35,908 nucleotides of DNA from Parcubacteria bacterium C7867-001 (GTDB lineage: Bacteria > Patescibacteriota > Minisyncoccia > Phycocordibacterales > Phycocordibacteraceae): contig LFCK01000001.1 in assembly GCA_001189095.1 (NCBI GenBank), forward strand, positions 215,251-251,158, written 5' to 3'. The notes beneath the pieces were generated by a model. It saw only the letters and a list, made by a program, of their open reading frames with translations, searched no databases and was not told the DNA's origin. Both the position numbers and the translations under genes were made by a program. Shown in pieces: positions 1 through 35,908 of this stretch. How positions within the stretch are numbered: position 1 is the stretch's first letter; the number at the start of each line of letters is the position of its first letter.

Positions 1-2
1 TC

Positions 3-596
3 ATCTTCTGGAACAAAGGCAATACCGCTTTCGTGACCGAAGGAAAGGAAACCGCCGCGAAAGAGACCTACTCGGGCTGCATCGTTGCTGCGCAAGCTCC
101 AGAAGGTTGGACGCCGTACGCAAACACCTCCATCGGATTCTCCATCAGCCATCCGGCGGCATATTCCACAAATGCGGCGTATGCGTATAAGGCGCTTGGA
201 GAAGGAAAGGAAATCAAGGGTGTTTCGTTCGTCATTCCGAAAGAGAAAACCACAGGCACGAATCTCTCTTCTGATTCCTTTATTTCAGTTGAAACACTCC
301 CGACCTCCTCTTCTTGCTCTGCGAACGAATTCCTCGGCAAGGGCGTAAAGGCAACTACGGTTACCGAAGGGAATGCGACGATTTCTGTTGCGAGCTCTTC
401 CGATGCTGCGGCGGGAAATCGCTACGACGAAACCGTCTACTCGATTCCAGGAACGAATCCGTGCGTCGCGGTTCGCTACTTCATTCACTCGACCGCTGTC
501 GGAAATTATCCGGAAGGAACGGTAAAGGAATTTGACCGAACAGCGCTTCTCGCTGAATTCGATCAGATCCGCAAGACCTTCGTCATCGGCCGCTAA
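3..596 (+). CDS. Partial (5' truncated) secreted protein, MliC-like segment followed by a PsbP-like domain
   Basis: Frame is open from the window start (IFWNKGNTAFVTEG resembles the MliC FWxKG motif); WTPYANTSIGFSISHP resembles the start of PsbP-like domains. Confidence 0.5.
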   Translation: MFWNKGNTAFVTEGKETAAKETYSGCIVAAQAPEGWTPYANTSIGFSISHPAAYSTNAAYAYKALGEGKEIKGVSFVIPKEKTTGTNLSSDSFISVETLPTSSSCSANEFLGKGVKATTVTEGNATISVASSSDAAAGNRYDETVYSIPGTNPCVAVRYFIHSTAVGNYPEGTVKEFDRTALLAEFDQIRKTFVIGR

Positions 597-603
597 ATCA
601 TTC

Positions 604-1248
604 ATGCGCATTACGAAATTCGCCCACGCCTGTCTCCTCATTGAAACAGGTGCCGCGCGAATTCTCGTTGACCCCGGTTCTTGGAACTCTCTTCCAGAAG
701 CGGAGAATCTCTCCGCGCTCCTCATAACGCACACGCATGGCGATCATTTCGACATCGAGCAGGTCAAAGTGCTCGTGGAGCGAAATTCGAACGTTCGCGT
801 AATTACTCACGTAGAAGTCGGCGCCGAACTCGAGAAAGCGGGAATCGCGTATACGAGGCTTGCCGACGGAGAGTCTATAGATGTTGCGGGCGTTTCGATC
901 GAAAGCTGTGGCAGCAGGCATGAACTCATCTATGGCGAGATGCCGAAATGCCAAAACACTGGCTACCTCGTCGCGGGCGAGCTCTACATTCCTGGAGATT
1001 CACTCCATGACATTCCAAAATCACCAGTACGCGTTCTTGCTCTTCCGACAGGCGGACCATGGATGAAGCTCGCTGACGCAATAGACTACGCAAAACGCGT
1101 GAAGCCGAGTGTCGTCTTTCCGGTGCACGACGCGGTATATATCCAATCCGTTCAGCGCGAAATGGTTCCGAGACTTATCGGCGGTAACCTCGAAGCTGCA
1201 GGTATTTCGTTCATCGATATGGCTGCTGGAGATACGAAGGAGTTCTAA
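604..1248 (+). CDS. MBL-fold metallo-hydrolase (UlaG/YtkL-like)
   Basis: MRITKFAHAC start, ILVDPG, THTHGDH, PGDS and PVHD motifs. Confidence 0.9.
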   Translation: MRITKFAHACLLIETGAARILVDPGSWNSLPEAENLSALLITHTHGDHFDIEQVKVLVERNSNVRVITHVEVGAELEKAGIAYTRLADGESIDVAGVSIESCGSRHELIYGEMPKCQNTGYLVAGELYIPGDSLHDIPKSPVRVLALPTGGPWMKLADAIDYAKRVKPSVVFPVHDAVYIQSVQREMVPRLIGGNLEAAGISFIDMAAGDTKEF

Positions 1249-1250
1249 TC

Positions 1251-1282
1251 AAACGGACAGGAACTTGTGTTCCTGTCCGTTT
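1251..1282. terminator. Hairpin / intrinsic terminator
   Basis: AAACGGACAGGAAC-ttgt-GTTCCTGTCCGTTT perfect inverted repeat. Confidence 0.7.
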
Positions 1283-1307
1283 CGCGTTTCCGGTATACTG
1301 AAGCGTC

Positions 1308-2957
1308 ATGACACAACAGGAAGCGCTCAATATTCTCAAGACGGGCGCTAACGTGTTTCTTACGGGAAGTCCCGGTGCCGGAAAGACGCACACCGTGAAT
1401 GCGTATGTCGCATGGCTGCGCGAGCGAGGAGTAGAACCAGCAATTACCGCCTCCACCGGCATTGCCGCCACGCACGTGAAAGGGGTAACCATCCACTCAT
1501 GGAGCGGCATCGGTGTACGAGAATCACTCTCCGCGAGCGATCTCGATGCCATTGCATCGAAAGAGCATGTCGTGCGACGCATTCTCAAGACGAAAGTACT
1601 TATCATCGATGAGATCTCCATGCTTTCGGCGGGTGCGCTTTCGATGGTCGACGCAGTCCTCAAAGAAGTCCGACAGAACGACCGGCCGTTCGGTGGTCTT
1701 CAGATACTCCTTGTCGGCGACTTCTTCCAGCTGCCGCCTATTAGTAAGAATGGAGAAGCTTCGTTCGCGTTCGAGTCGGCTGCGTGGAGGGAACTCAATC
1801 CCCTCATTTGCTATCTCTCCGAGCAGCACCGACAGGAGGATGAAAAACTTCTTGAACTCCTTGCGGCGATACGCGAAGGACGCGCCGATCATACGCATGT
1901 CTCGCTCCTCATGACCCGCGAGGACAGTGAGCCAGAGGATGGGATTCCGCGACTGCATACGCATAACGCGGACGTAGACCGTGTGAACGCCGAGCAGCTC
2001 GACAAACTTCCGGGGAATCCGAAGCGCTACACGATGAAGGGAGTTGGTTCGCCCGTACTTATCGAAGCGCTTAAGCGCGGCTGCCTTTCGCCGGAAAGTC
2101 TCCTTCTAAAAGAGGGTGCGGTGGTGATGGCGACGAAGAATAATCAGCCTGCTGGCTATGTGAACGGGACGGTCGGCGTTATTGTCGGCTTCGAGCGAAC
2201 GACGAATTTCCCTATCGTTGAAACACGTGATGGCATGACACTTACTATCGCGCCCGCGGACTGGGAAATAGAGGAAAATGGAAAAGTGCGCGCGAAGATA
2301 ACGCAGATTCCGCTCCGGCTTGCATGGGCCATCACGGTGCATAAGAGCCAAGGACAAAGTCTTGATGCGGCGGCTATAGATCTCTCTCGAGCATTTGAGT
2401 ACGGTCAGGGATACGTCGCGCTTTCGCGTGTCCGCACGCTCGCAGGGCTCTTTCTTCTCGGCTGGAGCGAGAATGCGCTCATCATGCATCCGAGAGTTGA
2501 AGAGAAAGATCGAGAATTTCAGGAACTTTCAGGCGAAGCCACGCGCGCGTTCGCAGTGCTCGAAGAGACCGGCGAACGCAAGGTGCTTGAAGAACGCTTC
2601 CTCAAGGCGATAGGCGCATCGCTTACGCCAACAGGGCCGGTAGAAAAACGCAGTACATTCGAGGAGACGCTCGCGCTCATTGGCGAAGGGAAGTCGCTGG
2701 AGCAGATAAAGGAGGATCGCGGACTTACGCTTGGCACCATCATCACGCATCTCGAGAAATTGCGCGAAAGTGGGCAGCTCTCGAGCGAAGACGTGCGCGG
2801 GTTGGCCCCTGAGCGCATTCTCGACGGACTCGACTCAATCCAATCTGCGTTTGAAAAGACCAGCTATAAATCCCTCACCCCCGCGTATAAAAAATTGAAG
2901 GGAAAGTACTCCTTCGACGAGCTTAAATTCGCCCGCGCGATACTCGCAGGTGAGTAG
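1308..2957 (+). CDS. Pif1/RecD-like SF1B helicase with C-terminal helix-turn-helix
   Basis: GSPGAGKT, IIDEISM, GDFFQLPP, AITVHKSQG, YVALSR; C-terminal RGLTLGTIITHL HTH. Confidence 0.9.
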   Translation: MTQQEALNILKTGANVFLTGSPGAGKTHTVNAYVAWLRERGVEPAITASTGIAATHVKGVTIHSWSGIGVRESLSASDLDAIASKEHVVRRILKTKVLIIDEISMLSAGALSMVDAVLKEVRQNDRPFGGLQILLVGDFFQLPPISKNGEASFAFESAAWRELNPLICYLSEQHRQEDEKLLELLAAIREGRADHTHVSLLMTREDSEPEDGIPRLHTHNADVDRVNAEQLDKLPGNPKRYTMKGVGSPVLIEALKRGCLSPESLLLKEGAVVMATKNNQPAGYVNGTVGVIVGFERTTNFPIVETRDGMTLTIAPADWEIEENGKVRAKITQIPLRLAWAITVHKSQGQSLDAAAIDLSRAFEYGQGYVALSRVRTLAGLFLLGWSENALIMHPRVEEKDREFQELSGEATRAFAVLEETGERKVLEERFLKAIGASLTPTGPVEKRSTFEETLALIGEGKSLEQIKEDRGLTLGTIITHLEKLRESGQLSSEDVRGLAPERILDGLDSIQSAFEKTSYKSLTPAYKKLKGKYSFDELKFARAILAGE

Positions 2958-3021
2958 CTTCATCGAATGTTTAGGTGCTCTATACTGTACTGATAGCCTC
3001 AGCTAACCCACACATATTCCT

Positions 3022-3360
3022 ATGCTTGCACTCGTACACTGGATTGTCGTTACCGTCGCGATTCTTATCGCGGCCTACCTTATTCCGGGAATTACCGTTA
3101 CCCTCGTCGGGGCCCTCGTACTCGCAGTTGTTCTCGGTATCATCAACGTCTTCTTCAAACCGATCATCAATCTGCTCACGCTCCCGTTTAATATCATTAC
3201 GCTCGGACTTTTCTCGCTCATCGTAAATGCATTGCTCATCATGCTTGCGGGCATGATTGTTCCTGACTTCAGTGTAGATGGATTCTGGGCCGCATTCTTC
3301 TTCTCGATTGTGGTTTCGATTATCACGGCGCTCTTTGGTGCATTCGGTGCGAAGAAGTAA
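3022..3360 (+). CDS. YvlD/DUF360 4-TM membrane protein (phage holin 4-2 family)
   Basis: KPIINLLTLPFNIITLGLFSLIVNA, VDGFWAA signature. Confidence 0.9.
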   Translation: MLALVHWIVVTVAILIAAYLIPGITVTLVGALVLAVVLGIINVFFKPIINLLTLPFNIITLGLFSLIVNALLIMLAGMIVPDFSVDGFWAAFFFSIVVSIITALFGAFGAKK

Positions 3361-3414
3361 TCTTTTTCACCTTAGGAGGGCGGCTACACGCCGCGCATAC
3401 CCTATACTGTCTAT

Positions 3415-6168
3415 ATGGCAGAAGGCATAGAAGGACCGGCGCGGCCCATCGCGACACCGGAAGATGAACTCGCGTATCTGCGAGAGCAAGTTGCTGCAAA
3501 AGAGCGCGAGCTCGCGGATTTAAAAAATGAAAGACCTCGACACGAAATCGTGCGCGAGCGTCTTGCTGCGCACCGCACCCAACCGAAAGAAGACGTTATG
3601 GCGCCGGGGTACGCACTTTCGCCTCAGGAATCGCACGAGCTTGCGCAAGGACTCGATCCAGAAGCCGATGATGAAACCATGCAGGAGCTCCGCGCAATCA
3701 TGGAGGAAAAAGGAGTTTTCAACGCGCTCTCGGTGCTCGAAAAACTTGCGAGCCCGCATCTCGAGGATGATTTCCATCGATTCCTCGTGCAATACATTTC
3801 GTCCGGCATTCCCGTACGTGGCTTTTCAGAGGGTCAGCCCGAATGGAAAGCATTGCATCTCACCCTCTTTGAGATTGCCCTTCCAGAAGCAAACCCCACT
3901 GACGACGAAGCGCAGACTCGCAGGAATAAATCACTCAAGGAGCTCGTTTCTGCGATGGAACAGTTCTATTCAGGCATGCTCGCGGTAGAGGACGCGTATG
4001 CGAACGAACCGCCGTATTTTACGGTGGAGCTCGCCGTGCCGGTCGACCGTCCGCACCTCATGTTCTATGTTTCAGTTCCGAACGGAAAGAAAGATCTCTT
4101 TCAAAAACAGGTGCTCGCTATTTTCCCAAATGCGGTCATCACGCCGCAGCCAAACGACTACAACATCTTCGCGCAGGACGGTACTGCGGTCGGTTCCTAC
4201 GCTCATTTGCGCGACAACCCTGCGCTGGCGCTGAAGGACTACGAAGATTTCGATTACGACCCGCTCAACTCAATTCTGAACGCGTTCGCAAAGATAAATC
4301 CGGAAGGGGAAGGTGCTGCGCTTCAAATTATCATCCGCCCAGAGCGCACGAAGCATACGGATCACTATCGCAAAGTGCTGCACGCGCTTAGGAGTGGCGA
4401 AACACGCAGTCAGGCGCTCTCAACACCGGAATCCTTTGCTGGCGAAATGGCGCGTGAGGTGGGTTGGATGATTGTCCCGAAGCAAAAGAATAATGTTTCA
4501 GGATCAGGACTCAACGAATCAACCATCAAAGCGGTTGAGAAGAAGATCGCAGCGCCGGTCGTGCTCACGAATATCCGTCTCGTTGCGTCTTCCGCAGACG
4601 TGCATCATGCGGAGAGTGTTTTGAGCGAGCTTGAAGCGGCTTTCAATGCGTACGAAAATACGCAGGGCAACGGCATCCGCTTTACGCGCGTGAAGGGCGG
4701 CGCAGCAAAGAAGCATTTTCGTAATTTCTCCTTCCGTCTCTTCTCGCATGAGCCGAAAATGCCGCTTTCGTTGCGTGAATTGACGACGATGTATCACTTC
4801 CCACCGAAGGGAATCGAATCGTCACCACATCTGAAGCAGTCACGCTTCACTATGGCCGCCGCGCCCATTGATTCTCCAAAGGAAGGGCTTTTGCTCGGTA
4901 CCAATACGTTCCGTGGTGCGACGACCGAAATACGACTTGCTCCAGAAGACCGCCTCCGCCATCTCTATGTGATTGGGCAAACCGGTACCGGTAAGACTTC
5001 CTACATGAAGACGCTTATCGATCAAGACATCAGAAATGGCGAAGGGGTTTGCTTTATTGATCCGCACGGTAACGACATCCTCGATGTTCTCTCTGCCATT
5101 CCGCCGGAGCGCTACGAAGACGTTATTTATTTCGACCCTGCACATCTCGATCGTCCGTTCGGCCTCAATCTTCTCGAATACGATCCGCGGTATCCGGAAC
5201 AAAAGACGTTCATCGTGAACGAAATTCTCGCCATCTTCCGTCGTTTGTATGGCGATGTGCCGGAATCGATGGGTCCTGCCTTCGAGCAGTATTTCCGCAA
5301 CGCAACGCTTCTGGTCATGGAGGATCCTGCGTCTGGCTCGACACTCCTCGATATTTCGCGCGTGCTCAGTAATTCCGAATTCCGCAATCGCAAGCTCATG
5401 AAGAGCAATAACCCGATCGTGAATCAGTTCTGGGAGGAAATTGCGACCAAGGCGGAAGGGGAGGCGTCTTTGGCGAACATCGTGCCGTACATCACCAACA
5501 AATTCGACGACTTCACCGCGAACGATTTCATGCGTCCGATCATCGGTCAGCAGGAGTCGTCCTTCAAATTCCGTGAAGTCATGGACAATCGCAAGATTCT
5601 TCTCGTGAATCTCTCGAAGGGACGTCTTGGTGAACGAAACGCGAATCTTCTTGGTCTTATCATGGTCGGTAAATTGTTCATGGCGGCGCTTTCGCGCGCA
5701 GACACACCGGGGGCGAACTTCCCGCCGTTCTACTTCTATATCGACGAATTCCAGAACATCACCACCGACTCCATTCCGGGCATCCTTTCGGAAGCTCGCA
5801 AGTACAAGCTCTCGCTTACGATTGCGCACCAGTTCTTGAAGCAGATCGATGAGAAGATTCGAGACGCCGTATTCGGCAACGTGGGCTCGATGTCCGTTTT
5901 CCGTGTCGGCGAAGAAGACGGAGAATTCTTTGCAAAGCAGTTTGCACCGGTGTTCTCTTCGCTCGACTTCGTGAATATCGAAAACTACAACGCGTATCTG
6001 CGCATTCTCTCGCGCGGTGTCCCGCAGAAGCCGTTCAACATAAAAACACTGCCGCCGGTGAAAAGTAACCCTGCGCAGGTCAACGACCTCCGCGAGCTCT
6101 CCTACCTTACTTATGGTCGGGATCGGGAGGTTGTGGAGGGGGCGATTCGGGAGCGGTATATGTCATAA
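3415..6168 (+). CDS. VirB4/TrwB/HerA-like ATPase (CPR-type coupling-protein-like)
   Basis: RHLYVIGQTGTGKT, FIDPHG, YIDEFQN, SEARKY, AHQF, GNVGS motifs. Confidence 0.85.
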   Translation: MAEGIEGPARPIATPEDELAYLREQVAAKERELADLKNERPRHEIVRERLAAHRTQPKEDVMAPGYALSPQESHELAQGLDPEADDETMQELRAIMEEKGVFNALSVLEKLASPHLEDDFHRFLVQYISSGIPVRGFSEGQPEWKALHLTLFEIALPEANPTDDEAQTRRNKSLKELVSAMEQFYSGMLAVEDAYANEPPYFTVELAVPVDRPHLMFYVSVPNGKKDLFQKQVLAIFPNAVITPQPNDYNIFAQDGTAVGSYAHLRDNPALALKDYEDFDYDPLNSILNAFAKINPEGEGAALQIIIRPERTKHTDHYRKVLHALRSGETRSQALSTPESFAGEMAREVGWMIVPKQKNNVSGSGLNESTIKAVEKKIAAPVVLTNIRLVASSADVHHAESVLSELEAAFNAYENTQGNGIRFTRVKGGAAKKHFRNFSFRLFSHEPKMPLSLRELTTMYHFPPKGIESSPHLKQSRFTMAAAPIDSPKEGLLLGTNTFRGATTEIRLAPEDRLRHLYVIGQTGTGKTSYMKTLIDQDIRNGEGVCFIDPHGNDILDVLSAIPPERYEDVIYFDPAHLDRPFGLNLLEYDPRYPEQKTFIVNEILAIFRRLYGDVPESMGPAFEQYFRNATLLVMEDPASGSTLLDISRVLSNSEFRNRKLMKSNNPIVNQFWEEIATKAEGEASLANIVPYITNKFDDFTANDFMRPIIGQQESSFKFREVMDNRKILLVNLSKGRLGERNANLLGLIMVGKLFMAALSRADTPGANFPPFYFYIDEFQNITTDSIPGILSEARKYKLSLTIAHQFLKQIDEKIRDAVFGNVGSMSVFRVGEEDGEFFAKQFAPVFSSLDFVNIENYNAYLRILSRGVPQKPFNIKTLPPVKSNPAQVNDLRELSYLTYGRDREVVEGAIRERYMS

Positions 6169-6227
6169 ATCAGGCTTGCCTCTCTGCCGGTGGTATACTA
6201 ATCGGGTATTAATCAATAGTTATTGCT

Positions 6228-6746
6228 ATGCAAATTACGTCTACGGGTATCGCAGTCGCGCTCGCCGTTGTGCTCGCGCTCGGTCTTCTGTTCTTCGGTC
6301 CAGGCGCGCTCACGTTCCTTTTTCCGCAGGAAACGGCAGCATCGACCGATAGCTCTGCATCTCCGGAAGGCACCACAACCACTATGGATCAAGCTTCAAC
6401 TCAGGGGAGTCTCCCAACCACACTTACTGCAACCGATGTCGCTGTCGGTACTGGCGCAGAAGCAAAGGCGGGCGACACGGTCACCGTTAATTACGTCGGT
6501 CAGCTTCCGGACGGCACCATTTTTGACGCGTCTCAGAATCATGGCCAACCGTTCAGCTTCACGCTCGGCGCGGGACAGGTTATCAAGGGTTGGGATCTCG
6601 GCGTCGCTGGCATGAAAGTCGGTGGTAAGCGCCAGCTCATCATTCCGCCAGATATGGCGTACGGTTCGCAGGGTGCTGGCGGCGTGATTCCTCCGAACGC
6701 AACACTCATCTTCGCCGTTGAACTCGTAGACGTTCAGTCGAAGTAA
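6228..6746 (+). CDS. FKBP-type peptidyl-prolyl isomerase with N-terminal membrane anchor
   Basis: VNYVG, FDAS, VIKGWD, YG, IPPNATLIFAVEL. Confidence 0.95.
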   Translation: MQITSTGIAVALAVVLALGLLFFGPGALTFLFPQETAASTDSSASPEGTTTTMDQASTQGSLPTTLTATDVAVGTGAEAKAGDTVTVNYVGQLPDGTIFDASQNHGQPFSFTLGAGQVIKGWDLGVAGMKVGGKRQLIIPPDMAYGSQGAGGVIPPNATLIFAVELVDVQSK

Positions 6747-6793
6747 GACGCATATACCTTGCGAGAAATCGCTCCCATGGCTATGTTGAGCCA

Positions 6794-8020
6794 ATGGGAG
6801 CGATTTCTTTTTCTATAGACAAACGCAGCGGAAAGGCGCGGGCGGGTGTTTTGCATACGCCAAGCGGTGACATCAAGACACCTGCTTTTATTCCTGTTGG
6901 CACAAAGGCCGCAGTAAAAGGTGTTGATCCAGAAACACTTAAAGGCCTCGGTGCGCAGGTTGTGCTCGCGAATACCTACCACCTCTACCTCTCACCAAGC
7001 GAAAGCGTTGTACAGGAAGCTGGTGGACTTGCGAAATTCATGGGCGTCGACACGCCGACGGTCACCGACTCGGGCGGGTTCCAAGTCTTCTCGCTCGGAA
7101 AAGGAATGAAACGCAAAATCACGCGTATTGAAGAGGAGGATAAGAATGTCGAGCAGAAGGGAACGTCCGTGTTCGATGAAGACGTTGCGAGTCAGCATGG
7201 CCAGCTCGCGATTATCGATGAAGAAGGAGTTACCTTCACGTCGCATATCGACGGTTCGCTCCACCGGCTCACTCCCGAACGTTCCGTGGAAATCCAGCAC
7301 GCGCTCGGCGCCGATTTCTTTTTCGCGTTCGATGAATGCACGTCACCGACTGATCCGTATGACTATCAGAAAGAAGCGATGTTCCGAACCCATCGCTGGG
7401 CGGATCGCTCACTTAAGGCTCATCGCCAGAATCTTGAAGCGAACAAGAAGCAGGGAATCTACGGTATCGGACAGGGAGGTCAGTTCGAAGATTTGCGTCG
7501 CGAAAGCACGAAGACCATCGGTTCGATGGGCTTTGATGGTTTCGGGCTCGGTGGTGCGTTCAATAAAGTCAACGGCGAGAGTATGCTACCGCTCGCGCTC
7601 GCCTGCCTTGAAGAGTTGTCGGCAGACATGCCAGTGCATGGTCTCGGGGTTGGTGAGCCGGGAGATCTCTTGCTTGGCATTGCGAACGGCGTCGACACCT
7701 TTGATTGCGTTGCGCCGACACGTCATGGCCGCCATGGCACCATATATACGCGCCGTGGCCCCATTAATCTTTCGAATGAAAAGTACGTGCGGGATTTCTC
7801 GCCACTTGATCCAGAGACCGTCGTGAAGGGAACGGAGAAATTCACGAAGGCATACGTCTGCCATCTCCTGCGCAATAACGAAATTCTCGGGCAGGTGATT
7901 GCATCCATCCACAATCTCGGATTCATCATTGGTCTTGTCGATGGAGCGCGGGAAGCAATTCTGAACGGAACCTTCGAGCAGTACCGCGCAGACTTCGAGC
8001 GAGACTACTACGGCAAATAA
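6794..8020 (+). CDS. tgt: tRNA-guanine transglycosylase
   Basis: TPAFIPVGT, NTYHL, TDSGGFQVFSL, FDEC, QGG, DTFDCVAPTR, HNL. Confidence 0.93.
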   Translation: MGAISFSIDKRSGKARAGVLHTPSGDIKTPAFIPVGTKAAVKGVDPETLKGLGAQVVLANTYHLYLSPSESVVQEAGGLAKFMGVDTPTVTDSGGFQVFSLGKGMKRKITRIEEEDKNVEQKGTSVFDEDVASQHGQLAIIDEEGVTFTSHIDGSLHRLTPERSVEIQHALGADFFFAFDECTSPTDPYDYQKEAMFRTHRWADRSLKAHRQNLEANKKQGIYGIGQGGQFEDLRRESTKTIGSMGFDGFGLGGAFNKVNGESMLPLALACLEELSADMPVHGLGVGEPGDLLLGIANGVDTFDCVAPTRHGRHGTIYTRRGPINLSNEKYVRDFSPLDPETVVKGTEKFTKAYVCHLLRNNEILGQVIASIHNLGFIIGLVDGAREAILNGTFEQYRADFERDYYGK

Positions 8021-8047
8021 AAACCGGCCCCTATAAGGGGTCGGTTT
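8021..8047. terminator. Bidirectional terminator between convergent genes
   Basis: AAACCGGCCCCT-ata-AGGGGTCGGTTT. Confidence 0.75.
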
Positions 8048-8051
8048 AGCT

Positions 8052-8486
8052 TTAGAGCGGTTCGCTAGGCAGATGCCCATCGATCGCGGCGAGTGCTGGC
8101 GCCGCACCGACTCGTTTTTCGGAGTCTATGAGCGTACCGAGAATCTTGTCGAGCACTGGAAGAAAATCACTTGGGATTTCCTCGATGCGCTCAGCAAGGT
8201 ACCGGAACCAATCTAGTCCGCCGACGGAGGGTGAGAAGAACCCCACGCTGAACGGATGCGCAACGCGGTCGACGGCTACATCGAGCTTCCACGAAGCATC
8301 TGGATACTCCGTGAGGTACTCAATGAACTCGACGGCCTTTGGGCAGTTCTGTTCCCTCCAGCGTTCACTGGCTTCTTCGGGAGCGAGTTTTGGTTTGACT
8401 CCCGAGAGATGTCCATCGAGCACAATGTGCTTGATATGCATAAGATGCTCTTCGGTTACGCGCGGATCTTTCCCGTACGTTATCAT
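8052..8486 (-). CDS. Hypothetical protein (144 aa)
   Basis: AAAGGAG Shine-Dalgarno before ATG 8486; ends at the shared terminator. Confidence 0.65.
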   Translation of the reverse strand: MITYGKDPRVTEEHLMHIKHIVLDGHLSGVKPKLAPEEASERWREQNCPKAVEFIEYLTEYPDASWKLDVAVDRVAHPFSVGFFSPSVGGLDWFRYLAERIEEIPSDFLPVLDKILGTLIDSEKRVGAAPALAAIDGHLPSEPL

Positions 8487-8553
8487 TTCAATTCTCCTTT
8501 CTGGATTCGTAATACAACGTAAAATCGGCGAGCGCAAGGCGCTCGCCGACGTC

Positions 8554-8775
8554 TCATTCTCGACAGTATTCCGGCCAGTAGTTTTCCGGAATGATGTCTT
8601 CAGGGCGGGGCTCGTATTCGAGCATCGCAAGCGCGACTTTCGAAACAAGCTCAATCTCGTGAGGGCTGGTGACGCTTCGGCCGATAAAATCAGAGCCGAG
8701 CACAAACCCTACTTCGAGATTTCTTGCAGCAAGCCGTTGCTCGAGTGCCTTAGTCGCTGGAAAGGCAGTATTCAT
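8554..8775 (-). CDS. Hypothetical protein (73 aa)
   Basis: AAAGGA before ATG 8775; tandem with the 8486 gene. Confidence 0.55.
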   Translation of the reverse strand: MNTAFPATKALEQRLAARNLEVGFVLGSDFIGRSVTSPHEIELVSKVALAMLEYEPRPEDIIPENYWPEYCRE

Positions 8776-8842
8776 GTGAGTTCCTTTCTTTTCGAATAGA
8801 ACCATACAAAGGAAGGACGAGCAATTATGCTATTCTCTCCCC

Positions 8843-10906
<2,064 letters not shown>

Positions 10907-10921
10907 TGCTACAATTTCCGC

Positions 10922-12016
10922 ATGAGTGTTCGTTCCATCCTCATGCTTCTGTTCGGCGGCGTGGTCGCGGCTGCGCTTGTCGTTATCATTGGTTCGCTTG
11001 CGTTCGTGAAGCAGCAAATAACGGTACTCTTTCCAGCGTCGGTTGCGCTCGCAAGCGATGACGCGCTCCGCATGCTGCTTATCGAGCAGGCTGTCGGTCT
11101 TGTCATTGCTTCGGTCGTCCTTTTGGGTGCGATGTTCTATGTCCTTGGTAAGACAGTGCTAACGCCGCTCAAGAAACTCACGACGGCGCTCGAGCAGTAC
11201 GAAACGACTGGTGAGCGCATACCGCCTGAAGAGTTCGAGGAATCACCAAAAGAATTCCAAGACCTCATCGCCTCATTCGATGAGTTCACCGAACGTATCG
11301 AAGCTGCCCACCGGAACGATCTTGAGACGTCACGCATTAAATCAGACTTCATCTCAACGGCAGCCCACCAACTGCGAACGCCGCTCACCGGCATTCGTTG
11401 GGCGCTCGAAGCGCTCCAGAAGGGCACGATGAACGATGATCAACGCGTGCTCGTGAACAGTGCGGTCGACAAGAGTCGCGATCTGGTCGCCATTGTTGGC
11501 ACGTTGCTCGACATCTCCGCTATCGAGTCGGGGAAGTATAAATACAATTTCCAAGCGACCGATATGCATGCGCTCCTCGTGGAGGTCGCGAACGATTTTT
11601 CGTATCTCGCATCGAACTCAAAAGTTTCGCTCTTCTACGCGCAGGAGGAAGCGCCGCTCCCGCGTGCCCGCGTCGACCGCGACCGCATTAAATGGGTGCT
11701 CAACAACCTCGTCGAAAACGCGATACGCTATACGCCGCCTGACGGTACCGTCCGTCTTTCTGCTGAAGCCGGTCGCGAGCGGGTGACCATCCGCGTTCGG
11801 GACACCGGCATCGGTATCCCTGATAAAGACCGAGCAAACATCTTTGAACGTTTCTATCGCGCTGAAAATGCGACGGCGATGCAAAACGCAGGGAACGGCC
11901 TCGGCCTCTACATCGCTCGAACCATCGCGAAGGATCATGGTGGGGACCTCAATTTCGCTCCGAATGAAGGCGGTCGCGGCACGACCTTTATCCTTTCTGT
12001 GCCGGTAGCGCGCTAA
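10922..12016 (+). CDS. Sensor histidine kinase (TM-HAMP-HisKA-HATPase)
   Basis: AHQLRTPLT, NLVENAIRY, DTGIGI, GLGL. Confidence 0.95.
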   Translation: MSVRSILMLLFGGVVAAALVVIIGSLAFVKQQITVLFPASVALASDDALRMLLIEQAVGLVIASVVLLGAMFYVLGKTVLTPLKKLTTALEQYETTGERIPPEEFEESPKEFQDLIASFDEFTERIEAAHRNDLETSRIKSDFISTAAHQLRTPLTGIRWALEALQKGTMNDDQRVLVNSAVDKSRDLVAIVGTLLDISAIESGKYKYNFQATDMHALLVEVANDFSYLASNSKVSLFYAQEEAPLPRARVDRDRIKWVLNNLVENAIRYTPPDGTVRLSAEAGRERVTIRVRDTGIGIPDKDRANIFERFYRAENATAMQNAGNGLGLYIARTIAKDHGGDLNFAPNEGGRGTTFILSVPVAR

Positions 12017-12041
12017 GGTAGCGGGAGTATAATCTTCATAC

Positions 12042-12434
12042 ATGACCGATACCCGATTCATCCTCGTTGCTGAAGACGATCCTGTGCTTAAAAACCTCCT
12101 CGGGCACACGTTCGCAGGGAAATATCAGACCCTCTACGCCTCAAATGGGCAGGAGGCACTCGACCTTTTCGAGGCAAACAAGCCAGCGGCAGTGCTCCTC
12201 GACCTCATGATGCCGGGTGTTGATGGCTTCGCCGTCATAGAAGGTATTCGGAAGCGAACGGATGAATATAAGGGCGTTCCCATCATCGTGGTCTCCAATC
12301 TTGGCCAACAGAAGGATATCGATCGCGCAAAAACGCTCGGCGCAAATGAATACTTGGTAAAGGCAGAAGTTTCCGTTGAAGAAATCGTCGCAAAGATAGA
12401 ATCCGTTCTTCAGGGAACTACTCCTGCTGTATAG
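12042..12434 (+). CDS. Stand-alone response regulator receiver
   Basis: AEDD, LLDLMMPGVDG, SN, YLVK. Confidence 0.93.
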   Translation: MTDTRFILVAEDDPVLKNLLGHTFAGKYQTLYASNGQEALDLFEANKPAAVLLDLMMPGVDGFAVIEGIRKRTDEYKGVPIIVVSNLGQQKDIDRAKTLGANEYLVKAEVSVEEIVAKIESVLQGTTPAV

Positions 12435-12587
12435 GGCTGGATTTATTTTGTATTTCTACGGGGTCCCCATTCTGATGGGGAAACAATCGGCAGAAGACGA
12501 CAGCGAACGGCGATAGCCGGAGCGTTAGTCTTCTGGTAAGATTGTTGTGTACCTGTCCCGCCACGGACAGGATATGCTCATATCTAC

Positions 12588-15233
12588 ATGTCTCCAAAGA
12601 AGAAAACAGAGCACACGCAAGCACAGGGAGCCGATTGGATATCGGTGAAGGGTGCTCGTACCCATAACCTAAAGAATATTAATGTAGATATTCCCCGCGG
12701 CACCATGACGGTACTCACCGGCCTTTCAGGTTCCGGTAAATCCTCTCTCGCGTTCGATACTATCTTCGCCGAAGGTCAGCGCCGTTACGTTGAATCGCTT
12801 TCCGCGTATGCGCGTCAGTTTCTCAATCAGATGCAGAAGCCGGATGTGGATGAGATAGCCGGTCTTTCTCCCGCTATTTCTATCGACCAGAAGAGCCGCT
12901 CGAACAATCCGCGCTCAACCGTCGCAACGGTAACGGAAATCTACGATTATCTCCGTGTTCTGTATGCACGCGCTGGTCAGCCGTACTGCGTAAATCACGA
13001 TGTACCCATCAGCAAGCTTTCGAAAGAGGAAATGATTCGTCTCGTTATGAATCGCATTTCCAAGCGCTCGAGCGGGAAGAGTGCTGAAGTTATGGGTGTC
13101 GCCGTCGACAAGACAGCGGTTACGATTTACGCGCCGGTCGTGGTCGGACGCAAAGGCGAGTACTACCAGCTTCTCTATGATCTTCTCGGCAAAGGCTTCG
13201 AGCGTGTGGTGGTCGACGGTAACCAGCAGTCTCTGCGCGAGAAGGTCGTCCTCGATCGAAACAAGCGCCACGATATCGACGCTATAGTCGACAGTATTTT
13301 TGTAACCGAATTCACGCGGTCACCAGACGCTGCGCGCGAGCGCCTTTCAGAAGCGCTCGAACTTGCACTCAAAGAAGCAGACGGACTGGTAAAGATAAAA
13401 CATGCCGACGGAACGCTTGAAACGCTTTCCGCGAAGTTCATTTGTCCTGACGACGGTATGTCGTTTCCAGAAGTGGAGCCGCGTCTCTTTTCATTCAATA
13501 GTCCGTATGGCGCGTGTTCAAACTGCAACGGCCTAGGCACCAAGTCGCTCTTTTCGGATGAGCCGTGTCCAGTTTGTGAAGGCAAGCGTCTTCGACCAGA
13601 AGCTCTTCGTGTCTATCTCAAAGATAAGAAGGATAAAACCCTCGGCAAGAATATCGTCGAGGTCGCAGGCCTTTCTATCAAGGAAGCGAAGGATTTCATG
13701 GACGGACTTGAGCTCTCGGAGATGCGTATGGAAATTGCCTCACCAATCATCCGCGAAATCACGAGCCGTCTCGACTTCATGCTCAACGTCGGTCTCGACT
13801 ACCTCACCCTCAACCGTTCAGCCGCTACGCTTTCAGGCGGCGAAGCGCAGCGTATTCGTCTTGCTTCCCAGCTCGGGACAGGGCTTGTGGGTGCGCTCTA
13901 TGTGCTCGACGAGCCAACCATCGGTCTCCATCAGCGCGACAACGATCGTCTTATCGAAACCTTGCTGGTGCTTAAAGATTTAGGAAACACTATTCTTGTG
14001 GTCGAACACGATGAAGACACTATTTATGCATCGGATTACATCGTCGACATAGGACCGGGTGCAGGTGTGCATGGTGGCAACGTTGTTGCGTCAGGCTGGC
14101 TCGATGATCTTCTTACGGCGCCAAAGAATCAAAGCGGTTCGGTAACGCTTTCCTATTTGCGTGGCGAGAAGGAGGTGGAAATTCCAGAAGAACGTCGCAC
14201 TGCTGAGCGCGGTGCGATAAAGGTGCGCGGCGCTACACTTCACAACCTCGTGAATCAGAATGTGGATATTCCGCTCAGTAAGCTCGTGTGCATCACGGGT
14301 GTATCAGGTTCCGGTAAATCAACTTTCCTCTACGATATTCTTCATAAAAATGTTGCGGCGCGTCTCTCAAAGCGAGAAGCGAAGCTCGAGCACTGTGCTT
14401 CGATTACGGGAACAGAATATATTGGGCGTACGGTTCTTATCGATCAGTCACCCATAGGTCGTACGCCACGAAGTAATCCCGCGACCTACTCGGGAGCCTT
14501 TACGCATATTCGCGATCTCTTTGCAGCAACGAATGAAGCGCGAGCGCGTGGCTGGAGGCCGGGTCGCTTCTCGTTCAATGTAGCGGGCGGTCGTTGCGAA
14601 ACCTGCCAAGGGAATGGTCTTATCGCCGTCGAAATGCACTTCTTGCCGACGGTCTACGTGACCTGCGACGTCTGCGAAGGAAAGCGATTCATGAAGGAGA
14701 CGCTCGAGGTTACCTTCCGTGGCAAAAGCATTTACGAAGTTCTGCAAATGACCATTGAGGAAGCAGAAAAGTTTTTCCATGACATCCCTGCGATTCAGGA
14801 GCGCCTTGAATCAATGATTTCAACCGGACTTGAATACCTCACGCTTGGCCAAAGCGCGACGACGCTTTCAGGGGGCGAAGCTCAGCGTGTGAAAATAGCA
14901 TCTGAATTGTATCGGCCATCGACCATGAAGACGCTCTATCTTCTCGATGAGCCGACGGTCGGCCTTCATTACGAAGATGTACGTAAACTTATTGAAATTC
15001 TCCAGCAGCTCGTGCAGCGCGGAAATACGGTGGTCGTCATCGAGCACAATCTCGATGTCATCAAATCCGCGGATTATCTCGTCGATTTCGGTCCTGAGGG
15101 CGGAACCGGCGGCGGTAAAGTTGTCGCAACCGGAACTCCTGAAGAAGTTGCTGATTCAGAAAAGTCGCATACGGCCACGTATCTCGCAAAAATGTTCAAG
15201 AAAGCGAAGTCAGGTTCGAAAAAGAAAAAATAA
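12588..15233 (+). CDS. uvrA: Excinuclease ABC subunit A (compact form)
   Basis: Two ABC cassettes ([26 protein letters not shown] x2), [10 protein letters not shown]. Confidence 0.98.
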
Positions 15234-15235
15234 AA

Positions 15236-15260
15236 AACGGCCGCTCGAAGAGCGGCCGTT
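15236..15260. terminator. Bidirectional terminator
   Basis: AACGGCCGCTC-gaa-GAGCGGCCGTT. Confidence 0.75.
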
Positions 15261-15264
15261 CGCG

Positions 15265-15510
15265 TTATGCGTGTCTCGTGCTTTTGTAAGCCCAGACCAC
15301 GACGCCAATGAACGATCCTGCGATGGCCATTGGCGCCATCATCGAGCCATCCTGACGAAGAAATGTCTCGACCACGAAGGATCCGATGAGCGAGCAGGGC
15401 AGCCACGCGAGGGAAGCCACGAGGTACCAAAGGTCATTCCGTTTGGCGCGCTTGCAGAGGTAGTAGACCAGAATGGCCATTGCGGTGAAGAGTGCACCAG
15501 TCAAAAACAT
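15265..15510 (-). CDS. Small 3-TM membrane protein
   Basis: GGAGAG SD, hydrophobic helices, own promoter. Confidence 0.7.
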   Translation of the reverse strand: MFLTGALFTAMAILVYYLCKRAKRNDLWYLVASLAWLPCSLIGSFVVETFLRQDGSMMAPMAIAGSFIGVVVWAYKSTRHA

Positions 15511-15535
15511 CGAGCTCTCCTTGTTACTAAAATGC

Positions 15536-15564
15536 AGAATACAATCTTTATAACATACTGTCAA
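15536..15564 (-). promoter_or_regulatory. Sigma70 promoter
   Basis: TTGACA-17 bp-TATTCT. Confidence 0.75.
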
Positions 15565-15622
15565 TTTTGTGTTCGAATGTAGTTTACGGTACGTTGAAAT
15601 GAGAAAGAAAGGAGAACCTTAC

Positions 15623-16489
15623 ATGAATAAAGGTGAGCTGCTATCCACGAGTTGTATGCCGATAACCCTGACGCTCGTCCGTCACGGAGAATCGGAAAGC
15701 AATCTCGCTCGAACAATGTTCGAGGCGGGTAAGAAGCATAAGAACGAAGCGGCGCTAATGGAGATCCACACCTGCGATCGTCGTCTCACGCCGAAAGGTG
15801 TTGAGCAGGCGAAGTTGGCGGGCAAATGGCTCGATGCCAACGTCTTTTCGCAGAACAATTACTCGCAGGTATCGGATTTTCGGCTCTACGTTTCGCCGTA
15901 CATCCGTGCGCGCGAGACGGCGGGCCACCTCAGTCTCCCCGGCGAATGGCGGCTTGAAAACCGCATCGTCGAACGAAACTGGGGCGATTTCGACCAGATG
16001 CCGTATGACAAACGCATGTCTATGTATGCCGATGAGATCAAATACCGGAAAGAATTCGCATTCTTCTGGTGTCCTCCCGGCGGCGAGCGCATGCAAGATG
16101 TCTTCAATCGTCTGCGCGATATGGCCAGCACGCTTCACCGCGAATGCTCGGACATGAGCGTGCTCATGGTCTCGCACGGCGAGACCATGTGGGCGTGGCG
16201 CACACTGCTTGAATACTGGACGCCGCAAGAACTTGCGGAAAACATGAAGCAGCGGGATTCGCACACGCGGATCACCAACTGCCGCATCATCCAGTACACG
16301 CGCAGGCTGCCTGACGGCTCGGTGTCAAAGCACTTCGAGCAGGTTCGGTTTGTTGATCCGACTCGTGACGGGTCGGAATTCGGCACGGACTGGATGCCAA
16401 TCGTCCGCAAGCGCTACAGCAGTGAAGAGCTGCTTGCGCAGGCTGACCAATACCCGCGGTTCTTCGACGAAGAATCAGACGCGGCATAA
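15623..16489 (+). CDS. Histidine phosphatase (phosphoglycerate mutase) family protein
   Basis: LVRHGESESN, SPYIRARET, ERNWG, PGGE, VSHG; AAAGGAG SD (start could be 15656). Confidence 0.9.
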   Translation: MNKGELLSTSCMPITLTLVRHGESESNLARTMFEAGKKHKNEAALMEIHTCDRRLTPKGVEQAKLAGKWLDANVFSQNNYSQVSDFRLYVSPYIRARETAGHLSLPGEWRLENRIVERNWGDFDQMPYDKRMSMYADEIKYRKEFAFFWCPPGGERMQDVFNRLRDMASTLHRECSDMSVLMVSHGETMWAWRTLLEYWTPQELAENMKQRDSHTRITNCRIIQYTRRLPDGSVSKHFEQVRFVDPTRDGSEFGTDWMPIVRKRYSSEELLAQADQYPRFFDEESDAA

Positions 16490-16494
16490 ATTAC

Positions 16495-16523
16495 AACCGG
16501 AACGCTATGCGTTCCGGTTTTTT
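16495..16523 (+). terminator. Intrinsic terminator
   Basis: AACCGGAACGC-tat-GCGTTCCGGTT plus T-run. Confidence 0.8.
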
Positions 16524-16602
16524 CGTACCTGTGCATAAACCCTCTTGCGGGATTGCTATACTTAGTACTTTAGAGTGCGTCTAGTACCAAAAGGGGTCGC
16601 TA

Positions 16603-17127
16603 ATGTACGACTTTCTCAATAAAAAAGACGAAGAATTGGCGTCAGAGCAAATCTGTATGCGTCGATTCATTCACAGCCGCCCGAGCTGGGATCGCTTCGC
16701 GTTTGGCGTTTGGGACATCCCTGCGCTTGCGTACGATCCGAAGATTCTTAAGGAAACGGGTATTCATGTCCCTCTTCCGAAAGAGCAACAACCAAAACCG
16801 AAGCGATGGAAACCAAGTATCCACTTCGTCTGCGAGCGGTTGCTTGATCACAAGCTGCCGGTTACAACGGCGCTGAAGATCTATCAGGAAGCAATCGAAA
16901 TGTTGCTGGTCTACGATGTGAAGGAGGATTTCTTCTCGCTCGCGTCCTACCGACAGTATCTTCCGCTTGAGGACTTGAAACACGATAAACTCTTCTTCGC
17001 GTGCATGCGTGATCGGAAGAAGACGCTTACGGCGGTTGATTGGCAGGGAGTCGCTCGTCGCCTTCCTGCCGGTTCGCGGATTGCTCGCGACTGTCTATCG
17101 AAGACACGAACGGAACAAGATAAATAA
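16603..17127 (+). CDS. Hypothetical protein
   Basis: 174-aa ORF, TGCTATACT upstream, terminator downstream. Confidence 0.65.
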   Translation: MYDFLNKKDEELASEQICMRRFIHSRPSWDRFAFGVWDIPALAYDPKILKETGIHVPLPKEQQPKPKRWKPSIHFVCERLLDHKLPVTTALKIYQEAIEMLLVYDVKEDFFSLASYRQYLPLEDLKHDKLFFACMRDRKKTLTAVDWQGVARRLPAGSRIARDCLSKTRTEQDK

Positions 17128-17129
17128 CA

Positions 17130-17157
17130 AAGCCGCCCGGTAATATCCGGGCGGCTT
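17130..17157. terminator. Bidirectional terminator
   Basis: AAGCCGCCCGG-taatat-CCGGGCGGCTT. Confidence 0.75.
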
Positions 17158-17182
17158 ATCATTTGGTGCCGTGTGTGCGCTG

Positions 17183-17434
17183 CTACAGCTTGCCGAAGTT
17201 CCTGAACTGTCCGAAGACGAACAGAATGATCGTGCCGGCGGCGGTCATGACCGCTGCTTGGAACGCGCTGATGAGCGCGAGTGCGATGATCATCTGCGTG
17301 TTCAGATGCGCCGGCAGGTGAATGCCGAACTGCAACGCGATTTGCGACCCGAGGTCGCCGAACGTCACCAGAATGAAGGTGATGGCGGCCGTGAGGACCA
17401 GCCACACCAGAACGTGTACCCAACCAAGTTTCAT
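17183..17434 (-). CDS. Small 2-TM membrane protein (83 aa)
   Basis: GGAGA SD before ATG 17434; hydrophobic; own promoter. Confidence 0.7.
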   Translation of the reverse strand: MKLGWVHVLVWLVLTAAITFILVTFGDLGSQIALQFGIHLPAHLNTQMIIALALISAFQAAVMTAAGTIILFVFGQFRNFGKL

Positions 17435-17479
17435 TGGGGTTCTCCGTTGACCTGCTCCGAAAGGCGGCAGGCTGTACAC

Positions 17480-17508
17480 AGTATACTACTATTTATAATA
17501 ACTGTCAA
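17480..17508 (-). promoter_or_regulatory. Sigma70 promoter
   Basis: TTGACA-17 bp-TATACT. Confidence 0.8.
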
Positions 17509-17527
17509 GAATGCTACGATATCGGAT

Positions 17528-18787
17528 ATGCAGCGGCCTGACCTAACGAAATACGAGCTTCCGGATTGTCCGGGGGTGTATCTCTTTACCCTTGGAAAGG
17601 GCCGATCAAAAAAGATTCTCTACATCGGCAAAGCCACGAGCCTGCGCGACCGCGTACGTTCCTACTTTGACGATGACCTCATAGCGACCCGTGGACCGCG
17701 CATCGTCGACATGGTTACCGAAGCGGATGGTCTTATGCACGAGACGACGCCGACGGTGCTTGAGGCGCTGGTGCGCGAAGCGGCGCTTATTCGTGAATAT
17801 CATCCGAAAGCAAACTCGATGGGCAAGGACGACAAATCCTTTCTTTACGCAGTCATCACGAAAGAACCGATTCCGCGCGTGCTCGCGATTCGCGGCACTG
17901 ATCTTGATTTTAAAAAGAAACGCATTGTGGTGGGCGACGTTCCGCTTTCCTCCATGCATGGACCGTTCCCGTCAGGGTACCAGCTGCGCGAAGCGCTTAA
18001 GCTCATTCGGAAAATCTTTCCGTTCTTCGATACACCGCGCCCAGTTGGTGAGGGAACTCGTTTTACCAAAGGGAAAGTCGAGTTCAATCAGCAGATTGGC
18101 CAGTATCCGCGCGATCTCGACAAAGCTGGCTATGCGCGCTCAATACGCAACGTCTCACTCTTTCTTTCGGGGCGCGTGAAGGCGCTGCGTGCGCAGCTCG
18201 AAAAGGATATGAAGACAGCAGCTAAAGACGAGCGGTTCGAAGACGCGGCGCTTGCGCGTAAGCAGCTCTTCTCACTTGATCACGTACAGGATGTCTCCCT
18301 CATTAAGGAAGATCGCGGCGCAGATGAATCAAGTCCGCGCATCGAGGCGTACGATACGGCGCATATTTCAGGAACGAATGCGATAGGTGTGATGACCGTT
18401 ATCGAGAATGGTCTTCCGCTCAAGAAGGAATATCGAACATTTCGTATTCGTGGAGTCGGCGGAAGGTCCTTAAACGATGATATCGCCTCTCTCAAAGAAA
18501 TCCTTTCTCGTCGGTTTAATCATCCTGAATGGTCGTATCCGAAAGCAATCGTGGTCGACGGCGGTAAAACGCATAAGAAAACAGCCGAGGCGCTGCTCGC
18601 TGAACTCGGTATCCAGATTCCGGTCGTTGCGGTGGTGAAGGATGAGAAGCATCGTCCGCGTGAAGTGCTTGGAAGCCTACGCGCTCATGTGCAGGATGCA
18701 GATGTCGTTTTGGCAAATAGCGAAGCGCATCGGTTCTCGATAACGCTTCATAGGAAAGCGAGATCACGCGCCTTGCGTACGTTATAA
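17528..18787 (+). CDS. uvrC: Excinuclease ABC subunit C (short form, no C-terminal HhH)
   Basis: GIY-YIG (PGVY..YIGKA), UVR (FEDAALAR), RNase H-like (RIEAYDTAH, VDGG, EAHRF); start reset to MQRPDL after TGCTACGAT. Confidence 0.92.
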   Translation: MQRPDLTKYELPDCPGVYLFTLGKGRSKKILYIGKATSLRDRVRSYFDDDLIATRGPRIVDMVTEADGLMHETTPTVLEALVREAALIREYHPKANSMGKDDKSFLYAVITKEPIPRVLAIRGTDLDFKKKRIVVGDVPLSSMHGPFPSGYQLREALKLIRKIFPFFDTPRPVGEGTRFTKGKVEFNQQIGQYPRDLDKAGYARSIRNVSLFLSGRVKALRAQLEKDMKTAAKDERFEDAALARKQLFSLDHVQDVSLIKEDRGADESSPRIEAYDTAHISGTNAIGVMTVIENGLPLKKEYRTFRIRGVGGRSLNDDIASLKEILSRRFNHPEWSYPKAIVVDGGKTHKKTAEALLAELGIQIPVVAVVKDEKHRPREVLGSLRAHVQDADVVLANSEAHRFSITLHRKARSRALRTL

Positions 18788-18795
18788 TTTTTCAT

Positions 18796-19761
18796 ATGAG
18801 AGGCACTGTCGTCGGCGTACTCCGTGGAGGGCCATCAAGAGAGCATGAGGTCTCGCTAAAAACGGGTCATGCGATCCTTTCGAACCTCGATATGGATCGA
18901 TTTACGCCGCGCGATATCTATATCGACAAGGCGGGGCTTTGGCACGAACGCGGTGTGCCGACCACGCCTGATCGCGTTCTTCGAAATGTGGATGTGGTCG
19001 TACTCGGACTTCACGGGGAATACGGCGAAGACGGGGAAGTCCAGAAGCTGCTTGAGCGCTACGGAATTCCCTATACGGGCTCCGATTCATTTTCCTCCTA
19101 TCTTGCAATGCATAAATTCCTTGCGAAGGAGCGGGTGACTGAGCGGGGCATTTTGTCCGCTCGTTCGCAGCTTATCGAGCCAAGCGCGGATATTGCGGCT
19201 ATCGTCGCGGAGATAAATCGCACCTTTCCGCAGCCGGTCGTGGTAAAGCCGGTCAAGTGGGGCTCCTCGGTCGGCGTTTCGTTTACGCATGGATATCAAC
19301 CGCTTCTTGAAGCAGTACAGAAATTGCTCGATGAAGGAGCTGGTGGCGTGCTTGTCGAGGAGCGAATCAAAGGAACCGAGGCGACCGTCGGCGTCATTGA
19401 AAATTTCCGTGACGAAGTGCTCTATGCGCTTCCGCCAGTGGAGATCATCCCTCCCGATGCGGATTTCTTTTCGTACGACGCGAAATATTCAGGTGCGACA
19501 CGTGAGATTTGCCCTGCCCGCTTCCCAAAGAAGGTGACCGATGAGCTTATCCGACTCGCCCGTGAGGCACATGAGTCCCTCGGACTTCGCCACTATTCGC
19601 GCTCCGATTTCATCGTCTCTCCGCGCGGCATCTATTATCTTGAAACAAATACGCTTCCGGGGCTTACGACCGAATCCTTGATGCCGAAATCGCTCGCAGC
19701 GGTCGGTGTCTCCTATCCGGACTTTCTTTCGCACCTCGTCGATTTGGCGATGAAAAAATAG
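18796..19761 (+). CDS. ddl: D-alanine--D-alanine ligase
   Basis: GGPSREHEVS, LHGEYGEDG, GSSVG, YDAKY, LETNTLPG. Confidence 0.95.
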   Translation: MRGTVVGVLRGGPSREHEVSLKTGHAILSNLDMDRFTPRDIYIDKAGLWHERGVPTTPDRVLRNVDVVVLGLHGEYGEDGEVQKLLERYGIPYTGSDSFSSYLAMHKFLAKERVTERGILSARSQLIEPSADIAAIVAEINRTFPQPVVVKPVKWGSSVGVSFTHGYQPLLEAVQKLLDEGAGGVLVEERIKGTEATVGVIENFRDEVLYALPPVEIIPPDADFFSYDAKYSGATREICPARFPKKVTDELIRLAREAHESLGLRHYSRSDFIVSPRGIYYLETNTLPGLTTESLMPKSLAAVGVSYPDFLSHLVDLAMKK

Positions 19762-19762
19762 C

Positions 19763-20095
19763 ATGGACGAGCTCGCGAAGAAGAAATGCATACCGTGCGA
19801 AGAAGGTGGAGGTCCACTCACGAAAGAACAAGCGAGGGATCTCATGGAGCATGTTCCCGAGTGGACGCTCATGGAGGATGCGCGAAAGCTCTGGCGACGT
19901 TTTCCGTTCAAGGACTTTGCTGCAGCGCTGGCGTTCACCAATGAAATAGGCGCTTTAGCGGAGGAAGAATGGCACCATCCAGATATAAAGGTCTCATGGG
20001 GTGCGGTCGAAGTGACGCTTTCCACCCACAGGGCACGAGGTCTCACCGAAAACGACTTTATCCTAGCTGCCAAAATAGACTTGCTGCAAAAATAA
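19763..20095 (+). CDS. phhB: Pterin-4a-carbinolamine dehydratase
   Basis: FKDF, HHPD, THRARGLTENDFILAAKID. Confidence 0.9.
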   Translation: MDELAKKKCIPCEEGGGPLTKEQARDLMEHVPEWTLMEDARKLWRRFPFKDFAAALAFTNEIGALAEEEWHHPDIKVSWGAVEVTLSTHRARGLTENDFILAAKIDLLQK

Positions 20096-20124
20096 AAACC
20101 GACACTTGGTCGGTTTTTATTTTT
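20088..20124. terminator. Bidirectional terminator; likely the original tRNA-Ala terminator of the empty site
   Basis: AAAAATAAAAACCGAC-acttg-GTCGGTTTTTATTTTT abuts the left att core. Confidence 0.75.
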
Positions 20125-20221
20125 GTGGAACCTAGGACACTATATTAGAACCTCTCTCATCCAATCGCAGCCAATACATTTCTTACATCTCGTGGACTCA
20201 TGGGGTGGTCTGAAGGGTTGA
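20124..20221 (+). repeat. Left att junction encoding displaced recombinase tail A (WNLGHYIRTSLIQSQPIHFLHLVDSWGGLKG*)
   Basis: Shares CACTATATTAGAACCTCT (20138-20155) with 21891-21908; in frame with the LSR across the core. Confidence 0.8.
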
Positions 20222-20282
20222 GAATGCTCTTCTGGACCTAGAAGCGCTCGGAGATTAGAACCTCCATTCCCGTCACTACTTC

Positions 20283-20311
20283 TTGACCTGCGTCATAAAA
20301 CGTGGTATATA
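20283..20311 (+). promoter_or_regulatory. Sigma70-like promoter
   Basis: TTGACC-17 bp-TATATA; AAAGGAGGT SD before 20365. Confidence 0.6.
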
Positions 20312-20364
20312 GATAATCGGCAAACGATCTTCGTTAACTCAAGCCCCCGAAAGGAGGTGTCAGC

Positions 20365-21018
20365 ATGTCTTTGCCAAAGAAGACGATTGCGGACCTCCTG
20401 TTTGGGGTCCAACTCGTCGGAGCAGTAATCTTCTGCGGCGCGCAGTTCTTGCGCTCGCTTGAGGACGTTCACGGCGTCAGCATTGTTCAGTTCGCTCTTG
20501 CGACAACTTTCGTGGTGTTCAATCTCCTGCTCGGGATAGGCGCTCACCGCGCCCAACCGAGCCGGGTAACCATGCAAGGGATAGTGACGTACATCGTGTG
20601 GGTAGCAATGCTCACCGCCGTAGTCGTCGCTGTCGCAACCAACCGAGAATATCGGTGGAGCATTCAGGATAGTGTCACCCTCGGGATTGCGGTCGTTCTC
20701 ACGATCGGCACGCTAGGGTTCGGTGCGCTGCAAGGCAGACCGATCCGAGACCCGATGACGCTTGCGTTCTTGGCGATCGCGAGCAAGTCAATGCCGCAGC
20801 TACTGCTGGTCTGGAGTATCCTCGAACAAGGAGGTTCCGGCATCCCGGCGGCGAGCATCATTGTTGGACACTGCACCATTCTCATCCGTCTCGGCCAGAT
20901 TTACTTTATGGTTCGAGAAGCGGGTTGGGAGCGGAACCGGGTATGGCTCGCGGTTAGCGAAAGCGCCGCAGAACTGACCTGGATCGCAACGACCACAGCG
21001 TGGCTCGTAATGCTTTGA
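20365..21018 (+). CDS. Multi-pass membrane protein, possibly PQ-loop/SWEET-like
   Basis: About 7 TM; AQFLRS..GVS and SMPQLL repeat-like pattern; strong SD. Confidence 0.6.
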   Translation: MSLPKKTIADLLFGVQLVGAVIFCGAQFLRSLEDVHGVSIVQFALATTFVVFNLLLGIGAHRAQPSRVTMQGIVTYIVWVAMLTAVVVAVATNREYRWSIQDSVTLGIAVVLTIGTLGFGALQGRPIRDPMTLAFLAIASKSMPQLLLVWSILEQGGSGIPAASIIVGHCTILIRLGQIYFMVREAGWERNRVWLAVSESAAELTWIATTTAWLVML

Positions 21019-21055
21019 GGCCCATGTCCCGTAAGACGGATGTGGGTCTCTTTTT
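21017..21055. terminator. Terminator between convergent cassette genes
   Basis: GAGGCCCATGTCC...GGATGTGGGTCTC-TTTTT. Confidence 0.7.
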
Positions 21056-21073
21056 ATACAAAAAACGAATATA

Positions 21074-21781
21074 TCAATCTATACTTGCTTTTACCTGTAG
21101 CCGCGTGTCGCTAATCTTTTTTACTATCACATCCGTTATTGATTGCGTAAGTACGTCTATCTCAGCATTAAGTCTCCTAGCCTCTTGAATTGAAGTAGGC
21201 AATTTGTTGAGAGTATCGCAGACATTAATCGGGCCGTGCGTTTGTATTACGTCGATGTTTTCTTTGTAATTGAGTATTGCATTTCCTGCATAATCCCCAA
21301 CACCTCGAAGTTTATCTATCAACTGATTCCAACTCGAACCCAGTTCGTTAAAGTATGTATGAATATAGGCCGTCACTAATTCCATATCCATATCAACATC
21401 CGCTTTGTCTGTAACGTTATGTGCATCTAGAAAGATGACTCTCTCATCCATGCATTTCTTCACAGCTTCAAGGGAAGCTAACAATGCAGCGCTTTTTTGT
21501 TTGATACCGAGGAGTTTACCAATGATTCTCAATCCTTTCTCTTCAATGGATTCGATTAATTTCAAGTTGTAGGCATAGCGCCTATCGTGACTAGCTTGCA
21601 AGAGACTTAAGAGGAGAGCTACGATCGTCAAAAATCCTATAATGAAATTTGGATCTATACCTTGCTCACTCAGGAAGTTCCTGAAGGTATCGCAGGATAG
21701 ATATATACCTAGCAGTACTACGACACCTACCAACGCAATAAATATTGCGTTTTTCTTAAAACTTTTTAGGGCTCCATCCAT
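21074..21781 (-). CDS. Hypothetical protein: 2 N-terminal TM plus helical/coiled-coil domain
   Basis: 235-aa AT-rich ORF; TATACT 6 nt before ATG. Confidence 0.75.
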   Translation of the reverse strand: MDGALKSFKKNAIFIALVGVVVLLGIYLSCDTFRNFLSEQGIDPNFIIGFLTIVALLLSLLQASHDRRYAYNLKLIESIEEKGLRIIGKLLGIKQKSAALLASLEAVKKCMDERVIFLDAHNVTDKADVDMDMELVTAYIHTYFNELGSSWNQLIDKLRGVGDYAGNAILNYKENIDVIQTHGPINVCDTLNKLPTSIQEARRLNAEIDVLTQSITDVIVKKISDTRLQVKASID

Positions 21782-21808
21782 GCCAAAAGTATACCTAAGG
21801 TTTCGAGA

Positions 21809-21959
21809 AGATTAGAACCTCCCAAAACCCAAGCGCGCCAATACGGAATGACGGAAACCTTGACTTCGTGAACAAATGTGGTCCCTACTTCACTATATTA
21901 GAACCTCTATCATGGAGAGAAAAGCTATACGGTTCCTACAAATCGTTGATACCTGGTAA
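21809..21959 (+). repeat. Internal att junction (P-P' like): frameshifted recombinase remnant plus tail B (WSLLHYIRTSIMERKAIRFLQIVDTW*)
   Basis: GTGAACAAATGTGG vs GTGAACGAATGTGG at 32772 (13/14); RLEPPK vs ILEPPK; right half matches 20124-20203. Confidence 0.8.
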
Positions 21960-22073
21960 TACTTTCCTTGCCCATCACCAACCTCCTTATCAATTCTCGT
22001 AGGTCGTTTCTCATATTGGGAAGTACAGATTAGAACCAGGTGGCTAATCATTTAGAAACGATATTATCGAATC

Positions 22074-22595
22074 TCAGCGAACGAAGTACGGGAAGTAGTG
22101 CATTTGATGGAAGGTGTGTCCTCCTTCATGCAGTAAGATTGCCAGAATCAAAACCGCGACTCCTATATATAAGAGGAGATAGGTAGAAGCGAAGAAGCGT
22201 CCACTCCCGTTGTTTGAGCCAGCATTTTCCCACTCCTTCGGATATAAGGATGACTCTTCGTCATCGAAAGTTTTTGGAGTGAATAGTCCGAGAGCTTTTT
22301 CCAGCCGCACAGCTACCTGTTGCTGTTTCTGGAATCCTTTGTAGAGGTCATCAAGGAAGTTGAAACGAAGTGCCCAAAAGGCAACGACTACTCCGACTAT
22401 ATAAAGGAGCTTCTGACATGGAGAGAACTCCACATCACTTTGGATAAGCCAACCACTAGCCGCAAGCATAAGGCCGAGTGCCCACACACAGATATTCTGA
22501 ATTCGCTCTCGGATTGCATGTATGGACTTGTACCGCTCCTCTAGACCAGATACGAGGATGGATACTTTCTGCTCGTTGTCGAAGTGATGTGTCAT
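22074..22595 (-). CDS. 3-TM membrane protein, putative CBASS effector
   Basis: ATGA overlap with the cyclase stop; three hydrophobic helices. Confidence 0.75.
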   Translation of the reverse strand: MTHHFDNEQKVSILVSGLEERYKSIHAIRERIQNICVWALGLMLAASGWLIQSDVEFSPCQKLLYIVGVVVAFWALRFNFLDDLYKGFQKQQQVAVRLEKALGLFTPKTFDDEESSLYPKEWENAGSNNGSGRFFASTYLLLYIGVAVLILAILLHEGGHTFHQMHYFPYFVR

Positions 22596-23476
22596 GGGGC
22601 TAGATAATTCCACGCGGCTTTAGTAAATACTTCGGCCTTCGTAGGAGTGTGGTTAGTTCCTCGAAGTAGCCATTCAAGCTGACTAACCTCCTTATAGTTT
22701 GGATGAGCAGAGGCATCTCTCATATCGGTCCAGATATGAGAAAGAACATCGCGGGCATCCTCTCGGTAAGTGCTATTGAGGAATCGGTGTTCAGGAGCAT
22801 TCCAAACGAGTGATTCGATAAGGAAGGATGACATACTATCCTTCGCAAGAAGTCCCTTGTCTTCCATTTCCCTGCGAGTGTTTTTGAGAACACGGACAAT
22901 CGCCTTGTACGCCTGTGATGTCTCGTCATTCTTTGCCACGCCACTTGCGTAGTGCTGTTCGGGATAGCTGTGAATCACAGTCCCTCCATCCGTAAGAATC
23001 CCGATGCCTACTTCTGATACGAGATTAGGAGAGTTATACCGTTTCGACTGGAAAGCAGGTACAACATCAGCATTCACTCGGTAGGTATTGCCTGCAACTC
23101 TGATGCATTTGTTTTTTCTAGTCGCATAGCCCAATCCGAATTTGTCATTCAATGCCTGATGAACATCATTCTTGAATTGAGCAAAAGTATAGACGGGTGT
23201 TGATACGCCAGCCCAATGACCAGCGTGGTGTTCATTCGGAAGGTTCCGTAAGTCCGAGTAGTAGATGTCATCGTAGACCACGGCAATATCAACATCACTG
23301 TCTGTACGAATATTTGTACGATTTCTGTGGGAACCTTGGTGGATGATAGTAATCGAATTACCGAACCGCTCACGCATGGCTTCCACCACCATGCTTTTTG
23401 CATTCTCACAGCGATTATCCTCAGTCTCGCTGAGTGCTTTTGCCCATGTGTTGATGCGCTCATCACTGACATTCAT
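22592..23476 (-). CDS. CD-NTase (cGAS/DncV-like, CdnE-like) cyclic oligonucleotide synthase
   Basis: QGSHRNRTNIRTDSDVDI, KNKCI, ADVVP, YPEQH..GVAKN, YKAIVRVLK, SFLIESLVWN; TATTAT 6 nt before ATG 23476. Confidence 0.88.
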   Translation of the reverse strand: MNVSDERINTWAKALSETEDNRCENAKSMVVEAMRERFGNSITIIHQGSHRNRTNIRTDSDVDIAVVYDDIYYSDLRNLPNEHHAGHWAGVSTPVYTFAQFKNDVHQALNDKFGLGYATRKNKCIRVAGNTYRVNADVVPAFQSKRYNSPNLVSEVGIGILTDGGTVIHSYPEQHYASGVAKNDETSQAYKAIVRVLKNTRREMEDKGLLAKDSMSSFLIESLVWNAPEHRFLNSTYREDARDVLSHIWTDMRDASAHPNYKEVSQLEWLLRGTNHTPTKAEVFTKAAWNYLAP

Positions 23477-23548
23477 GCCTACATAATACGCCTCTAAAAA
23501 AGTCAATGCAAAATTCCTTTTAAGGGACCTAGTGGCCTTGTCTATTAC

Positions 23549-23576
23549 AAACAGAGCCCCTTCTGGGGCTCTGTTT
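23549..23576. terminator. Terminator of the metal operon
   Basis: AAACAGAGCCCC-ttct-GGGGCTCTGTTT. Confidence 0.8.
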
Positions 23577-23593
23577 CGACACCTGCAAGTCTC

Positions 23594-24220
23594 TTAAAGA
23601 AGTATTAGTAATAAGCCAGCAAGAGCTGCCATCCCGAAATCTTCAATAAGAGTAATCTTAGTCAATGGAACTTTAAGAAAGGTTCCAAGGCACGCGCACA
23701 GGAATTCTTCCTTCCGAGCTATCTTTATAGCTACTCCAATGCCACTGAACAACATTACGGCTAATTCTACCCACAGCAGAGCTGGGCTATGTATTCCAGC
23801 GAGCATTAATAGACCAAAGCCTAGTTCGAGGAATGGGTAGATATATCCGTATCCCATCCACTTCTGTGCAAGCAGGTCATAGGTTGAGTACCCTTCTGCG
23901 AATCCCTTAAGGTCTAGGAGCTTGAAGCCAGCAAAGACGATAAAGAACCCGGCCATGAAGTACCCTATGGTACTGGTAAGGGCGAACGTTCCATTGAAGT
24001 AGTCAGCGAGTGAAGCTGCAACGGTTGAGATCGTAAGCAGACCAAAGATGACAATGAGAGGGATATAGCTCTTCCAGGTGATTGGACCCAGGCCTCTATC
24101 CTCCATCATTTGCTTAGGTTTAGCCTTCTCTGTGCCTTCCAGTACCAGAGCCATTCCGCACTTCGGACAGCGACCTGGACCTTCTTGCTGTATCTCTGGA
24201 TGCATTGGGCAGATGTACAT
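23594..24220 (-). CDS. Heavy-metal-binding domain fused to MauE/DoxX-like membrane domain
   Basis: YICPMHP..GRCPKCGM; YPFLEL, CACLG. Confidence 0.85.
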   Translation of the reverse strand: MYICPMHPEIQQEGPGRCPKCGMALVLEGTEKAKPKQMMEDRGLGPITWKSYIPLIVIFGLLTISTVAASLADYFNGTFALTSTIGYFMAGFFIVFAGFKLLDLKGFAEGYSTYDLLAQKWMGYGYIYPFLELGFGLLMLAGIHSPALLWVELAVMLFSGIGVAIKIARKEEFLCACLGTFLKVPLTKITLIEDFGMAALAGLLLILL

Positions 24221-24222
24221 AG

Positions 24223-24696
24223 TTAGATTTGTTCGTAGCTGATAACAATGCGCTCCTTATCTTTCAGTACCGTGCTCTCGAAGGAATCTACTTCTACACC
24301 ATCAACTGTGATGCGAACACGATGATTCGCATCCGCCTTAAAGCCTAGGATTTCGTCCTTACTGAACGGCTGCTTCCATACGGCAAAGAAATCAGCAAGC
24401 GTGTAGTCTCGCTTCTCAGGCGACTCTACATGAATCACTCCATCTGGAGTATGTGTATGAAGCGCAGTCATACAGGTTTGCTGAACGCCGATATTCGTAG
24501 GCACAGAGACGTTCTCTCCATTCGCCACAATCTCGAGTATTGGGTGGACATGGAATCCCCCTGCCATTTCGTCATCACAGAGAAGCGCTAACTCACGGTT
24601 CGTAAGTTGGCTTATCGGCTTCTCTGGACTTCGAGAGAAATACAGCAGTCCTACTACTACAGCAATAAGCGAGATGATAATAATCGCGCTCTTCAT
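24223..24696 (-). CDS. Membrane-anchored His-motif protein, probable metal binding
   Basis: N-terminal TM; HVH, HTH..GVIHVE. Confidence 0.7.
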   Translation of the reverse strand: MKSAIIIISLIAVVVGLLYFSRSPEKPISQLTNRELALLCDDEMAGGFHVHPILEIVANGENVSVPTNIGVQQTCMTALHTHTPDGVIHVESPEKRDYTLADFFAVWKQPFSKDEILGFKADANHRVRITVDGVEVDSFESTVLKDKERIVISYEQI

Positions 24697-24697
24697 C

Positions 24698-25096
24698 CTA
24701 CTGTCCGTACCAAGCTGCCTTCCAATCCTGCATCTGCTTAATCTCTGTGTTCTGTGCGGAGATTATATTTTTCGCAAGGTCTTTTATCTCCTGGTGCTTT
24801 GCATTCTGAAGAGCAGCTTCAGCCATCATTACAGCTCCCTGGTGGTGCATAATCATCTCCGTAAGGAAGGCTTGGTCGAAAGCATCTCCGGTCTTTCCGT
24901 TAAGAGACTGCATCATAGAATCCATCTGTCCCTGCATGCCACTATTCATCGAGCCTCCCATCATTGTGCCGTCAGGCATCGTATGACCACCAGTTGTAGC
25001 AACTGGCTGAGGAGCCTTACTCATACCAAGCGCGTATCCTCCTCCGGCACCGATAATAAGAGCAATGAGTCCGATAACAATTACATTCTTTTCCAT
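24698..25096 (-). CDS. DUF305/CopM-like Met/His-rich copper-binding protein
   Basis: HTMPDGTMM, FDQAFLTEMIMHHQGAVMMA, IISAQNTEIKQM. Confidence 0.88.
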   Translation of the reverse strand: MEKNVIVIGLIALIIGAGGGYALGMSKAPQPVATTGGHTMPDGTMMGGSMNSGMQGQMDSMMQSLNGKTGDAFDQAFLTEMIMHHQGAVMMAEAALQNAKHQEIKDLAKNIISAQNTEIKQMQDWKAAWYGQ

Positions 25097-25135
25097 AGAT
25101 TTTTGTTAGTTAAGTAAGGCAAACAGGAAATGAAT

Positions 25136-25504
25136 CTATGGAGCCTTAGGATGAAGAATTCCGCTTGAGAATAATTCTTGCAGTAGTGGCGGTGCTGGAT
25201 AGAAACGCCTTCGATATCCTGGTGGTCGTTCAGGCTTTAAAACAGTTAACCAGAGCCAAGCTACCGCTAGGACAGGTATCGCAAAAGTGAGGACTTCTAC
25301 CAACGTAATAGCAAAAGTCTGTTGCCAATTGGTGAGATGGTCCAAGATAGACATGGAGCAGAGGGATGCCTCTCCTTGCATAAAGGGGCATCCGCCCATG
25401 CTATGGTCCATAGGCATTGCCATAAGGATAAGCATTAAAAACGGCACTACGAGCACCAGCAGAATTGCTGACCAGGAGAAAAATCTCTGTATGGGCTCAG
25501 ACAT
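25136..25504 (-). CDS. Small membrane protein heading the metal operon (DUF2946-like architecture)
   Basis: TM, MDH..CPFM..C, TM, Pro-rich C-terminus; TAGAAT 6 nt before ATG. Confidence 0.65.
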   Translation of the reverse strand: MSEPIQRFFSWSAILLVLVVPFLMLILMAMPMDHSMGGCPFMQGEASLCSMSILDHLTNWQQTFAITLVEVLTFAIPVLAVAWLWLTVLKPERPPGYRRRFYPAPPLLQELFSSGILHPKAP

Positions 25505-25586
25505 CAACCTATTCTATACCTTATCTCTCTAGGAAAAAGGTACACTTATATTTAGGTACCTATTAGCTAATTTCTATAGACTTCTT

Positions 25587-26039
25587 ATGAATATGAAAGA
25601 TACCTCCTACAGCAAACTTGCCCTCATGGCAGGACTCCATGTAGTCGCCATGTTCGTCCTGATGTTCGCCATGGTAAACACGTTTGCGAACGCCGTTCCG
25701 AATATCAACTTCTTGTACATGGGGTTCATGATGACCGCGCCGATGCTCATCCTTGAAATGCTCTTGATGGGCATGATGTACAAGGACAAGAAATTGAACA
25801 AGATTGTAATTCTAATCGGATTCATTATTCTAGTGGTCTCATTCCTAATGATTAGGTATCAGACCTTTGTAGGAGATAAGGGCTTTCTCCAATCAATGAT
25901 TCCCCATCACTCCGGTGCTGTACTTATGTGTGAGAAGGCAAAGATAACAGACCCAGAGATCCAACAGCTCTGCGCAAATATTATTGCTAGTCAGCAGGAA
26001 GAAATTAACCAGATGAATGAGATTCTAGATAGGCTGTAA
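25587..26039 (+). CDS. Membrane DUF305-domain protein
   Basis: 3 Met-rich TM, then FLQSMIPHHSGAVLMC..SQQEEI. Confidence 0.85.
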   Translation: MNMKDTSYSKLALMAGLHVVAMFVLMFAMVNTFANAVPNINFLYMGFMMTAPMLILEMLLMGMMYKDKKLNKIVILIGFIILVVSFLMIRYQTFVGDKGFLQSMIPHHSGAVLMCEKAKITDPEIQQLCANIIASQQEEINQMNEILDRL

Positions 26040-26186
26040 AGTTTAAGATAATAAGGTAAATCTCACCATAGAGTCGTTTTACTTCCACACAAGTAGGTAT
26101 TACCATAACTAGGTTCGACAGCCGAATAGAAATGACCTAACCCGCAAGCTTCACGCTACGGTATGGTCGAAAATCGTAAGCCATAG

Positions 26187-26267
26187 AAAACCCGTCATCA
26201 GGGCGTGGCTTACGTTATCAGGGGAAACTCTGGTAGGGCCGCAAGGCCTCCTGGTGGCGGGTTTTTT
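26187..26267 (+). ncRNA. Structured RNA resembling phage C4/CI antisense RNAs
   Basis: 16-bp closing stem, two GNRA hairpins, unpaired 11-mer complementary to flanking repeats. Confidence 0.65.
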
Positions 26268-26303
26268 GCTACCCACCAGGAATTACAAATCGTAAGCCAC
26301 GAT

Positions 26304-26756
26304 ATGAATAAAGAAATTCCTAATGGAGAAAAGCCTTCTCAAAAACAGATAACGAAAGGAGAAGGCATTACAGCAATCGTAGTTTTGATAATCTTCTGTT
26401 TTGTTGCATACCAGGCAATCACTTCAGTTCCGAAGGACAACAATACTGCACCCGCACCTGTTGCTGCTCAACCTACAAGGCATTCAGATATAGATGCCTA
26501 CATTGATGCTCAGGCAATAGTCGAGAAAACTCTTAAGGCTCCCTCTACGGCCAAGTTCCCATCATCTTCACACGCGACTGTAGAGCATTACGCGACAGAC
26601 GGATTCAAAGTAAGTTCGTATGTCGATTCACAAAACGGATTCGGAGCAATGATTCGTAGTGAGTGGACGGTCTTGTTCGAGTATGTGGACGAAAAGCTCA
26701 ATATCTACCAAGTAATCGTAGATGGAGAGGAAGTGTATAGGAAGCCAGGCACATAA
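26304..26756 (+). CDS. Single-TM exported protein (LKAPSTAKF / VDSQNGFGA type)
   Basis: Motif pair typical of phage/MGE membrane-anchored proteins; ATG just after the antisense target. Confidence 0.75.
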   Translation: MNKEIPNGEKPSQKQITKGEGITAIVVLIIFCFVAYQAITSVPKDNNTAPAPVAAQPTRHSDIDAYIDAQAIVEKTLKAPSTAKFPSSSHATVEHYATDGFKVSSYVDSQNGFGAMIRSEWTVLFEYVDEKLNIYQVIVDGEEVYRKPGT

Positions 26757-26899
26757 AGCCTGTCGTGGGTCCCCACGATCCTCCCTACAGTACGTTTAGG
26801 GTCATGGTAATGGTTTCTTATGGCCTTACGGAATAGACACCCCTCGTGGGTGCTTTTTCGTGTGCAAAGTGGCAATCTATATATGTACTGCACAATTGC

Positions 26900-27661
26900 A
26901 TGGATATTAACTTTCGATACACCCCACAAATACAGAGATACAACTCAGAGATGAGCCGGTATTGGAATGAGTGTCGCAAGCAAATGCCCGACCACGAGAT
27001 ACCGACATTCGATCCCCTCGTGATTAAGACCACGATTCCAGGAGAACCACTTGATGATGACTTGGGAGTAAACCGAACTGCTTATCTCAACTGGCTCGAA
27101 AAGCATCATGCAATCCGTTATCTAGAGGAAATGGATGGCATGACCACAGGCCATCAAGTACATCCTGATGGGGAGCACGAAATATACCCTTCCGACTTCA
27201 CACTTCATCTTCTCGATTTTAGACCCGTCATCAGTCTGGAGAACTCCTTCCACAATGGAGCAAATCCATTTACGAAGACAGACCCATACGCAGAAAGTCG
27301 ATACATTCGCATGAAGAATGACGGCTCATTCGTGTACGGGGGTGCTGGACGAGTAAAGCCGATAAAATTCAAGAGCTACAAGTCCCTCTACTATCGAGTA
27401 TTCCGTGCCGTCTACGAACTTGCTCCACACAACAAGGAATGTGTTCCCTATGATTCTATCGAGGAGCACATTGTCCGTCTTGGAGTTCCACCGGAAGCTA
27501 ACAGCGAAAAGCGACGACAGAGAATCAGAGAGGCAGTATCCAAGTCCCTTGAAGCAAACGCAAAGAGTCTCGACCTCCCCTTGAAGTACGAAGGAGTCCC
27601 AACCCTCACTCTTATTCAAGGAAAGGGATTTCGCTTCTCCAATCCTACAATTGAGGACTAG
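26900..27661 (+). CDS. Hypothetical protein with possible C-terminal winged HTH
   Basis: Helix RRQRIREAVSK followed by wing-like IQGKGFRF. Confidence 0.6.
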   Translation: MDINFRYTPQIQRYNSEMSRYWNECRKQMPDHEIPTFDPLVIKTTIPGEPLDDDLGVNRTAYLNWLEKHHAIRYLEEMDGMTTGHQVHPDGEHEIYPSDFTLHLLDFRPVISLENSFHNGANPFTKTDPYAESRYIRMKNDGSFVYGGAGRVKPIKFKSYKSLYYRVFRAVYELAPHNKECVPYDSIEEHIVRLGVPPEANSEKRRQRIREAVSKSLEANAKSLDLPLKYEGVPTLTLIQGKGFRFSNPTIED

Positions 27662-27699
27662 TAAGAAATAAAGAAAACCTCAAGAATTTCTAAAGATAT

Positions 27700-27727
27700 A
27701 AGACGGCTTTGTTGAGCCGTCTTTTTT
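27700..27727 (+). terminator. Intrinsic terminator
   Basis: AAGACGGCT-ttgttg-AGCCGTCTTTTTT. Confidence 0.75.
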
Positions 27728-27834
27728 GCTGCACGGTCAATTTTCTTTTTCGTACTTACCCTTTTTTGAGAGCACTCTTAAGAGAGCAACTGGGGGTATC
27801 ACTCCACGAGCATTAAAAAAATAAAACATTCCAT

Positions 27835-28029
27835 ATGAAAGCAGTTCAAATGATTACTGACGTGCAGGATTTTCTTAGCAACAAGGGCTACATCAAGACT
27901 TCGATGCTTGTTGAGCCGAACGGCAAGGTCCACCTCGTTCTGCGAGACAAGAAACGCGGTCAGACGATAACGGCACTCGTAAACGAAGTCGTGAAGCCAG
28001 ATATTAGCAACCTTGAGCCAATCTTCTAG
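27835..28029 (+). CDS. Small hypothetical protein
   Basis: 64 aa, first gene of a tightly packed operon. Confidence 0.65.
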   Translation: MKAVQMITDVQDFLSNKGYIKTSMLVEPNGKVHLVLRDKKRGQTITALVNEVVKPDISNLEPIF

Positions 28030-28031
28030 TT

Positions 28032-28247
28032 ATGGAAATTCCACCAGAAGTAAAGGAATTCATGGAGGTAAGCGGTAATCACTACAGCGTCATCACTGCC
28101 GACATGCCTGACGGAACTAAGAGCGTAATCTTGTTCCCGTCAGACCCAGGAGGAGAGAATGCTGGAGAGATAACAGAGGTCATTGAAGATATAGGGCGTC
28201 GCATTCTCGATGATGCCCCGACTTTCGAAGAATACTATGCACTCTGA
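28032..28247 (+). CDS. Small acidic hypothetical protein
   Basis: 71 aa, 2-nt gap upstream, overlaps primase start. Confidence 0.65.
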   Translation: MEIPPEVKEFMEVSGNHYSVITADMPDGTKSVILFPSDPGGENAGEITEVIEDIGRRILDDAPTFEEYYAL

Positions 28248-30060
28248 AAAACTACTCGAAGCGGCACTCGCCTACCTCGACGATTGCCGAACGGTCATTC
28301 CTCTCAACGGGAAAGTTCCTGTAATCCCTTCTTGGAAGGAGTACCAGGAAGGCAAAGCCCCGACTGCCGAAGAAATGACAGCATGGTTCAAGACCCACGG
28401 GGATAAAATCACGGGGCTGGGCATGGTCACGGGATATGTTCATGGACTTGCCGTTCTTGATTTGGAAAATGACGAAGACCCCACACGCTTTGAAATGCCG
28501 CCAACAGCAGTCAGTCGTACTGGCAGTGGTGGATGGCATTACTTCTTCGACTTCCCGAAGAATACGGACTTCGTTAAGTCAGGGAGTTTGATTCCCTCTG
28601 GTATCCACGGGGACATGAAGGCAGACGGAGGATATGTCGTAGTGCCTCCCTCAATTCATCCGATAACAGGCAATGCATATGAGTGGATTACCCCTCTCAC
28701 ACTTGAGACAGAGTTGCCTTCTATGCCAGAGTGGCTCGTCAAAATCGAAGATGATCGTAAGAAGAATGATATCGAGGCAACCGATTGGAAGGAAGTCTTA
28801 AGCGGAGCAAAAGAAGGTAGTCGGCACGAAACCGCAGTCAGACTCATGGGTAAGCTCGCATACCATCTTCCAGCTAAAGACTGGAACGATGTGGCTCGCC
28901 CTCTACTCCATGCTTGGAATTTGGAATTCAATCAACCACCTCTTCCCGACAAGGAGATAGATTCCATTTTTCGAGGCATTTCACAGAAGCAGAAAGGTCA
29001 AGGGGACGAGGGCACAACTTACGACTCCAAGGAGAATGTGCCGCACGCTACGCCCCGCACCCTTCTCACACTCTCCGCCATCATGACGATGCCCGAATCG
29101 GAACGACCTGAGTACCTCGTGTACGGCCTTATACCAGAGAAAGGCATCACAGCCGTAAGCGGCCATCCTGGAAGCGGAAAGAGCTGGTTCATGCTCCACC
29201 TCGCAAAGTGTGTCGCTTCTGGTGAGTCTTTCCTTGGACGCTTCAAGACGAAGTCAGGCAAAGTACTCATCATTGACGAAGAACAAGGAGCTTGGGAGCA
29301 ACGCCGTCGCATGGAGTTGCTTGGCTGTGCACCAGAGCTACCTGTCTATTTCTACTGCCTTGATGGGTTCAAGCTCGACAAGAAGGAAGACATGGACGCC
29401 CTGTTAAAAACCGTTAAGGAACAGGAAATCAGCCTTGTGATGCTCGACCCCTTCGTAGCTATCCATTCTCAGGACGAAAACTCAGCAGAAGGGGCACAGA
29501 AGGTCATGGAAGCACTTCAGAGATTCAACCTTGCAGGTGCAACGGTACTCTTCATTCATCACCACAGAAAAAGCACCTTCGGCTCCACAGGAGGAGCACA
29601 GAGCCTTCGCGGCTCGTCAGCTTACTCTGGTCGTCTTGATTCTCACATTACCGTGGACAAGAAATCCACCACTCCTTCGGAACAGCATCTCGACATCGAG
29701 CATGTGAAGTCGCGTAGAGGCCAGAATGTTGAGAAGTTCCAGGTTGTACTCACACAAGAAGGAGACGCGCCAGATAGCCCAATCAATCTTCGCTACGCAG
29801 ACGCCGAAGACCGCATTACGAAGAAGGATGAGGCACGCACGCTTATCATCACTTTCCTAGCCTCTAACGGGGACGCGACAAAGGAGGAGATTACCAAGGC
29901 CGTCCAAGACGAAGCGGAGATAGGAACGCGCAACATAGCAGAAGCCCTTTCTGTCATGACTAAAGACGAAAGCCTGACCATCTCCAAGGAGGGTAAGAAA
30001 AATAAATACCACCTGGAGGAAAAGGCACTTGCAGAGCCCGATGATGAACCACCTTACTAA
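28237..30060 (+). CDS. Bifunctional primase-polymerase fused to PriCT-like and AAA_25/RepA-like helicase domains
   Basis: LGMVTG, VLDLE, TGSGGWHYFF, GGYVVVPPS; GHPGSGKS, IDEE, LDP, IHHHRK, RGSSA. Confidence 0.9.
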   Translation: MHSEKLLEAALAYLDDCRTVIPLNGKVPVIPSWKEYQEGKAPTAEEMTAWFKTHGDKITGLGMVTGYVHGLAVLDLENDEDPTRFEMPPTAVSRTGSGGWHYFFDFPKNTDFVKSGSLIPSGIHGDMKADGGYVVVPPSIHPITGNAYEWITPLTLETELPSMPEWLVKIEDDRKKNDIEATDWKEVLSGAKEGSRHETAVRLMGKLAYHLPAKDWNDVARPLLHAWNLEFNQPPLPDKEIDSIFRGISQKQKGQGDEGTTYDSKENVPHATPRTLLTLSAIMTMPESERPEYLVYGLIPEKGITAVSGHPGSGKSWFMLHLAKCVASGESFLGRFKTKSGKVLIIDEEQGAWEQRRRMELLGCAPELPVYFYCLDGFKLDKKEDMDALLKTVKEQEISLVMLDPFVAIHSQDENSAEGAQKVMEALQRFNLAGATVLFIHHHRKSTFGSTGGAQSLRGSSAYSGRLDSHITVDKKSTTPSEQHLDIEHVKSRRGQNVEKFQVVLTQEGDAPDSPINLRYADAEDRITKKDEARTLIITFLASNGDATKEEITKAVQDEAEIGTRNIAEALSVMTKDESLTISKEGKKNKYHLEEKALAEPDDEPPY

Positions 30061-30221
30061 TGGCCATCTCTAGCAAAAGCCTTGAACGCTTCCGAGCAAT
30101 CTATGAGAGCCAGTACGGGAAAATTCTTACTGACGAGGAGTTAGACCGAAAGGCACAAATGCTCCTGAATCTCTACAAGGCTATCTACGGCAAACCAATT
30201 AAAAGACGTAAACGCAAATAA
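30060..30221 (+). CDS. Small 53-aa protein absent from the ORF track
   Basis: TAATG coupling; MAISSKSLERFRAIYESQYGKILTDEELDRKAQMLLNLYKAIYGKPIKRRKRK. Confidence 0.7.
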   Translation: MAISSKSLERFRAIYESQYGKILTDEELDRKAQMLLNLYKAIYGKPIKRRKRK

Positions 30222-30225
30222 TCCT

Positions 30226-30726
30226 ATGAACGATAAATTAAAAATTGCTGTCTACATCCGAGCCAGCATGGGTCTAGGTGAGAACCGAGGGGCTACTGCT
30301 CTATTCCAAGAACGAGAGATTCGTTCCTATGCTAGAGATAAAGGCTACAAGATTGACGAGCAGCATGTCTATCACGATGCCGTATCCGCAAAGGTACCAG
30401 GACGACCCTCTTTCGAGGAGATGATGAAGGCAGTAGAGGAAGGAAAAATCAACGGCATTCTCACCTACGACCTAAATCGACTTGCTCGTAATCCTGTAGA
30501 TGGAGGGCGCATCATCTGGCGAATACAACAAGGCACTCTCACGGTTATCAGCACTCAAAACGGAGGCACTGTTTACTCGCCAGGCACAGACATGTTGATG
30601 CTCTACCTGCACTTCGGAATGTCGAACCAGTTCTCATTGAACCTTGGCAAAGCTGGACCCAAACCAACTTGTCGCAACTGCCACCACGACTGCTATACGC
30701 GACCAGAAGAGGAAGTACAGCTATAA
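30226..30726 (+). CDS. Serine recombinase catalytic-domain-only paralog
   Basis: YIRAS, SAKVPGRP, NRLARNPVDGG; ends in CRNCHHDC. Confidence 0.85.
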   Translation: MNDKLKIAVYIRASMGLGENRGATALFQEREIRSYARDKGYKIDEQHVYHDAVSAKVPGRPSFEEMMKAVEEGKINGILTYDLNRLARNPVDGGRIIWRIQQGTLTVISTQNGGTVYSPGTDMLMLYLHFGMSNQFSLNLGKAGPKPTCRNCHHDCYTRPEEEVQL

Positions 30727-30809
30727 ACACTACAACGTAGAAATATATGTACTTTTAGAACGCACCTAATACGATAGAAATATCCAAATGTGTCAAGTAC
30801 ATATCCTCC

Positions 30810-30983
30810 ATGATGAAGAAACAAATTACTAGTAAAACAAATCACCTTACCAAGACAGCACAAAAGCTATTCGTTGAACGTCTACTACGGGAATCAGGCT
30901 TTTCTCCTAAGAAAAAGTTCTATGTGAAGGATAGGAGTGGAAAGCTCATCGTGAGATTCACTAAAGAGCCTAACTATGAATAG
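30810..30983 (+). CDS. Small basic 57-aa protein, possibly AbrB/SymE-like; absent from the ORF track
   Basis: LRESGFSPKKKFYVKDRSGKLIVRF; overlaps the next ATG. Confidence 0.55.
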   Translation: MMKKQITSKTNHLTKTAQKLFVERLLRESGFSPKKKFYVKDRSGKLIVRFTKEPNYE

Positions 30984-31191
30984 TGTCGAGGAACTACGAG
31001 ATTACATTGTTGCAGACACAATCAAGCAGATTGAGTCCATGTCGAGGGAGGAGTTAGTACAGATTCTGGTGATTATCACCACAACTCCTCTCGAACAGAT
31101 GGACGCAAACGAACTGCTTGCCTTCCGCAAGGAGTATGTCGGCAGATGGCTTCCTAAAGAACATGAACGAGATAGACACAAGCAAAATTAA
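30976..31191 (+). CDS. Small helical hypothetical protein
   Basis: 71 aa, overlaps neighbours on both sides. Confidence 0.6.
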   Translation: MNSVEELRDYIVADTIKQIESMSREELVQILVIITTTPLEQMDANELLAFRKEYVGRWLPKEHERDRHKQN

Positions 31192-32827
31192 ATATGTAGC
31201 TTATGCTCGCAAGTCTACCGACGACAGCGACAAGCAGATAAACTCCATCCCTGACCAGCTCAAGGAAATTGACCGCATTGGCAGGGGTTTGGTTCGTGCC
31301 GATACGCTAACGGACGAAAGATCAGCAAAGGTGCTTGGTAGACCTGGCTTCGAGCAGATGAAAAATCTCATTGAATCAGGAAAGGCACAGGGAATCATTT
31401 GCTGGAAGATAAACCGATTGGCACGCAATCCCGTAGACGGAGGGTGGATTATTTGGAAGCTTCAGCAAGGAGCCATACGACACCTCAAAACAGACGATGG
31501 AGACTACTATCCTGGTAGCGACATGCTTCTCCTATATCTCCATTTCGGCATGGCCAACCAGTTCAGCCTCAACCTGAGTAAGGACGTTACGAGAGGCATG
31601 TTGAGCAAAGCTGAAAGCGGAAGACGACCAGGCTCTGCTCCTTTGGGATACTTGAACAGCAACAACGGCAATAAGGGAGAGGAGTTTATCTACATAGACC
31701 CTGTTCGGGGTCCCATCATACAAAAGATGATGGAGTGCATGCTCGCTGGTACTCACAACGCTCCTCAGATATTAGAAATTGCTACCGAGGAATGGGGTCT
31801 ACGCACTCGTCCGACCAAGGACCACCCACGCGGTTGCAAACTCACGAAGTCTGCTTGGTACAAAATACTTCAAAACCCTTTCTTCTATGGAAAGTTTCAA
31901 TATCCTATCGGACACAAAGACGCTGAAGGAAAACGTCAGAAGATTTGGGTTGATGGAACTCATGATGCTCTTATTACCTATGAGCAGTTCCGAAAAATTC
32001 AGAAGATTCTAAAGCAACACGCTCCCAAACGAACAAACCAAACTTTTGCCTATATCGGGCTAATGCGCTGTGGAGGTTGCGGAGCACGCATCACCGCAGA
32101 ACGAAAGAATAAGACGCAAAAGAACGGTAATAAACACCAGTACGTCTACTATCGTTGTACCGGCCAAGTAGATAGAGACTGTCAGCAGAAATCAGTCCGT
32201 GAGGACCGATTGGAAGAAGCAATGCAGGAATTTCTGTCTTCAATGGAGATATCTCCTGAATTCCATGCATGGGCAATTGCTGAATTCAAAAAAGATTACC
32301 AAAAGGAAAAGTCCGACAAGAACGTTATTGGAGGGAATCAGCAAACAAGGCATGACGAGATAAAAGGCATGCTTCGCACCCTGCTCGATAGCCATCTCCT
32401 CGGACTCATTAGTGTTGATGACTTCTCAGAAAAGAAAAATACCTTAGAGCAGGAGCTGACAGGACTGAAGCCTTACCTCCCTGGTTCCGACATCGAACTT
32501 CCAGACTGGACTGAGGATGCCAAAAACCTACTCACCTTTGCTGAAAGAGCTAGTAAGGAGTTCAAGGAGGGTGAATTCGAGAAGCGAAGAGCAATCATAG
32601 CTGCCCTTGGAACTGAGCATGTATTAAACCAGGGAGCGCTTACTTTCGAGGTAGAGAAGCCTTTAGAGGTTCTAATAAAGACTCCTAAAGTTCCAGGTGT
32701 TGATTTTGAAATATTAGAACCTCCAAAAAGTGAAGCAGAATATACACAAATTGGCACTTTCGTGCCAAAAAGTGAACGAATGTGGACCGTACAGGATTCG
32801 AACCTGCGACCCTCTCATTGCAAATGA
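31163..32827 (+). CDS. Large serine recombinase (resolvase, recombinase, Zn-ribbon, coiled coil); 3' end runs into antisense tRNA
   Basis: YARKS, NRLARN, APLGY, NPFFYG, CGGCG..YYRC..C; last residues TVQDSNLRPSHCK are tRNA-derived. Confidence 0.93.
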   Translation: MNEIDTSKIKYVAYARKSTDDSDKQINSIPDQLKEIDRIGRGLVRADTLTDERSAKVLGRPGFEQMKNLIESGKAQGIICWKINRLARNPVDGGWIIWKLQQGAIRHLKTDDGDYYPGSDMLLLYLHFGMANQFSLNLSKDVTRGMLSKAESGRRPGSAPLGYLNSNNGNKGEEFIYIDPVRGPIIQKMMECMLAGTHNAPQILEIATEEWGLRTRPTKDHPRGCKLTKSAWYKILQNPFFYGKFQYPIGHKDAEGKRQKIWVDGTHDALITYEQFRKIQKILKQHAPKRTNQTFAYIGLMRCGGCGARITAERKNKTQKNGNKHQYVYYRCTGQVDRDCQQKSVREDRLEEAMQEFLSSMEISPEFHAWAIAEFKKDYQKEKSDKNVIGGNQQTRHDEIKGMLRTLLDSHLLGLISVDDFSEKKNTLEQELTGLKPYLPGSDIELPDWTEDAKNLLTFAERASKEFKEGEFEKRRAIIAALGTEHVLNQGALTFEVEKPLEVLIKTPKVPGVDFEILEPPKSEAEYTQIGTFVPKSERMWTVQDSNLRPSHCK

Positions 32828-32855
32828 GATGCTCTACCAACTGAGCTAACGGCCC
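32783..32855 (-). tRNA. tRNA-Ala(TGC), CCA not encoded
   Basis: GGGCCGTTAGCTCAGTTGGTAGAGC..TTGCAA..GGTTCGAATCC..ACGGTCCA; G3:U70 pair. Confidence 0.97.
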
Positions 32856-33116
32856 GTCCACGAACTTGAGCACTATAGCACAAGTATATTTTTGAAGTAC
32901 AGCCCAGATTTTCCACGTATCGTGCAATAGGAGGGGGGGTAGCGAAGAACATCAACTTGACCGAATCCGACACAATCCACGACTCTTGACGAAAGTTAAT
33001 TTTGTAGTATATAAGAACTAATCCCTTTCTGTATGGATAGGTGGTCTACGTGAGTAGATAACGATGTTTTGTTCCTGCATCCACTCAGGGACTGTTCATT
33101 CAATGAGGAGAGCCGT

Positions 33117-33479
33117 ATGGCTAGCCAAACCGTGCTTATCGTGGGTGGTCCTTCGAGATTTCACCTAATGACGTCCGTGTTCGACATCGACACGTTCCGT
33201 CTCCTGACCTTCAAGTTCGCACTTGAGAACGAGGAAGGGAGAAAAGGGACTGCCGATGTGTGGATTAACGGCGCTACGCAAGGCAACCGGAGCATTGAAG
33301 AGTGGCATTTGGTCGGGTACTTCATGCCGGAAGGCAAAGAAACCGTCATGGCGAACATGGTTCCCATGAAATTCACTTACTCGAGCAAGGACCGTCGCGG
33401 AATCATCTTCAGCGTCAAGAAAGAGACGCTGGTGGGGAATCCTGCGGCCAACGTGCTCGGCCTGATTAAGTGGGAATAA
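33117..33479 (+). CDS. Hypothetical protein
   Basis: GAGGAG SD; TTGACG/TATATA promoter upstream; terminator downstream. Confidence 0.7.
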   Translation: MASQTVLIVGGPSRFHLMTSVFDIDTFRLLTFKFALENEEGRKGTADVWINGATQGNRSIEEWHLVGYFMPEGKETVMANMVPMKFTYSSKDRRGIIFSVKKETLVGNPAANVLGLIKWE

Positions 33480-33500
33480 CCCGCCGCCTAACCTGTGAGG

Positions 33501-33538
33501 ACCGCCTGGCTCCTCAGAGGGTTGGGCGGTTTTCTTTT
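33501..33538 (+). terminator. Intrinsic terminator
   Basis: ACCGCCTGGCTC..GGGTTGGGCGGT-TTTCTTTT. Confidence 0.65.
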
Positions 33539-33605
33539 GGATGTCCTGCAGTTGCTGGATACAGAAAAACATGGATTATGGGCTAGAGACTGAAACGTAG
33601 GAGAG

Positions 33606-34055
33606 ATGCTCTTGAAACCAACTCTAGAAGACGCAGTAGCTCTTGCGTCAGCCCTCCATAAGGGCCAGAAGGACAAAGCGGGAGCAAGCTACATTTTGCA
33701 CCCGCTGCGAGTGATGTTGAATCCGCTCCTCACGACGGACGAAGAGCGTATTGCGGCGGTGCTTCACGATACGGTGGAGGACTGCGACATTACACTCGAG
33801 CAGCTTCGTGAGCGGGGCTATTCCGCGGAAGTGGTTGAAGCTCTTAGCTTCCTAACCAAGCTTCCGGAAGAGGAGGATGACTACGACGCTTTCATCGAGC
33901 GGATACTCGGAGGCCTTCTCATTGCCCGAAAGGTAAAGCTAGCCGACCTTCACGACAACGCAGATCTTTCGAGGTTTGCGCATCCGACCGAAAAGGACGT
34001 GAAGCGGCAAGAAAAATACAAACGAGCAATTGCTCGACTTGAGGGCTCTCTATAA
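33606..34055 (+). CDS. HD-domain protein, RelA/SpoT hydrolase-like (small alarmone hydrolase type)
   Basis: HKGQKDKAG..YILHP, AVLHDTVED, VKLADLHDN. Confidence 0.88.
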   Translation: MLLKPTLEDAVALASALHKGQKDKAGASYILHPLRVMLNPLLTTDEERIAAVLHDTVEDCDITLEQLRERGYSAEVVEALSFLTKLPEEEDDYDAFIERILGGLLIARKVKLADLHDNADLSRFAHPTEKDVKRQEKYKRAIARLEGSL

Positions 34056-34083
34056 AAAACCGGCTGCAGCGCAGCCGGGTTTT
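34056..34083 (+). terminator. Intrinsic terminator
   Basis: CCGGCTGC-agc-GCAGCCGG plus T-run. Confidence 0.75.
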
Positions 34084-34090
34084 GTTTAAA

Positions 34091-34119
34091 TTGACACCCC
34101 CTCTCCCTTCATCTACGCT
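34091..34119 (+). promoter_or_regulatory. Sigma70 promoter
   Basis: TTGACA-17 bp-TACGCT. Confidence 0.7.
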
Positions 34120-34169
34120 CTCTTCCAGAAGGTTCTGGAATCTCCGGAACACCTAGCTGGGAGAAAGTC

Positions 34170-34703
34170 ATGGAATTCGTTGTTCGAAACGTCGAGACGA
34201 AGGAAAACGACCTCGGTTCCTTCAAGCAAAAGGTTTATACCTGCGAGCTCGAAGGCTGGAGAAAACACAAAGTCTCGATGCAGCTCATTATTGAAGGCTG
34301 CGTCGGCCAGCAGATGTACCGGCAGCAATACGACCTTGTTGCGCCTCATTTGCGCGTCGGACGTCTGTTCTCCTGCAATATTCTCTATCGGATGCAGTCC
34401 TATCACCTCGGTATGGTGCTTGTCGGCCTCACGCCGATACGGCCCGTGCGCCTGCGAGGAGCGGAAGTCGTCACGGTTGATCAATACTTCAATCCAAATC
34501 GCGGCTTTTGGGTCGCGACGAGGGAGGACGGTCAATCGATCTCGATTCCCGGCGGCATCACTCTGGGCGGGGAAGCGTATATTCCCATCCGTGGAGATAA
34601 GTCGTTCCCGCACAAGGAATATTCCTACGGTCGCGACGAGGGCTTGGTGTATCACACGGCTCCTACCGGCATCAGGAAGAAGCTCAAAGAAGTTCTTGGA
34701 TAG
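34170..34703 (+). CDS. Hypothetical protein
   Basis: GGGAG SD, own promoter and terminator. Confidence 0.7.
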   Translation: MEFVVRNVETKENDLGSFKQKVYTCELEGWRKHKVSMQLIIEGCVGQQMYRQQYDLVAPHLRVGRLFSCNILYRMQSYHLGMVLVGLTPIRPVRLRGAEVVTVDQYFNPNRGFWVATREDGQSISIPGGITLGGEAYIPIRGDKSFPHKEYSYGRDEGLVYHTAPTGIRKKLKEVLG

Positions 34704-34709
34704 AACGAA

Positions 34710-34736
34710 AAGAGGCGGAACATAGTTCCGCCTCTT
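34710..34736. terminator. Hairpin terminator
   Basis: AAGAGGCGGAAC-ata-GTTCCGCCTCTT. Confidence 0.7.
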
Positions 34737-34766
34737 ACTGTAATGGTGCGATGCTACAATTCGCGA

Positions 34767-35660
34767 GTGATAGGCGGTTTACCCAAATTATCCTTGAATC
34801 GCAACGGTCTGCAAAAGAGTGCCGAGGCGCAAGGTTTCTCGTATATCGATGGTGACACAAACCCCTCGATTTCTTCATCGCTCGAGAGAGGCGGACGCGA
34901 ACTAAAGCGAAGGACGAATCGGACCGCCGGTGAACAGGTTCGACTTATTAGTTCTATATTCGAGGTCCGTTCAAAAAGTAGCAACTCAGATGAAGCGATC
35001 GCTCGCTCCTACGATCAAGAGTATGGAGGAGAAAAACCAAAATACGGATATGTGTCAGCGCTTCTTTCGCCAGAAGGATTTGACCTCATCACGGGAATAC
35101 CCAAAGACAAGATCAATCAGCTGCGTGTGCTCGATGTGGGAGCGGGAAGCAATGAATTCCTTCGATTTTGCAGAGACGAGCTCGCCATTCCGGCAAACCA
35201 GCTCTCGGGCTCGGATGTGAGTGGGGAAAGCACAAAAATAATCGAGAATGACGGATTTTCTGCGCATCAAGGGAGGATTGAAACGCTCGACTTGCCGGAG
35301 CGTTCGTTTGACCTCGTGTATTTGAGCTATTTTATTGATTACGACACCGATCAGGCGGCAACGTTCGGTGCGGCGATTGATCGCGTTCCTTCGGGCGGAA
35401 AAATCGTTCTCGAAGGATGGTTCCCCGTGCGGCCGTTCGGACTTCTTGAAAAAGACCGCAGAGACTACTCCTTTATAACTAAAGGTAAAACAGCGGAAGA
35501 GGATATCCAGCTGGTAAGAGATGCATTCCAGAACATAGGAAAGGAAAAGGGAAGGACGGTATCGCTCGAGAAGGTGGTTAAAACCCATCGATTCGTCCAC
35601 AGCCAGTACGGTTTCTGTAAACTCGATTCGTATTTCTTAACGTTTTCCGTAAACGACTAA
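34767..35660 (+). CDS. Class I SAM-dependent methyltransferase
   Basis: VLDVGAG, GSDVS, SFDLV; GTG start 6 nt after TGCTACAAT. Confidence 0.85.
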   Translation: MIGGLPKLSLNRNGLQKSAEAQGFSYIDGDTNPSISSSLERGGRELKRRTNRTAGEQVRLISSIFEVRSKSSNSDEAIARSYDQEYGGEKPKYGYVSALLSPEGFDLITGIPKDKINQLRVLDVGAGSNEFLRFCRDELAIPANQLSGSDVSGESTKIIENDGFSAHQGRIETLDLPERSFDLVYLSYFIDYDTDQAATFGAAIDRVPSGGKIVLEGWFPVRPFGLLEKDRRDYSFITKGKTAEEDIQLVRDAFQNIGKEKGRTVSLEKVVKTHRFVHSQYGFCKLDSYFLTFSVND

Positions 35661-35663
35661 CCT

Positions 35664-35908
35664 ATGCGTGTTTGGGACGTCTCACCTCGTACTCTGTGCC
35701 GGAAGCATTTGCTCGGCGAGCACCGCGAGCTCCACGGCCTTTGGAATATTCTCACCAAGCACAAAGGCAAGGGCGGCTATTCGCAGCATCCTGAGACCAA
35801 GCGCTGGGTCGGCAGGCTTAAGGCGCTCTATAATCGACACGAAGCGTTGGTAAAGGAAATGGCGCGACGCGGGTACGAGCATCACTCACCGCTCGATAAG
35901 CGCTATGC
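35664..35908 (+). CDS. Pyrimidine-dimer DNA glycosylase (T4 endonuclease V/DenV family), 3' truncated
   Basis: MRVWDVSPRTLCRKHLLGEHRELH..HPETKRW..RHEALVKEMARRGY. Confidence 0.85.
   Translation, partial: MRVWDVSPRTLCRKHLLGEHRELHGLWNILTKHKGKGGYSQHPETKRWVGRLKALYNRHEALVKEMARRGYEHHSPLDKRY

Follow-up and report, generated by a model that had tools for sequence, protein, structure and literature searches.

The integrase gene and the two units of the insertion

The window, a stretch of 35,908 nucleotides of Parcubacteria DNA, contains an insertion composed of two units: a decayed unit A (20124..21876) and a 10.9-kb unit B (21877..32783). Unit B is an integrative element on the + strand, with a large serine recombinase (LSR) at its right end and a short open frame, called tail B, at its left. 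Its replication and cargo genes are a Prim-Pol/AAA_25 primase-helicase (28210..30060), an HMBD/MauE gene on the minus strand (23594..24220), and two DUF305 genes.

The LSR gene (31163..32827, + strand) encodes 554 amino acids from the ATG at 31163, or 569 from a TTG at 31118. The ATG is the likely start, and the database protein P0004 has 554 amino acids. The Pfam domains come in the order Resolvase (PF00239, 27-169), Recombinase (PF07508, 197-300) and Zn_ribbon_recom (PF13408, 314-371), all above curated cut-offs. The catalytic serine of serine integrases sits in an N-terminal YxRxS-type motif; here its residues Y29, R31 and S33 do not vary among 33 aligned relatives. A long coiled-coil insertion after the zinc ribbon is the directionality element of LSRs; for this region, the AlphaFold2 model of database protein P0009 predicts helices 365-412 and 418-457, with a pLDDT of about 74-93.

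The end of the gene overlaps another one. An intact tRNA-Ala(tgc), called by ARAGORN at 32782..32855 on the minus strand, is convergent to the LSR, and the last 13 LSR codons with their stop are antisense to its acceptor and T arms. The open reading frame 31118..32827 is intact and reads ...KSERMW, then TVQDSNLRPSHCK and the stop. The 13 tRNA-derived codons and TGA (32786..32827, + strand) are present only in the integrated state. A TGTGG core, at 32781..32785, lies 14 codons before the LSR stop, which places the att site within the integrase gene. All Pfam domains and all confidently folded parts are upstream of this core, and only the terminal 13 or 26 codons change.

Two other signals share the 3' end of the gene. 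The hairpin TTGGCAC-TTTC-GTGCCAA (32751..32768, minus strand, -14.2 kcal/mol) folds, on the tRNA-sense strand, into a terminator-like stem-loop immediately past the end of tRNA-Ala; it also takes in the weak P half-site. In genome G169 the stem is retained, with changes on both of its sides (GCCTC/GAGGC). An internal P'-like half-site (32696..32725, + strand, E 0.0054) contains the word TTAGAACC at 32714, that is, 68 nt before the tRNA 3' end of the ARAGORN call. Of 38 loci, 37 have the word at this distance of 66-68 nt, and two reading frames are in use: within LSR genes it is read as LEP 44 times and as [VIF]RT 11 times. Since the word is kept in two reading frames, DNA-level selection on it is proven.

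The interior of unit A has two open reading frames, 20365..21018 (+) and 21074..21781 (-), spanning 20365..21781, neither with a Pfam or PHROG family. A 14-nt perfect direct repeat, AGATTAGAACCTCC, has its left copy at 20252..20265 (+ strand) and its right copy at 21809..21822; a contig of sequencing run X2 joins 20265 to 21809, skipping the 1543 nt between the copies. The P arm of unit A, at 21809..21876 (+ strand), consists of a copied LSR 3' end that has decayed (81%; E 0.015 for 21809..21844): it contains the motif, an RLEPPK-like reading, then ...GTGAACAAA ahead of the core, and is 2 nt shorter than the corresponding stretch of the intact LSR.

Attachment sites and tail peptides

The word TGTGG is present at 20124, 21877 and 32781, on the + strand in each case. 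These are the attL core (20124..20128), the attP-like P-P' junction between units A and B (21877..21881), where the Logan contigs of run X2 break, and the attR core. The block common to all sites is GTGG, which is all that attL, attR and the G169 sites have in common, and which is nearly invariant across 47 aligned tail sites. Empty tRNA-Ala sites, which come from the relatives G023 and G007 and none from the same species, run ...GTGGACCGTACAGG directly into a convergent gene. Comparison with these empty sites and with the aligned sites places both the insertion border and the crossover in GTGG, on the 3' end of the tRNA. The crossover dinucleotide is part of 32782..32785, and symmetry favours GG.

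The acceptor and T arm of the tRNA form the B' half-site, with the motif ATTCGAACC at 32796..32804 and TTCGAACC beginning 14 nt past the T of TGG. On the tail side, the motif of the type bound by the LSR zinc-ribbon domain (ZD) is ATTAGAACC, at 20144..20152 in P' arm A and 21897..21905 in P' arm B (both + strand); in each arm TTAGAACC begins 19 nt past the T of TGG. The motif is therefore 5 bp nearer the core on the tRNA side. Rutherford et al. (2013; PMC3783163) locate the ZD motif of attP at positions 16-24 and that of attB 5 bp further in, so the shift between the two sides fits the published attP/attB model. The left half-sites are weakly symmetric, and one strong half-site per att site is evident. 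The B arm of attL is a bidirectional terminator hairpin (20096..20123, no strand assigned) that follows a pterin-4a-dehydratase gene (19763..20095; Pfam). Before the insertion, this hairpin stood directly downstream of tRNA-Ala as its native flank; a comparable hairpin with a T-run stands ahead of most tails in other genomes.

Tail A (20126..20221, + strand; 31 codons and a stop) is the P' arm of unit A and the best match to the tail profile (E 1.8e-19); tail B (21879..21959, + strand; 26 codons and TAA) is the P' arm of unit B (E 5.1e-18). Both are in frame with the LSR via the common TGG (Trp) codon, and 14 of 26 residues are identical without gaps (54%). A profile search in 222 genomes of the genus yields a family of 56 copies at E <= 5.3e-5, of which 52 have no stop and almost every one spans positions 1-26; given these family-wide matches, the similarity of tails A and B exceeds chance. 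The set was first gathered with a frame-0 protein profile, which biases pN/pS downward, and the copies are related by descent, so that the tests overstate independence. A frame-blind DNA profile, applied to 151 of the 222 genomes, recovers essentially these copies again, and among them a single 1-nt insertion and a single 18-nt deletion.

The aligned copies have the pattern of coding sequence. Stops interrupt frame 0 in 2 of 47 copies, the other two sense frames in 38 and in all 47, and the antisense frames in 46, 19 and 43 of 46 copies: each of the five non-LSR frames is interrupted in many copies. The codon positions have an information content of 1.10/1.40/0.83 (Wilcoxon, position 2 over 3, p = 1.9e-4; position 1 over 3, p = 0.015), and pN/pS is 0.48 in the LSR frame versus 0.78 and 1.35 in other frames, with 0.9-1.0 downstream of the tail. 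The distal half, nt 33-77, beyond the half-site, gives 1.03/1.37/0.81, and a pN/pS of 0.50 versus 0.86 and 1.27. Position 11 is Leu in 41 of 46 copies, with six codons in use, and position 20 is Leu in 45 of 46, with five; Arg21 uses CGN and AGR, and Ser14 uses AGC and TCN. The frame closes at most 5 codons past Trp26 in 38 of 47 copies. The 47 aligned copies contain no indel, the sole deletion found elsewhere being the one of 18 nt, and no conserved RNA fold was detected in the tail region (0 pairs).

Part of this conservation belongs to DNA. Codons 1 to 10 or 11 coincide with the P' half-site, in which TTAGAACC is invariant as DNA, and over this part the similarity of tails A and B comes from conservation of an attP half-site, not from protein selection alone. 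Within subfamilies, DNA conservation extends past the stop codon, and in distant LSR clades the tails not derived from tRNA share only the DNA motif, read as an x(3-5)-[VIF]RT stretch. Elements inserted in different tRNAs and tmRNA have similar tails, all with the 5-nt longer spacing and TTAGAACC in place of TTCGAACC.

Two LSR-tail fusions exist in the database, P0009 (573 aa) and P0046 (a 127-aa LSR C-terminal fragment), and both end with the tail. Neither has been placed on its contig, and they may stem from tandem P-P' junctions rather than from circles. Linker and tail of P0009 (residues 508-573) have an AlphaFold2 pLDDT of 32-40, with no sign of a folded or docked tail. With coding constraint in 46-47 copies, a translated and selected tail, with a swap of C-termini, is well supported and probably correct.

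A first-pass annotation, made from sequence alone, had anticipated much of this anatomy. Its reading of the LSR as ...KSERMW plus a tail antisense to tRNA-Ala is confirmed by translation and by ARAGORN; the tails starting at 21879 and 20126 have precisely the translations it gave and are in frame with the LSR; and its count of 14 common residues in 26 stands. Protein-level selection on the tails also held, with the reservation made above for the first 10-11 codons. Its use of tail A as an alternative end had to be corrected: tail A is part of a unit that is older and decayed, and the partner cognate to this LSR, as its alternative C-terminus, is tail B. To the left of 21877 the DNA is a decayed LSR 3' end.

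Mobility and distribution

One contig of run X2, of 10957 nt, covers exactly 21852..32808 and with it the whole of unit B. Its depth is 16.2, versus 12.3 and 13.1 for the flanks, and another contig, of 8.7 kb, has a depth of 16.1. The end of a further X2 contig has the 16 letters of 21852..21867 and then goes straight into the tRNA, unit B being absent there: in this run, states with and without unit B coexist. Run X20 holds unit B almost unchanged (about 10 differences) in a different host. That copy starts at the tail of 21879..21959, diverges from the window just left of 21868, and adjoins a ddl flank with 36 differences in 161 nt and a different gene order; the LSR-tRNA junction is contiguous in an independent X20 contig of 22.8 kb. 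The near-identity of unit B in two hosts indicates recent movement.

The first-pass annotation had also inferred that the excised circle makes a different isoform, which the location of attP in the LSR 3' end supports. The circle junctions that it proposed to look for, 32780 to 21877 or to 20124 (the LSR end joined to 21882 onward or 20129 onward), were not seen in the contigs of four runs, and the search covered contigs only, not reads. In the source run, Logan contigs are interrupted at either border of unit B, and the path of the source assembly includes repeated nodes; because of this, and of the depth of unit B compared to its flanks, its exact neighbourhood in this genome could be a choice of the assembler.

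The arrangement is not confined to the window. LSR relatives occur in 111 of 201 genus genomes, and a convergent tRNA or tmRNA gene contains the LSR stop in 20 of the 30 genus loci fetched and in 42 of 80 metagenome loci, where 10 others run off the contig and 2 were mis-parsed. Targets include Ala, Asn, Gln, Glu, Asp, Gly, His, Ser, Thr and Trp tRNAs, and tmRNA. Same-strand LSR-tail pairs lie 7.6-15 kb apart in G169, G176, G051 and G065, tail arrays occur in G020, G051, G065, G079 and G098, and a contiguous LSR-tRNA junction is also found in G169 and about 60 other loci. For the loci counted, the split integrase is thus common in a large group of small-genome bacteria.

Proposed mechanism, rival explanations and known systems

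The explanation that we consider likely is that the LSR of unit B recombines at the GTGG core exactly at the tRNA-Ala 3' end. Its zinc-ribbon domain would most likely read the near-universal T-loop DNA (TTCGAACC), an inference, and the P' half-site of unit B would bear the look-alike TTAGAACC, 5 bp further out, at attP-type spacing. With the P half-site and core inside the last LSR codons, the integrated gene would end with 13 codons antisense from the tRNA, and the circular form, or any tandem P-P' junction, with the 26-codon tail B from the other end of the element. The LSR 3' end would also carry, on the opposite strand, a replacement tRNA terminator hairpin, and a second P'-like motif at a fixed 66-68 nt. 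The anatomy, the border, the generality, the coding constraint and the natural fusion proteins are shown; that free and integrated isoforms differ in activity or stability is inferred, no functional comparison of the isoforms being at hand. The directionality or stability switch suggested by the first-pass annotation thus remains an inference, with low AlphaFold confidence for the tail; in its most likely form, the tail would favour an integrative state of the enzyme or mark the free-state protein.

Three other explanations must be weighed. The swap could be real and the tail neutral as a peptide, conserved by the P' half-site and other element-end signals, with the open frame as a by-product. 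In favour are the overlap of codons 1 to 10 or 11 with a half-site whose word is invariant as DNA and is held in two frames within LSR genes (LEP 44, [VIF]RT 11), the predicted disorder of tail and linker, the distant clades that retain the motif part alone, and subfamily conservation beyond the stop codon. However, the distal half, outside any LSR half-site, has the same coding pattern, codon-family switches preserve Leu, Arg and Ser, the 47 copies have no indels and the only deletion found is of 18 nt, the five other frames are closed in many copies, and there is no conserved RNA fold. We regard this explanation as unlikely.

The two remaining alternatives are less likely still. A crossover elsewhere, for example deeper in the tRNA, would mean that the element brings its own copy of the tRNA 3' end, that the LSR is never split and that the tails are displaced, decayed tRNA 3' fragments. 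The tails do open with tRNA-like letters (TGGA..) and a T-loop-like word, and a deeper crossover is the usual mode of tRNA-targeting islands (see also PMC12884075). But the tails are alike across different tRNAs and tmRNA, with the same longer spacing and TTAGAACC instead of TTCGAACC; the empty sites of G007 and G023 end at GTGG; no duplicated tRNA segment was detected at the left end; and the X20 copy departs from the window just left of 21868. Lastly, unit B could be an immobile fossil, or placed here by the assembler via repeated att nodes, with no alternative isoform in this genome. The breaks in the source-run contigs, a depth that matches the 8.7-kb contig and not the flanks, and the absence of a circle junction in contigs speak for it; the unbroken LSR-tRNA junction in X20, G169 and about 60 other loci, the intact LSR frame, the near-identity in two hosts and the two states in X2 speak against it.

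Recombination at the tRNA end within the integrase gene, the reading that we retain, can be set beside known systems. Phage large serine integrases of the Listeria A118/LI, phiC31 and Bxb1 type also have Resolvase, Recombinase and zinc-ribbon domains, simple att sites with a very short common core, and a ZD-type motif 5 bp closer in attB (PMC3783163). Here, in contrast, the target is a tRNA or tmRNA 3' end whose T-loop DNA would act as ZD motif, the crossover falls within the enzyme's own coding sequence, so that the C-terminus depends on state, each att site has a single evident strong half-site, a further P'-like motif stands at a fixed 66-68 nt, and no recombination directionality factor (RDF) has been identified. 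In Durrant et al. (2022; PMC10083194), 'tRNA' has no occurrence in the main text.

The first-pass annotation had pointed to split integrases of the SSV1 type and to mycobacteriophages with attP in the repressor. SSV1-type 'suicidal' integrases, found in viruses and plasmids of archaea and called exclusive to archaea (PMC8371274), share an att site within the integrase gene, a tRNA target and a gene altered by integration, and this att-in-gene part fits. However, they are tyrosine recombinases whose gene is cut in two and presumably inactivated, whereas the LSR has serine recombinase domains only, its folded domains stay, and 13 to 26 codons are exchanged. In the integration-dependent immunity of BPs and Brujita, attP lies in coding sequence, viral and prophage C-termini differ, and integration strips a C-terminal degradation tag from the repressor (PMC3694055); there, the repressor is split and the integrase is a tyrosine recombinase, while here the serine recombinase itself is split, with no repressor and no degradation tag shown. 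Tyrosine-integrase islands also use tRNA and tmRNA sites and preserve the tRNA (PMC12884075), but they bring along the 3' part of the tRNA as a copy, and their crossover falls inside the gene; in the present element it is located at the extreme end of the tRNA, and the element adds only a new downstream terminator-like hairpin. Accretion of the ICESt1/ICESt3 type builds tandem arrays at one att site, with tyrosine recombinases and with older, decayed units that have no recombinase. Such units in tandem are also seen in unit A and the tail arrays, with the difference that serine-recombinase P-P' junctions are not recombinable with attB-type partners under canonical LSR rules. No published description of a state-dependent serine integrase C-terminus was found in the literature searched.

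A bolder reading, which takes all parts jointly, is no more than possible. In small-genome, CPR-like bacteria there may be a large clade of serine integrases specialised on tRNA and tmRNA genes through zinc-ribbon reading of the universal T-loop DNA, with directionality or lifetime under the control of the integrase itself and no separate factor. The integrase of the free element would have a selected 26-residue tail, for which integration swaps in tRNA-derived residues; the LSR 3' end would be triple-coded, as protein, as att site with accessory P'-like site at a fixed 66-68 nt, and as replacement tRNA terminator on the opposite strand; and, with a single strong half-site, newcomers could insert at the attR of residents, building cassette-like tail arrays.

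Small open reading frames at 27835..28029, 28032..28247 and 30976..31191 have no family match, and no RDF was identified in the element; RDFs do not form a single family, which limits that search. Upstream of the LSR, a stand-alone resolvase catalytic-domain frame of 166 aa (30226..30726, + strand; PF00239, 1.3e-15; phrog_95), to which no role is assigned, is a paralogue of the LSR N-terminus, and a counterpart is also present upstream of the G169 LSR.

The attachment site inside the recombinase gene

The genome around the window measures 812 kb in 5 contigs. The open reading frame 31118..32827 contains all three domains of a large serine recombinase (LSR), and its database version, P0004, is 554 aa long, in agreement with an ATG at 31163. 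ARAGORN finds a single tRNA in the window, a tRNA-Ala(tgc) on the minus strand at 32782..32855, and because of this position the LSR gene runs into it in antisense: the Trp codon TGG at 32783..32785 is followed by 13 codons antisense to the acceptor and T arms of the tRNA, then by TGA. The word TGTGG has copies at 20124, 21877 and 32781. The first-pass annotation had claimed that the LSR ends in the antisense tRNA-Ala, that the frames behind TGTGG at 20124 and 21877 give two alternative C-termini, tail A (from 20126) and tail B (from 21879), that both tails are in frame with the LSR, and that they are identical at 14 of 26 residues. All four claims held: the first by translation of the ORF and by ARAGORN, the second with the very translations proposed, the third through the common TGG codon, and the last on comparison of the two tails. 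Outside the window, the same genome has at least two more LSR relatives (36-37% identity), at G000:C1:388280-389557 and 199503-200564.

The anatomy of an att site within the LSR 3' end is established, as are the insertion border and an attP/attB-type geometry. In the empty sites of two genomes of the genus with the same convergent arrangement (G023 and G007), the antisense tRNA 3' end, ...GTGGACCGTACAGG, directly abuts the end of the neighbouring gene; in the window, the sequence left of 20124 is the terminator hairpin of a pterin dehydratase gene. The closest LSR relative, found in genome G169 (72% identity), likewise ends in tRNA-Ala: the left end of its element is 10.2 kb upstream on the same strand, and only GTGG is common to left and right ends. 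This word is nearly invariant in 47 aligned left-end sites, with variable letters before it. On the tRNA side, the T-loop sequence TTCGAACC begins 14 nt past the T of TGG; in tails A and B, TTAGAACC begins 19 nt past it. This is exactly the pattern of the Listeria integrase, whose 9-bp zinc-ribbon-domain (ZD) motif lies at positions 16-24 of the attP half-site, and 5 bp closer to the centre in attB (Rutherford et al. 2013, PMC3783163). By this measure, the half-site is of attB type on the tRNA side and of attP type on the tail side. The left half-sites, that is, the LSR 3' end and the host terminator, show only weak symmetry.

A second att site was also considered at 32666..32677, where the motif recurs in inverted orientation. 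This copy leaves 38 nt between motifs against the roughly 34 expected for attP, and it is not conserved in the consensus of the relatives, which, together with the spacing, points to coincidence. The orientation of tRNA-Ala(tgc) relative to the ddl gene also varies within the genus, as loci L002-L007, relatives of the left flank, show: the two genes converge in the window, G007 and G023, but point the same way in G024, G017, G005, G018 and G169. This pattern suggests that inversions have occurred at the integration hot spot.

Recombinases that end in tRNA and tmRNA genes

The arrangement is general. LSR relatives at E <= 1e-20 are present in 111 of the 201 genomes of the genus. A survey of homologous LSR C-termini, which the first-pass annotation had proposed as a check, gives tRNA-derived ends for 20 of the 30 best genus loci and 42 of 80 metagenome loci, the LSR stop falling within a convergent tRNA or tmRNA gene; the metagenome loci were gathered with an alignment of 33 LSR relatives. 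The other 10 genus loci comprise five without a tRNA call, two with in-frame stops (mis-parsed), one off contig and two that read past the tRNA; three of the five uncalled loci, and one later locus, have tRNA-like endings. In the metagenomes, 10 further loci are off contig, 2 are mis-parsed and 26 lack such a call, seven of which have non-tRNA endings with an x(3-5)-[VIF]RT stretch: this is the word TTAGAAC in the frame of the tail. Viral contigs yielded one distant relative only (24% identity). Since the tRNA-derived end varies from 1 to about 30 residues among relatives, the integrated form is effectively tail-less.

The clade shows that tRNA and tmRNA genes, hitherto the territory of tyrosine integrases, are usable by serine integrases, most likely via DNA recognition at the T-loop. 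Its enzymes form a natural series in which one recognition module stays fixed and the other varies, suited to retargeting studies, and the arrangement accounts for islands and repeat arrays beside tRNA genes in very small genomes. According to a review of archaeal tyrosine recombinases (PMC8371274), integrases with a target site in their own gene are exclusive to archaea, where the genes are partitioned; in integration-dependent immunity, attP lies within the repressor gene and integration takes off a degradation tag (PMC3694055). The recombinase described here is an LSR family member by every tested feature: it works in one respect like SSV1-type and BPs-type systems, and is a member of neither. 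The main text of a large LSR survey contains zero occurrences of 'tRNA' (Durrant et al. 2022, PMC10083194), and a tycheposon preprint reports a minority of LSR-bearing elements without detail. In the open-access literature that we searched (supplementary tables of Durrant et al. 2022 and the tycheposon preprint excepted), we found neither a serine recombinase whose gene is split by the att site it contains, nor an LSR clade that targets tRNAs.

The LSR 3' end carries other signals. In the last 200 nt of 87 LSR genes, TTAGAAC has 55 occurrences, 44 of which read LEP and 11 [VIF]RT; the exact word is absent from 34 of the 87 genes. Where a tRNA was called (38 loci), the distance from the start of the word to the tRNA end is 68 nt in 27 cases, 67 nt in 2, 66 nt in 8 and 79 nt in one. 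Such a constant distance, held whichever of two reading frames the word falls in, marks it as a DNA signal, of unexplained role. The copy in the window belongs to a half-site at 32696..32725 (E 0.0054) that resembles P', one of the element-side arms. The internal copies have the same orientation as the P' motif (loci L009-L038 and L093-L172). On the opposite strand, just past the tRNA or tmRNA end, most of these genes (about 40 loci) have a hairpin and a T-rich run: in the window, TTGGCAC-GAAA-GTGCCAA at 32751-32768 on the minus strand, at -14.2 kcal/mol. In G169 the stem is kept with both sides changed, a compensatory change with respect to the window. The element thereby seems to supply the tRNA with a replacement terminator, the tRNA's own remaining at attL, the left end of the integrated element.

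The tail as a coding sequence

The tail forms a family, appears to be translated and is under coding constraint. A profile of four tails has 56 matches (E <= 5.3e-5) in 222 genomes, 52 of them stop-free and many in arrays with a spacing of 0.4-4 kb; after re-scoring, 47 full-length copies were kept, and these have no indels. The information content by codon position is 1.11/1.40/0.84 over the whole tail, with the same pattern in its first 33 nt (1.22/1.45/0.88) and distal 45 nt (1.03/1.37/0.81), and falls to about 0.3-0.4 downstream. On 46 distinct copies, the Wilcoxon test gives p = 1.9e-4 for position 2 over position 3, and p = 0.015 for position 1 over position 3. In the LSR frame pN/pS is 0.48; the two alternative frames give 0.78 and 1.35, and the downstream sequence 0.9-1.0. 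Stops interrupt 2 of the 47 copies in the LSR frame, against 38 and 47 in the two other sense frames. Column 11 holds Leu in 41 of 46 copies, spelled with all six of its codons, and column 20 holds Leu in 45 of 46, spelled with five; Arg21 mixes CGN and AGR, and Ser14 mixes AGC and TCN. A stop comes at most 5 codons past Trp26 in 38 of the 47 copies. Protein-level selection on the tails, claimed in the first-pass annotation from sequence alone, is therefore upheld by the codon-position pattern, pN/pS, the stops, and the codon switches at Leu, Arg and Ser. Since the sequence upstream of the tails is variable, being either host or arm, the tails are consistently translatable only as the end of an LSR.

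Could the conservation have another origin? A structured RNA or DNA element is rejected, RNAalifold on the 47 aligned sites returning 0 pairs, and so is a gene antisense to the tail, given that stops turn up in all three antisense frames, affecting 46, 19 and 43 of the 46 copies. There is also the caveat that the tail set was initially collected by a protein profile; a frame-blind, sequence-only DNA profile, run on 151 genomes, recovers essentially the same set, together with a copy bearing a 1-nt insertion and another that lacks 18 nt. Further caveats are that the copies are related, and that DNA similarity past the stop persists within subfamilies.

At least 5 of the 47 tails stand behind an LSR-3'-like arm whose motif lies at 67-70 nt. 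At least 8 tails have a common upstream stretch, in which a hairpin is succeeded by two copies of GTTCTA (TAGAAC in reverse), placed 9-32 nt ahead of GTGG; this stretch, 20-60 nt ahead of the tail at loci that include L056, L063, L064, L066, L070, L075 and L077, is neither host flank nor usual LSR end.

LSR-tail fusions exist in nature. Among 37 database relatives of the LSR C-terminal half, two proteins have the tail immediately after the Trp: P0009 (573 aa, on a 4.4-kb contig) and P0046, a 127-aa piece of LSR C-terminus. They could come from circles or from P-P' junctions, either being possible. Four genomes (G169, G176, G051 and G065) have an LSR at a tRNA or tmRNA together with a same-strand tail 7.6-15 kb upstream. 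A search with residues 500-573 of P0009 returned, from 9 candidates, only P0009 itself. Against 1.84 billion representatives, the tail profile has 16 matches at E <= 0.001: 11 are short (40-141 aa) and match the tail once, and 5 are multi-stretch, repeat-like proteins of 120 to 534 aa. None of the 16 is a full-length LSR, and representatives at 50% identity mask C-terminal variants.

Units A and B, and the two forms of the enzyme

The insertion consists of two units. Unit A (20124..21876) has tail A, two ORFs without family, and a decayed copy of the LSR 3' end at 21809..21876. Unit B (21877..32783) carries tail B and the LSR, and besides these cargo genes, a Prim-Pol/AAA_25 primase-helicase and an ORF with a resolvase domain only. 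The cargo lies at 22592-26039 and might be metal-related: one protein resembles nucleotidyltransferases (weak SMODS/NTP_transf_2; phrog_18746 at 4.8e-42), another is a membrane protein of the heavy-metal-binding-domain/MauE kind, and two are DUF305 proteins. The resolvase-domain ORF (30226-30726, plus strand, 166 aa, PF00239 at 1.3e-15) lies just upstream of the LSR and is paralogous to its N-terminus; the same pair exists in G169, and a role as partner or regulator of the LSR is possible. In unit A, a 14-nt perfect direct repeat, AGATTAGAACCTCC, at 20252-20265 and 21809-21822, brackets both ORFs; an 8.7-kb contig of sequencing run X2 fuses the two copies, and the 1543 nt between them are missing.

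Unit B is mobile between hosts. Public contigs of four sequencing runs (X2, X20, X3 and X6) were mapped onto 19000..34500; these are contigs only, with rare forms dropped. In run X2, the probable source, a single contig of 10957 nt corresponds exactly to 21852..32808, with a depth of 16.2 versus 12.3 and 13.1 for the flanks. A contig end in the same run reads 16 letters of 21852..21867, then 32772 onward into the tRNA: the arm of unit A is thus joined straight to the tRNA, without unit B. Run X20 has unit B with about 10 differences over 10.9 kb, followed by the tRNA and by a ddl gene on the opposite strand with 36 differences in 161 nt, a divergence that implies a different host. Left of 21868, X20 is again LSR-3'-like, but unlike the window, so that unit B adjoins another P arm in both hosts. 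The public contigs thus make it likely that unit B is a live element. Its position behind P arms in both hosts suggests that newcomers may enter at the attR of a unit already in place, made up of P arm and tRNA; this, if true, would account for tandem arrays. Junctions from 32780 to 21877 or 20124, the search for which had been proposed in the first-pass annotation, were not seen in the contigs of the four runs, nor was any contig that connects about 32785 with 21882 or 20129; this is not evidence of absence. Terminal direct repeats of 15-200 nt were found in none of the 80 metagenome loci within the stretches covered, most of these loci being partial contigs.

In the proposed mechanism, the free element would express the LSR with tail B, 25 residues past the common Trp, and the integrated element would express it with 13 tRNA-derived residues. 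That the excised and integrated states make different isoforms, as the first-pass annotation had it, is supported as an inference, and fusions exist; annotated C-termini of these integrases, drawn from antisense tRNA, are accordingly to be regarded as state-dependent. AlphaFold2 applied to P0009 (34 sequences) predicts a fold up to about residue 507, the linker and tail (508-573) having a pLDDT of 32-40. With disorder predicted beyond about 507, all folded domains precede the crossover, and the model predicts that the swap alters a flexible end, not the enzyme core. Docking of the tail by complex prediction (LSR 16-556 plus the tail alignment) scored 0.07 and 0.09 against a mark of 0.32; controls were not run, and the result weighs neither way.

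Selection on its amino acids implies that the tail ought to be of consequence when the element is free or in tandem. Its most likely role would be that of a short linear element biasing the LSR toward integration or setting its lifetime, a function that we infer, and hold to be rather more doubtful than probable. The built-in directionality or stability switch of the first-pass annotation likewise remains inferred, with the balance tilting against it. Serine integrases are valued as simple and one-directional, and how they are controlled where no directionality factor is known has yet to be settled: an LSR that rewrites its own C-terminus by recombining would be, if true, a self-contained memory of the state of the element.

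Arrays of three tails on one strand, 0.4-3.5 kb apart, occur at G020:C2:36144-37328, G051:C1:44686-49058, G065:C4:59059-62785, G079:C23:4108-6240 and G098:C26:38570-41367. They have the look of leftovers piled up as one element after another inserted at a single tRNA or tmRNA site. G051 also has a decayed unit: a fragment at C13:9433-9837 matches LSR residues 435-569 with 59% identity and one in-frame TGA, and 3.6 kb from it, at C13:13393-13473, stands a tail whose protein is identical to that of G169.

Follow-up and report, generated by a model that had tools for sequence, protein, structure and literature searches.

The 1.75-kb cassette that lies beside tRNA-Ala in Parcubacteria bacterium C7867-001, between an island encoding a large serine recombinase (LSR) and the chromosome, holds two genes and no recombinase, and comparison with related genomes suggests, with a probability of about 0.75, that this segment (20125-21881) is a non-autonomous unit of an LSR-driven family inserting after the CCAC of tRNA-Ala(UGC), the island having been stacked later. 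Coordinates refer to the window, that is, the whole stretch of 35,908 nucleotides analysed here. The 10.9-kb LSR island is most likely the later arrival, placed between the tRNA and a resident cassette, and this end of the tRNA gene has the look of a dock at which gene units accumulate. Successive integrations at tRNA-Ala, as put forward in the original prediction, are supported by relatives that carry a cassette only, an island only or an empty site; these states, the conservation of the arms and the swapping of the cargo between them together support accretion.

The chimeric junction and its repeats

We confirm the junction and repeats reported at the tRNA-Ala locus. The segment 21808-21913 is chimeric, its left part resembling the stretch from the LSR 3' end to the tRNA and its right part the left boundary at 20124-20160. 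On the left, the 14-mer preceding the core, GTGAAC[A/G]AATGTGG, agrees at 13 of 14 nucleotides between 21868-21881 and 32772-32785, exactly as had been noticed, and 21808-21834 matches 32710-32736 at 81%. The described RLEPPK remnant is obtained by reading 21809-21826 in the LSR frame, the LSR itself having ILEPPK, and the frameshift is likewise apparent from the sequence: the C arm, as we term this left part, is 2 nt shorter than the LSR-side arm, and the reading frames therefore differ at the core. On the right, 20124-20160 and 21877-21913 share 31 of 37 nucleotides, with an identical block of 18 nt (20138-20155 and 21891-21908). Counterparts in other genomes show that the left part is more than a decaying LSR tail: it represents the proximal arm that a family of LSR-less units has conserved.

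The 9-mer ATTAGAACC occurs seven times in the window (20144, 20254, 21811, 21897, 22029, 32668 on the minus strand, and 32713) versus 0.19 expected, a count reached by 0 of 100 shuffles, and the 11-mer ATTAGAACCTC has six copies in the whole 812-kb genome, every one at the tRNA-Ala locus. Genus-wide, by our own count, AGGTTCTAATMT is found at 71 places in 43 of 222 genomes, the reversed control at 18. The outer end of the cassette (A site, 20124-20160, minus strand) carries on the tRNA strand a mimic of the tRNA 3' end, GGTTCTAAT...CCAC, which we read as a P-type half-site; it aligns with the distal ends of units in eight relatives (G203, G035, G126, G180, G018, G062, G022 and G160), all of which finish in CCAC followed by unrelated flank. 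A 12-sequence alignment defines a distal arm of ~140 bp (20126-20265, minus strand) running from the A site to the B site, a second ATTAGAACC 110 bp further in than the A-site copy. The tRNA-proximal (P') arm of the cassette, the C arm (21808-21881, minus strand), ends in the shared core CCACATT (21875-21881 on the tRNA strand). The outer end of the island is a P-type half-site with the same 28-nt build as the A site (D site, 21877-21913, minus strand), and the distal arm of the island has an inner ATTAGAACC (E site, 22029-22037, minus strand) that corresponds to the B site by alignment and 9-mer position. Finally, an inverted pair of 9-mers 36 nt apart (F and G, 32665-32724) lies inside the LSR 3' end, G being the counterpart of the C-arm copy; the pair is present too in G035 and G203.

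Read on the tRNA strand, the three junctions run GGTCCAC/ATTC at the tRNA, GACCAC/ATTT at D and TTCCAC/AAAA, into the hairpin, at A; all read through CCAC, which therefore places the probable crossover inside CCAC(ATT). From the first base of the 9-mer to the last base of CCAC there are 23 nt in the tRNA but 28 nt in each of A, D and the G203 arm; the outer motif of the left half thus stands ~5 bp further out in the attP-type site. An offset of 5 bp between attB and attP is what PMC3783163 describes for the 9-bp ZD motif of serine integrases. A quasi-palindrome with the motif on both halves was not found, the P' side having no inverted 9-mer at the symmetric position; in our reading of the junction alignment, only the inner 10-15 nt form an imperfect inverted repeat. 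Within the same alignment, CACTATATTAGAACCTCT is common to the A and D arms of the window only, the other 10 arms differing, as would be expected if one LSR recognises both A and D.

It is very improbable that the repeats, instead of being recombination sites, represent a motif with a regulatory or RNA role downstream of tRNA genes: at many tRNAs the 9-mer motif is found together with an LSR 3' end, and each arm stops precisely at CCAC, where unrelated flanking sequence takes over. A conserved fold of the distal arm was found on neither strand, with consensus energies of -1.7 and -2.1 kcal/mol and no convincing covariation, and on these grounds the arm was rejected as a structured RNA.

Cassette, island and assembly

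The cassette had been described as holding only two convergent membrane genes and a terminator, a content borne out by the hydrophobic segments of the two products and by a hairpin between the genes (21017-21050, plus strand; 13-bp stem, then a T run). ORF217 (20365-21018, plus strand; 58% G+C) encodes a polytopic membrane protein of 217 residues with ~5 hydrophobic segments. ORF235 (21074-21781, minus strand; 40% G+C), the first gene past the proximal arm, reads away from the tRNA side and encodes 235 residues with two N-terminal membrane helices and a helical C-terminal part. The promoters of their own that the genes had been credited with did not hold up: the scan gave one promoter-like site, inside ORF235, versus 2.8 expected, and none was called upstream of either cassette gene or in the C arm. 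A TTGACC-N17-TATATA arrangement at ~20284-20312 was seen by eye only.

Neither protein has a family in Pfam, PADLOC or PHROGs, and a PDB profile search for their function returned only a designed repeat protein (E 0.16). Their Atlas matches are unnamed clusters, and the structural matches fall below the bar except for a histidine-kinase-like helical one (TM 0.55); a PQ-loop/SWEET-like lead for ORF217 scored only 0.77-0.79. ORF217 homologues of 84-88% identity in G146 and G181 lie away from any such arms, an observation that counts against accretion. ORF235 has no homologue in 221 genomes of the genus; in metagenomes it has 19, at 36-78% identity, and in 6 of 12 metagenome loci its relatives sit directly 3' of tRNA-Gln and co-oriented with it, which speaks for accretion. 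On the chromosomal side, the bidirectional terminator hairpin of phhB (20087-20125), whose arms pair at 17 of 17 positions, marks the B' side of the original site.

The LSR island (21882-32781), annotated from Pfam, PADLOC and Rfam matches and collinear with the island of G203, carries a CBASS-type cyclase with a membrane protein, metal/redox genes, a LOOT RNA, a PrimPol-helicase, a small serine recombinase and the LSR, and has a G+C content of 46.5% versus 53% in the flanks. The small recombinase (30226-30726, plus strand) consists of the catalytic domain only (Pfam Resolvase, 1.3e-15; PHROG integrase/invertase). The LSR (31118-32827, plus strand) has an N-terminal resolvase catalytic domain with the serine nucleophile (PF00239, 5.5e-16) and, C-terminal of it, Recombinase (PF07508, 5.1e-09) and zinc-ribbon (Zn_ribbon_recom, PF13408, 1.3e-10) domains; its closest solved structures are the SPbeta and A118 integrases, with whose nucleophile region the serine of its RKS motif aligns. 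The last 15 codons and the stop codon of the LSR fall inside the tRNA-Ala(UGC) gene (32782-32855, minus strand; ARAGORN, Rfam), the T arm and acceptor end of which we read as a B-type half-site.

Sequencing data were consulted as Logan contigs. The probable source run, assembled at k=31, has the cassette on one contig (18800-21860, depth 12.3) and the island on another (21852-32808, depth 16.2); the two meet in a 51-nt stretch, 21831-21881, that is identical to the G062-type arm. None of the listed contigs bridges the junction with 31 nt on both sides, so that the deposited assembly is what supports the tandem join. Both shared stretches coincide exactly with contig breaks, and the island is deeper than its neighbours (16.2 versus 12.3 and 13.1), as would be expected if the cassette truly abutted the tRNA and the island came from a co-occurring relative with the same 51-nt arm and tRNA. 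We treat the depth difference as no more than a caveat and consider such an assembly artefact improbable: a 51-nt repeat should be shorter than normal reads and the larger assembler k-mers, the block shared by the A and D arms is unique to this genome, and independent tandem cases exist in G018, G126, G158 and G191. Contigs of three further runs (X3-X5) leave 20282-21763 uncovered and cover the LSR region only sparsely, and they weigh neither way. One contig of run X2 joins 20265 to 21809 (shorter side 29 nt, likeness threshold 85), linking the identical 14-mers of the B and C sites; as its source may be a different organism, it was set aside as evidence. The assembled contigs, to which the search was confined, showed no excision product.

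States of the site in relatives and probable order of arrival

Relatives do not keep 20124-32786 as one invariant block, the arrangement that had been named as speaking against successive integrations. The empty site that was predicted is found in G027 (locus L036), where the tRNA 3' end is followed by the terminator hairpin and convergent phhB. In G203 a related island, whose LSR is 72% identical, stands without a cassette and has a distal arm of its own, and in G062, G160, G022 and G236 an LSR-less unit of 0.9-2.3 kb has its proximal arm directly abutting tRNA-Ala. The C arm, which gives BLASTN matches in 15 of the 221 other genomes of the genus, is 82-96% identical to the proximal arms of these four units (21808-21876 compared), and the distal arm is 75-85% identical to arms of other species; ddl DNA stands at 70-73%. 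In G018, G126, G158 and G191 a further unit is wedged between the tRNA and the C arm, and these extra units end in GGTCCAC or a near copy (in G191, GGTCGCAC). Cargo in the relatives' units includes AbiU2-HEPN, CHAT, SIR2 with HerA, PifA/KAP and a TIR-like protein; BLASTP among 38 ORFs of 12 units found no matches, and the cargo is thus unrelated between genomes.

At the level of the genus, comparison of relatives shows that the LSR family integrates immediately behind the CCAC at the 3' end of genes for tRNA or tmRNA: 22 of 30 LSR loci, as examined, have a tRNA gene, mostly at or overlapping the LSR 3' end, and four more end at tmRNA, sister lineages of the element family using other tRNAs and tmRNA. 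Among the nine genomes with a strong C arm, four (G018, G136, G158 and G236; 84-98% complete) have no LSR match at E<=1e-20, and the best match in G062 is at 1.9e-21; many C-arm units may, on this evidence, be stranded without a recombinase. An LSR-mediated inversion of the tRNA and array relative to ddl-phhB was also considered and dropped, as the empty convergent sites of G027 and G007 indicate that both orientations exist without any island.

The shortage of recombinases also bears on the possibility of a stranded relic, in which the cassette would be what remains of an older, complete element at tRNA-Ala that lost its recombinase by deletion and is now fixed and immobile, its arms kept for another reason, the proximal one for instance as promoter of the first gene and the distal one as insulator or terminator. 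Consistent with such decay, G035 has a 4-kb unit that retains only LSR residues 437-569, the last 133, and could represent an intermediate, the C arm still reads RLEPPK, and in eight examined units the first gene starts ~20-50 nt past the arm 9-mer and reads away from the tRNA. Non-coding arms at 82-96% identity across species, around unrelated cargo and with ddl at 70-73%, would however scarcely be expected unless the units moved recently or the sites are under selection, and the promoter scan called none in the arm; we regard the relic as possible but rather unlikely.

Accretion, the most likely course, would have taken two steps. The cassette would first have inserted next to the tRNA, with the phhB terminator as the other side of the site; the 10.9-kb island would then have inserted again at the tRNA CCAC, pushing the cassette outward. 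Each unit is built from a proximal arm of ~70 nt, comprising the core, ATT[T/C]GTTCAC and then the 9-mer GGTTCTAAT at ~+58, and a distal arm of ~140 nt ending in the 28-nt tRNA-3'-end mimic GGTTCTAAT-N15-CCAC. The recombinase would read mainly the tRNA half, so that any sequence past CCAC, even an older arm, could serve as target and the newest unit would therefore adjoin the tRNA. For canonical phage serine integrases, attP and attL are not a substrate pair (PMC3783163), and insertion beside a resident arm would thus need relaxed selectivity. With both arms and no recombinase, the cassette could leave only if it went along with the island or if an LSR acted on it in trans. We infer the order of events, the dominance of the tRNA half-site, the role of the 9-mer as a zinc-ribbon-domain motif and any present-day mobility from these comparisons.

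A further alternative is that the whole 12.7 kb (20125-32781) moved as one composite via its outermost sites, after accretion in an earlier host. Tandem transfer of CIME-ICE composites is on record (PMC5704250), and the 18-nt block common only to the A and D arms of the window is compatible with such a move. It is set against by the arms, which belong to different sub-families (C/AB type versus G/DE type), and by island pieces that occur, identical or nearly so, in the contigs of three other metagenome runs; we judge joint transfer unlikely.

Comparison with known systems and significance

By analogy, the closest published case is that of the Dehalococcoides ssrA islands (DsiB/DsiA), in which, according to McMurdie et al. 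2011 (PMC3146451), an LSR lies beside a small serine recombinase with the catalytic domain only, the LSR 3' end overlaps the RNA gene, and islands stand in tandem behind the gene, those without an integration module being proposed as cis-mobilizable. The Patescibacterial locus has the same pair of recombinases adjoining attL and the same overlap of the LSR 3' end with an RNA gene, and a sister LSR clade of this genus targets tmRNA. Compared with what that source describes, however, the target is tRNA-Ala rather than ssrA, the 20-bp exact direct repeat is replaced by a 28-nt imperfect mimic with a spacing 5 nt longer, in which CCAC(ATT) alone is exact, and the junction lies at the very 3' end (CCAC) instead of in the T loop. 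The units are also much smaller, at 0.9-3.4 kb, and distinct in their conserved arms of ~70 and ~140 bp and their defence-like cargo.

In composite islands of the staphylococcal cassette chromosome (SCC), the 3' end of a conserved gene is where serine recombinases insert, and stacks include recombinase-less elements between repeated sites. The locus resembles SCC composites and pseudo-SCC elements (CcrAB/CcrC) in its tandem stack, its recombinase-less element and its repeated site sequences, and differs from them in having a tRNA rather than rlmH as target; SCC elements measure tens of kilobases, and the Ccr proteins, whose properties are given here as quoted in PMC3146451, belong to another LSR lineage. 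Like a cis-mobilizable element (CIME) as described in PMC5704250, the cassette has no integrase or transfer genes and keeps both att-derived ends, which align with those of other units; unlike the CIME-ICE/IME cases given there (ICESt1/ICESt3, S. thermophilus), which mostly involve tyrosine integrases and long exact repeats, it is associated with a serine recombinase and a shared core of 4-7 nt. With phage LSRs (A118/LI, SPbeta SprA) the enzyme shares its domain order and the 9-bp outer motif 5 bp further out in the element half-site, but it is only weakly similar to them (E 6e-14 to SPbeta) and targets the end of an RNA gene; extra motif copies lie far from the core, and the enzyme can apparently make do with a resident arm as the other half of its target.

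Of the proposed "integron-like or SCC-like array", accretion of the SCC or CIME kind thus stands, and an integron in the strict sense does not. Small recombinase-less cassettes stack promoter-proximally with the newest beside the anchor, as in integrons, but IntI, attI and folded attC-like sites are missing (the 24 window ORFs scanned, 17171-35660, include no tyrosine recombinase), and the cassettes can hold several genes in either orientation. Sedentary chromosomal integrons, too, have defence genes as cargo. Literature searches gave no match for LSRs and tRNA in Patescibacteria, and only inovirus work, as judged by title and abstract, for serine recombinases and CPR integrative elements.

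A broader and more tentative view, which we hold at less than even odds, is that tRNA 3' ends are the anchors of an LSR-run cassette system in tiny-genome bacteria, with short LSR-less units that have fixed arms and interchangeable, mostly anti-phage cargo, and LSRs acting in trans that place the newest unit beside the tRNA. In such a system the proximal arm would perhaps double as a promoter, and the additional 9-mers (B, E, G and F) would act as accessory sites whose binding sets the direction of the reaction; if true, the system would match the integron in function while being made from another recombinase and tRNA-mimic sites. The family offers natural LSRs whose target would be set mainly by a tRNA half-site, with attB-type (tRNA) and attP-type (mimic) half-sites readable from sequence, which may be useful for serine-integrase site selection. 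For CPR/Patescibacteria, which have tiny genomes and little known mobile DNA, the locus suggests a route for the exchange of accessory and anti-phage genes, in which small standard-ended cassettes would dock behind tRNA genes and be served by serine recombinases.

Locus architecture and cargo

The locus lies within contig 1 of an 812-kb genome in five contigs (98.7% complete), whose host is a CPR/Patescibacteria bacterium. Downstream of uvrC (17171-18787, +), ddl (18796-19761, +) and phhB (19763-20095, +), a hairpin with a perfect 17-bp stem (20087-20125) is followed by a two-gene cassette (20125-21881), a 10.9-kb island (21882-32781) and tRNA-Ala(UGC) (32782-32855, −), within which the reading frame of the island's 569-aa large serine recombinase (LSR) stops. 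The last 15 LSR codons and the stop codon are tRNA DNA (32782-32827), so the integrated and excised forms must encode different C-termini of the protein, as is also discussed for the Dehalococcoides recombinase DsiB (PMC3146451). G+C content falls from 53.2% in the left flank to 47.8% in the cassette and 46.5% in the island, and is 51.5% in the right flank. In addition to the LSR, the lower-G+C island, which extends up to 32781, carries a CBASS-type cyclase (PADLOC match, 2.2e-93), metal/redox genes, a LOOT RNA, a PrimPol-helicase and a 166-aa serine recombinase; its cargo at 22074-23506 (−) is a probable minimal CBASS. The LOOT RNA (26134-26249; Rfam 66.3 bits) adjoins a PHROG-matching gene.

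The cassette had been described as holding two convergent membrane genes with a terminator and promoters of their own. ORF217 (20365-21018, +; 57.6% G+C) and ORF235 (21074-21781, −; 39.5% G+C) are indeed convergent, hydrophobic where anticipated and separated by a strong terminator, but the promoter scan called no promoter for either, and Pfam, PADLOC, PHROGs, Atlas and PDB profile searches yielded no functional assignment. No relative of ORF235 was detected in the other 221 genomes of the genus. Among its 19 metagenome relatives (36-78% identity), the gene sits just behind and co-oriented with tRNA-Gln in 6 of 12 recovered loci, so ORF235 is a recurrent tRNA-adjacent cargo gene.

Repeat arms and the predicted crossover

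In agreement with the original observation, the internal cassette-island junction is a chimera of repeated stretches: 20124-20160 and 21877-21913 have 31 of 37 positions in common, an 18-nt identical block among them, 21808-21834 and 32710-32736 show 81% agreement, and the cassette-side and LSR-side arms share 13 of the 14 nt preceding the core. Common to all repeat stretches is the 9-mer ATTAGAACC, found in seven copies in the window against 0.19 expected, a count reached in 0 of 100 shuffles; an 11-mer is present in six copies genome-wide, every one of them at the tRNA-Ala locus. Read on the tRNA strand, the 9-mer is GGTTCTAAT and differs by one base from the tRNA T-loop stretch GGTTCGAAT. 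The A site at the left boundary and the D site at the inner boundary are both organized as GGTTCTAAT-N15-CCAC, whereas their tRNA counterpart is GGTTCGAAT-N10-CCAC.

The three junctions read tRNA..CCAC|ATTCGTTCAC, D..CCAC|ATTTGTTCAC and A..CCAC|AAAA, the last continuing into the hairpin, and together argue that the exchange point must lie inside CCAC(ATT); the element-borne half-site is 5 nt longer than that of the tRNA. Serine integrases are described as reading, through their zinc-ribbon domain, a 9-bp motif whose distance from the crossover is 5 bp greater in attP than in attB (PMC3783163); the spacing of the A and D sites relative to the tRNA is this established att geometry. On either side of the core, the inner 10-15 nt make up an imperfect inverted repeat, and in the comparison of arm sequences the other half had no inverted 9-mer at the symmetrical position. 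Extra 9-mer copies lie ~110-130 bp inside the distal ends (B in the cassette, E in the island), at +58 (G site) and, inverted, at +105 (F site) in the LSR 3' end. The F and G copies, an inverted pair 36 nt apart in the LSR coding 3' end (32665-32724) that is present also in genomes G035 and G203, look like a complete palindromic binding site.

LSR-less units and the recombinase family in the genus

The left half of the junction had been taken for an LSR remnant and does match the LSR 3' end, yet the same sequence is the cassette's tRNA-proximal C arm (21808-21881), which directly abuts tRNA-Ala in four relatives (G062, G160, G022 and G236). BLASTN matched this arm in 15 of the 221 other genus genomes. 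Identity to the window is 82-96% for the C arm and 75-85% for the distal arm, as against 70-73% for the ddl DNA of the same genomes. Units framed by C-type and distal arms span 0.9-3.4 kb and are all devoid of an LSR. Their cargo includes an AbiU2-type HEPN protein, a CHAT protein, SIR2 with HerA, a PifA/KAP NTPase and a TIR-like protein, with no BLASTP match at 1e-3 among the units' 38 ORFs. In an alignment of 12 distal arms, the window's A-B arm groups with those of LSR-less units, while the island's D-E arm and the G203 and G035 arms are separate sub-types; from this grouping we infer that 20125-21881 is one more unit of the LSR-less sub-family and that the island belongs to a different one.

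In G022, one unit (L040, 1342-3111) has two genes with a B-type 9-mer site behind each, and then an A-type end, past which a third arm with a hairpin opens another unit. In G020, ~12 kb separate tRNA-Ala from a B-type site (L039, 7160-19270) with no LSR match and an A-type end devoid of the 9-mer, which suggests a decayed large unit. Relatives of ORF217 with 84-88% identity occur outside any such arms in G146, whose ddl is just 69% identical, and in G181, which gave no ddl match in that search.

LSR homologues are found in 123 of 222 genus genomes (E≤1e-20). A tRNA gene (Ala, Asn, Gln, Asp, Gly or Glu) lies in the fetched locus for 22 of the 30 best LSR loci, mostly at or overlapping the LSR 3' end and often with GGTTCTAA ~60 nt behind the tRNA. 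Four others, whose LSRs share 38-41% identity with that of the window, terminate at a tmRNA 3' end (Rfam). These tmRNA-ending loci (L043-L046) have the same proximal arm of hairpin and 9-mer. The closest LSR relative (72% identity) is encoded in G203 on an 11.8-kb island immediately behind tRNA-Ala, whose proximal arm is the same and whose distal arm bears two 9-mers 110 bp apart; a 4-kb unit in G035 has the same arms and retains only residues 437-569 of the LSR.

Proposed insertion order, mobility and known systems

Three of the 29 relatives found via ddl (G035, G022 and G018) have such arms, and most sampled relatives carry unrelated sequence behind the tRNA CCAC. The predicted empty site has a counterpart in G027, where just a terminator hairpin separates tRNA-Ala from a convergent phhB. 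The orientation of tRNA-Ala(UGC) relative to ddl/phhB varies from species to species within the genus, being convergent in some and co-directional in others (L036, L022, L027 and L034 compared with L008-L011), with or without an island. In G018, G126, G158 and G191 a further unit, ending in ..GGTCCAC or a near copy (..GGTCGCAC in G191), sits between the tRNA and a C arm, and newcomers would therefore always insert at the tRNA, older units being pushed outward. The extra insert of G126 and G191 is non-coding, ~190-230 nt long, and has a mirrored tRNA end; both (L075, 9937-10124; L083, ~10035-10264) contain a hairpin and two copies of the tRNA 3' end, one inverted and one direct and terminal.

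For the window, the simplest reading is that an empty tRNA|hairpin site would have received the cassette, after which the island would have inserted between tRNA and cassette. Under this order, any sequence joined to the tRNA half would have to be an acceptable target for the LSR, a departure from the strict attP x attB rule described for phage integrases (PMC3783163); the arrangement of SCC and ssrA tandem islands implies the same relaxed acceptance.

In k=31 contigs of public runs, the probable source run places cassette and island on separate contigs meeting within 21852-21860, because the 51-nt stretch 21831-21881 is identical to a G062-type arm and is thus shared by another organism in the sample. 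The tandem join is accepted here on the strength of the deposited assembly. Depth is 16.2 for the island contig and 12.3 and 13.1 for the flanks. Three other runs (X3-X5), from separate studies of pond, freshwater and wastewater metagenomes, contain contig pieces that are identical or almost identical to the island, in its distal cargo (21917-27237). Recognition of the cassette in trans is favored by an 18-nt block, covering the 9-mer and the next 6 nt, common only to the window's A and D arms in the 12-arm alignment, and by the single difference between the C and G arms in their first 10 nt; an argument against current mobility is that no LSR match at E≤1e-20 is found in 4 of the 9 genomes carrying strong C arms. 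Trans-mobilization of the cassette is putative.

Of the two arrays to which the locus had been likened, the integron was rejected, as none of its defining features is found here, and SCC composite islands provide an analogue. A full-text literature search found no published description of such elements in CPR bacteria. The nearest system found, the Dehalococcoides ssrA-specific islands as presented in PMC3146451, likewise has an LSR (DsiB) adjoining a small serine recombinase (DsiA), an LSR 3' end overlapping an RNA gene, tandem islands, and islands without integration module, read there as cis-mobilizable elements; the tmRNA-ending LSRs of L043-L046 are a further parallel. Relative to the known systems compared, the targets here are tRNAs and the crossover lies at the very 3' end; an imperfect mimic with attP/attB offset takes the place of a long exact repeat, the very small units have standard arms, and the cargo is defence-type. 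The accretion model outlined in PMC5704250 proceeds by integration, decay to a CIME and new integration at the gene-proximal att site, and our data support the interpretation of the locus as SCC/CIME-like accretion by a serine recombinase.
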